Shown one piece after another: positions 1 to 64,000 of a DNA stretch of 64,000 nt; positions within the stretch are counted from its first letter, which is position 1; each line of letters begins with the position of its first letter. Position numbers and translations under genes: made by a program. Source of the stretch: Tubulanus polymorphus. Lineage: Eukaryota; Animalia; Nemertea. The stretch is taken from positions 14,557,807 through 14,621,806 of the forward strand of contig NC_134031.1 of NCBI RefSeq assembly GCF_964204645.1. The letters are read 5' to 3'. The notes beneath the pieces are model-generated. The model was not told the origin of the DNA and searched no databases. It saw only the letters and a program-made list of their open reading frames with translations.

Positions 1-131
1 ATGTAGTCATCTTCTGGAATATAGTATTCCTGAAGACATAAATTAGAATCAAGTCGAAAAAGTTTTTTTCTTAAGTCGGATTTCATGCCATCATTACAAA
101 ACGGACTGTCTTATAATGAGGAAAACATCGG

Positions 132-175
132 TATTTCTGAAGACGACTATTAGAATAAAGTCGAAACGTTGAATA
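132..175 (+). ncRNA. Minimal type-I hammerhead ribozyme motif, family 1 copy A (Penelope/retrozyme type)
   Basis: TATTT-CTGAAGA-C-GACT(attagaataa)AGTC-GAAA-CGTT-GAATA: stem I UAUUU/GAAUA, full core, stem II GACU/AGUC, palindromic ACGU stem III, GUU cleavage triplet. Confidence 0.75.
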
Positions 176-261
176 AACTACTAGCTCAAGGAAACATTTC
201 AGTTTTTTGAGTTGGAAGTCGAATATTATGCTATCATTATTTAAAACGAGGACAACATCGG

Positions 262-305
262 TATTCCTGAAGATGACTATAAGAATAAAGTTGAAACGTT
301 GAATA
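262..305 (+). ncRNA. Hammerhead ribozyme motif, family 1 copy B
   Basis: TATTC-CTGAAGA-T-GACT..AGTT-GAAA-CGTT-GAATA; perfect stem I, G-U closing pair in stem II; 130 bp after copy A. Confidence 0.7.
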
Positions 306-380
306 AACAACTAGCTCAAGGAAACATTTCAGTTTTTTGAGTTATTATGCTATCATTATTTAAAACGAGGACAACATCGG

Positions 381-424
381 TATTCCTGAAGATGACTATG
401 AGAATAAAGTTGAAACGTTGAATG
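381..424 (+). ncRNA. Hammerhead ribozyme motif, family 1 copy C
   Basis: TATTC-CTGAAGA-T-GACT..AGTT-GAAA-CGTT-GAATG; 119 bp after copy B. Confidence 0.68.
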
Positions 425-468
425 AACAACTAGCTCAAGGAAACATTTCAGTTGTTTGAGTGGGAAGT

Positions 469-640
469 TTTTTTCATTAAAAGTATACCCCCCTTTGGGG
501 TCCCTTTTTGTCCTTTTTCTTTACTACGCTTTACAGTGTAGAAGTACTTTCTGTAACTTTTCTTTTATGTAATAGTGATGACTGTATTTCTGTATTGTAT
601 CTCTTTAGTGAAGAAATAAACTTATTATATTATATATTAT
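469..640 (+). mobile_element. Probable 3' tail of a non-LTR retrotransposon inserted in the hammerhead array
   Basis: Interrupts the unit sequence ggaagt|cgaatattatg; ends with AATAAA (615-620) plus a TTA/TAT-rich tail; AGT on both sides. Confidence 0.5.
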
Positions 641-685
641 AGTTGAATATTATGCTATCATTAATGAAAACGAGGACAACATCGG

Positions 686-729
686 TATTTCTGAAGATGA
701 TTATAAGAATAAAGTTGAAACGTCGAATG
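686..729 (+). ncRNA. Hammerhead ribozyme motif, family 1 copy D
   Basis: TATTT-CTGAAGA-T-GATT..AGTT-GAAA-CGTC-GAATG; GUC triplet, weakened stem II. Confidence 0.6.
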
Positions 730-809
730 AACAACTAGCTCAAGGAAACACTTCTCGGACTCTTTTTATTCGTATCGTGGGATTCTATTTCATTTTCTAA
801 AACACTTAC

Positions 810-3800
810 TGAGTACTTTCAGTTTGACGCGACCCATCGCGGTTCCAGCGTTATTCTGAGCGATACAAATATAAGTGTCGCCGTCTTCGAGTTGCACGTT
901 CTGCACTTCTAACGAACCAGACGGAGCCACCGCGTAACGCGGAACCGAGTTTAGAACGATCGTTCCTTTCTGCCACGTGATTCTCGGTCGCGGTATCCCC
1001 GTCGTTTGACACGGCAGCGATATCGAGTCGTCGACGGTTACTTGCATTTCTAACGGGGTCGGCGATTGAATCTTCGGCGGAACTTAAAACACAAATCGAT
1101 AAATGAAATGGTGAATGATAATTCAGGATTTCGTTCCGCACGGTGGCGCCACTTTCTGCCAATTTACAAATTCCCTGAGTTTTCCACATGATTACAAAAA
1201 AGTGAATCAGAGAAATTTTATAGGTTTAAAATGTTACAATTCGTTCATTGTTCATCAAATCACGTATTGATAAAGAAACACGCCGTCAATAGCACTATCC
1301 AAATTCCCAGAGTTTTCCAGGTTTTTTGCAAAATTTGTTAAATTCCCTGAGTTTCCCCTGATCTATGCGAGAATTTTCAGGTCACCCTGTTTCGTAATGA
1401 GGTTTTATCGCAAGAAACAACGACTTTCAAAGCTTCATCATTCTTATATAGCCAGGCCCTTAATTACTAAATGTCAATTTAATTTTTGGAACTTTTGATC
1501 TGTTTTAGGGCCCGCAGGGTGGCCACTTATATTTTGATTTGCTTTTTCCCTGATTATTCTCCGACACGCACTTTGTTTCCCCCCCCCGAGTTGATCTGCT
1601 AAGAATCCAATCGATTAAAACACAGTCAAATACCTAAGACATAGATGGAAATTGTTTGATTTTATGCACAATCTAACAATCACAACGTATTTCCCTGATT
1701 TTAAGCTATTTTACAAAATTCCCTGACTTTTTCAGAACGAAAGAAATTTTCCTGATTTCAAGGTAAGTGGCCACCACCCTGGCTCAGTATTTCTATATTG
1801 CTACGTATTCCACAAACACTCACTCTGTACGTCAAGTCTGATATTACGACTGACTTCACCAGCCTCATTCTGAGCTGTACACTGATACATCGCCGTGTCG
1901 TCCAATCGAACGGAAGAGAATTCCAACGATCCCGAACCGAGCATCCGGTGTCGCGGTCCTTGAGTCGCGAACGGCTCTCCGTCTTTCTCCCAACGGACGT
2001 CCGGATCCGGGATTCCGATCGCGTCGCATAGCAACAGCGTTCGAGAGTTGATCGTAGCTTGCACGAGGGTCGGGCCGTCCTCTTCGATACTGGGAGGTAC
2101 TACAAAGGTCAAGGTCATTGTTAATCATTCGTATCGCTTTTTAGAATTTTTAAATTTTCGATGATTCATCGGTTAACCCTTTCAGTGCTGGCTTATTAAT
2201 ACCCTATAGTGCTGAAGATAATTTGAAAATTCTGAAAAATTCCACCCTAGTGTGTTGAATAACGGGAATACCACTATAGTGTGTCTACACTGCGGCGCGG
2301 TGTATCATTAGTTACTAATATTTCACTGTTTGACAGGTGCCATCTTTCAAGAGAGATAATTAGTAATTACTAATCAAATCAATACACCGCGGTGCGGTGT
2401 ACTAGCAAAATCCATCACCGATTCATACACCGCACTGCAGTGTAGACGCACTGAAAGGGTTAAGACTCACCTAATACTCCAACAATGAACTGTTTGCTGA
2501 CGTTACCAGCAGGATTCGAAGCTTGGCAACGATATCTACCGATATTCAATAAATGAGCTCCGACAATGTGTAACTGTTGACCACTGTTTATGAATCGTAA
2601 ATTCGGGCTGCTTAAAACGGACAGACGGTCGTCGGAGTGATACCACTGTATCGTCGGAGTCGGTATTCCCGACGCAGGACAGTCTAACACTAAATTGCGG
2701 TTCTGGATTACGGAAAATTCTTCCAGTTTCCCTGAGCCGTTGATTTTAGGCGGAACTGAAAAGGTAACGTTTAAAATCTGTGGATCTGAATCACTTCTTA
2801 CCTTCCATAAAACGCAGCTTCCCCGGCATACAGTTCAAGTCTTCCAAAGACAAATGTTTCATCCAGTTCCAGCGAGTAACAAGATCCCCCCTTCCCCGTA
2901 GCCAGGATCGTCAAACCCAGTCAAACTCCCCAATTATTTTAAGTCTCTCAATGACTGTTAAATTTCCCCCAGATTCAATGAGCAAAACCATCGACCTAGT
3001 TCAAGCTCACCCCTCCCCCGATCCAGTTCAGTACCCGCCACCATCCAGTACCAGTCTCTCAGTAGTTAAGAGTTGTACTTACCGAACACATCAAGTGAGA
3101 AGTATTTCTCTACCTCCCCGGCTGGATTATGAGCTCGACACGCGTACTGCGATCGGTCCTCTACGTGCGCCGATAAAACCTCCAGTACCTGACTATCCTG
3201 CGTTACCTGCATGTGCGGGTTACTGTCTAACAACAACGGAGCTCCGTCGCGGTACCACGTAACCAACGGTTTCGGAACGCCCGTTACTAAACATTTGATC
3301 TTGATAATGCGACCCCTGACGACCGAGATATCCTCTCTCTTGTTGCCTTCGATTAGAGTCGGAGGAACTGAAATCACGCAACAATTTAAAACCATTTGTT
3401 GTAGGGGAATCAATCAGTGAACAAAATGTTTTTAGAATTTAAAATATTCCATGAAATCACGCATTTGTATCCAACAACAGATTTCGGTGTTAAACTAAGC
3501 CCATATACAACTGTAGCCTGAACTGTAGCAGGCTACGAGTTAAAGGGTCCAATTTTACGAAGCTAATTACATTGAGTTTCGATGATTGAATATTCATTGA
3601 AAATAACGTCGTCGTTGAAGATTAATGGTAATTCTATTCCATGAAAACTGAACCGGATGAAAACAATAGTCGTTTGTTACTTTTTACTCTTGAAGCAAAT
3701 AAGAATTAGTTCAATAGTAAACAAAACGCCAAGGATCTGCGATTCTCAATTAGTTACCTTGTCGCTATATTGTGTATATAACTGTACGATAAATTAATTT

Positions 3801-6800
3801 TTGAAAATGGCTCATGGAATGGAGTGGAAACATCAGAATGTAACTAAGTTTTTCTTCTTACTGTGGGTTTTATCAACTACGATCTGCAATGTTCGCTTTG
3901 ACGTTTTGTTTACTATCGACACTCGAGACATTTTCATCACCGGATTAGAAATAGTTCATGTTCTAAGGTTTTAACCTTAGTCACATTTTACCGAGAAATA
4001 TAACACTGTGGACTTACTTAAAACTTCCAGTTTAAAGGAGCGTTCCACGTAACCGGCTACGTTAGTGGCCATACACGTATACAGGGCAGCTTCCGAGATC
4101 TGAGCGTTAGAAACGTGTAACTGACGACCGCTGTTTAATAATTTCAAATTCGCTGACGGGAGATCCTGCATCGGTATCTTATTCTTCAGCCATATAAACG
4201 AAGGCGGTGGGCTACTCGAGGCCGGGCATTCGATGTATATACTACGATTCTGTATAACCCTCGGGTTGAAATTTAGATTGCGGTCATCAATAGAGGGCGG
4301 CACTGTAAAAATAATAGAGATGTCGTTGATTGTATCCAAGAATAAGGACTCTAATAATTCAACGAAAAACTTGCACCAAATCTAACGAACTCAGACCAGG
4401 ACCCAGTTGCGTATAGGTGACTTGCATCCAAAAGTGGTCTTCCAATGACTGGTCTTAATTTGTGAGGCCGACCTATGCCCGGCTTTAGATTGGTTATAGA
4501 ACCAAACTGAGCTTAGACTGGTCTTAAGTTGTAAGATTGGTTAGAACCAAAGTGAGTTTAGACTGGTCTTAAGTTGTTAGATTGACTATAGAACCAGAAT
4601 GTGCTTAGACTGGTCTTAAGTTGTTAGATTGACAATAGAAACTTTAAGCCATGGTCTTAAAGTTGTTAGATTGACTATATAACCAGAATGAGCTTAGACT
4701 GGTCTTGACTCTTTGCCTGCCAGGCCTATTTTTCAGGAAATGCTGCGCTTTGCCACGATTTCCGTGTTTTTCAGAGATTCATAAAACTAAAACTAGAAGA
4801 GATATCTTCATCAAATTTGTTTTATTTTGTTTATCTGGTCTTGCTTTTTCATGTAAAATAAGCAGCATTTCTTCTAAAAATGATAAAATCTGTAGCAATC
4901 ACCTGTGCATAGGGGGTATTTTGCATAAAATATGCCCATTCATGCGTGTTCAGACCCCATTTCAATAGATGACGTCACTAACACATTGCATAGAAAGACT
5001 GATGATAGTTTGTTTTAGTAGTAAAAGCATTAAACTAACTGGTGTTGTGCGATGAATTCGCCATCTATCGTTACAGTTAAGAAACAAGTCAACCGTACCA
5101 GTGCGGTTGTGGCAGGCAAGTGATGGGAGATCTCGAACATACCAGTACATTTTTGACAGGCAATGAGTTAAGTTGTTTGATTGGTTATAAAACCAAACTC
5201 AGCTTAGACTGGTCTTAAGTAGTTAGATTGGTTATAGAACCAAACTGAGCTTAGACTGGTCTTAAGTTGTTAGATTGACAATAGAACTAAATTGAGCTTC
5301 GACTGGTCTTTAAGTTGTTAGATTGACTATAGAACCAGAATGAGCTGACTGGTCTTAAGTTGTTAGATTGGTTATAGAACCAAACTGAGCTTAGACTGGT
5401 CTTAAGTTGTTAGATTGACTATAGAACTAAAATTAGCTTAGACTGGTCTTAAGTTGTTAGATTGACTATAGAACCAGAATGAGCTGACTGGTCTTAAGTT
5501 GTTAGATTGGTTATAGAACCAAACTGAGCTTAGACTGGTCTTAAGTTGTTAGATTGACTATAGAACCAGAATGAGCTTAGACTGGTCTTAAGTAGTTAGA
5601 TTGGTTATAGAACCAAACTGAGCTTAGACTGGTCTTAAGTTGTTAGATTGGTTATAGAACTAAAATTAGCTTAGACTGATCACAAGTTGTTAGATTGACA
5701 GTAGAACTAGATTATGTGACTTTTGAAGTGAGCCTTCAACCTTCAGAGTTATTTTGAGATGAAGTTTATTGAGGTCAAGGTGAAACTTACCGAGCACTTC
5801 AAGGTCGAATGTACGGCTCAATTCACCGGCGTCGTTACTAGCGATGCACGTATATCGACCGCTGTCCGTTACTTTAGAATGCGCTATAGCGACCTGTTTA
5901 CCGACCACATCGATGACTAAACCGCCCTTAGACACGAGAGAGTAGCCATCTTTTAACCAGCGTACTTTAGGCGGAGGTACACCGGCGACCGGACACTCCA
6001 AGATCACCGTTCTGTTCATTATTACTCTCGGGTTGTCGACGATGTTCGCGTCATCGATTGTCGGAGGAACTGAAACGGTAAACAATACCCCAGGAACATA
6101 TGAACTCACAATAATGGAGACCGTTGGAGTTTGCAGAATTCTTACCGATGACTTGCATGTTGAAATCTAGTTTCACGTTTCCGGCTCGGTTACGAGCGAT
6201 ACACCGGTATTTCCCAGAATCCTCGATCATCGTGTTTAGAATCTCTAACTGACGACCTTGAGCCAGAGCGTTAAATCGAGGGTCGGACAATGTGATTGGA
6301 TCATCAGCCTACGGACAAATGGACAGATTGAATTGAGTTTAATCTATTTTTATATCATGTACGTAATGCAGAACGAGTTTGAAAATATCAAAAAACAATT
6401 AAAACAAAACATAAAATTTGAAAAAAAAAAGATTTAATTCATCAACTTGTTTCTGATTCAAATAAACTAAATATTCTCCAAAAACAAACTGAAGACACAA
6501 CAGTCAACCCTTAACACTTACCACAATTATTCCTTAATTCTAAGCAGCTTGTAATTCATAGAAACAGACAAAATGTACATAAAAATATGTATGGATAACA
6601 TATTTGAGAGCTATGCTCTTCTAAGTGGACTTCATTTTTATTGTTCTGAGTGTTGTGTTTGATGTCCTAGAATCATAGGTCTGATGTCTGGGAGGAGGGA
6701 TATCTGGGGGAGAGGGGATTTCTTGTCCTAGAAACATAAGACTAATATCCAAGTAGAATTGACTTACCTTGTACCATGTGATATTAGGGAAGGGAATTCC

Positions 6801-9800
6801 CATTGCCGGACAGTTCAGGATCATTAAACGACCTTTAATGACCTTGGGAAATAAGTCTACATTGTTACCGTCCAAATATGGTGGAACTGAAAATTTCAAA
6901 TCGTGTAGAGTTAACCGTGAAAACTGTGACTTAAAGTAAGAATGAGTTCATTAAACTGCACCTAGTTCCACAGTTGTGGCTTAGAATTTATTGTCAGTTA
7001 AATTCATTGGCAAATTTCAAACTCAATAGTTCTAGTTGAACCCAGAACTGTAGAACTGGATCCTGTGTGAGATGTAAGAATTCAAAAATAAATCAATGAA
7101 TTGTATTCAATCAAAGTTGATGTTGAAATAATCTTAGGAATTCATCGTACCTAAGACATCTAAATCGAAGTCTAAGTCACTTGTACCGGCTTTGTTTGTA
7201 GCGATACACGTGTACCGGGCGCTGTCCGTCGTACGGGCTTTAAATATCTCTAACTGCGTCCCTTCGCCGTGGATACGCACGTGCTGCCCGGATTCTAGCG
7301 GGATTCCGTTCCGTAACCATTGGATTTGCGGTTCGGGAGTTCCCTTTATGGGACAATACAGAACGATGGAATCATTAGCGTTGACATCAGGAGTTCGATT
7401 CAGGTATGTGTCATCAACGTGAGGTGGAACTGAATGAAAATAACAGGAATATGATGACGATGACGATGACGATGAAATACTACCTATGTAGCGCCAATTT
7501 CACCGATTCACTGTTTAAAGGGGCTTTTAAGTATCAATGGTAGATCACAATATCCGTGATAAAACGATACGAGTAAAATCTCACAATAAAAGAATTAGAT
7601 GATAAAATGTTTATTAAAATATATAAGAAATATTTCGGGTGGTTACTACCACCCTTCTTCAGTCTAAAAATGACTTTTTAGTGACTTTTTATTGTGGGAT
7701 TTTACTCGGGCTTTTAAGTAATCCGGTGAACAGGAGGAGTCTTTTTTCTTAATCAGTTTCATGACAGATATTTAGTGGGGCGTCCAAAAGTGTGAGCAAG
7801 AAATTTGAAAGACAGTGCTTGTGCTAACAAACTCTTGAGCTACTGTGGCTCATGGTAGTTTAAGTAAGATTGATACAAACCTAGGACAGACAGTCGGTAA
7901 TCCTGTTCAGCAGATCCTGCCTCATTGACAGCTCGACACGTATACCTGCCCGTATCTCTAACGGCAACGCGTTTGAATTGCAGTTCCTGTCCGTTCTTTT
8001 GTAAAGCTATATTCGGCCTACTAACATCAAGAGGACGACCCTCCTTATACCAGGTGATGTCCGGAGCAGGAATCCCTGTCGCTGGGCACTTGATAACGAT
8101 CGACCGATTGACGACCACCTCGATATCGACGAGACTGATCTGATACGAATTGATTTTCGGCGGAACTGAAAACACAGATCAAAACAATCATTGTTCCCGC
8201 GGTAACACAAATTCAAAATTCCTTAATTTTTTTTCCAAATATTTCAAATATATGTATTTCAGATAACCCAAATGCAGATACTGTCATACTACAGGGACGC
8301 AAACATTTTAGTGGTAACTGGTTGATTAAGGTGGCTTTCCTCTGGCAAATGCTACATGAAGTGTAAAATGAATTTCCAGAATAGAAGAAAATCATATCAT
8401 ATCAATATTTCCAAACAGGGAAATATCATCATGAAATTTCCAAGTTTGCCGCAATTTCCCGGTAATGTAGGAACCATGAACGGGTCAACCTAAACTCTCG
8501 CATAAAGATTCTTCCCACATGTATAATGCCCCTAGTTTATATCACATCAGTATTCCTGAAGATGACTATGGGTATAGTTGAAACATTGAAAAAACTACTG
8601 GCTCATGGAAACATATTGGACTCCTTATATTCTGTGTGCAGGGATTTTATATCATCTTTACCACGCGAACTCAGAGTGTTTCATCCATGGTTAAAATAAG
8701 GACAACATCAGTATTCCCGAAGATGACTATTAGGATTAAGTCGAAACGTTGAATAAACTACACCAGCTCTAGGAAACATTTCAGGCTTTTACTTAGTGCA
8801 GGATTTTATTGTTTCTCCCTTGAAAGCAGCTCCAACCCTGCACCCCTCACGAATAAACACGGTACATACCCATAACGTTGAGACTGAAATCGAGGCTGTC
8901 GTCTCCGGCCGTGTTCGATACTTTACAGGTGTATAAACCGGAATTCTCAATACGAGCGTTGATCACTCTCAACTGTCGACCTCCAGCGAGCAGACGCAGA
9001 TTCTCATTACCCTCAACTTCGAGAACTTTATGATTTCTGTGCCACGTGATCGTCGGAGGCGGTACTCCGACGGCGGGGCAACTGATTATCGTAGATCGAC
9101 CAATCACAACCGACGGATTTGTATTTGTACTTCCGACATCAATTTCAGGCGGCACTAAAGACAGGATCAGGATATGGCAATTTCAGACGGGTTTTAAATT
9201 CAGGTAACTTCCAGGGCCAAATTTCACAAAAATGATTTAGGCCTAAATGGATTTAAGATAAACTGAACTAACGAAGAAATTAAACCGATTTAAGAGTTAA
9301 ACCTTTTTGTATAACTGGACCCTGGGCAATAGATACAATAACTTAGCTCTGGACCCAGTTCTACAGTTCTGAATCCACTTCCACAGCCCAGAACCCAGTT
9401 CCACAGTTGGACCTGGGTTCAGAACTGTGTTAACGCTGTAGAACTTGGCTCAGAATACTGGAACTGGGTTAAGACTGCGAAACTGGGTCCAGAACAGTGG
9501 AACTGGGTTCAAAACTGTGGAATTCATTGGTTTTTATTTTGAATTACAAAAACACAAATGTTGGAAAAGTTGACATGGTTTCCTCAAACCCTTATTTCGG
9601 GTGTTCAGTAGGAAACTAAACAGGGATTGAGGTTTAAAACTTACCAAGCACACTAAGATCAAAGTATTTTTTTGATCTTCCAGCGACGTTCTGAGCTTCA
9701 CAGGAATACCTCGCCGAGTCGGTCGGAGCCGTGAATCTAATTTTTAATCGATGCCCATGGTCGATTATTAATATTTTCGACGTATTTTTTGTGATCAATT

Positions 9801-12800
9801 CATCCCCTTTGAACCACTCGACGAGCGGTTTCGGTTTCCCGGCAACTGAGCAGTCGAAAATTATAGTGTTGTTTTCGACCACAGAAGGTGTCGTAACTCC
9901 GCTTTCATCTCCGGTGATTTTTGGAGGAACTGAAAGACATTTCAAAATAAATTTTGTGCAAAAGTAAAACGTTAAGTTTTTGAAAAATGTTTTGTCTCAC
10001 TTTTTACTCAATTTGAAATGTAATTTTTTAATCTTTTCTTGAACGACATTTTGAGGCTTTTCAAATCTTGTTTTTATACTTATTTCAACAATTTTCTCTA
10101 AAACTTAATAGTTTTCTAAGAAAGATTCTAGATTTAAAAAAACTTTTTTACTTTATTTCATACATTTTCTTTGATTCTTTGATGATTGAATGAAAGATCC
10201 TTGAAAACTCCAATTTGTTTTCATACCTTGAACTTCTAAAGTGTAATTTCTGGAAGTTTTCCCAGCAGCATTTACAGCCTCACAGATATACAGACCGGTA
10301 TCGTTCACCTTAGCGATCGACAACTCCAGACGTCTGCCTCGCGCGAACATACGAACGTTCGGACTCTTAGGATCGATTTTAGTGCCATCTTTATACCAGG
10401 TTATTTTCGGATCAGGATGGCCGCTGACTCGACAGTCGATGATTAGAGGTCTGTTGACGGTTACTCGGAGATTGTTGTTAGAGGAAGCGTCTGCATCAAT
10501 CTCCGGTGGTTCTGCATCAAATAAAAGAAAATGACGTTCATCAAAATATTTCAAGATTTGAATGGTAGTGTAATAGATCCCGAGCCCCAGGAATTACACA
10601 GTTCAAGATCCAGTAAGTGACCCTGGGGAACTATTTCAATGATCCACTGGTTAAATTGCAACTTCAGCAATTTGGCTGCGGGTCAAGTTGGTCAAAAGTT
10701 GGTCCGAAGTTAACCATCAGATATACCAGTTTTTGTCAGTGTCGGTTATCAACGGGTTAACTTTAACTAACCTTTGAGCAGTTGGACCCAGCACCCGAAC
10801 GGCTATATCCTAAACGGATTTTTAGAGTTAAACTTTATGAAATGATGCCCGAGGCTGCACTTGCTCAAAAGTTGGTTTAACTGAGGGATAAATACCAAAG
10901 TAACAGTGAACTTTTACTTGTCACTATGTCACCTATCCACTGGTTAATTCAAACTAACTTTTGAGCAAGTGCAGCCCCTAATCATTAAATTAGATGTTGA
11001 AGGCCAAAATATGAAAAGTTTATAAACTATAAATAATGATTACGAACCGTGGACGTCTAAATCGAAGTTTTTCTCGGTTTCACCCGCTATATTTCTAGCG
11101 ATACACGTGTAGCGCCCTCTAGCGCGACGACTAGCGTTGAATATTTCCAGTTCTCGACCCTCGTCGAATATCTTCGCGTTTTTCTCTGACAGGAAGTTCA
11201 TCGGGCGGCCATTTTTATACCAAGTGATCTGCGGCGGGGGAATCGCGTAAACCGGACACGTCAGAATCGTGCTGTGTTTTATTATGACGTTCGGATTCAA
11301 CGGAATTCTCGGATCTTTTCCTTTTTCGACGTCTTTTAATTTCGGGGGAACTACGAAAATAAAACGGCGCGAAATTTACGATCTCCGTTCAGTTGAAATA
11401 TACGTCACATGGAAATAACTTCTGTTCGATGACAATATGTATCTTACAGAAATAACCAAATACGTATATCACAGAAATAACAATCTATTCAATGAAAATT
11501 CATATCTCACAGAAATTACAGTTTTCATAAACTGATAAAATGCTTACCGTAAACTTTAAATTCAACAATGCGCGACTTGTTGCCGGCGGCGTTAACCGCC
11601 AGACATTTATAGATTCCAGCGTCCTTCGCCTCCGGCACGAGAAACTCGAGCGTTCCGTCGGTGTGGATGGCGATTTCGGGTTCGGCCCCGGTTAAAACTT
11701 CTCCGTCTTTATACCAGAGTATGTCTGGTTTGGGGGTACCTTTCGCCGGGCAGGCCAATGTGGCGCGTTGTTTCTCTACTGTACTAGTGCTGTTCGACAA
11801 ACCACGCGGCAAATATGGCACAACTACAACAATAAACACCACGCAGATTGATTCATAGATTGATAGATTGATTGATTGATTGATCGTCTGATTGATCAAC
11901 TGATTGATTGATTTTTAATATTTTCAACTCTTTTCAACTTTGTCTCACACAGTTTGACAGCTAATGTCTATTTATTAATTGATGAGACCTGTTTTTCTTG
12001 GATATTTTGCTTACTTTTTGGGGTACATACCTCATTTATGTCTTAACAGAATGCCAAAAATCGCGGACAACAACTGAATATCCGATATATTTCCAGTTCT
12101 GTACCAATTAGATGGATTGGCAAAAAGACTCCTTAAGTCCAGTTGAATGAGAGAGAAAATCCTCCATTTTGTCAAATTTCTTGGATTTGAACATTGTTAC
12201 CATGCCTACGCCACCCTGATTTAGTTGTTGAGACCCCACAAGAAAAATAACTTCATTTCGTAGGCATGGTGACAATGTAAAAATTCAAGAAATTTCACAA
12301 AATGGAGGATTTTCTCTCTCATTCAACTGGACTTAAGGAGTCTTTTTGCCAATCCATCTAATTGGTACAGAACTGGAAATATATCGGATATTCAGTTGTT
12401 GTCCGCGATTTTTGGCATTCTGTTAAGACATAAATGAGGTATGTACCCCAAAAAGTAAGCAAAATATCCAAGAAAAACAGGTCTCATCAATTAATAAATA
12501 GACATTAGTCATCCATTGTGGGATGTGTAATTTGCCAACTTTTTGAAATAACCCCATACGTTTTAGAAATAATTGGGAAATGTTTTCGATAACTGACCAG
12601 GGGCTCCAGTTGCTCAAAATTTGGTTAGAGTTAACTGGCAGACAACACCAAGGATACAATGCAATATCAATGGTCACTATGATATTCATTCACCAGAATC
12701 CAGTTCCACAGTCCCAAGTAAAGATTTGACTATTGAGGTAAAACGTGAAAATAAACTAATTTCAACTCAGAGTTAACTCTTTACTCACAACTGTGGAACT

Positions 12801-15800
12801 GGGTCCAATTTACTTTTACCAATTTTGAGCAACTGGCCCCAGATTTTTGAAATAACCAACCAGATTTTGAAATTCAGACAAACTTTTGAACTAGCTTCTT
12901 GAAATCAAGACCTATTTCCACGGTTGTGAGTTTGAGTTGAAATCAGCTAATTTCGAACTCCTCCAACTCCCAACTATAAAACTGGACTCGAACCGATAGT
13001 TAAACTGACCGTGAACGATGAGTTGTATTTCTTTAGTAGCGGAACCGGCGTCGTTTTCGGCGATACACGTGTACCTCGCGGCGTGATCCACCTGAACGTT
13101 GTGGATGTACAACGATCCGTCGTCTTGGAAAATGAAATCCACGTTCCTCGGGTCGAACGGGTCGATGTTGACGCGGTCTCGTTGCCAGCGGATTTTAGGC
13201 GGCGGATCACCGAACGTGATACACTCGAGAATCACCGGTTTACCGCTGATAATCGTCTGCTCTAACGGATCGTCGCCGTCGGTAACACCCGTTATAGATG
13301 GCGGAACTGAAAATAAATGGGGCAAATTTCAAATATCAAGGGCGGCGTTATTTCAAATCTCAGGAGCCAGGGTCATTTTCTATCTCAGGGGCAGGTACAT
13401 TTAAAGGTAGGGACACACGAGCGGTTTTTTTGCGCCCGATCGCGAGGATTAAATTCGCCAGCAAATTCGCCGACGAATTTATACGCCCGATACAAGCGGG
13501 CACACGTAGCGTACAAAACCGAAATTTGGTCAGCGACTGGCACTTAGTGGGAGAGAGTTAACGAATCAACAATGCATCCTATTGGTTGATAAAAATGGAT
13601 CGCTCGCCGAAATTCGCCGAGTGCGGGCAGACGAGCGAATTTGCGGACGATCCGATCGCCGGCGTAAATAATTGGCCGAGAATATTAAACATGTTCGACA
13701 CTGGTGATTTGCCGGGCGATCGAGTCGGCCGACGAAATCGTCGTCGCCATGAGTGGCCATACGAGCAAATTTCGCCGCGATCAAGGGAAAAAATACGCTC
13801 GTGTTCCCCTACCTTAAAGCTCAGGGGCGGCGTTATTTTAAAACTCAGGGGCACGCGTAATGTAATCTAAGGGGTGGGAGCACTATAAGTCTCATCCTCT
13901 CCTCTGGCTTTCTTCCGAATCTTTTCATGACAAAATAGCAAGATTTTTGAACATTTTTCGCATAATTCTCTGTCTAGATTTTGCACAGGTCGGGGTGCAA
14001 TAATGAATACATTAACATCAGCAGTTACTGATCACAATCTGGACAGACTTAGGATAGAATTTCTTATAACTTCAACACTTCAACAGTTTGTGCATAAATT
14101 CTTAGCTCCACCGTTTAATGGCGTCAAAGGGGGAATGGAAATATTTTGACGAACAATTTTCTTAATAAATTTTTCATACATTTTCATTAATTTACACGGG
14201 TACTTTACATTTTTCACATGGATGTAACCCGAATTCAGAGATCTTTCACTACTTAATAAATCACCCATGAAACTGAAGAATTTTTACCGTGAACCAATAA
14301 AGAGACGACTTTAGTTGAATTTCCGGCTTTGTTCGAAGCGATGCATTCGTAAAGTCCTTGATTTCGAATATTAGCGTCCAGTATTTCGAGACCTCCGTTG
14401 CTAAGGACCTACAACAATCGATGCATAGAAATTCGTCGTTAACGTAAATTGTGGCGATTTCAACTTCGATATTCGAAATATTACCTTGAATTGAGTGACG
14501 TTAGGTATAAGTTGGCCGTCTTTTTTCCAGGTTATAATGGCAGCAGGAATCGCCGTGACCTCGCACGGGATTACGATATCGTCACCATTAACGACGCTGT
14601 ATTCATCTTCATCTCGGTTTATTGTGGGCGGAACTAAAATACAGAACATAAGTTTGAAAATGAACTCCAACTAAAGAACTCTTTCAAACTCTCACTAGAG
14701 ATGATCTCTATTAAGAATTCAAAATGTCAGATATTTTGATTCGAATTCTTGTTGAATAAAATTCGTTTTTAATCATTTAGTTCCTGTATATAGAGGTTTT
14801 TAAACGTAGTATCTGTTCTCCACGACTGAGTGTACAGGCTGCTCTATCACTAAAATACAGGGGTCAGTTGCTGGAACGTTCATTAAAGGTAGCTGGCGGA
14901 TAAATGCCATAGCAATAATGAGCTTATGATTCTCACTATATCAACTATCCACTCATTAACTTACTAACTTTTGAGCAACTGATCCCTGTATTTTTTGTTG
15001 TTTTCAGAATTTTAGTTTTATACAATTAAAATACTGACCTTGTACGAACAAATTGACTCTTTTTGTAGCGATTCCGGCCACGTTCAATGCCGTACAGCTA
15101 TAAACAGCAGTGTCCTGGGGATCCACGCTGAATATATTCAAACTACCGTCTGCCGCTATCAGATAATGCGGGTCAGTCACCGATATACGCTGACTGTTCT
15201 TTGTCCATGATAATAGAGGGCGTGGATCGCCGGTCACATGACAGTCGATCATCACTGGATCGCCGAGGGTAACAATGATTTTAGCTCCGTCTTCGTTTTC
15301 TTCAATTTTCGGCGGAACTGTCGAATAGAAGGTCGAGGCTGTATTTACCAACATTGCTGATAATAGTTAGAATACAGAACACGAAGGTAGCAATCAGTTT
15401 GCAGCCTGGAATTCAGGCCGCAAAGAGGGTTCATGGTCTAGGCTATAAGGGGAGGGCTAACCTGAGGGGAGTAGAGTCCAGGCTGCAGATTGTCTAAGGG
15501 GGTACAGAGTCCAGAGTACAGGTTGTCTGAGGGAGTACAGAGTCCCTGCAGATTGTTTGAGGGGTACAGGGTCCAGGCTGAGGTTGTCCGACAGTCCAAG
15601 CTGCAGGTTGTCCAAGGGTCCAGGCTGAGGTTGTCCGAGGGTCCTGGCTGCAGGTTGTCCAAGGGTCCAAACTGCAGAGGTTAACTAAGGGTCCAGGCCC
15701 CAGAGTTGTCCAAGGGTCCAGACTGATCGGGGCTGCAGGGTATAATGAACACTTACCCTGAACACTAATAGTCATTGTATGCGTGATATTTCCCCCTACG

Positions 15801-18800
15801 TTACTCGCTACGCAAGTATAATCTCCGGCATCTTCTGCTTGAATATTCTCGATCATCAGATTCCCGTGCGCGTCCATTTTGATCGAATCCGTCTCCGTCA
15901 GAATACCGAGTCCTTTCAACCACGTCAAGGTCGGCGGAGGTGTTCCCTCTATGATCGTACAGGTCAGCACGGCCGTGTGACCTTTATGAACTACCAGCGA
16001 CGACGTGTACGTTCGAATCTTCGGTAGAACTGAAATTACATAAATGAAAAATTATCGACTCAACAGCTCGAGCACAGTTTCTCTCTTGGACTTAGATTTA
16101 AGATCAGTTTAAGACTATCTTTAAACTAGAGCGACTTAAACAAGTTGAGACCAGATTTAAGACACTTTTTGAGCGTAAGTTGTAACTGCGCACTCCTCGG
16201 CCTAGTCCGACAGTCATGGCTAAAGATTTGAGACACGTCTAAGGCCAACATAATTCTATACCTAATCTAACAATTTAAGTCCACTTTTACAACTTAAATC
16301 TCGACTTTGGAACCGAAAGACGCCGGAATCTATAAATGTCTGTTCTCCGCATGCTGCAATTCTAAAGGGGGCTGCATTCATTGTTAAGTGTATGAAATCA
16401 TGGCTGATTCAGCAGCTAAGCTTTCAATCCCCCAAAAAGTACAGAAAATTAAGCTTAATTTTTGTATAATCTTCTATTTTTCACATTACGTATTACGAAG
16501 CTCAATATATTTCAAAGCAATTATCGGAACTGATAGAATATTGACATCCACTCTGGTGGGGGCAGCAGATTTTTCATAGGGGGTGGCTGATTTTCAGAGG
16601 GGTGGATGTAAAAATGAAAGGGGTGGCCACCCTTCTAAACCTGTTGCGGAGAACACTGAGTTCCAAAGGCAAGACTAAGTAGAGAGGAGGAGACTAACCG
16701 ATTCCTGTAATCGCTAATTGCGCCATCACTTCCCATTCTCCTAACGGATTCTTTCCTTTACAAATATACAACCCCTCATCTTTACGAGCAGCAGCTGCAA
16801 ACAAAAAACAAACCGACCAACAATCGAAACCGTTAGAAATATCGCCTTTAGATAACTTCAAAACCGATTAAACGATCGAAGCGTCTTACATTGAACGAAC
16901 AAACTTCCGTCTTGTAGAATCTTGTATCGGTCGTGGTTGATTGGTCGACCGTCCTCATGTGACCATTCGATCCGCGGAATGGGATTTCCAACGATGCCGC
17001 ACGGTAACGACCCGTTCTCGTGAATCCCGATACCGACGCTGTAGAACGGAAGAGCGCTGGTCGGGGGAACTACACGAAACACAAATTGAAAGAATACCAA
17101 CAAAACTTTTACAATTTATTTCGATATACTGGAATTGTGTTGAAATGTCGTTGTAATTCCTGAAATGTCATTGTAATTGTTGAAATGACGTTTCAATTGT
17201 TTATATGTTGTTGTAATTTCAGAATTCTCTTTGTAATTGTTTAAATGCCGTTGTATTTGTTGAAATGACGTTTTAATTGTTGAAATGACGTTTTAATTGT
17301 TGAAATGTCGTTGTAATTCCTGAAATGTCGTTGTAATTGTTGAAATGACGTTGTAAATGTCGAAACATTGTTGTAATTGTTGAAATGTCAGTTAGCGTTG
17401 TTCGTGCAATTCTTACCTCCGACTTTCAATCTCATGACGGCGCGATCGGAACCAGCGTCGTTAGTGGCAACGCACGTGTAATCGCCTTCGTCTTGTTCTT
17501 CTATTGTTAGTATGTATAACTCACCTCCGCTCATCTGAACCATCGTTAACTCATCCAACTATAAACGAACGATCGGAAAGATTTCATAGTCGGCTCGTGC
17601 AGACGGAGTCTAATTTGAGTTTGACTTTTAAAGCGTCAAATGAAACGCTCCACAAACACTCTCAATAATCCATGTAAGGGAGCTACGTAAATCTAGAGTA
17701 TGGAGTCTAATTTGAGTCAACTTCAAAAGAGTCAAAATGAAACCTATCACAAATACTATAAATAATCTAATACAAGTGAGCTAAACCTAGAATTTTGGAG
17801 TCTAATTTGAGTCTAAGTTTCATGTTTACTCGAAAGAACTAAAAAATCAACACCCTCTACAAACTCTGTCATTATCATTGTGGGTTAGAATATAGTTAAA
17901 TGTATATAATATAATTGAGTTGAGGTGCAAAAGTTTTTCGATTTGATTCGAGTCCGAGATTCAAAATGGATTCATTTTCAAACTTTTAACGTGAAATCAA
18001 ACCCACGCAACTTTGGAACTGGATCCCGGATCCCCGGAGATTGAGCCTGTAACTGTGGAACTGGAGCCGGCAACTGAGTTTCAATATGAAATTCCCATCT
18101 CTCTGATACTTACAGCTTGGTCGCCTTTATACCACGTAATATTAGGTTGTGGAATTCCCATCGCTTCACAGAATAAAGCAGCGGAATCCCCTCTAGCAAA
18201 CAGATACTGTTTCTTCACCAGTTTCACCCTCGGCGGTTCTGATAATAAACAAAATATTAAAATGTGCAAGTTACTTATGAGCTCAGTCTCTGGATCTGTC
18301 TCATTCAGTCAGACTCAAGTCATACAAGGGTGGCCATTTCCACATCCCCAGATAATGAAACATGCGTCGAAAGCATTATCCCAATTTTTTCCATGATTTT
18401 GGTAAAATATGTCAAATTCCCGGAGTTTTCAATGATTTCTTTTCTTATTCCATGCGTTTCCAGGTTTTCAAGGTCAGTGTGGCCACTCTGGATCATTATG
18501 CTTACGCTTAGTGAATCGAATTCGAAATACAAATTGAGACTCAAAAATTTAGACAACTTAAGCCTAATCTGACGTCTTGACCAAATGATCACTTAACCCT
18601 TTCAGTGCTGACTAATCAATACCCTATAGGGCTGGAGATAATCTGAAAATTTTGGAAGATTCCTCCCTAGTGTGTTGAATAATGGGAATACCAATATAGT
18701 GCGTCTACACCGTGGTGCGGTGTATCATTAGTTACTAAAAGTTCACTATGTTTGGCAGGTGCTGCCATTTTTCAAGAGAGATAATTACTAATTAGTAATT

Positions 18801-21800
18801 ACATCAATACACCGCAGTGCAATGTACTAGCAATATCCATCACCAATTTATACACCGCACTACGGTGTAGACGCACTGAAAGGGTTAAGCGAGTTTGACT
18901 GTAATTGTTACTATGTCGGTCAGTTATCCACCAAATATAGACTTTCAGAATAGGACGAAATTGTCTAAAGTCCGATTAATACAGTGGAACCTCGTTATAC
19001 AGCGAACTTCACCGGACCAGAAAATACATTCGTTATAACCGTCAGTTCGTTATATCCAGTGTGAAATCAATTAAATCGTCTTACTTGGGACGAAATTCTA
19101 CATTTTTTTATATCCGATGAATCGTCGTATCTGAGTTTGTTTGTTATAACGAGACGTTCCACTGCATATTGTGAATTGTTCAATAACGTACCCCAATATT
19201 CCAATATAGCAACCTCTGTATCCTCTCCGGCCGGATTCGTCGCTATGCACTCGTATTGTCCAGCGTCTTCTCGCTTCAGATCGGTGATGGTCAACACGCC
19301 TTCTTTAGTGAACGACAGCTTATCGGAATTGCTGATCACCTGACCGTCGCGCATCCACGAGAACAACGGTTCCGGGAATCCGGTCGCAGAGCAATGATAC
19401 GTGACGTTCTTCTTCGTTCCGACAACGAAACTCTGAACTTGCGGGTAAATTTTAACCGTCGGGGAACCTTTAATTATGATATCATCGATATATCAAAACC
19501 AGATATCAACAATATTAGGCACAAAATCGTGATTAATGATGTACTAATCACAATTCATAGATAGTCGATCTTTGGAAGTTTGTTAGTTAGTTACCTAATC
19601 GTGGGTGGTAAGCTTTTTATAATCGGATGGGCTTATACCACAACGTTAGGGCCAAAACACGGTTGAAAAAAGTAACACTTCGAAAATATACTTTCTATTT
19701 ATGAAAATTTTTGGGAAAAAATCCAATCGTGAAACTAAACCAGACAGGTTACTGACTAGAAGTTTGTATGAACCAAGGTCCACAGTCCAGGCAAATTTGA
19801 TTCTGAAGTTAATACCTTTTCATTTCCAATGTTTTAACTCAAATCTCTAGATTCGGGTTCAGGATTCTGTTCTATAGTTCTTAGATTAAGTTAAAATCAG
19901 GTCACTGTTTTAACCCTGGGCGCGGTTTTATAGACTGGTATTGCCTTTAAACTGCATGGCTGTCAACCATGCTATTATGTAACACATTGAATTTTTATCA
20001 GTAACATTTCATTGAAATATGAAAGAAAATGTTCAAATTAATCCATAATCAACAGTAAGACCATCAGTAACATTTTTCATATTTCTGTTCAAATCAATCA
20101 GTAATCAACAGTAATACCCTCAGTAACATCTTTCATATTTCTGTTCAAATTAATCAGTAATCAACAGTAAGACCATCAGTAACATCTTTCATATTTCTGT
20201 TCAAATTAATCAGTTTTCAACAGTAAGACCCTCAGTAACATCTTTCATCTTTCTGTTCAAATTAATCAGTAATCAATGGTTAGACCACCAGTAACATCTT
20301 TCATATTTCTGTATGCATCAAACAAATTAAATCAGTATTTCTCTTTATAAAATAGTAACAAGTACTGAAAATCAGCGACAGTCGGCAGCTCTGATCCCAG
20401 GGGTCAACTCTCTGGATTAAAGATACCAGTCTATAAAACCGCTTAAGATTTCAACTGAGAACTATAGAACTATGGAATTGTTTTTCATAAACTTACGATT
20501 AATGAAAACGTGAATCGTCTCTTCGTTGAAACCTCCTTCATTCGCCGCACGACAATTATACTTGCCTTCATCGGATATCTCTACATTCCTGTCACATTTT
20601 CAAAAGTTAAATTCAGATTCAGTTGATTTGTTATTGAGGCTTTTTTACAACCCAAAGATGAATGAACTTCGGGAACATAACTTGGGCTCAGTTTCACAGA
20701 AAAAAGATTTTAAATTGATTTAAGACCATTTGAGTGAAACTGGACCCAGACGTTGAGATTAAGGTAGCATGGTTTGCACAGTTACATGAATACAAAATTC
20801 TCTAGTTTTTCCCAAGTATTTGATGGGTGATTTTTCAATTTTGCCAAATGGAAATGAACAGATACCCTCATGCTACAGTCAACATTTTAGTGTTGACTGG
20901 TTGATAAAGGTGATTTCTAAGAAGAATTCCTGAAGAAAGTTTCCTTCGGCAAATGCTACGTGAAGTGTAAAATGAATTTCCCAAATATTTCCTGGATTAG
21001 AGGAAAATCTATCCAATTCCCAAATCTTTCCAAACCGGGAAATATTATTAAGAAATTCCAAAGTTTTTTCACGGTACTATCTTCCTGTTTAGAGAAAGGT
21101 TTCAGACGGAGATTGCGGTTATGTTACTTACTCGATCAGCATCGAACCGTTACTAAACACTGTTACTTTCGGGTCGAGCGTCAGGTCTATGTTCGAACCA
21201 TCCCGATACCAGGTCATGTTATAATCCACCGAACTATACGCGATACAACTCAACAGAGCATTGCGTCCCGGGGTAACCGATACGTTAAACGGTACCAGGA
21301 TACTCGGTGGGGGGTCTGAAATTGAAAATGGAGAAATGTTCGTTGTAATATTCCGACAACTGAATGAGAGGGAGGGGAAAATGGTTCCATTTGAAATTGA
21401 GACACATGAAAGCAGCCATCTTAGATTTTGATTGCTTGCGAAACTTGGGCTCCTCGGACCAGTTCAATGAACGAGACTTAAATTTAAAGGTGGACTTAAA
21501 TCTTAAAGACAGGTCTGAAAGGTGTTAGATTATATAAATGGGATTTTCTTAGAGTGGTTTTAAAATCCAAGCCGCGACAACAAATGGCCCCATGTGTCCA
21601 AATGTCTTGAAATTTTGTGTAAGTTTCGTCGCACAATTTGATCAAAATCCGGTCTAATCCAAGATGGCGCTGCTTACTTTAAACTACCTTTGATATCGAG
21701 GAATGTTTGCGCAATTCCGGTTCCCATGATGCTCGTCGCGTTGCACATATAAACACCCTCCGAGAATATACTAGCAGACGGAACCTCCAGCGTCGCTACG

Positions 21801-24800
21801 GCCGTCTCACGGAAATACAACAATTGACCCTCCGGATTACTGTCGCGGAACCACTGTACGGCGAACGGAATTAAACTATCCACGTTACATTTGATCGTCG
21901 CGGTAGCGTCGTAGTAACCGTGGGTGATGGCGGGCATGCGGACTAGCGGTGGAGCGGGTAGGTCAGCGCTGAGGGCAGTCGGCGTTTTACGCTGGAATCT
22001 ATATCCCAATTCATCTACACCTTCAACCTAAAACATATAAACAAATTCATTCAGGGATCAAAATATCCACAGTTCTACAATTCGAATTCCACAGTTCTAC
22101 AGTTCTACAGTTCCACAGTTCTATAGTTCCACAGTTCTACTGTTCTACAGTTCCAGTTCCACAGTTCCACAGTTCTACTACAGCTCAACAGTTATACACT
22201 TCTCTCAGGATAATCGACTAAAAAATTTATTCAAACTGGATTCAAACTTATATCCAACAACTGTGGAATAACAGGTGTCCTCAACTGTGGAATTGTATCC
22301 TAGACTGTGGAACTGGGTCCTGAAATGTATAACTGGGTCATGAACCTGGGTCACAGTCGCGGCTTAAGTCCAAACGTGGTCTTTGATATTAAGACTGGTC
22401 TTAAGTTGTAAGATTTCCTAGAACTAAGTTGGTCTTAGACTGGTCTTAAATCAATGCTATGCCGGGGACTGAAGAAATGGGACCTCGACTGAATATTTGA
22501 CAATGAACTAATTTTTCAAACTCTTAAACACGATTAGGGCTCAGTTCCACACTTGTGAGTTAGAGTTAACTTAGAGAGTGACTTAAAGTTAGTTCATTTT
22601 CGATGTTGTAACTCAAGAGTCAAATCTTAACTCACAACTGTGGAACTGGATCCTGAGTTATTGTTAACTCTGAGTTAAAATCAATTTATTTTCATCGAGT
22701 TAACTCTGAGTCAAATCTTAACTCAGAACTGTGGAACTGGACCCTGAATACTTTAATACGTTCGTTTTTTCGAATTTTCATTCTAGATTTCGCTTACTTT
22801 CAGGAAGAAGAATCCCTCGGCCGGAGGCATGAAACTCGAGACGTTGTAAAGATGAGGTCGCGACGGGTCCTGAACTATCGGCACTTCGATTAGAGATTTA
22901 CCGTACAGGTCGACGAGGGTTAACTTGGTGAAACGTCCCGGCGGTTTCAAATCGGTCGAATTCAACACAACATACGTCGGTATACCTGAAATTATCATTT
23001 TCGAAAATTTGAATTTAACAGTTTTTAACGGACTAAGTGGGATCCTTCAATACAGTGTACGACAGATTAACAATCAATGGTTTAGTTTGAAAAATTATTG
23101 AAAATCAAAACAGCTTTTCTGGCCTTCTCAAAATTAAAGAAACTTTGTGCCTATTTGGATTTACAACATTCACAGCTCATTATAACACCAGCCCCAGGAC
23201 TGTCAAAATTTTGGCTGTACAACGAATGTAGCAGTAGGCCTATAACGAAATGGTGATCGTTAAATTTGACGTAGCATACAAGACACGACTATCAACGAAA
23301 TCCAGAATTAGACATCAGTTGATTTCAATTTAAGAAGTGTAAAGGTCATTGTTCATTTCAATTAGATAATAGAAAAAATTTATACAGTAGATGTGCCAAA
23401 CACATGATTCTTAACAACAATGGACGGGAAATATCGTGACAAAAGATCATTGGTATCTTGAATAAATGTTTTTTCTATGAGTTTGAATAGAACTATTCTA
23501 GGATCTCGTTGGACGTTATGGTGGACGGTGAGAGGTGGTACAACGAGAGCTATTTACATACATATAGATAGGCCTACCAAATAAACTGCGCACAAGCGAA
23601 ATTCTTGGAAATAGGTGAATTTGGCGGTATAACCGATGGCGGTTAAACGAGCTTTGACTGTATTCAATTTCTTTTTTTCAATCTTCATTGAGACCAATGT
23701 TTCCCCACTTTTTGGGAGGGTAAATTCGAACAGTCCACCCCGTTAATCGGCGCTTGCATTTATTGCACCCGATTTGAGAGCGGATGAAATGGAACAGACA
23801 TCAGCTACGCACGTACCTTGCACCGGACGGTGATCAGTCTCATTCAAATTCAGTGTCGGTTTCCGGGAAAACCCATGCACGAAATCGAGCGTACTGAGAC
23901 CGGTCACGCGTAGACTATGAGGACTAGAGCTTTCTACGATCAGTTTCCATAATCCGGGTTTAGGGTCGTTGATGCTGACTATCAACGCTTTCTTCAGTTT
24001 CAGTAACGTATCCAGACCGTTGCCAGCTGTATAACGCTTTCCTTCACAAATAGAATACAACGAAAATCATTATCACAAAACATTTTCCCAAATTTTTAAG
24101 ACTTTCGCATTAAGCAGGTTCAAATCGGTCTCTACCGATCCTGGAATACAGACTAGAATACACTCTTCCTGGAATGGTATAATCTGTAAACCTGATAGAA
24201 GCGGCCGGTAGAGAGTTTGGTAGGTTTTGATTTGTCTCAACTGATTCTGGAAGAATTCTCTTCTGGCGCGTTCAAGACTAGAATACACTCTACCTATTCT
24301 GGAATGGTATAATCTGTAAACCTGATAGAAGCGGCCGGTAGGGAGTTTCGTAGGTTTAGATTTGTCTCAACTGATTCTGGAAGAATTCTCCTCTGGCGCG
24401 TTCGAGACTAGAATACACTTTACCTATTCCGGAATGGTATAATCTGTAAACCTGATAGAAGCGGCCGGTACAGTTTGGCAGGTTTTGATTTGTCTCAATT
24501 TATTCTGGAAGAATTCTCTTCCGGCGCGACCGGTATACATACACTTACACCAGTGCGGCCAGGAGAGAGTTTTCTTTTGACAGCCACCAACAATGAGATA
24601 CGATAGTAATAACAGACAAACTTCAAAATAAATCTTCCGTAGAGAGTTGAGGTAGTTGAATATCCATAAAAACGTAAACACGATGAATCTCATTTTCAAA
24701 TGAGTAAATAAGTTTATTGATAACGAACATCTTCGGGAACATTTCCCCTCATCAGGTATAAAACAAGTGACTATACAAATCGATAACATAGAGGTGTTTA

Positions 24801-27800
24801 TATACAAACAAATCTTTCTCAATTACAAACTATTAAAATTGGCTAAAATAAACCGAAATAAACTGGTTTGTTTGTAAGATTTGTTTGTATACCTCTATGT
24901 TGTTCTTTGTTTTATACCCGATGAGGGGAAATGTTCCTGAAAACGTTTTGTTAACAATAATTTTCAAAATGTTGCCGAGGATTATCTATGAAACCGGGGC
25001 CTGAATGTAGGTATGAATACTGTACCTTTAGGATCGACGAGTATAACTTGAGGTAGTTCTCCGCTCAGCGATACCGTGATATTCGGCAGTTTCGAATCTA
25101 TAGGTAATTCTATAGACTCTCGTCCGCTCTTCAAATCAACCGACAACACGTTCACTTTCCTCGACTGTACAGCTACCTCGACAAAATTCAACACCTTTCA
25201 AAAAAAAAAAACGAAGTATAATAATCATAAAAGTAGGTTCCCATTGACAAGAGACGGTCCATCCGTAATTCTATTGAAGTAAAACAGGGTGCGATCACTT
25301 GTCCGAAGACCCAGGGCTATTTCAGTTTATTTTCATTAGGGTAAGTAGGTTATCATAGCTAGTGTAATGTTATGTCTCAAAGTTTTTTTTATTTGTCCAC
25401 CGGGCTAGTGTAATTTTAAGCCTCAAAACCTTTTTACTTGTCCACCGGGCTAGTGTAATTTTATGTCTCAAAGCTTTTTTTACTTGTCCACCGGGCTAGT
25501 GTAATTCTATGCCTCAAAACCTTTTTACTTGTCCACAGGGCTAGTGTAATTTTATGCCTCAAAACCTTTTTACTTGTCCACCGGGCTAGTATAATTTCAT
25601 GTCTCAAAACCTTTTTACTTGTCCACCGGGCTAGTGTAATTTTATGTCTCAAAGCTTTTTCCAACTCGATATAACCAAGGGCTATAAGTAATGAATTTTT
25701 TCAGTAACATTTAATTGAAATATGACAGAAAATGTTCAAATTAATCAGTAATCAACGGGAAGACCCTTAATAACACTTTTCCTATTTCTGTACGCATCAA
25801 ACATATATAATCAGTATTTCTCTGGATAAAGTAGTAACAAATACTGAAAATCATGAACAGTTGGCAGCTATGTATAACAGATGATTGTGTCACCAATATG
25901 GACTGGTTGTGTAGGGCAAATTTAGGGCGAAATATCAGATATGCTTGCCCCATGGGCAAGTGGCTTTTATTTCTTAGATTGAACCTGTAAAAACTCATCA
26001 AATTGTGGATAACAACTCAAGAGATTGTAGCGACATTTTAACTCAATAAGCCTTTTTACAGTTTCCAGGCACCATTTTTTTGGGTACCCGCTGGGTCTGC
26101 ATTGTAGAATTTTTTCCCGGGTTAATTTTTTTATCTCGTTCATATCTCTGGATTGTATTAAGATAGAAACAAAGTAAAAATATCGATGAACTCAGCTGAT
26201 AATTTACTTTTTTATGATATCACTCATTTATAAAGTTAACGCAACAATGCGCGCTGGTGAAGTTATAAACATTGATATCGTCTTCCCGATAATTCAACTT
26301 TTGAAACATTTTTTTACTCGCTCCTCTCTCAACTTTTGTTAATAATTGTGACTTATTTTCTTTGACATCACAACTTATCGTTGTTTGAACTATTCAAAAA
26401 AAATATACGTCAGTAATTAGAGCAATCACAATGTACGTAACACATATTTCTATCTATTAGAAAAACAATTATACGATCATCCAATTACATACTTATCAAC
26501 TTTAACCACACAAGACTTAAATATGAGTGCAATTTGATCAGCAAAAAGGTTATAGATCAAAATGATTCAGTTTCAAGTATGCTATTTAGAGCCCTTTCAC
26601 TTAGAGCTTACTCTTCAAGAAAATTGAATATTCTGCTTAATAGTAGAAGATTTCTGCTGTCAATGTGATGGAAAAATGTTTGAGCAGAAAGGCAGAAACT
26701 TCCAAACATTGCAATGGAAAGAGAAAATAGATAATTCCCCTTTGGGAAGAGCATAATCAAACAGAGCCTAGAAATATCAACACAAAAAAACTAGGTTCTC
26801 AAATTCTTGGTTCTGGATTATGAAGTTATAACGGTTGAAATTAACTGATTTTAACTCTTCACATCAACCTTGACCGAGAACTGTGGAACCGAGTCCTGTT
26901 GGTTTTTTACTCATAGCTAGACGTATCGGCCCCACTCCGCGCGGTTGCGCCACCGCGCAGGATTTACGCGAAGCAGCAAACACAAACATGGCCACTGCGC
27001 TCAATTTTCAATGATAGAAATCGTGTGTACATTTAGATTATTTCGGCTGTTAGGGTTTTAGGGCACAATATAAGTTGATGATGTGATATGGCGATGTTAA
27101 TTAATGATAATTCCGCAGTGAAGCTAGTCACGAACGGTGCCGATTGAGTGTACAGCTGCCAAAAACACTGAAATGTGCGTAGTTGCGTAACTATTTGCAG
27201 TGAATTGCAGACGAAACATGAAGCCTTAACGGCCGTTTAAAAAAAAATTATACCAACTGCAATTGCAAAGTTAAAATTCTGGGCATTTCTAAAATGTTAT
27301 TACTAATTTTTAGTCAGTGCCGAACGTTTAGTTTTCCAACAATAATGAGGGGTGGTAGGTAGTCATGCAATTAAAGTCATCATTTATTACACGTTACTTC
27401 CGTGTTGTTGAAAATCTCGTGAGTCCTGGACCAAACCCCAATGAACAATGTGGTCTGTGTGCTGGCCACAAATGCACACAGATCACACTACACTACCCAT
27501 TACAAACTCCAGTACCCACAGCTTTCATATATCCATCCAAATATTTAGAGTGTCTTTCTTCCTGGATTTCGAGGTAAAGCCTCGGTGGCGAGAGTCCTAG
27601 CAGTAACATACCTGATTGACTTGTGATTTTTTCAATAAGAAAACCTGTCCAGAACTCGTGGCTGCGATCGTCTCGTACGCTTTAAATCCAGGAGCAGACG
27701 TATTACCACAATCACCGGTCATTACAAACACTACCTGTTAAAACAACACAAATACAATAGTTACTGAGATGGATATACAAGGGTATGGTAGGAGCGCGGC

Positions 27801-30800
27801 ACTGGGAGCACAGGGGTAGGGTAGGAATGCGGCACTAGGGTCACAGGGGTAGGGAGCGCGGTATAGGGTCACAGGGGTATGGTAGGAGCGCGGTACTGGG
27901 AGCACAGGGGTATGGTAGGAGCGCAGTACTGGGAGCACAGGGGTATGGTAGGAGCGCAGTACTGGGAGCACAGGGGTAGGGTAGGAATGCGGTACTAGGG
28001 TCACAGGGGTAGGGAGCGCGGTATAGGGTCACAGGGGTATGGTAGGAGCGCGGTACTGGGGTCACAGGGGTATGGTAGGATCGCGGTACTGGGAGCACAG
28101 GGGTAGGGTAGGAATGCCGTACTGGGGTCACAGGGGTATGGTAGGAGCGCGGTACTGGGAGCACAGGGGTAGGGTAGGAATGCGGTACTGGGGTCACAGG
28201 AGTATGGTAGGAGCGTGGTACTGGGGTCACAGGGGTATGGTAGGAATGCGGTACTAGGGTCACAGGGGTAGGGAGCGCGGTATAGGGTCACAGGGGTATG
28301 GTAGGAGCGCGGTACTGGGGTCACAGGGGTATGGTAGGAGCGCGGTACTGGGGTCACAGGGGTATGGTAGGAGCGCGGTACTGGGGTCACAGGGGTATGG
28401 TAGGAATGCGGTACTGGGGTCACAGGAGTAGGGTAGGAATGCAGTACTGGGGTCACAGGGGTATGGTAGGAATGCGGTACTGTCTAACGATTAAGAGACA
28501 TGACAGTGAAATTACGCGCACTCACCGGGGATCGAACCCGGGTCTTGTACGTAGAAAGCAAGCATGCTAGCCAGTAGACCAATAGAACTAGTCCACTTGA
28601 CCAGTGGTTATACAGCTTGTCCAATATGCGTATAAACTGGGGTCACAGGGGTATGGTAGGAGCGCGGTACTGGGGTCACAGGGGTATGGTAGGAGCGCGG
28701 TACTGGGGTCACAGGGGTAGGGTAGGAATGCGGTACTGGTTACCTGTTAAAACAACACAGATACATTAATTACTGCATGCCCAGTTGGGTTGGAAACATA
28801 ACTGTGTGCCCAGTAGGTACTGCATTAATGTGTAGAGCATTTCGGTTTAGATCGGGCACGATACTGGGTGTCCAGGGGCCGGCATGGTACTCGGTGTCCA
28901 GTTAACCTTGATGTTCTGGACCATAGGGATTGGGCATGGTGCTGAGGGCCAGGGAAGGGCACATTACTCCTGGGCAATAACTGCATGCCCAAGGGTTAGG
29001 CCTTATACCTTTCGCTAATGCTGAATTAATTTACCCTTGCAGCGATAAAACAAAAAGACATAATGAGATATATATAGAAATTTGGAATCTGCATTAATAA
29101 TTGAAAATTCTAACAACGTTGTAAACCTAAACAATGGTTTTTCACCCCATAATAAACTTATATCTAAATTCCTCTGTAAACTGGTTAAACTCAACACTTG
29201 ATTCCCCTTTGATTATTTGTTATTTGTTCTCTCATCTATTTTTGTCTCTCAACTTGTATTCACCATTGTTTTAATTTAAGTGCCCCCTAGTTTGTCTTTT
29301 TACTACTGATTTCAAGTTCTAATTTATATTTATACTCACTTATTGTTGTTTATAATTACCCCTTAGTTTGCTTCCCTTCGATCTATTTTAGCGTGTAACT
29401 GTTTCTACGTTAATTTTCCTTTAGTTTGTATCATCTCTGATTACTTCAATTAGTCTCTTTGTCTCTGGATTGTATATATATATCTCATTATTTTTTGTAG
29501 TATCTCATTATTCCTGAAGATGACTATTAGGATATAGTCGAAACGTTGAAATAAACTACTATCTCGAAGTTTCATTTTCGGACTTTTTCGTTATAATTGT
29601 GGGATTCTCTCTACATCGCGTCAACACGGATATAGTGTTCTATCAATCGTGATCATAAACCTTGATTTTCCTTGATATATCTTGTATCATTACTTGCTAT
29701 ATGCTAAGATGAAAGTAATGGACATCTTAATCAATTTGGCTACTGATATTCGATATGAAAATAATGACTGACATTATTTCTTCTAAGTATATGATACACC
29801 ATTAGACACATATCACAGTGGATTCTAAACTTGTGGTAATAAACAGTTCCAGTTTGTGAGCTCAGAATGAGGGGTTTAATTAAAGATGATAAATAAACGG
29901 AATGAGATGAAAAGATAAAAACCCACTATGTACAAATTAGAAGAATTTTAAGATAAATTCTCGATTTTAGAATTATTTTAATTTGTACATATAAGTAGGT
30001 TTTTATCTTATTATCCATTCACCAAGTTTGAGTGTGGTTATTGTGGTTATTGTACTAGAATGAGATGAAGATTAGCTAATCCGTTTAGATAAACATATTG
30101 ATAACTTCGGCATACTGGAATGACACTCCTCACTCTCCCCCACGCAGATTCCTGTTGGGATTTCTAGATGTGAATTCCGGGAAGACTCATTCTTTCAATT
30201 CTAGGAATTGTTTATCTCGTAAGACGAGAGATTCCCATGAGAGTTTTACGAAGCAGATGTAAAGAGAATGAATGACTCAACTCTAATAGAACTCTCATGT
30301 CCTACAACTCAGGATCAAACCTGGAAGAATTATACAACCGCAGGTGCTGAGAAATTTGCTAAATCTAAAAAAGTTCTTTCAACGAATTTCCTGAAACCTT
30401 GAACTTTAGTTTATCGGGGAGGGGGTATTCTAGGTCCAGGGCCCAGTTTCATGAAATAGTTTAAACTTTAGACGGGACTAAGTTTAGATTTTTTGTAGTT
30501 ATCGAAAAGATGAAGTATATAATAAGGCCCTGTATTCCTTGGGCCCAAACACTAGGCATTGTGTTCCTCGGTCCAAACACTAGGCCCTGTGTTCCTTGCC
30601 AAAACACTAGGCTCTGTATTTTTTGGTCCAAAAACACTGAGCCCTATTTCTCAGACCAAACACTCGGTCCAAATGCTCCGTGTTCTTTGGCCCAAACATT
30701 GGGCTCTGTGTCCCTCTGCCCAAACATTGGGCAGTGTCCCTCTGCCCAAACATTGGGCTCTGTGTCCCTCAGCCCAAACACTGGGCTCTGTGTCCCTCGG

Positions 30801-33800
30801 CCCAAACACTGGGCTATATGTTCCTCGGCCCAAACCCTGGGCTCTATGTTCCTCAGCCAAAACACTGGGCTCTATGTTCCTCAGCCCAAACACTGGGCTC
30901 TATATGTTCCTCAGCCCAAACACTGGCCTATTTGTTCCTCGGCCATAACACTGGGCTCTATGCTCCTCAGCCCAAACACTGGGCTCTATGTTCCTCAGCC
31001 CAAACACTGGGTGGGCCCTGTATTCCTCGGCTTTTGTTGCTTTTATTTCTTACGTAATAAATACTCTCAGTCAGGCTGTAGCGAGTTATATAAGAATAGA
31101 ATCGATGATGTGGTTTCGTAACCTGGTATTCGGAATCTGTTTGACATGTTTCACTGTGCGGAAGATTGATGAAACCACTTTCTACGCGATGAGAGGAGAC
31201 TTTCATATACAAAAACACAATCAATGACGACGAACGTTGATGAAGTTTTCTTTTTTAAACTTCCACGAATTTTATCATCGACACGTGAAGCGCCGCAAAA
31301 AAAGCTTTTAATGAAATTCTTTCGACACACAATGCGCAGATCTTCAAAACGCTGCTGCTATTTTTTTGTTGTCTTTGCTAATGATTCATCAAAATAGGCA
31401 AAAAACTTTCTTTTCTTCTTTCATTTTAAAAAGAACAATTTCCTTTTTAGAAAAACGATAATCAACACATTTTTCGACGACAGTTTCTAATTGAAACACG
31501 CAGAAGCTGCGAGATTTTCACTCATTCATCAAAAAATGTCTAAACAATCATTGAGCATTCTATATATGTATAGGTCTATGTATAAAAAAATTATGCTTAT
31601 TGAGCCTTTCTATCTACACAATTATTAACATTTCATCCCCCTACCCCCTAGGCCCCTCCCCCAGACTGCTGACTAGCTGATATCTCCTAACTGTATTCAG
31701 TTTTTACCAATGAAATGATTATAATCTGAAATCAAAAATAGTCATATAATTGAAAATGGACTAGAAATTGAAACCGATTTTGAGAGTATTTTGATATTTT
31801 TCGAAAGAGTTGCAGTGTTGCCCATACGCGCGGCGTGGATTCAGACGTAGGCACATGCTGCCGCCAGGAATATCTCGTGCTTTTTTCCATTTTTTCATGC
31901 CCAAAGTAGAAACGGGCCTTTTTTTACATGACGAGGTAGATGATTTTAAACAAAAAGCATTTCAAATTCTTCAAGATTTTGTCTTTATTACCTGGAAATT
32001 ACATCTCAATGCAGTTAATATGCTAGAAAACACTCTTCTTCAGGACTTTAATTGCTTGGAAATTCAGCAAAAAGCAGATTTTCAAAATTTCAGAATGCCC
32101 TTTTTATGAGTTGTGCTACCCTCGACAGTGGTCCCTGGATCCGCCCCTGATATGACAGGTTTCGTGGGGCGGTCACCCATTCCATTTTTACATCCTCTCC
32201 TTTGACAATCAGCCAACCCATATAAAACACCTGCTGCCCCTACCAGAGTGGATGTCAATATTCCATCAATGCTGATAACTGCTTTGAAATATATTGAGCT
32301 CATGTGAAAAATAAAAGATTACACCGATATTAATCTTAAATTTTCAGTATTTTCTGGGAAATTTAAACAAATGTAGCAGCCCCTTCGAAATTCCAGCATA
32401 TGGAGAGAACACAAGTTGAGTGCGAACTATTCTCAAATAGGCCTATAGTAGTTCACCGATTTTCCACCCTATATCTTGATATATTCCTTACAAGCACTTT
32501 CTGTATAATTCAGTCAATTTTTTTTAACGCCTAGCCCTCTTCCCCCACCCACTCTACTACACACTTTATAGATTATATCTAAGATTGAACGTTAAACATT
32601 TTTCCGATGTTTTGTCTTTTGTCGAGAAACTTTCTCGTGAAAACATTTTCGAGAAATTGTTACGCCGTACAGAAATGCCTCTCTCGTTCCGTTTCAATGT
32701 AGTTCTACGACGACTCGAACATCCCCCCTCCCCCCTGGAAAAAAAATCAAACGGCTATTTTTTCATGTAGGAAACATGTACAATGCACTAAAAGTCCGCT
32801 TAGAAATTAGTAGCCCTCGATGCAACAGACACATAAAATATCTGCTGCTTTTCTAAGAATTACATTGTTCAAGTTTTATGACCCGTTTCACGCTGAATGG
32901 ATGATGGAGTTGTAACTAATCGCAGGAAATTCCAAACACGATACAAACGCCAATTCGACAATTCGAGATATTTTTACGTCGTTATTGACGCGATTTTTCA
33001 AAATGAGGAGCCTGGAAGAATGACTCACCGACTACATGTTCTAGATGCCTAATTCCATTAACCCTGAATTCCAATGTTCAAACTGTGGAACTGTTTCCAA
33101 TGATTTCGAATGAACCAATTTCATTCCCAAGTCGTAAATTGTGTGTGTGTGTAAATTGAGAAATGTGGAACTTGGGCTTGTTCTAAACTCCACTGTGGAG
33201 TAGAGTCCCGTTCTTAATTCCACTGAGTCCCATTCTAAACTCTACTGTGGAATATTCCTGTTCAAAATTCCACTGTCGATTAGTCATGTTCTTAATTCCA
33301 CTGTGGAATGGTCGTGTTCTTAATTCCATTGTGTCACTGGGTTTAAATACTTGGAAACCAAGGGAATGAAGTAATGCAGATTGTTGTTAATTAAATTAAG
33401 AGCGCAAAGATATCATTGATTTTTTTGCTCAATCACCTAAAGATCTTGCAGTTTTTGCAAGAAAAAATTGCATTTGTTTACTGAATAATTGCTCAAATTA
33501 GTATTTTCTATCGCTTTGTAATTGAATTGATATCTCTATGCATGCATAGTCTTAATTAGTTACTACGTTATTTCTGTTTGTTCATTTAAACAAGTATAAT
33601 GTGTTATTGAATTTGTAATTTTTTCATATCGTGTTATTGAATCTGTAAATTTTGTGTCGTCCCTCTAATACCTGTAACGGGTTTGAGCATAAAATAAAAT
33701 GAATAAATAAATAAATAAATTGATTACCTGGCTCTGTTTTTTCTGTATGAGAGTGAGAACTTGTTCGGTCAGGTAAAAATCCTTCGACCTCGCGTCGGTG

Positions 33801-36800
33801 AACACGTAGACAAACGAGTTGGGCAGCGATACCTGCAGGGCCAGCCGGATCGCGCCGACGCTCATCTCCGGGCAATCTCCACCGCCCTGCACGTACAGGT
33901 TGCGCAGCTCCTCTTGAAATTCATCCGGATCCGTCGTCACGGTGACCGGACCAATTTCTACAACATACGAAAACGATAAGAGAAATTTATGAAATTAAAA
34001 ATCTATTACGTGTATCAGGGGTGGTGTGCAGGTGTTTGAAAAAGGGGGTGTACAATGGATTGAAGGGTCACCACTTAAACACATATATCTTTGCAAGTTA
34101 ACCCTTCCAGTGCGTCAACACCGCAGTGCGGTGTGCAAATCGGTGATGGATTTTGCTGGTACACCGCATTGTATTGATGATATCAGTAATTAGTAATTAT
34201 CTCTTGAAAAATGGCAGCACGTGTCAAACATAGTGAAATACTAGTAACTAACGGTACACCGCGCCGCAGTATAGACGCACTATAGTGGTATTCCCGTTAT
34301 TCAACACACTAGGGTGGAATCTTTTAAAATTATCTCCAGCACTATAGGGTATTAATTAGTCAGCACTGAAAGGGTTAAACTGATTTTAAGCTAATAGATT
34401 AATTTAGAGAGGCACTTTCTTCGTTGAAATCGGGAAGGAAATGGGCGATAGGTTGAAAACCTTTTACGATTTCTTTTTTTTTGGGAGAAGATTCCAGGGT
34501 CCTTTGGCTGAAAAAAGGGCCCCCTGGATCCGCCACTGTACATATTCTTTTTAAGACGATTGAATAATTTTTGGCAGTTTTTTTTTCTGGTGATTGAGTT
34601 CGTCTAGATGTTCTATAGATGTTGATGAAGGGTTTATGACTAGTGGCACCAGACTTCTGTCCGCCTGTTTGTCTGTCTTTCCGATTGTTACTTTGGCAAA
34701 ATACAAAGGGATGAATCTTTTTTATCGAGCGAAACTAAACACTTTCAAGCGGATGGCGGTTTCGTAAATGCACCACACGTACATCGCGGTTTTCATTTCG
34801 AGTATAACAAACATACACGAATCAATTCATCTCAAGATCCAGTTATACATAGGGCCTTTTTTTTAATAGCTTGGTTTACGGGAACCGCCTCCCGAAATTT
34901 GGAGAAAACTCAAATGAAATTTTTTAAATTTTTAATCCCATCTGTGGATCAAATTCAGTGAAAAATGAGCAAAAGAAAACCCTCCAACGAATGTGAATCC
35001 TGGCTTGAATGATGAAAAATTTGAAAAACGCGAGGTTCTTTTTTGATCACAGTGTGTGCAGAATTCGAACTTTCCAAGAATCATTTGTTTGGACATATGT
35101 ATATTGCCCTATCGACAGTTCCCTCTTCCATCAAAAAGTGATGAAAGCTCACTATTTACAAATTTAAAAGAAAATTTTATTATTCAAAAATTGAAAATTA
35201 ATCAAAGAGGACATGTAATCTCTCTGTACATACTAACGAACTAGTGGCACCAGACTTCAGTCCGCCGGCCTGTTTGTCTATAGTGTCTGTCACAGTGATT
35301 GAAGTAGACGGCACTGAATATAGGAGCAGCAAGAGCAGTAGGACTAATATCTATTTCAATTTGACTTAAGCGCACATTTGTTAAACTTTCAAATCATGGA
35401 GTCGCTTTTCTTTATTTAACCCCTTTCCATGAAGACTTTTGGATATCCTTCAGTATAGTTTAAACGGAATAAAAATCTATGTTTTTGTTCAACTGCCAGT
35501 CCTTTCTGGTCTTAATAAGACCGGGTATGCACCATCAAAACTGACCGAGCTAGGCCACCTGATGTGGTCTCAAGTCAAGTTGAAAAAGACATTAGGAGAA
35601 AACAAGCATTAGATATTTCACAGTGTCTATCAAAATGAACCCTGTTTTAGTGAGAGGCCTATCCGAGCAAGTCATCAATTAAACCCCCTATATACGTGAA
35701 TTCATGAAATCAGTTTTACAGACTTTTGCGAAAATTTCAGCTGAAAGATTAGAGGAAAAAGTCATAGGAAATTACATGAATATGAAAACAGCATGGAGAG
35801 AGAGGAGAGAAACAGGAGACAGGGGGGATGGGATGGAGAAAGGAGGGGAGAGAAAGAAAGAGGAGACAGGGAGGGGGATGGGATGGAGAGAGGAGGTGAG
35901 TGAATGAAGGAGAAAGGGAGGGGATGGAGAGAGGAGAGGAGAGAAAGAAAGAGGAGACAGGGAGGGGATGGAGAGAGGAGGGGAGAGAAAGAGGAGACAG
36001 GGAGGGGATGGAGAGAGGAGGGGAGAGAAAGAAAGAGGAGACAGGGAGGGGATGGAGAGAGGAGGGGAGAGAAAGAGGAGACAGGGAGGGGATGGAGAGA
36101 GGAGGGGAGAGAAAGAGGAGACAGGGAGGGGGATGGGATGGTGAGAGTAGAGGGAGGAGAGATGAGGGGGAGAGAAGAGAGGGAATAGAGTGGGAGTGGA
36201 ACGAAAGAGAGAGGATAGGAGAGATGAGAGGGAGTAAAATGAGAGGAGAGAGGTAAAGATGTGGAGACGAGATGAACGGAGAGAGGAGAGAGGTGAGAGG
36301 AGAGGAGTTGAGAGATGATTGATGGTATTCTCGAGTTTCTCCGACTCTTTATTTTTTATTTTCCTGTTGAAAGAATGGAATGTATCCGCGGTAAAACTAT
36401 AGTAAATAAAATCCGTCTCAAATAACTACAACTGAGCCGCAACCTGCAATCGACACATCGCGCACAACACGTAACTAAATAAACAGAAAACTATCTCATC
36501 ACTGAAAACAGAAAACCTTCTCCAATTCTTCGATAGAAGAAGGTCCTTTTTTATTTTAACAGAGAACCGTTGAAAACGAGCGCGGCTAAAAACTAGTGAT
36601 AAATCAAATCAAAAGTCGAAATGAAGATGAAAGGTGTTTGTAGAGTTTTATGAGCTTCCGAGTTACGAGTGAGCCATTAACAGAAACTACTGATATATAA
36701 TGTATTTAAAAAAAAACGACAAACCGAACGTTTGCTGAAAATTATCAGTTGTCCCTGATTTAAAAAGCAGCGTAGTAAATTTTGTCAAACTTGGAATGCA

Positions 36801-38186
36801 CTTAATTTTTTAAACGATGACTGAAGCTCACGATACACTATATAATAATACTACATTACGAGGTGATTAGAGGAAAAATTGGCCTAATTGTAATCAAGGG
36901 TCTGATTAGAAACTGTTGTTAATAGTCGGAGAACAATGGATGGGTAACCGCTGTTGAAAACCAAGGGTGGATCTCCTAGGGGGGGGACACAATATGTAGA
37001 ATCTTCGGATCATTAGAAGCACCTATAGGGTGCAAAATACAAAATTTTGAAATTTTAGAGGCGATTTCTGGGCATTAAAACTAAATTTTGATTGCATATT
37101 TTTATGATTTATTTCAAGTTCTCTTATCATTTTTTCAAATAGGCGAAAAAGAAATTTTCGGAAATGTTTCCTTGAGTTTACAGTTTATTCCATGTTATCC
37201 TAATAGTTATCTTTAGATAGGGGTCATTCATTTATTACGTACGCATTAGGGGAGGGGGGAGGGGTCAGTGCAATTACATACTGTAATGCTTAATGTATAC
37301 GAAAAAAATGGCGGATTATTTTGCGTGTAGAGGGGGAGGGGGGTTGAAAAATTCTAATTTAATGCGTACGTAATAAATGAATGATCCCATAATGGGGTAT
37401 TGTTAATGACTAGTCAATCATTTCAATCATTTCAAGTACAACAAACATTCACGAATTAATTCATCTTTAGGTATCTCAGGATCCAGTTATACATAGTTTA
37501 TACGATAAAAGCTCACTAATTACAAATTGAAAAAAAAATTTATCACTCAAAAATTGAAAACTAATAAAAGAGTACATGAAGTCTCTCTGTACATAGAGTT
37601 AAATAATGACCTAAAAATCAGTTCATTCCAAGACTCCGAGCCAAACATTCATTCGCAGTTGCCCAGTTACGTAACTGGGTTCCTGAAGTTTCAAACCTGG
37701 GTCTCAATATATCCAAAATAAAAACCATTTCTTTTTAAACATCAATTTCCGATCGGCACTAATTATATAAATTGCTCGCGTGCATATCTGTTCTCCGAAA
37801 TATTCTGGGAGGTAAAAATGTTCTGAATTCTTAAATCTTTATTTCTGAGTTTAAAAATAGCGAGAAGAAAAATTGCCGACTCTGACAGGTTTGATGTTGT
37901 AATTTCATGGTCGATTTCATCGCGAATAACTTACTTTATAACCACCCTCCCTCACCCTCCCTCACCAAACCCTTCACTTTCCTAAACCTTTCACTATTAC
38001 TTGACAAACTTTAGAAACAGATGTTGTTTTCAATAAAGATTTCTGTCTTATGACTTAATTAATGAAGTTTAGCCTTCGGTTTTTTCACGCAACTCCAGCG
38101 CATAATTAGCAGGTTCGAATGAGTGACTACTATCACCAGGATTCAGACCCATATCCCCTGGATTGATAAGAGAACAGTGAAAGACT

Positions 38187-38261
<75 letters not shown>

Positions 38262-41200
38262 TGCATCAGGATTCGAACCCATGAACCCTGAATTTATGAG
38301 GGACCAGTGAAAAACTGACTGACTGACTGACTGCTACCACCAGGATTCAAATACATGAACCCTGGATTGATGAGAGACCAGTGGAAGACAGGCCGACTGA
38401 CTGCCACCAGGAATCAAACCCATGAACCCCGGACTGATGAGAGACCAGCGAAAAACTGACTGACTGACTTCAAACCCACCAGGATTCAAAACACATAAAC
38501 AGGCTTAGCTCTGAAAGCCTATTATATCAATAAATTCAATAAGTTCGACAAACTTTTAGCTTTCTTTACTTTAAAAATGTTGTCCCGACGCCTCGCTGTA
38601 CCGAAATTAAGTTCAATGAGACAAGAGAATTTTTCTACAACTCCATTAAAAAATACAAAAAGACTTTCAGAAAAACACCAGAATTCTTCGAAACGGAAAA
38701 CAATTTTCATCGGGGAAGAGACAGATTTGTACTGACACAGACTGCGTCTAAATCACTGCGAAAAAAACAAACCCCCAAACTCAACTTTATCTATTCATCC
38801 TTCACTACGTAAGAATAAATGAATTTTCCTAGAAACGTAGAATTCGGAACATGTGTCAGAGAGAACAGCCCTACTAACCCTGACCCCCTCAGACACGAGT
38901 TCAAAAATAGGCTTTGAGACTAAGGGCAGGTTCTACAGACTGGTTTCATCCGAACAATCAATTTTTCATAATTTCGACTCATTATGTCGTCGAAATTCGA
39001 CTTATTATGTCGAGTTTTCTTTTTATATCAAATTTCAGGTAAAAAAAGGCGAATTTCGTGTTATTTTAATGTCAACTTATTATGTCGAAATTCTACATAG
39101 AAATAACTCGAATTTCTACATAAAAATAACTCAAATTTCTACATGAAAATAAGTCGAATTTCAACATAATTAACTCTAAATTCGACACAAGTCGAATTTT
39201 GACATGATTAACTCAATTCGACATGAAAAGAAAACTCGAAATTCGATATAATACGTCGGGATTTCGAGTTTTCTTTTCATGTAAAATTTCGACTTGCCTC
39301 GATTTTTGAGTTAATTATGTTGAATTTCGTGTTATTTTTATGTCGACTTATTATGTCGAAATTCGACCTAAAAATAACTCGAAATTCGACATAAAAGTAA
39401 CTTGAATTTCGACATAATTAACTATTATGTCAAAATTTTACTTTTTATGTCGAAATTCTGCTTATGTCAAAATTCGACATAAGTCGAAATTGTGGAAAAA
39501 TTATCTCGTATGTCACCAAGGGGCTTCCGTAGGTTCTAGACTGAACTCGGTTAAAAATCTCGTATCATATTTTCCGTTAAAAAGATCGTTCAATTTCTCC
39601 GTATAAAATTGCCCGAGTGAACATTTACCGCGATGGACCCGAGATAGAAAAACCCTTTGAAGAGAGAACGAGACAACCAGACACCTCACAAAGCTGACTG
39701 ATCAACGAAGCTTAACTTCCAATCTGTGTCGATCAAAAAGGCACAGCTCTATGCTCCAGTGATTTAGGATATGTCCATCCAAGGTCCCATCTTAAAATTC
39801 TGGTCGACCAACGCATCAAATGATATTTTCTACGCCGATATCTTCAAGGGCGAATTATGCGTTCGATCGAGGGAAGAAAAAATTTATGATTCGTTTCCTT
39901 TTTTACCAAGCAGGAAATAAAGCGCGCGGTTTCTATTTCAACAGGAATCGAAGCATTTCCTGATAAAAACGATTAGATAAATGACTGTTACGTGAGTGAT
40001 TATATATATATATAGATGATCAATGTCGCTCTAGGTCTCGTCGGTTCCATCATCATCGGCATTTCCGTCAATTGACGGGGAGAGGAAACGTCGACCTAAT
40101 TAACGACTTTGAAGTGTTTTATTTGATAGATTTGCACCGACATATTTCAGCTACTACTGACCCAGTCGTTAACTTGCACGAAGTCACTACTCTACTTCTT
40201 AGTACAATCAACTCTCTCTTGAATGTGTACGTTGTGGTTGAAACCAATACATCTTTAATCAAGGTGGATAATCCTCAGTGGATAATCCTCTACTGGTGGA
40301 TAATCCTCAACTGGTGGATATCATTGATATCATCCAGGTGCGGATTCAGACTTAATTTTTGTAATCAGGGACTCATAATTCGGGCTGAAAACCGAGATTA
40401 CCTCATCGAGCCCCATTACAAAATACGTAACCAGAATTATTATGTATTTAAATGATTTTGTACGGAAATAAATGATCTTTATCTGTTTATAGGTTATTGA
40501 CACTTATTGATTGGGAGAAACTGGCAAAATTCTCAATTGTTTTTCTCACAAATTATCAGGTCAAGTTGCACAGCTTAGATTTAAGTCCAAAGTTGCCAAA
40601 ATTCTTAAAACCAGTCTTAAGTTGTTAGATAGGCTAAAGAACCAAACCAAAATGCGCTTAAAACCAAATGGAGCTAAAACTGGTCTTAAGTTGTTAGATT
40701 GATTATAGAACCAAAATGAGCTCAGACTGCTCTCAAGTTGTTAGATTGACTATAGAACCAAAACGAGCTTAGACTGGTCAAGATGAGACCCGTCTTAAGC
40801 TGTTAGATTGGTTATTCAATCAAAATCAGCTTAGACTGGTCTTAAGTTGCTAAGATTGGCTATAGAACCAAAATGAGTTTCTATAGACTGGTCTTCATCC
40901 ATGTAGCTGACCTTAGAAGATTAGATCATAATCAAACAAACAAGATTAGGTAATGCCATAGGGGCCTATATAAAAGTATTCAAATCAATAACTTCATAAT
41001 TTCTTATGTCAAATGTTCACAATCAATTCATATTTTCATGCCCAGTAAAATAATGATTTGTTTCCGACGAAATAGAGAGCAATGATTCAGCGATCTGTTA
41101 GTTGAACTGAGTGAACTCCTGATCAGTAAAAACTATACTAGGGTTCCCGGGTTCCGCTGATCTCTAAGAGTACTAGACCTAGACCAGTGTAAAGTTGCAC

Positions 41201-42939
41201 CGAAAAACTGGCTGTTATCATAAGGTTATGCGTACTGTATTCATACGACATACCTCGGTCTCATCACCGTCGAAACGAGTATCGGTTTTACCTCACAGAA
41301 AACATTTTCGTATTTCGTTTAAAAACAAATTTCGCGGCGCTGCCTCTCAAAACAGAGTGAAAAGAATTCAACCAATAAATTCTTTTCAAAGACGCATAAA
41401 AATCAACATCTGTGTCACGGTTTTAGTCAACACGAAAATTGTGAAATCTATCAATCTTTTCATGAAGGGTCTGCTAAACATTTTTGACTCGTCAATTTTT
41501 ACCCAAGTCTTGAAATCCTTTCTTATTGGACACAATAGAATCAAACTCTTTAGGTAGGCCTATAAATCGAACCTGTCAATCAGGTTTTCAATTAACCAGA
41601 TTTCATTATAGTTAGAAGACCTCGGAGCCAGCCAGTTCTAAAAAGTCTTCCTAAGGTAGCTAAACTACATAATTAGAATCAAACTCTTCAGGTACTGCTA
41701 TAAATCTAACCCGTAACTCAGGTTTCCAATGGACAAAATTTCATAATAGATACAGGACCCTCCGAGCCAGCCAGTTCTAAAAAGTCTTCCTAAGGTAGCT
41801 AAACTACATAGGCCTAATTAGAATCAAACTCTTCAGGTACTCCTATAAATCTAACCCGTAACTCAGGTTTTTAATCAACCAGATTTCATAATAGATACAA
41901 GACCCTCGGAGCCAGCCAGTTCTAAAAAGTCTTCCAGGGTAGGAAAACTACATAATTAGAATCAAACTCTTCAGGTACACCTATAAATCGAACCTGTCAC
42001 TCAAGTTTTCAATTAACCAGATTTCATAAAAGATACAAGACCCTCCGAGCCAGCCAGTTCTAAAACGTCTTCCTAGGTAGATTAACTACATAATTAGAAT
42101 CAAACTCTTCAGGTACTCCTATAAATCTAACCCATAACTCAGGTTTTCAATGGACCAAATTTCATAATAGATACAAGACCCTCTGAGCCAGCCAGTTCTA
42201 AAATGTCTTTCTAGGTAGATAAACTACATAATTAGAATCAAACTCTTCAGGTACACCTATAAATCGAACCTGTCACTCAAGTTTTCAATTAACCAGATTT
42301 CATAAAAGATACAAGACCCTCCGAGCCAGCCAGTTCTAAAACGTCTTCCTAGGTAGATTAACTACATAATTAGAATCAAACTCTTCAGGTACTCCTATAA
42401 ATCTAACCCATAACTCAGGTTTTCAATGGACCAAATTTCATAATAGATACAAGACCCTCTGAGCCAGCCAGTTCTAAAAAGTCTTTCAAGGTAGGTAAAC
42501 TACATAATTACTTAATGGAGGTAAAAGACTCGAATTAAAAATCCCAGACATCTCGCAGGTGCGGAGCAGGATTCCGTCTTTTTTTTATATGAAATATAAC
42601 GAGCGCGCGGGCGGCTGCTGATATTGACTCACCGGGATCGTGGAATGGCACTAATACGTAGTTATACAAAGGTTTATCCCTCCTCGCGAGGGTCGTCCTC
42701 AGAATTTTCGCCGCTCCCTCGATCACCTGTAACAGGTCGTCATACATCGAACCGGTGACGTCGAAAACGAACGCCATCGTCGCCGAACCTTGTGGAATGT
42801 GATTCTTGTCGTCGACGGCGATCGCAGCGGAGTTTCGTTGACGTTGACAGGCGACGAATCCGATCAGAAACAGCATCGACAACAAAACTGACCGTTTCGA
42901 CGTTGCTGCGACAACGGTCATTTTTAAACGCATCGTCAT
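810..42939 (-). CDS. HMCN1: Hemicentin-1-like extracellular matrix protein, 5' part (signal peptide, VWA domain, 23 tandem Ig domains; gene continues past left edge)
   Basis: Exon 1 encodes a hydrophobic leader then [14 protein letters not shown]...[11 protein letters not shown]; exon 2 has [12 protein letters not shown]...[12 protein letters not shown], the hemicentin VWA signature; then repeated I-set Ig units (VPP..C...G.P.P.I.W....D.G.Y.C.A.N.AG). Exons, all GT-AG and phase-consistent: 42633-42939, 33728-33957, 27612-27734, 25026-25194, 23817-24041, 22798-22985, 21688-22027, 21132-21315, 20497-20588, 19192-19467, 18114-18238, 17417-17558, 16890-17069, 16699-16794, 15757-16029, 15039-15317, 14485-14633, 14288-14408, 13010-13306, 11548-11823, 11048-11350, 10227-10511, 9645-9929, 8870-9154, 7881-8165, 7151-7429, 6768-6886, 6146-6308, 5791-6069, 4018-4302, 3083-3367, 2471-2755, 1824-2099, 810-1082 (about 2586 codons). 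Confidence 0.96.
2177..2459. mobile_element. piggyBac-like MITE, copy 1
   Basis: TTAA-CCCTTTCAGTGC...GCACTGAAAGGG-TTAA; homologous copies at 18597-18884 and 34102-34374. Confidence 0.9.
4480..5710 (+). repeat. 47-bp tandem repeat carried by a dispersed MITE family
   Basis: Unit gcttagactggtcttaagttgttagattggttatagaaccaaactga; the family recurs at about 22350-22450, 40560-40895 and, reversed, 53917-54617. Confidence 0.9.
4709..5167. mobile_element. TTAA-targeting (piggyBac-like) non-autonomous element nested in the 47-bp array
   Basis: TTGA-CTCTTTGCCTGCCA...TGACAGGCAATGAG-TTAA, inserted at the ggtcTTAAgttg site of the host unit. Confidence 0.75.
7624..7667 (-). ncRNA. Minimal hammerhead ribozyme motif, family 2
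   Basis: Minus strand TTAGA-CTGAAGA-A-GGGTGGT(agta)ACCACCC-GAAA-TATT-TCTTA: intact core, 7-bp stem II, palindromic AUAU stem III. Flanked by an inverted repeat at about 7570-7592 / 7686-7708. Confidence 0.7.
8545..8810 (+). mobile_element. Dimer of family-1 hammerhead-bearing monomers (both motifs mutated)
   Basis: Cores at 8556-8562 (followed by GAAACATT) and 8717-8723 (CCGAAGA); spacing 161 bp. Confidence 0.7.
11961..12508. repeat. Long inverted repeat (250-bp arms, 48-bp spacer)
   Basis: 11961-12210 is the reverse complement of 12259-12508; the outer ~212 bp match without a visible mismatch and the inner ~38 bp have about 5 mismatches. Confidence 0.95.
12601..12839. mobile_element. GGGCCAGTT-terminal MITE (Harbinger-like, CAG flanks) with a related MITE nested at about 12696-12806
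   Basis: TIR gggctccagttgctcaaaatttggt / accaattttgagcaactggccc, CAG on both sides; relatives at about 10681-10790, 10853-10977, 14861-14985 and 47843-47969. Confidence 0.75.
13405..13814. mobile_element. PIF/Harbinger-like MITE, GC-rich
   Basis: TAA-AGGTAGGGACACACGAGCG...CGCTCGTGTTCCCCTACCT-TAA; 3-bp TAA target duplication; internal aaattcgcc repeats. Confidence 0.85.
15460..15740. repeat. Degenerate ~24-30 bp minisatellite
   Basis: Repeated agggtccaggctgcaggttgtcc units next to the exon 15 donor. Confidence 0.85.
16338..16658. mobile_element. Non-autonomous DNA element; second, reversed copy at about 32150-32412
   Basis: TIR ctgttctccgca / tgcggagaacactg; internal sequence shared with 32150-32412. 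Confidence 0.7.
17136..17390. repeat. 20-bp minisatellite
   Basis: (ttgttgaaatgtcgttgtaa)n, about 12 copies. Confidence 0.9.
18597..18884. mobile_element. piggyBac-like MITE, copy 2
   Basis: TTAA target duplication, CCCTTTCAGTGC TIRs, colinear with 2177-2459. Confidence 0.9.
18982..19164. mobile_element. Tc1/mariner-pogo-like MITE
   Basis: TA-CAGTGGAACCTCGTTATA...TATAACGAGACGTTCCACTG; second copy at 46607-46780. Confidence 0.8.
19955..20393. mobile_element. Non-autonomous element with internal 56-bp tandem repeat, nested in another MITE (about 19919-20441)
   Basis: Ends catggctgtcaac / gtcggcagctctg; 56-bp unit about 5 times; related copy at about 25690-25870; an uninterrupted host-family copy lies at about 50850-50956. 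Confidence 0.65.
24143..24528. repeat. 130-bp tandem repeat, about 3 copies
   Basis: ggaatggtataatctgtaaacctgatagaagcggccggta recurs at 24171, 24301 and 24431. Confidence 0.92.
24714..24960. mobile_element. Inverted pair of pseudo-LTR-like halves, each with a degenerate hammerhead core (family 3)
   Basis: Minus arm TATAC-CTGATGA-GGGGAA(atg)TTCCC-GAAG-ATGTTC (24755 to 24725); plus arm TATAC-CCGATGA-GGGGAA(atg)TTCCT-GAAA-ACGTTT (24913-24948). Confidence 0.6.
25286..25987. mobile_element. CAGGG-terminal non-autonomous element with 45-bp internal tandem repeats
   Basis: 45-bp unit ttgtccaccgggctagtgtaattttatgcctcaaaacctttttac about 6.5 times; a compact relative with a clean 16-bp TIR lies at 56210-56453. 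Confidence 0.7.
27778..28738. repeat. G-rich 30-bp minisatellite
   Basis: (ggtcacaggggtatggtaggagcgcggtactgg-like)n, about 27 units with 26-bp variants, interrupted at about 28483-28615. Confidence 0.95.
28517..28590 (-). mobile_element. tRNA-derived sequence (SINE head or tRNA pseudogene)
   Basis: Minus strand has A box TGGTCTACTGG and B box GGTTCGATCCC with T-arm CCGGG/CCCGG at tRNA spacing; acceptor and anticodon stems are poorly paired. Confidence 0.65.
29509..29553 (+). ncRNA. Hammerhead ribozyme motif, family 1 solo copy with intact core
   Basis: TATTC-CTGAAGA-T-GACTAT(taggat)ATAGTC-GAAA-CGTT-GAAATA; 6-bp stem II. Confidence 0.75.
30525..31032. repeat. 28-bp minisatellite
   Basis: (gggctctatgttcctcagcccaaacact)n, about 18 copies. 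Confidence 0.93.
34102..34374. mobile_element. piggyBac-like MITE, copy 3 (opposite orientation)
   Basis: TTAA-CCCTTCCAGTGC...GCACTGAAAGGG-TTAA. Confidence 0.88.
35795..36315. repeat. Polypurine GA-rich tandem tract
   Basis: About 520 bp of nearly pure A/G; ~39-43 bp unit gaggagacagggaggggatggagagaggaggggagagaaa. Confidence 0.95.
37220..37388. mobile_element. Harbinger-like MITE; second copy at 58885-59040
   Basis: TIR GGGGTCATTCATTTATTACGTACGCATTA / TAATGCGTACGTAATAAATGAATGATCCC, ATA on both flanks. Confidence 0.85.
38135..38495 (-). repeat. Tandem tRNA-like (B-box) units interleaved with (CTGG)n and (CTGA)n microsatellite
   Basis: Four to five units of caggattcgaacccatgaaccctggattgatgagagaccagtg (minus strand GGGTTCGAATCCTG B box); about 18 CTGG repeats at 38187-38260. 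Confidence 0.7.
38934..39531. mobile_element. Foldback-like non-autonomous DNA element with 5-bp target duplication
   Basis: GGTTC-TAC...GTA-GGTTC; imperfect long TIRs; many internal gtcgaaattcgac repeats in both orientations. Confidence 0.65.
41537..42510. repeat. 138-bp satellite-like tandem array (7 copies) in HMCN1 intron 1
   Basis: agaatcaaactc recurs at 41537, 41675, 41820, 41958, 42096, 42234 and 42372. Confidence 0.95.
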
Positions 42940-43518
42940 TTTTCAAAGTAAATAATTTGACTAGACGAATTTTTTCGATGAAAATCGATCTCGTTTTTCA
43001 CACGGCGATTAATAACTAATTAACTGCGCGACTTTCTTCTCAAGTGATTACCATCGCTGTGATTTCTACTTCGCTCGAAAACCGGCTTCAGTTTTGTAGA
43101 AATTCCGCCCTCCTTTATTAGTTTCGGTGACGACCGTGCGCGAGTTACACTAAAGATCCGATCCTCAGTCGTGCGATTATCAATATGACCTATCCATAAT
43201 AATATGGTCAAACATGGCATAAACGCAAATACGAACAGCCTATGGTCGTAGAGTCGCACCTGGTTTATTAATCACTGATAAGACTTTATAATCCCCGTAA
43301 TTCAAAGAGAAATGAGATAAGAGCAAAGTTTATCAGTTATAAGAACCTGACCAACCCTTTCACTCTCTCGGAATCTCCAGATCAAAGTCTCCTGCGTATA
43401 TCAATGTTTATGAAAAACGTGCTCGAAATCCTTTTTGTACCAGCGATATCAGACACACCAGCAGCAGCAGCAGGCATGGGATGCTGGATATGATGTGTGT
43501 GTCTTGCAGCTGGTACAC

Positions 43519-43565
43519 ACAACTGACTGAGAGAGAGGGAGAGAGAGAGAGAGAGGAGAGGGAGA
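43519..43565 (-). promoter_or_regulatory. Candidate HMCN1 core promoter (CT/GAGA tract plus TCAGT initiator)
   Basis: Minus-strand (CT)n tract immediately followed by TCAGTCAGTT, about 590 bp upstream of the ATG. Motif evidence only. Confidence 0.4.
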
Positions 43566-43969
43566 ACAGTTGACCTCATCCCATCTCTAATTCAAAACAG
43601 GTGATGTTATTCTCGCTTCGCCTTCGTCAGTTTTTCGACCTAATTTTTATCCCGGATTTTGATTTAAATGCGTTTAGTCATATATCATTCGAAGACTTGT
43701 TTTTTTTACGTAAAACTGTCACGGGATGATTTCATCTTGTTCAATACACAGAACAATTCAAACCAAGGTATTTTGTGAATGTCTCAGCCGGCTGTATTAC
43801 GCAACATTTTCTGAAAATGACTTATAATAAAAACCGGTATCTGGATGAAAATAAGTTAATTTCATATCCTAATTTCCCTTTCTCTATGTTTCCAGTTCCA
43901 GGCAAATGGAAATGTATCGCAATCTACTACGACTAATTTTCTATTGATAGGCCTAATATGAATAAAAAT

Positions 43970-44182
43970 TGGATAAAAACCCACTTATGAACAATTAAAA
44001 GAATTTAAAATTGAAAATTTATTTTTCAAAAATAAATACACGACGTTACGTTCTCACACTTATCAACGTCAGGTGTTTTTACTTTTTAGAAATAAATTCT
44101 CGATTTTAAATTCTTTTAATCGTTCATAGTGGGTTTTTATCCTATTATCCGTTCACCACGTTTGAGTGTGGTTATCGTACTA
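43970..44182. mobile_element. Inverted pseudo-LTR-like remnant with degenerate hammerhead (family 4); related remnant at about 29913-30058
   Basis: Arms ggataaaaacccact.atgaac.attaaaagaatttaaaat / attttaaattcttttaatcgttcatagtgggtttttatcc; central minus-strand ACAC-CTGACGT...GTAAC-GTC-GTGT. Confidence 0.55.
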
Positions 44183-45832
44183 TGAATAAAAAATGTTGAA
44201 ATCCAGTCTTAGGAATGACCTGGTAGGCCTGATCCATCTTTATTAGACAGAAGGCCAGGAAACCATCAAAGAGGGGTCTAGGAGGCCCCCGCCAGAAAAT
44301 TTTGAGATTTTGGTATTCTTCAAGGCTTGATGACTGTCATGAGGGAATATTCATATTTCTTTTTGAATTTAAATTTAGTGGGAAGTCCTTCTGTTCCAAG
44401 GGGGTCTTATGGTGCTAGAGCACCCCCTTTGGAAATTGTCCTTAGACCAATTTTTTCCGAATTTTCTTGGGGCTGACCAGCAGAGCACCTTTGAAAATCC
44501 TGGATCTGCTTGCCTGCTGGTATCCAGGGCCTGGTTCCACAGGTATGAGTTAGAGTTAACTCAAGAGTTAAAATCAGATCATTTTCAACGTTTTAACCCA
44601 GTCAAATTTAACTCACAACTGTGGAATTGGATCCGCATGTCTTCGATATGAAAACAAAAACTGCTAATCAAAGCAGTCTGAGCAGTGTGACAGGGAATAT
44701 GGAAACCTGACTGTGAGATCTTGGAGTAATCATTTGATTTCAAATGATTACTCCAAGGTGATGAGATGATGTGACAATTGCCTCCTGGGAGCTGATAGCG
44801 TGGCCGTTCATGCCACCAATCTGCTCGTTTAGTTTAACCTAATCGTTGGTGGTAAGCTTTTTCGGGTGGGCTTGTAAAAATATCCGATCGTGAAACTAAA
44901 CCAAAGCCGTCAGGTTACTGACTACTACAGACAGGTTACAGTGACTAAGGTCGATTGTGAACACTGCTTTATATAGTCTCAATGACACTTTCGAGTATTC
45001 TACCTTCCAATTGACAATTTCGTGTGAAGTCACTTCGTGCGCTGATGATTTGATGACTTTCTTTTCATTCATTGCCATCTCTTTCTACCTTGTGTTCACT
45101 CAGCCATGTTTAAAACTATGGAAGACCTCGGACGACATACCGCGCGTTACCGGTAGGCCTACGGGATTGATACAATAGATATCCGGCAGTGACGTCGCCA
45201 CAGGACCAATCAATGAAAATCATTGATCTTTTGAAAATTCGAAAACTGCTTTATTTAAATTTGTAGAAGAAATGGTCCAAAAATTGTAATAGGCATTTAT
45301 TGTGCATGAGTGATGTACTTTAATGTAAAACTCAGTTCATTTCTGATCCAAGTCCTTTTCCCCATCCATGGCATCATCTTTCTTGTCGATTTTCTTCTAG
45401 TTCTTGTCAAATTCCGCCTTGTCCGATATAGTTTCCGAGCCAGGGCCCCGTTTCACAAAAGAATCGTCCTAACCTTAAGACAAATTGAAGAACGTCATTT
45501 GTCCCTGTTCTTCCCTCAATTTGGAAACAACAGTTGCGGGAGGAATGCTCCAGGTAATGAGATCACAAGTCATAAGGTTCAAGCGATGGAGAAAATCCCA
45601 TTACCCGAAGATCCGTGTCCTAGAAGGATTGTCCCTTGAATACAAAGCCATCTCAAAACGAATACAATTTTGAGCCATCTTTTCCACTTGTCGGTTGAAA
45701 TTGAACTAAAGAATCTCGCGCTAAAAAGAATGGAAGTTGTCGTATGAGCTCAACAAAACGGGTATCCTTCCTCGCCTACGGCAACTCAGAATAACTGGGC
45801 CTTGCAAATACGTCTTGAGGCATGCAAAGTCC

Positions 45833-46214
45833 GATTCTAGGACAATTGCCCCCCCCCCCCAGACAATTGCCCCCGAATAAAATCCTTTTTGATTTGGATT
45901 AACGCCACCTAAATACTGTACTTAGAAATTCATTTGTACATTATTGAATATAGATTTATAAGATATAGAATTATCGATGTCGTGTGCAGATCAAAAACTT
46001 TTAATCAGTCCTTGTGTAATTATAATTCACTTACCAAAATAAAGAAAACTTAATAAGTCTACTTATTAGTTAACATTGGCTAATTTATTGGAATTAGTTT
46101 TACTGTTACTTAAGCCAAGTAATTAGCTAGAATTAGTTCACTTTGTCCGATTAATTTGAAGTAAATATCTGTTACTTTAAAAAAATTTAATTGGGGGCAA
46201 TTGTCCTGATACCG
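45833..46214. mobile_element. Non-autonomous element with GGACAATTGCCCCC terminal/subterminal inverted repeats
   Basis: aggacaattgccccc (plus a second copy) ... gggggcaattgtcct; superfamily not assignable. Confidence 0.6.
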
Positions 46215-46447
46215 CGAAGTCCGAGTAAGGTGACGTTATTGTACATCGTCAACTGAACAAACTAAGATCCTACATAAAAAGAATGAAAAGTGGATTCTAT
46301 AATGTGCTATGTGCTCGAAAGAGCTATTGCTGTGGTCGATCAAAAAACAAAAACTATCGATTAGACTTCATTTTCACACGTATCACAAGAAACAGTTTTA
46401 TTATAAAATAAATGCTGCAGACATCGGGAAATAACGATTACATCGGG

Positions 46448-49250
46448 TTAAATTTCGTCCTCGTTCAGTAACATGTTCGGAATTCCGTTTTTAATGTTGA
46501 ATTTTCGCCCGGATTCCGGACATACGAGTTGACCTTCTTTGATCTCAATCTGCCAGAAAAAAAAACGTAAGAAATGTAATAATGGAAACACAGCGATTTT
46601 CTAATACAGTGGAACCTCTTTACAATGAATTTCATGGGACCAGAAAATGTGTTCATTATAACCGATAGTTCGTTATATCCAGTTAGAAAACAATTAAATC
46701 GTCTAAATTGGGACAATATTTCATATTTGTTATATCCGATGAATCATTGTATCAGAGTTCGTCATAACGAGGTTCCACTCAATTTCGGGAATACTACAAG
46801 GTTTATGCCGAGAATGCTGAGAATATTGCAATTGTTTCAGTATTTTGTGAATATAATCAGGAATATATGGATGATAATTAAGGATTACACAAAAAACCCT
46901 AATCTAAAGAGTCTGAAATGACCCCTTTAGCTTTAGTAGATTATTTGACATTTCGACTCCATCTTAATAGACATGTTCAGGAATAATGAGACGAGACTGA
47001 TCAAGTGTTCGTGAAGATGACTTAATTAGGATTAAGTCGAAACGCTGAATAAACTAAATTAGCTCAAAGAAACATCTCAGACTATTTCTATTCTTAGTGC
47101 GGAATGTAATATTAACTTGACACCACAGACTTTGTGGTTATCAAAGGTTTTGTCGAAAAAATTCTAAAAATCTGAGGAAACATTCTCACTTCTAATAAAA
47201 CGTGGTGAGCTTTCTTTAAAAATTCCTCATTTGATTCGAGCGTTTCTGTGTCTGGGATGTCTTTAGGTAAATCCTGGTTGTGACCGACCTGAAAATAAAA
47301 GCCAGATTCAAGAATGATTAGGTGCATAACTAAAAAAGTGTTTATATTGAAAAAGAAACAACTAGGGGAGAGCAGAGAAGCAGGGTCCAGTTTCACGAAA
47401 AAGTCAATCTTCTGGTCGAATAGCTGAATTGGGTACTTCATGCTTTCAATGCGGAAAACAATTCAAACTTAACCGTTTTAAGCTTAAACCTTTTCAAAAA
47501 TAAAACCAGTTCCTGAGATAAAAATGGGCAGGTGTGGTGGGTGTGTTAAGGACACCAATCAAATCAAAACATATCAGACAAAATGTACTAACTAATTAAA
47601 TAACAGGGTCAACCCCTATTTCAATATCAAAGAAAAAACTGAAAACGATTTTTCTCTTCAAACTGGCTCTGGTTACGGGAGAGTCTGCAACTAAACTACG
47701 TACGCGCATACCTAATAGGGTTAGGGTTAGGTGAGGCTATATACAGGGTGTCTCAGAATATGTGTTACCCTTTGCCATAAGGTTACTCATTCATAAACTA
47801 TGATTTTAATTATTAATTTCGGGGGTGATTTTGGTAGACCAGGGGCCAGTTGCTCAAAAGTTGGTTAAAGATAACCGGCTGTTAAATACCGTAGTAATAA
47901 TGAAATTTCAATTGTCACCATATCAACTATCCACTGGTTAACTCTTACTAACTTTTGAGCAACCGGCCCCTGGATGTTTACTTGAGAATGAAATGTTGAA
48001 ATGCAAAAATAAGTCATGCATGACTGAACACTAGCATGTTTATGAATAGCCATTAAAATGGTGTCGAACCAAATTTGCGGATTGTTCTGTTGTGTATGTT
48101 TATTGTTAAATGACCACCTGCCTTTTGGGAAATGATTTAAAATCACAAAATCATTGAATTCCACTCCTTGTGATATTTTTCCTGGCGTGAAATGTAAAAA
48201 CTAAGAAATTCAAAAGACCATCAGCAGGAATCAAGGACTTAGCGTCTGGACTCTTGAAAGTAACAGATTTTGAGAAATACTGAATCTGATGTATCGAAAT
48301 TCAACGTTGAGCTTAACCCTGTGCATTGGTAAAATGGTGATGATAATGAACAAGTCCCAGAGAAGCTTAATAAGTCACCAGTACCAACAATTTTATTAAG
48401 TAGAAACCTGCTTCAGTTGATTTAATTTGTCTGGCCTCAAATTATGTGAAGTGAAAGCGGAAAATTTATCAATAAACGTACATAATGCAATAATCCTTAT
48501 TCCTTGTATTGGTTCGACTCCATTTTAAAGACCATTTAAAAACATGGTATGCTCACCCATGACTCATTTCTTGCATGTAAACATTCCATCCTTGAGTAAA
48601 CATCCAAGTCTACCAACCTACCCCAAAAAATATATATTTCAATTATAGTTAATGAATGAATAATCTTTAAGCTATGGTAACACATTTTCTGAGACACCCG
48701 GTATAAATCAACTCATCTAGCTTGTCATTGTGTGCTGTGGCTTAATTGGTAAAGAAATGGACTATTTTTTCGTTTGGTTTCGAATCTCAAGATTCCAAGT
48801 CAGAATTCTAGTGTATTGTAGCGCTAACCGTACTCTGTAATGGCAGCTTTTGTGCTCCGTTTACAGACCTGGTAACCATAGCCACATCATTTTTCTTTGA
48901 TCTTGGGGTTGAATATTTGAATGGACCGTGATTTTGAAAAGGGCATGTTTGTAAGTACCTGTTCTGCTGCTTGAGAAAGTGCACTCCAGTCTAATTTTGG
49001 GATCATTCTGGCGATGAATTCTGGATTGAAATCTTCCTCTTTCACGCTGACGTCAGACGCCTGAAATGAGATTACGCCTGTTGGTCAATAAAAATAATGA
49101 AAATCATGAATTGGAATTGATTCTTCACCACACGTTTTTCTGAGGAAATGTTTGAATGTTGATCGCACTTACGATAATTCCGAGAGGGTAACCTTTAGTA
49201 ACACCTTTAATTATGTTCGAGGTCAACATGTTGTGAGTTAAAAGCTTCAT
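46448..49250 (-). CDS. TRMT112: Multifunctional methyltransferase subunit TRM112-like protein (126 aa, complete)
   Basis: Exons 49173-49250 (MKLLTHNMLTSNIIKGVTKGYPLGII), 48959-49060 (..DFNPEFIARMIPKLDWSAL..), 47190-47288 (..NEEFLKKAHHVLLE), 46448-46549 (IEIKEGQLVCPESGRKFNIKNGIPNMLLNEDEI*). All introns phase 0; minus-strand AATAAA at 46397-46402. Confidence 0.97.
46607..46780. mobile_element. Tc1/mariner-pogo-like MITE, copy 2
   Basis: TA-CAGTGGAACCTC...GAGGTTCCACT; colinear with 18982-19164. Confidence 0.8.
47744..48701. mobile_element. Tc1/mariner-type deletion derivative with nested MITE (47843-47969)
   Basis: TA-CAGGGTGTCTCAGAATATGTGTTACC...GGTAACACATTTTCTGAGACACCCGG-TA; 26-bp TIR and TA duplication. 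Confidence 0.85.
48733..48790 (+). mobile_element. Degenerate tRNA-derived head
   Basis: A box TGGCTTAATTGG and B box GGTTCGAATC; no intact cloverleaf. Confidence 0.45.
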
Positions 49251-49798
49251 TTCGAAGAGAAACTGTAAGAATCTGTGAGTTATAACAGAAAACACGATCT
49301 TTTCAGAACCCGGAAATGAATTTACTTCCGGGTGTGTACCGTATAAAAACCTCAGTAAAATAAATTAAAAAATATTCAAATAACAAAGTATTCTCTTTAA
49401 ATTAAAGACGTTTTTAGAAGTGAAATATGTTGAATCATATTATAGAATATGAAATTCGTACTGGTTTTATTCAAAATAGTTTAAAATTTAAAGTTGTAAG
49501 GTTTTATTGGCATCGTGTAATTGACGCAACAGTTTGTTGACAGCGTCTTGACAACAAGCAGTACTGAAATCAGCTTCATCTAGGGCTCTAAATACTGCAG
49601 TATTTCGTGCTGAGCCAGTTTGATAACAGTTTTACCCATTCATAGACCAGGTAATTGCGGTTTGTTTTACTGGTTCGATATTTCGAAACGGATTTCAATC
49701 ATTTAAGCACTTAATTTCTCATCATCATCCTGCTGCTAACTTACTTCATTCAGTCTTCATGCATTCCGTTCCGTTCCAGTTAATTATCCTCTGCAAGC
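49251..49798. promoter_or_regulatory. Bidirectional promoter region TRMT112/CFAP157
   Basis: Divergent ATGs 548 bp apart; inverted pair of ETS-type sites ACCCGGAAAT..ACTTCCGGGT at 49308-49333; probable CFAP157 5' UTR intron 49651-49779. Confidence 0.7.
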
Positions 49799-52700
49799 AT
49801 GCCTCCGAAAAAGAAGAGCGGTAAGAAGAAGAAAAAGAGCGGAAAGAAATCTGCCAAGTCGACGACCTCGGCCCCACCCGCCGAGACCCTGTCTGAACTC
49901 GGCAAAGAGTTTTATCTGATACAAATCAGAGATTTAGAAAACAGATTGGCAAGGTGAGTAAAAAAGTCTTCATTTTACATCACTGGATTTTCTAAACTCT
50001 GAATTATAGATGTAAGTCCAAAGTTGAAATCCAAACAGTCAATGAGGTTGACAGGCCTCAACTCTTCAGAAGGTTAGATTTAAGACCGGGCTAACTAACA
50101 CTCATGTAAGCCAAGACCAGTCTTAAGATTTAAGGCCACTTTGGTTGGGTGAAGACATAACTGTAACTGGGCTATTCTGTTTGGTTGAATCAGGGAGGTG
50201 GGAGTCACTTCCGCCTCCCTGGATGAATAGAGGCTAATCTAGAAGACCTATATGAATTATTATCAAATATTTTTGTTTTAATTCGTTGTCAGATATCAAC
50301 GGAAATGCGATGAATTGGAAATCGGCAATTCTAAATTCAAAGAGCAATACGACCAGATGGGTCAGGATAAAAAAGAGATCGTGTCGTTCCTGAAGAAATC
50401 GTTGGAACAACGAGGCGATGAGATCGCCGATTTAAACGATCGTTTAATCGGGCTGCAACAAGCGAAAGACGCGGAGAAAGAGATGTACGAACAACAGTTA
50501 CAGCAGTTGAGAACAGAATTCCAGGAAACAAAAGATCAATTGACATCAGAAAATATGATTCTTGGTAAGATTCTTGTTTTTTGGCTTTACGTCGCATGGA
50601 TCTTGGTTTCCCAAGACTAAACCCTATTGGATTGTTTATTTTTACCTCATGACGGGACGGCCTTTGAAGTGTTGCCCGCACACTGTTAGCAGCCAGCAGG
50701 AATCAAACCCTCTTGTCACTCACATAACCAAAGTCAATTGGTTTAATGTTTTTGAGAAGAATTTGAAATTTCTTTTTTTAGGAAAATCTATAATTGCAAT
50801 TTATCTTAGCCACCTGTAAACTTTTACTTAGCCTAATATTGATTACCTTGGTCTGGTTTTATAGACTGATATTACCTTTAACCCGGGGGCTAACTCAATT
50901 GATAATGAATGAGTTAGCCCCCAGGCTAAAAGTAGTACCAGCCTATAAAACTGGCCTGAGTCCAAATGTTTTAAACTACAATTTCATCAGTTCACATTCA
51001 TCTTATACAGTTGCAAAGCGCACTGATTACAATTTGTGGGATGTATTTGCTATATAAGAAAATAGATTACCAGATATCATCACTATTAAGATTATTAGCG
51101 GCCTATAATAACAGTAACAGTATTTATTTCACCAAAAGAGTAGTTACATGCGTAGAATAATTATAGTTTAACACATATGGAAAAGTCACTTGGTGTCAGA
51201 CATCTGGCCAAAAACCGCTCTAGTGACTATGGCGGACCTAGGATAGGATACAGTTCAATAAGTTATTAATTCTAATTTTACGAAAAGCAACTATCGATGA
51301 TTAAAATAACAATGACCAAAAATAGTCTAGAAATAAAGACTGAAATATAATGAGGTATCAAATTTGCCGCTAGGAATAAGCTACTTATTGCTAAGGAATA
51401 AAAACATCCATGTCTATGAAACAGAAATTTCCCTTGTACTAAATTCGATCCCTGGGATTAGTGATTTGATACCAGGGAATACCCTTATTCCATGTCTATG
51501 AAACTGGCCCCTGGTAAATAATGCTTGAGAATCAACACGATTTTCTGTTCTGTTTGCTCAGGTGGAAAATTGGCCTCGTTGGAAGAGTTTAAAGTGCAAA
51601 AGGAAGATTTGATGGCGAAATTCGCTCAGATGGAAGAACAATTAAAACGACAAGAGGAAGAACATAAAGAAGTGATTTATAATCTCGAGCGGAAACAAGT
51701 CGTCGATAAAGACAGGTATTTTACACTAAAAACAGCTAGTTCTTTTCCCACACTTTATTAATCTGATTATGGAACTGCTTTCTGGTTCAACCAAATTGGC
51801 AACAGATTTAGATCCTTTTAGCCTGAGTATACAAGACATTTTGGTTTCGTGACTTTCATGGCAAAATGAATGAGCTCCAGCAATTATTAGGACAAAAAAT
51901 TTGAGTTTCATTTTCATGAAACTGAACCCTATTGTTGATTTCAAATATCTCGTAATTTTAGGTTAGGCCTAAATACCGTAGACGTATCCAAGGGGAAGGG
52001 TAGGGGGTGTGCACCCCCTTTCAAAGTGTCACGTTGACCAGAAATTTTAGGGCAAAATGAAATGTAAAAACTGATATCTAAAAAAGTATAAATTCATGAA
52101 CTTGTTCCCTGTATAACCATTAATGAGTTAATGTTTTCCGAGGAGCTTTCTTTGGGGTGCCCTTTAAGTTAAATAATATGCCCTATTTTGCCGGTGCACC
52201 CCTCCCTGTTTTTTGTCTAGATCCACCCTGAAAAAGATTTAAATCCGGGCCTTGATATTGAGGCTTTGTCGTTAAGAAAAACCTTCTTTTGATGGTCAAA
52301 ATCTTTGGGAAATCGTCTAAAACAATTAACAAATCCGTTGTGTCTAAGAGAGGAATTGTTCTAATTGATTTATTGTGTTTGTGATGAACAGATTGAAGAA
52401 GGAAATGGTGATGAGAGTGAATCAGGTGGCCGCCGAATTCAGAAAAGTATCCAACAAACAAATGGCCGAAACGACGAAGCGTACGATCCGCGAAAACGTG
52501 TCGATCAACGCGCAACTGACAAAAATGTCCGACAAAACGATGGAACTAATTCAGGAAAACGACGAAATACGCGAAAAAGACAAAAAAGAACGCCAACAAA
52601 TCGAAATGCTCGAAGCAAACGAGAAAGAGCTGGCGAAAAAGAATCACAGCAATCAGAAAATCATTCGAATGTTGACGGAGAAGTGTAAGAATCAGGAGGC

Positions 52701-55700
52701 GATGTTAGCGGAATACGAGCTGCGCGAGCAAGAATATCAGGAGTTAGACACAGAGGCGGAGTTACTACGACAACAAGTAGATTCTACCAGGTACAACGCG
52801 CTTTAGATATTAATGATGATAATGAATTTATAGCATGACAACCCTCAATACTCTCATTGAGACTCTGATCGGGAATCGATCTAGAAAATGGAAAATCCGA
52901 CATTCCGAATAAAGGAATCAGAAATGCTTTATTGAGCTAGTTTATTTCAATATTTGGACTATATATTCTGGTAATCATCTTCAGGAATACTGGGAATTAT
53001 AGTTTTCCTGAAGATGGCTATTAGGATATAGTAGAAAGTTCAAGGAAACATTTTGGGACTCTTTTTGTCTCATAGTGCAGGGATTTTATATTATCTCTAC
53101 AAGTACTCCGAGCGTTTTATCAATGTTTAATCACGAATTGCCCTGAAAATGGTTTCCTTTTGAAAAATGATTATTTCGTCTTTCTTGTTGTAGAGATGAA
53201 ATTCAACTGTTAGCGAAAGAGAACGAACAATTAGAAGGTGATTACAAATCAACGCGATCGAAATTGCACGGTGAACAAAAAAGCAAACGCAAAGTGGAGA
53301 AAATTCTCTCGGATTTGTCGGCCGCTCTGAAAAACTCTTTACAGGTAAATATATCAACTAATAACTTGAATTGATGTTTAGATCTCAGTGTAGAGTTAAC
53401 AAATAAGAACCAGCAGTAGATATATAGAAAAGTTTATTATTAGTTTTGGGGTAACTTCAATCTGATCCTCAGTGAGAATTAAGCAAAAAAATATCAGCAT
53501 CCGGATTCAGGATTTATGCGCTGAGGAGGTGACCAACACACCCATGCGCTCAACAAGAAAGGCATCCACTGGACGAGTGTTCAGCTAGTATTCTATATAT
53601 ACTTCTTCTGAGTATATCAACTAATGATCAGACTGGGTGGAGGAGGGGGCATTTCAGAAAATTTGAGACTAACGGATTTTTTGTGTTGATTTTTAGACGA
53701 CCCCCGTTGAGGATCAGATCGAACACGAGGAAGCTGAAAAACGTGATAATCTATTGGAGAATATGTTGATAATACTGAATAGCGCGGCAGCTCTCGGTAT
53801 CGGTCCGACACCCGGGGAGTTCCACGAGATACGACAACGACGCAGCGCTAGTTCCGTACCGGGCAGCGGTAAAGGATTACGCAAGGGGTAAGTCAACGAT
53901 CGCGAGTTCGCCAATCCTGGGGCTAAGACTTAAGACTCGTCCAAGAGACCGTCTATAGCCGATCGTACAACTTAAGACCAGTCTAAACTCATTTTGGTTC
54001 TATAACCAATCTTACAACTTGAGACCAGTCTAAGCTCATTTTAGTTCTATAACCAATCTAACAACTTGAGACCAGTCTAAGCTCATTTTGGTTCTATAGC
54101 CAATCTAACAACTTGAGACCAGTCTAAGCTCATTTTGATTCTTTAACCAATCTTACAACGTGCATCCTACCTTGACAGGGATTCGAAATTGATGGCATCG
54201 CTACACTCAGCCACGGCATGAACCCCTGCCACACTAGACTGAGTGCCAAGTACATGTGCAGCTTAGCCACACGAAAACTTGCGGCACCAATCAGATTGCT
54301 CGTTGTATAATCACTGAGGAAAATATCAAGGAAGAACTATAGATGGGAAAACCCTGGCTAAAACAAAACAGGATTTCTGATTAGTTAATAATGACATCAT
54401 CTAAGCTGCGCGTGGAGCTGCGCACTCGGTCTAGTGTGGCATGGTTTTGTACCGTGGCAATCTCGATGCCATCAGGTTCGAATCCCTACCGGGGGAGGAT
54501 GACAACTTGAGACTAGTCTAAACTCATTTTGGTTCTATTGCCAATCTAACAACTTTAGACCAGTCTTGAGATTTATGACTACTTTTGGACTTAAGCCACG
54601 ACTCTGAAACCGGGCCCTGAGCTAGACCCAAATATTTTGTTATATTTCCCTAGCCACCATAAGTTAGAGACCGCATTCTTTTTGTTCCACAAGTATCACT
54701 AACACCAGCAATGAGTCTCTCAACAATACTCACAGCTGAAAAGCTGTAAATGTTAATAAATTAGGGACTTAAATTGTTACAAAATAGGCCTACTGCAATT
54801 ATTGAACTGGATTCTGCTTTTCAAATTTTGAGAGGCATTATACATACAGATTCAGTTGCGCAGTCGCGATTTAAAAGTCTAAAAATGATCTTAAATCATG
54901 AAACTGATCTTAATACTAAAGAAATTATACCTTGTTTCTTCTAATTGGCCGGGTCACTTCAGAAAACTGCAATGAAATTTGTAATTTAGTTCATTTCTAT
55001 AAGTGCCTGGTCATTGGTTATTGTTAACCTGATCATGATTTCAAAACGAGTAGTGTACTGGGTAGATAGGCGGCTGATCAACTTTTAAGCTCAGCAAAAA
55101 TGAGAAACGAGGTATCAATTCTATGAACAAACTATGGAGCAAAAACCTAAATGAGCTTCAACTGGAAATGACTCTAGAAAAGTTTTTTAATTGCTGAAAT
55201 AATGTTTCGATACTTTATTACAGAGAACAGCCGCTATCTCCGATCTGTCGTACTCCACGCGGCACGGAGCCTCACTATCAACTCGGCGATCTCGGTTTGA
55301 TCCCTCGTCCCAACGATCGAATTCCCACCAGTATCGATAAAGTTCAAAAATCGGTCGCCGGGCAACATCTAGGGTCGTTGAAACGGGTTTTAACGAAATC
55401 TGTCGCAATTCAGACGGTCAGCTCACCGAAGGTTAGTCGAAAACTCCTCCAATCAAGCATGTTCACGAAAAAGAATTGATATCAAATTTTTGAAATGCAG
55501 TCTACTCTTGATTATCCGCCAACAAGAATTGGACAAGGTTGATTTTGGATAATCAAGTTTGGCAAATAGGCCTAACTGAATTCAACTCGATAGAAAAAAA
55601 ATTGATTAGTCAAATAATGTAAGTTTACGGATCAAGTGCATAATTCAAACCTATAATTCCCTGTGTATTAATAGTAAGTGAAACAACAAACAAATAGGGC

Positions 55701-56669
55701 TGTACATTAGATTTTGTTTGAAAAATAATTCATTGGCGGATAATTGCGGAAATATACTATGGGAAAAACACTTATGGAATTAAGATGCCGTGGCCGATGG
55801 CGGTAAGCTAATTTGGCAAATAATCGAACATGAATTACGTTAGGGAAATCTGTACATGGGCATTTTACCGCGGATAGCGAGAATGGCGGTTAGTTGGAGG
55901 GCAGATAATTGAGGGTAGACTGTACTTGAAGTAGTTCTTACATATTCAGTGAATATTCACTGCCGCTCATTGCGTCGTATTTGTGACGTTAATTATATTG
56001 ACGACTTAAGCTTGGTAAATTGAATTGGAATAACAAATTCAGTCATGTGAATGATGATTTAACTGAGTTTGATTGCAGCTACTTGTGTTTGTACTGTATG
56101 AAAGACTCAACCATTTAAAGCTGAAACTGGACTAAACTGGAGACCCAGTTCCTGATGACTGTGGATCGCTGGGTCCAATTCAACAGTTCAAAAAGACTGA
56201 TTGTACTGACAGGGTCCAATCTAAGCACTTGTCCGATTGCCCGGGACAAGTATATTCTCATTAGGGCAAGTAGATTATCACTTGTCCACCACGCTAGTGT
56301 AATTTTATGTCTCATAGCTTTTTTCCAACTCGATACAATGGTTGATTGTGCCGCCAGTCGGACTGCCTGTGTAGGGCAAGTAGATTATTGAGGGCGCTAG
56401 TAAAATTTCAGATATGCTTGCTCCTGGGCTTTCATTCCTTAGATTGGACCCTGCTGTATATTGAATATATTTGAATGTTTCAGGCTCTAATCTACCGGTA
56501 ATATATAAATCTGATTGTAATGTTTCAGGCTTTGTTCTACGCTGATATGTTGTTGAGTAAAGCGCCGCTGAAAACGCAAACTGCAATCATCCACGAGCTC
56601 CATCAGACTCAACCGCGCAGTAGCAAGATGGCCGGCAAGAAACATTTATATGGAAAACTACTCACATAA
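49799..56669 (+). CDS. CFAP157: Cilia- and flagella-associated protein 157 (about 556 aa coiled-coil protein, complete)
   Basis: Exons 49799-49953 (MPPKKKSGKK..KEFYLIQIRDLENRLAR), 50293-50564 (YQRKCDEL..KDQLTSENMIL), 51562-51715 (GGKLASLEEF..YNLERKQVVDKDR), 52392-52790 (LKKEMVMRVNQVAAEFRKVS..ETTKRTIREN), 53194-53344, 53697-53887, 55224-55431, 56529-56669. The 1671 nt are in frame; AATAAA at 57128-57133. The last exon is less certain than the rest. Confidence 0.92.
52921..53100. mobile_element. Inverted plus direct family-1 hammerhead-bearing halves (degenerate) in CFAP157 intron 4
   Basis: Minus gtattcCTGAAGAtgattacc..gtccaaatattgaaata (52990 to 52940) abutting plus gttttcCTGAAGAtggctattaggatatagtaGAAAgtt (53002-53040). 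Confidence 0.65.
54163..54501. mobile_element. hAT-like MITE nested in the reversed 47-bp array
   Basis: Long imperfect TIRs CATCCT..AGGGATTCGAA..TGATGGCATCG / CGATGCCATCA..TTCGAATCCCT..AGGATG; 8-bp flanks ACAACGTG / ACAACTTG. Confidence 0.8.
55498..55922. mobile_element. pogo/Tigger-like MITE
   Basis: CAGTCTACTCTTGATTATC...GATAATTGAGGGTAGACTG-TA. Confidence 0.7.
56210..56453. mobile_element. CAGGG-terminal MITE
   Basis: Perfect 16-bp TIR CAGGGTCCAATCTAAG / CTTAGATTGGACCCTG. Confidence 0.8.
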
Positions 56670-57499
56670 ACCCGATATGCAGGAGTGTGATTCACCAACA
56701 GCAGACAGTTTAAAATATATGAATTGTTTCACAAAAATGTTTTCAATCAGGAATGATAGACATATTTCTAGAGACTGATATTTCAAAGATGCAGGATCTA
56801 CAGTATCACAGGTTTCAGTTTAATTAAAGAGAGGTTCTCATGAACTGACGACTGTTGTATTGGTGTCTGCAAATCTCTCATAAACTTTCTTTTAAATCAT
56901 ATGAATTTATAGTTGATTTAGTAAGTACTTATTGAAATGGTGCTCATTTCTTTAAAATTCCGTCCATGTAGAAAAGATAAAACTGTTTATCTAAAATTCT
57001 AAAATCAATGTTTTCGATGAAAAATATTTTCTGTAAGCGTCCACAGATTTAAATTGTTTACTGTATGTTTTAGAGATGAGTTGTTAAAGATGTTTTGTAT
57101 TTATTAAAATGAATGATTTTAAAATCGAATAAATCTCACAAAAACTGAAAACTAATTCGTTGATTGTATCTTCCCATTCTCTACAGAACAGCAGTTGCTC
57201 TTAAGATACAGGTTTATCTGAAAAGTTTTGTCTCACCATTTGTATTTGTGATACTCAGTGTTGATAAACAAAAGCCAAGCACTAACTTGTCCTAGTACAT
57301 GAGTAATGCAAGTGAAATGTATTGGTTCCAGAGAGACACAAGGAAAGCGCAAACTACCGTACTGTGTTTATTCTACTACAATCTATGTGGATACAGTAAT
57401 GACAATTGGAATTGTGCGTTTCTATCATGTTGCGATGTATCATCTTACATGGATAGGCGAAAAGGTAAGGAAGTCGGAAAAATGATTTAGTTTTTGTCC

Positions 57500-57840
57500 C
57501 CATAGTTCCCACAGTTACATGAATTAAAAACTCCCAAGTATTTCATACGTGATTTTTCAATTTTCCCAAATGGAAAATCGGGCCTTCATATGAACAGATA
57601 TTATCATACTACAGTCAACACTTTAGTGGTGACCCACTGATGAATGCAATTTTCAAGAAAAATTGCTGGAGAAAATTGCCCTTGGCCGATGCAATATGTG
57701 AAATGTACCAGGTAAATGAATTACCCAAATATTTCCCTGATTAGAGCAAAATCTCTGAAATTCCCAAATATTTCCACACTGGGAATATTACTTTAAAATC
57801 ATCAAGTTTTTCCCAATTTTCCTGTACTGTAGGAACCATG
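57500..57840. mobile_element. CATGGTTCC-terminal non-autonomous element
   Basis: catagttcccacagt...actgtaggaaccatg; homologous copies at about 8240-8478 and 20769-21085. Confidence 0.7.
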
Positions 57841-58884
57841 TGTTCCGAGTTACAAGTAAATTATCAGAATTATGCATGTCCCAAAGCGAGGTTTACTGTA
57901 TTCATCCCCGGCATGAACAGTCGACTATAATTGACTTCCAGCTCCTCTACTGCTCCGCACTGCTCAGTGCAGCATGTCCTCTGGCCTGACACAGCTCTGT
58001 TTAACAGAAATTTATCTTCGGAACAAGACAGCTAAGATAAAATATGCAAGATTAGTAAATTCTATTCATCACAGAAATTACGTTTATTCAGCAGTAACTA
58101 CATGTATTTAGATACGTATAAAAATCTGTACATTTTAGAGAAAACGAAGTAGAAACATGTAAGAAATATCACAGTCAAAATATAATTCACAAACAGCAGA
58201 AAAATATCAAAACAGATAAATAACAATAATCTAAACGCTTTGATCACAGCAACAACTTCTAAACATTCATAACTATTGAGCTTTATGATTAACTCTGTCA
58301 ATTCCACAGTTTGAGTTGAATATTCAAAGTTAACAATTCAAAAAGATCTTCTCATAACTGATTCTTTCTAAGGCAAGATTTTAACAGAAATAGACAAACT
58401 CTAACCTTTCATTTGAAACAAGATTGAACTCTGATTCTATGGTTGAGGTCGAACTGACGCCAATTCCAACTAATAGTGTAAACTTTGAGATTGAAATCTG
58501 GTCATTAAAACAGTTCCTTTTCCAAGGCTAAAAACTGTTGATAGCTTGTTTCTCCTTTCTGCTGAGCATAAAAGTTGACCAGGCCAGCCACCTATCTACC
58601 CTGTACATTACTATTTTTTATAAATCACGATCAAGCTAACAATAAACAGACCTGGCAGGGACTTCATAGAAATGAACTGATTACAACCTCTATCACAGTT
58701 TCAAATTGCCCCGACTGAGGAGAAACAAGGTATCCTTTTTTTCAGTCTTATAAATGCAAGGCTACAAAGCGGCTGTTTTTTTAGCATTATTTCTATCCCC
58801 AAGTACATAGAGAAAGCGTCATATCTATAAACAATAACAATAAACAATCAATTTTATAAATTAGAAAAATCTTCGGAAATCGAA

Positions 58885-59040
58885 GGGGTCATTCATTTAT
58901 TACGTATGCATTAGGGAAGGGAGAGGGTTAAGTAAGTGCAATTGCGTACTATAATGCATAATGTATATAAAAATTTGCCGATTTTGCGTACAGTAGGGGA
59001 GGGGATTGATTTTTTGCGTATGTAACAGATGAATGATCCC
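58885..59040. mobile_element. Harbinger-like MITE, copy 2
   Basis: GGGGTCATTCATTTATTACGTA...GAATGATCCC, colinear with 37220-37388. Confidence 0.8.
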
Positions 59041-59071
59041 GACGTTAAAATCATCAGCAGCAGTTCGAGTT

Positions 59072-62000
59072 CTATCCGTGAACGACGTACGGCAGGTATA
59101 GTTTCTGATTATGATGTTTATGATGTAAGTGTATATTATTGAGCCGATGTTGTAATATGTAATGAGAATGATCTCGTCTTTCCTCCGTCTGCTTTAGCGT
59201 TAATTCTACTCTTCGATCGACAGGAGTTCTCGTCTGCGACGGTGCCACCTGGCGATCGCCTGATTTCACTTTCACTTTGCGGTTTCCGGGCGGCAATGAC
59301 GGTTTCGGTTTAACGCTTTCTTTCAAACTTTCTTCGGCCTGAAAATTATTCAAAATTCAAGTATCTTTAAACATTGGGACAATTTACTAACCAACTTGTA
59401 CTCAGTTACTCAGTGGGGAGAGGGCTGCAAGGAGAGACTGTAGGGAGGGGCTGTGAGGAGAGGGCTGCGAGAAGGCTGTGGGGAGGGGGCTGTGGGGAGG
59501 GGTGGGGAGAGGGCTGCAAGGAGAGACTGTAGGGATGGGGCTGTGAGGAGAGGGCTGCGAGAAGGCTGTGGGGAGGGGGGCTGTGGGGAGGGGAGTTATT
59601 TACCTGTCCATGCAGTGATTTCTCGTGCCAAGTTTTCGCTTGCTGCAAATGTTTCGTAAATTCTCGGCTCAAATGAGTTTTCCTGAAACGGCATAAAATA
59701 CGAGTTCTGAAATCCTTACTTATTCCCGGGAGATACATACTCATTTGTTTATTCTTTTTACCCGTGAGCGAGTTTCATTTTCTCGTTCATTTCGCCTTGA
59801 ATTTCGATTGCAGACAACCACGGAGTCGACGTCCTCAACTAAAGAAACAAACGTTTCAAAATCATCAGTTACAACAGAGACATCCTATGAATCTAAGAGT
59901 GTGAAACAGATGTTTTTGAGAAAGGTTGATCGATTTTGATACCTGATGTTTTCGCAGTATTAAAGGCATCAAAGTTGGTAAACGTTGCGCATCATCAACA
60001 CTGCTTAATACCTACAATACATACAATACTCAGACAATACCCATACAATACTCAGAGAATACTCATACAATACTCAGACAATACTCCTACAATACTCAGA
60101 GAATACCGGTATGAACGTTTTATCTTTAATATCTTAAAATTCGAACTGGAATATTCTAGAACTGTGAACTCTTGTTGACTTGTGGTATATTTGGGCAGTG
60201 CAATGCCATGAATTATAAGCAATAGTGAACTTTCAATTCTAGGCATTTTAGATTCAAGCTAGTGTAATATCTAAGCTGTGTGATAACTTACATTATTTAT
60301 CTAGTTTTAATGAACCGTTAATTTGTAGTATGTTTTAAACCAAATAGTATATACTATAGTTTGTATACTCATGATATCCTTACGATGTTCCACAATAATA
60401 AATTGGATATATGTATCAATAATATGAATTAATTGACATCCTTTCATGAAATCAGGCACACAGTCGAAACAAGTACGAAACCGGATAATCTATTATGTAT
60501 TACCAGCTAAGCTGCACTATTTTACTAATGGCTGATTCATTGCTTGATCAGGTTTAATACGCAATAACTGATTAACATGATGAACCCTCGAAGTTTGTAA
60601 ATCCCTGGACAAGTCTCCAACAATGGTTGGCAAACAAACTACGTATGCATGCAAGACCTCTACACAATTGTTACAATATTTTGATATGCAGAATAAACTC
60701 TGTCCTAATAAAAGGATAAAGTCAGGACAGGCGAGAAATATTGAGTATTCAATACCTTTGCATCTCTTTGTGTTCCCAACATGTTTACGTCAAGTTTATG
60801 CATCAAAACGGGACTTTTATAGCAAGAAGTAGACAATATCAACTGCAGAACACCGTTCAATAACAACCTGACAAATATAAATCAAAAACTCTCATTCAGA
60901 AACGAAACCTCTCGAAATGTAAAACCTCCACGAGGTAATGGGTATATAGGTTACCTGTTAGCAGGAGTGCTGTTAAATGTAACAATTTGCCCGATTGGTT
61001 GAAATCCGATTGTCGTCAAGAGCAATTTGATTTTCACGTCCTGCCACAAACTTTTCACGGATAAATCCGATAATTTCAGTTGAATGTCAGACGCGTGTTT
61101 AGTGATACACAACTGAAACATACATTATATCTCGAGGTAATCGGACTGAATCAGTTCAGTCTGATTATTCCAAGATTATCATACAACTACCGAATTATTC
61201 ACATAGTTCCACTCAGTCAACATATTTGATTTAAAACTGTAAAACTGGATCCAGAACTGGATACAGAACTGTGGAAGTAAATCCAGAAGTGGAATGGGTC
61301 CAGAACTGTGGAACTGGGTACAGACTGTGGAACTAAATCCAGAAGTGGAATGGATCCAGAACTGTGGAACTGGGTCCTGACTGTGGAACTGGATACAGAG
61401 CTGTGGGACTTGGTCCAGACTGTGGAACTGGATACAGAGCTGTGGGACTTGGTCCAGAACTGTGGAACTGGATACAAAACTATGGAACTGGGTCCACACT
61501 GTGTAACTGGATACAGAACTGTGAGACTGGGTAAAGAACTGTGGAACTGGATTTAAAACTGTGGAACTGGATACAGAACTGTGAGACTTGGTCCAGATCT
61601 ATGGAAATGGATACAGAACTGTGGAACTAGATCCAGAACTGTGGAACTGGGTCCAATGGATACAGAACTGTGGAACTGGGTCCACACTGTGGAACTGGAA
61701 ACTGAAGCGATAGTGAGTATTCGAGATATAGTTACCATGTCAACCATGTAAGATATTGTTTCCTGATTGGCTGGTAGAATGTCAACTAAAGCCTGTATCA
61801 ATCCAGGGTTATTTATCAAATCTACAAAAGAATAAACAAACCTCAGACAAAAAGGTTTGTGGCCACACCCTGCTTTATTTACTTTACAAGAACGACCCCT
61901 AGAATTGTAACATTCATATTTACCATGAGTAGCTCTGAGCGCGTCATACGCAGGAACCAATAACTCCTCGTAATCCCAGTGAGGAAACACTATAAACAGT

Positions 62001-63739
62001 TCGGTCAGCTCGGCTCGTCGAGGTTGGAAATGAAACCCGACGTATTTCAATAAATCTACCGCACCGTGGCCGTTCTCAATTTCAGCAGACGTCGATTCCA
62101 CTTCTCCATTCAAATCTTCTTTAAACAGACGTTTCAAGGCATTATCCAACTGTAAAAATTCAAATCTCAACCATTCAACAGAAATTTGAAAAGAAAGTTG
62201 ATGAACAATCTTTCAGTTTCAGAGCCCCTTTTTTATGGAATCATTTACCAAAAAATGTCAGGGATAGTCCTACAGTTCCTGTTTTTAAAATCAGTTTGTA
62301 AAAACTTTTATGTTTCCTAATGCTTTTAATTCTTAGAATGTGAATATCTGCATTTTGATTTATACTACATATAATAATCTTTGGGTTAAATAATTGTTTT
62401 ACGGTACATAAAATGCAGTGAGTAAATAGCGCTTTATAAAAGCATATTCATTATCGTAACTATTATCGTCATCATTAAACGCATAGTCTAACTGACAAAA
62501 TTCAAATTTCAAATTAAAACTGCCTCCCGATTACAGAAACTATTATTGTAGACTTACCAGTTGAATGAGCCGAGTTATAACAGTTGGTTGATCTTTATGA
62601 TGAGTGAGTAGAGTTGAAATGAGTTGTTGTAGTTTGTTCATGTTCTCCTCAGCATCAGCAACTTATATACAAAATAAAATAAATTCGAATAGATACATAG
62701 TAAGTGTTAAAGCACAGAACAGAACACATAATCCAGAAACAGTTATCAATTATATATTTGACTTAATTTCACCTTGGATTAATCAGTCTGATAACTACAA
62801 GATTTGACTGACATTTTGTGGAGTCCAGGACCCAGTTCAACAGAAAACAGTATAATTTGACTCTAAAAATGAGTTAATTTTCAATGTTTTATTCCAGTCA
62901 AATCTTCATCAATAACAATAGAACTGGATCTAGATCTTGTCTGTACGGAAAGTTCTTAACGGTCAAAGCTCAGAATAGAAAATGTCGGGAACTTTTTTGA
63001 CATAATGTTTTGGAGGAACTTGATCCTATATTCACTGTCATTATCTCCTTACAGGTTCCCTACAGATCGGTCAATCCTGGATATAAGGAGTTTTAAAGGA
63101 GAAAATTTCAAGGAATCGTCTGCATCACTTTCATATCCCAATTATGGTAAACTCCTCCTAAATTGGTCTTGTAAGAAAATTTTATCCTTAACACTACCTA
63201 AACACGGTTTTTAAATCAGAAACTGCCTAAATAGGTCAAGAAAATATCTAATTCCCTATTTCTCAAAATTGAAGTTTTTATGGGAGATTTTTCGCAAATC
63301 AAAGTAGTTGCAAGCACCATTAAAAGCATTTTCCATTTGAAATGAGTTTTAAATGAATCGAGGAGTCGTAGCGACCCTGCCTTATAACCTTGTTTTTGAT
63401 CGGTCGCGTTTAATGTACCTTGTTTTCGATCGGTTGGGTTCAACGGGTCCCGTTTGAGTTCGAACTCCGCGACCTTCACCTCGATCTGGTCAAGCGTCTG
63501 GTCGAGCATCGAATGACGTAAAACCGTCACATCGACGAAAACGTCTCGACCGATCAGAATCGCTGCAGCCCAGTTATGAATCGACGCGAATCGATCGTCG
63601 CGACTCAGTTCCGTTACCGCCGAATTTACGGCCGCTGTTACCAGGCAACCGTGTTCCATAGCTCGATAGAAATGGTAGTAAAACTTGTCTAAAGCGTCGA
63701 CGCTGAGCGGCCACAGAAAATACAACACGCACTGAGCAC
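59072..63739 (-). CDS. TTC28-like CHAT-domain protein, 3' part (gene continues past right edge)
   Basis: Exon 63419(or 63389)-63739 encodes GAQCVLYFLWPL....KFYYHFY....HNWAAAILIG, matching the C-terminal end of a CHAT domain as in TTC28. Further phase-consistent exons: 62558-62661, 61924-62149, 61736-61821, 60955-61112, 60756-60867, 59943-60011, 59762-59838, 59604-59682, 59072-59338 (stop). Orthology to TTC28 is not established. Confidence 0.82.
59412..59594. repeat. G-rich tandem repeat
   Basis: Repeated ggctgtggggaggg units with a ~94-bp higher-order duplication in the last intron of the CHAT gene. Confidence 0.88.
61236..61700. repeat. 20-bp minisatellite derived from a MITE terminal sequence
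   Basis: (cagaactgtggaactggata/ggtc)n, about 23 copies. Confidence 0.9.
62190..62478 (+). mobile_element. 3' end of a CR1/L2-clade LINE (remnant)
   Basis: Translates to QSFSFRAPFLWNHLPKNVRDSPTVPVFKISL*K, the C-terminal LWNxLP..FK..LK motif of CR1/L2 ORF2, followed by gcgctttataaa and a short-repeat tail. Confidence 0.7.
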
Positions 63740-64000
63740 CTGTTCAACACAAACAAAAATACAGTATTTTAGAAATAATAGAAATTGTTTTTCTGGTATG
63801 GAAAACAACTAGTGAGATGAGCGCAAAATGAAAACTATCAGGCAGGACCCGATTGCAAACAGTCTACAAAGTTTGCCTCTTCAGTTCAAATCAGTTTTTA
63901 ATCATTGATTTGAATTTCATCTGTGAAAACTGTGAAATCTGGCGCTGTATTTTCTAGCTATTTGGACCCAGTTCCGTTTAAGAGGTTAACTTAACCAACA

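Follow-up and report, generated by a model that had tools for sequence, protein, structure and literature searches.

The tandem array at the start of the window, by which we mean the whole 64,000-nucleotide stretch of Tubulanus polymorphus DNA analysed here, is probably (at a rough probability of 0.8) the fossil of one retrotransposition event, namely of a non-autonomous tandem array that derives from a Penelope-like element (PLE) and is akin to the 'non-LTR retrozymes'. Judging from its sequence, the repeated motif is a genuine type-I hammerhead in the minimal form known from PLEs; this reading had been put forward in a preliminary description of the window and is borne out by the traits of the motif, its location in PLEs and its covariation. 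By homology the array is a single, older and internally deleted member of a family with 167-nt units, and the machinery of the window copy is most likely dead.

The hammerhead motif of the array

As search pattern we used CTGAAGA-N-GAYT, a loop of 6-14 nt and ARTY-GAAACGTY. It matches the plus strand of the window at 137-170, 267-300, 386-419 and 691-724, and once more at 29514-29547. Thus, the array holds four copies and the whole window five, compared with none in 100 dinucleotide shuffles. The predicted cuts in the array fall after window positions 170, 300, 419 and 724 of the plus strand. Helix I consists of 5 bp, with UAUUY as its upstream strand (132-136 in the first copy, and correspondingly in the others) and GAAUR just past the cut (171-175 and so on). 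One extra unpaired base is located between A9 and G10.1; unit 1 has a C there, the other three a U. All four units read GAAA-CG-U-H and are devoid of a loop 3; as ACGU is self-complementary, helix III can form only in a dimer. The core, comprising C3-U4-G5-A6-N7-G8-A9, G12-A13-A14, A15.1/U16.1 and an H17 that is not G, is intact in four of the four units, which retain 13/13 invariant bases. Hence the two stems (UAUUY/GAAUR and GAYU/AGUY), the extra base, the GAAA box, the ACGU palindrome and the GUU or GUC triplet are all present as the preliminary description had given them.

The Rfam hammerhead models (RF00163 Hammerhead_1 and others) returned no match in the whole window at gathering score and none in window 1-900 even at E ≤ 10, because these models need an intramolecular helix III, which is absent from the window motif. 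A covariance model built in this analysis yielded 13 matches at E<0.01 across the window, in keeping with the earlier count of about 12 copies or fragments; the 13 matches represent several independent insertions from at least two PLE families. A printed copy of the hammerhead sequence was not found in the literature.

Layout of the array and its insertion site

Each unit opens with ~50-75 nt from the start of a PLE pseudo-LTR, continues with a short linker and closes with the minimal type-I hammerhead. The monomers are arranged head to tail, have a low GC content (0.29-0.33) and contain no meaningful ORF. The array and its surroundings are composed as follows (window positions unless stated otherwise; bit scores refer to the covariance model):

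L001:1075-1108, dead unit upstream of the window, reading CAGAAGA...ACAU (CUGA changed to CAGA, ACGU to ACAU)
1-66, plus strand, degenerate unit made up of a short inverted hammerhead fragment (~1-24) and a dead remnant (24-66); 19.3 bits
67-170, plus strand, monomer of 104 nt with hammerhead 1 (5' strand of stem I at 132-136, core at 137-170); 71.3 bits
171-300, plus strand, monomer of 130 nt with hammerhead 2 at 267-300 and a G10.1·U11.1 wobble; 71.8 bits
301-419, plus strand, monomer of 119 nt with hammerhead 3 at 386-419; 68.9 bits
420-724, plus strand, monomer of 133 nt in two parts (420-468 and 641-724) with hammerhead 4 at 691-724, ending in GUC; 62.8 bits
469-640, minus strand, foreign 172-bp repeat, dispersed and retroposon-like, whose tail on this strand is rich in A
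725-790, plus strand, terminal pseudo-LTR at the 3' end of the insertion, without the optional 40-nt 'tail' extension
813-1084, minus strand, host exon encoding an Ig I-set domain (I-set E = 1e-16)

TRF assigns the array a period of 119 with 2.9 copies and 88% matches at window 111-466. The distances from cut to cut are 104, 130, 119 and 305 nt, the last being the sum of the 133-nt unit and the 172-bp foreign insert. The four units and their predicted cuts stand as first described, with the monomer size of 119-130 bp refined to 104, 130, 119 and 133 nt. Towards the 5' side the units are degraded: stem II and ACGU are gone from the dead remnant at 24-66, and a further dead unit, that in L001, sits ~100 nt upstream of the window start. 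The monomer at 301-419 is 98.3% identical to that at 171-300, aside from an 11-nt deletion, whereas all other pairs share 80-93%, a sign that the locus gained one or more units subsequently, through recent duplication of its DNA. The repeat at 469-640 occurs in at least 40 copies genome-wide, many of which are 97-100% identical. It resembles a young retroposon of the SINE type, which would have jumped into a hammerhead array older than itself.

Altogether the insertion extends over ~1 kb, from about -209 (L001:991) to about window 790. In BLAST alignments to the PLE unit, L001:991-1110 corresponds to the PLE 3'UTR and hammerhead, with 68 nt being 3'UTR, and window 725-786 to the first ~59 nt of the PLE pseudo-LTR. 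No target-site duplication of the window insertion was recognised, and it is only the 5'-truncated PLE 3'UTR together with the terminal pseudo-LTR that points to a single insertion event. The homology of tail, 3'UTR and hammerhead supports the earlier view that the array is non-coding and of the pseudo-LTR kind, and shows its derivation from a PLE.

Ig I-set exons on the minus strand flank the array on both sides, in agreement with the intron setting proposed from the outset. Consequently, the hammerheads are antisense to the hemicentin-like host pre-mRNA and would need transcription of their own. The splice donor of the host exon, GTAAGT (reverse complement at 807-812), and the insertion's end are ~20 nt apart; for annotation, this means that a PLE-derived insertion fills most of a ~1.2-kb intron and reaches close to its donor site. 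Introns of the same gene also harbour other, unrelated tandem repeats with periods of 47, 33 and 138 nt (window 4485-5709, 40662-40776, 53952-54159; 27777-28739; 41536-42510).

Penelope-like elements carrying the hammerhead

Genome-wide, the pattern occurs 1,866 times, compared with zero for the reversed control, and a scan for GIY-YIG revealed at least 150 PLE copies. At L074, three tandem units of 2,856 bp each encode an ORF of 833 aa with RVT_1 (6e-10) and GIY-YIG (1.6e-5) domains; the hammerhead follows ~320 nt after the stop codon and precedes a pseudo-LTR of 103 nt. The search for a Penelope RT/GIY-YIG ORF that had been suggested as a check thus uncovered autonomous PLEs that carry the motif. 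Among ORFs beside 30 dispersed hammerhead copies, no PLE proteins were found. The pseudo-LTRs of the window array and of the autonomous PLE share 77.8% identity.

Three PLE families possess differing but pairing-competent helices II, namely GACUAU/AUAGUC, GGCUAA/UUAGCC and GGGUGGU/ACCACCC; the palindrome is ACGU in the family with GGCUAA/UUAGCC and AUAU in that with GGGUGGU/ACCACCC. In an alignment of 13 sequences, which stand for three independent lineages only, 90% of the cells are paired, as opposed to 30-44% in slid-partner controls. Across the three families, 7 of the 11 pairs in helices I and II are changed on both sides. Within the main family, 1,015 copies equal the 35-nt consensus at every position; deviations are confined to 11 core positions in 130 copies and to 11 non-core positions in 480, a tally that counts copies, not independent events, and is inflated by tandem amplification, with a direction that fits constraint on the core. 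Moreover, the autonomous PLE and the 167-nt arrays do not differ at all in the 34-nt hammerhead (100% identity), whereas their flanks share 65-78%. Conservation of the core and covariation of the stems, the absence of which had been named as evidence against a hammerhead family, are both present at the family level.

Affiliation with the 167-nt family

The 119/130-nt monomer is found at the window locus only, and its best matches elsewhere cover at most 68 nt. With the 167-nt family, the window tail shares 90.6% identity in the pseudo-LTR, and the linker 89%. This family is abundant, with many loci and hundreds of units that are 97-100% identical, and its unit consists of the whole pseudo-LTR, the linker and the hammerhead. 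Among the copies and matches listed, no 167-nt copy adjoins a GIY-YIG match, and for this reason the 167-nt family looks non-autonomous. The 69-nt arrays are likewise young and located at many loci.

The window array shares with the 167-nt and 69-nt arrays the hammerhead, the 5' pseudo-LTR start GAATAAAC..CTAGCTCAAGGAAACA, the linker and the pseudo-LTR end. Unlike these young, multi-locus arrays, it is ~10% diverged, confined to a single locus and marked by internal deletions of its own, which brought the unit from 167 to 130/119 nt. In the preliminary description it was taken for an unannotated retroelement family whose monomer is very short; as a family of its own it is not supported by the data, which point to a ~10%-diverged, deleted copy of the 167-nt family at one locus. 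The monomer junctions of the 69-, 95-, 130- and 167-nt arrays lie exactly at the predicted cleavage site, and arrays at other loci, too, end in a pseudo-LTR. Such an ending is a signature of PLE target-primed reverse transcription begun within the tail (PMC11167929). As a dated fossil, the window array would imply that the 167-nt family had already spread as multimers ending in a pseudo-LTR ~10% divergence ago, and that internal deletions can shorten the units, here to 130/119 nt and elsewhere to 69 nt.

Several observations on related arrays may be added. Dozens of separate 167-nt arrays are concentrated at one end of contig C8 (C8:0.19-3.7 Mb; for example L005 and L006), and further ones are located at C6:22640689, C9:288513 and C10:13420650. 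An array at C3:27136759 has a spacing of 155-157 nt. The window itself contains a two-unit remnant of the 167-nt family on the plus strand at 8547-8800, with a spacing of 161 nt; one of its cores is mutated to CCGAAGA, and the other has ACAU in place of ACGU.

Decay of the window copy

In three of the four intact cores, the pair 10.1-11.1 is G·U, brought about by a TCG to TTG change at a CpG; hammerhead 1 is the only array copy with G10.1-C11.1. Helix II of the window copies is reduced to four pairs, followed inwards by an A·A mismatch, compared with 6 bp in the genome's master. In hammerhead 4, stem II is weakened even further to GAUU/AGUU, and the minimum-energy structure differs from the hammerhead fold. 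The 48-nt window motifs fold with -2.0 to -4.4 kcal/mol (z ~0 versus shuffles), whereas the three PLE master motifs reach -9.3 to -13.1 kcal/mol (z -2.2 to -2.7). For a two-unit transcript, the hammerhead helices account for -3.5 kcal/mol, as against -27.4 kcal/mol for an alternative fold. The monomer RNA has minimum free energies of -20.4 and -17.6 kcal/mol (z -0.40 and -0.35), indicating that self-pairing is not high. In the array, conservation of the hammerhead region does not exceed that of the spacer, with 5 of 46 and 4 of 73 columns variable, respectively.

These data suggest that, once inserted, the hammerhead erodes in the manner of neutral DNA and does so chiefly at CpGs. The locus is likely dead because it is old and antisense, has later duplicated one of its units, carries a younger retroposon inside and displays weakened hammerheads. 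Since four cores are intact, some residual dimer cleavage may nevertheless occur, provided that the plus strand is transcribed.

Comparison with published systems

The minimal hammerheads of PLEs were described in 2014 (Cervera & de la Peña 2014, PMC4209133) and reportedly also by Lünse et al. 2017 (as cited in PMC6765202). In the 2014 account, helix I has 4-5 bp, and A9 is separated from G10.1 by one unpaired nucleotide. Positions 15.2-16.2 are palindromic and loop 3 is missing, so that two copies pair to form helix III; inverted pairs are frequent, and activity in vitro is low even for dimers (PMC4209133). The window motif conforms to this class in its type-I topology, its CUGANGA/GAAA/UH core, the unpaired base, the ACGU palindrome and the 5-bp helix I. 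At the level of the family, the position downstream of an RT + GIY-YIG ORF and the frequent head-to-head inverted pairs agree as well. It deviates in that helix II has four pairs instead of the published 6-8 (six in the genome's master) and that three of the four copies show G10.1·U11.1 instead of the conserved G-C. Furthermore, the window copies are decayed and part of a non-autonomous array, not of a coding PLE.

Metazoan non-LTR retrozymes were described with monomers of ~170-400 nt (Cervera & de la Peña 2020, PMC7229834), and a recent preprint puts the consensus sequences of retrozymes at 51-972 bp (Li, Clavereau & Pollet 2026 preprint, 10.64898/2026.07.22.740005). With 104-133 nt, the window monomers are below the former range but inside the latter, and short monomers are therefore not new. 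Like retrozymes, the array is composed of head-to-tail, non-coding and AT-rich monomers with one type-I hammerhead each, co-occurs with autonomous PLEs and has a sequence derived from a PLE pseudo-LTR. In classical retrozymes, however, the hammerheads are canonical and make loop-loop contacts, and expression as circular RNAs with a high degree of self-pairing has been shown, whereas the window hammerhead is of the minimal PLE type, the self-pairing of the monomers is not unusual and the single locus is known here from sequence alone. Amplification at several loci, another feature of retrozymes, is absent for the window monomer but present in the parental 167-nt family. Newt satellite 2 and Schistosoma Sm-alpha resemble the array as short tandem or dispersed repeats whose hammerheads, their helix III being unstable, work in dimeric form; in contrast to it, they have canonical helix III stubs and loops, are transcribed and have been demonstrated to cleave. 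The kind of element is thus already known, PLE minimal hammerheads since 2014 and pseudo-LTR-derived non-LTR retrozymes from the 2020 and 2026 studies. Taken by itself the locus matters little, as it is one more eroded case of a well-described class, which unites the minimal hammerheads of PLEs with the non-autonomous tandem arrays derived from them.

Proposed origin and alternative readings

Drawing on the literature on PLE hammerheads and retrozymes for the steps of cleavage and copying, we propose the following origin. In the plus-strand transcript of an active source array, neighbouring hammerheads would pair their ACGU tetrads to build a shared helix III, and each paired hammerhead would cut after H17 to release unit-length RNAs. 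Either these unit RNAs or multimers left uncut could then serve as templates for a PLE reverse transcriptase, which would insert copies elsewhere through target-primed reverse transcription that begins in the pseudo-LTR; this would explain why a pseudo-LTR is found at the end of every array. Later, at the window locus, one unit would have been duplicated at the DNA level and another interrupted by the younger retroposon.

A fortuitous likeness, in which an AT-rich minisatellite happens to contain CUGANGA and GAAA boxes, could appeal to the Rfam hammerhead models, which miss the motif even at E ≤ 10. We consider it vanishingly improbable and reject it in view of the shuffles and the reversed pattern (0 versus 5 and 0 versus 1,866 genome-wide), the fixed place of the motif in elements with RT + GIY-YIG and its covariation. 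A different question is what the hammerhead is maintained for. At the family level it might be kept mainly as a docking structure for the RT/endonuclease and not for self-cleavage, with the arrays representing amplified RT-binding tails. As expected for a shared RT site, the hammerhead is the best-conserved segment between autonomous and non-autonomous partners; in addition, Anolis PLE insertion in vitro survives mutation of the hammerhead core, no Anolis PLE RNA-seq reads end at the predicted cut (PMC11167929), and the cleavage published in vitro is low. Although it is a serious competitor at the family level, we judge this reading unlikely, for three dissimilar PLE families conserve the catalytic core and the potential for pairing, not the helix sequences, and the junctions of the 69-, 95-, 130- and 167-nt arrays coincide with the predicted cut, as if the units arose by cleavage.

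Distinctly unlikely, in our opinion, is that the locus itself is still alive, with its plus-strand transcript being cut by dimers of adjacent hammerheads into products of 119-133 nt that form circles and are able to retrotranspose. The restriction of the monomer variant to one locus argues against such activity, as do the unequal units (104, 130, 119 and 133 nt), which apart from one recent duplicate share only 80-93% identity, the loss of helix II to four weak pairs with G·U at 10.1-11.1, motif folds no better than those of shuffles, and monomer RNAs whose self-pairing is not high (z -0.35 and -0.40). The array is also antisense in its intron and split by a younger insertion, and even as dimers the published PLE hammerheads cleave poorly. 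These points have to be set against the invariant core bases and the palindromic ACGU kept in four units, a tandem spacing that places partner hammerheads 119-130 nt apart, the young 167-nt and 69-nt relatives at many loci, and the presence of autonomous PLEs with open 833-aa ORFs in the genome. It is more improbable still that the 167-nt, 69-nt and 119-133-nt arrays are all transcribed and processed to unit-length circular RNAs with the intronic window locus still contributing; if this were true, the circles would be among the smallest ribozyme-bearing ones in animals, and their hammerhead would be without a helix III of its own. We favour the fossil of a single retrotransposition event as the origin of the window array.

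Other hammerhead insertions

Besides the array and the 167-nt remnant, the window contains, on the plus strand at 29380-29650, a copy of the autonomous PLE that is young and truncated at its 5' end, consisting of 3'UTR, a hammerhead identical to the master, pseudo-LTR and optional tail. On the minus strand at 7560-7720, in a neighbouring intron, the hammerhead of a second PLE family (GGGUGGU/ACCACCC, AUAU) is embedded in a remnant of its own palindromic pseudo-LTR.

Many of the matches listed from the 1,866 genome-wide belong to inverted pairs. Short elements of ~200-270 bp combine two head-to-head pseudo-LTR/hammerhead arms with an asymmetric 40-nt PLE tail (L033:1440-1655, L036:1440-1715, window 46939-47054 and 52941-53049) and are flanked by duplications of 11-13 bp. 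This arrangement corresponds to the known habit of PLEs to insert as inverted copies. A foldback DNA transposon was considered for these palindromic short elements and is less likely, given the asymmetric PLE tail and the 11-13-bp duplications. A tandemised form of the palindromic short element is found in L010:1100-2100 (C12:4086500-4086930), where a 95-nt array has units composed of one sense hammerhead and one antisense hammerhead mutated to CAGAAGA.
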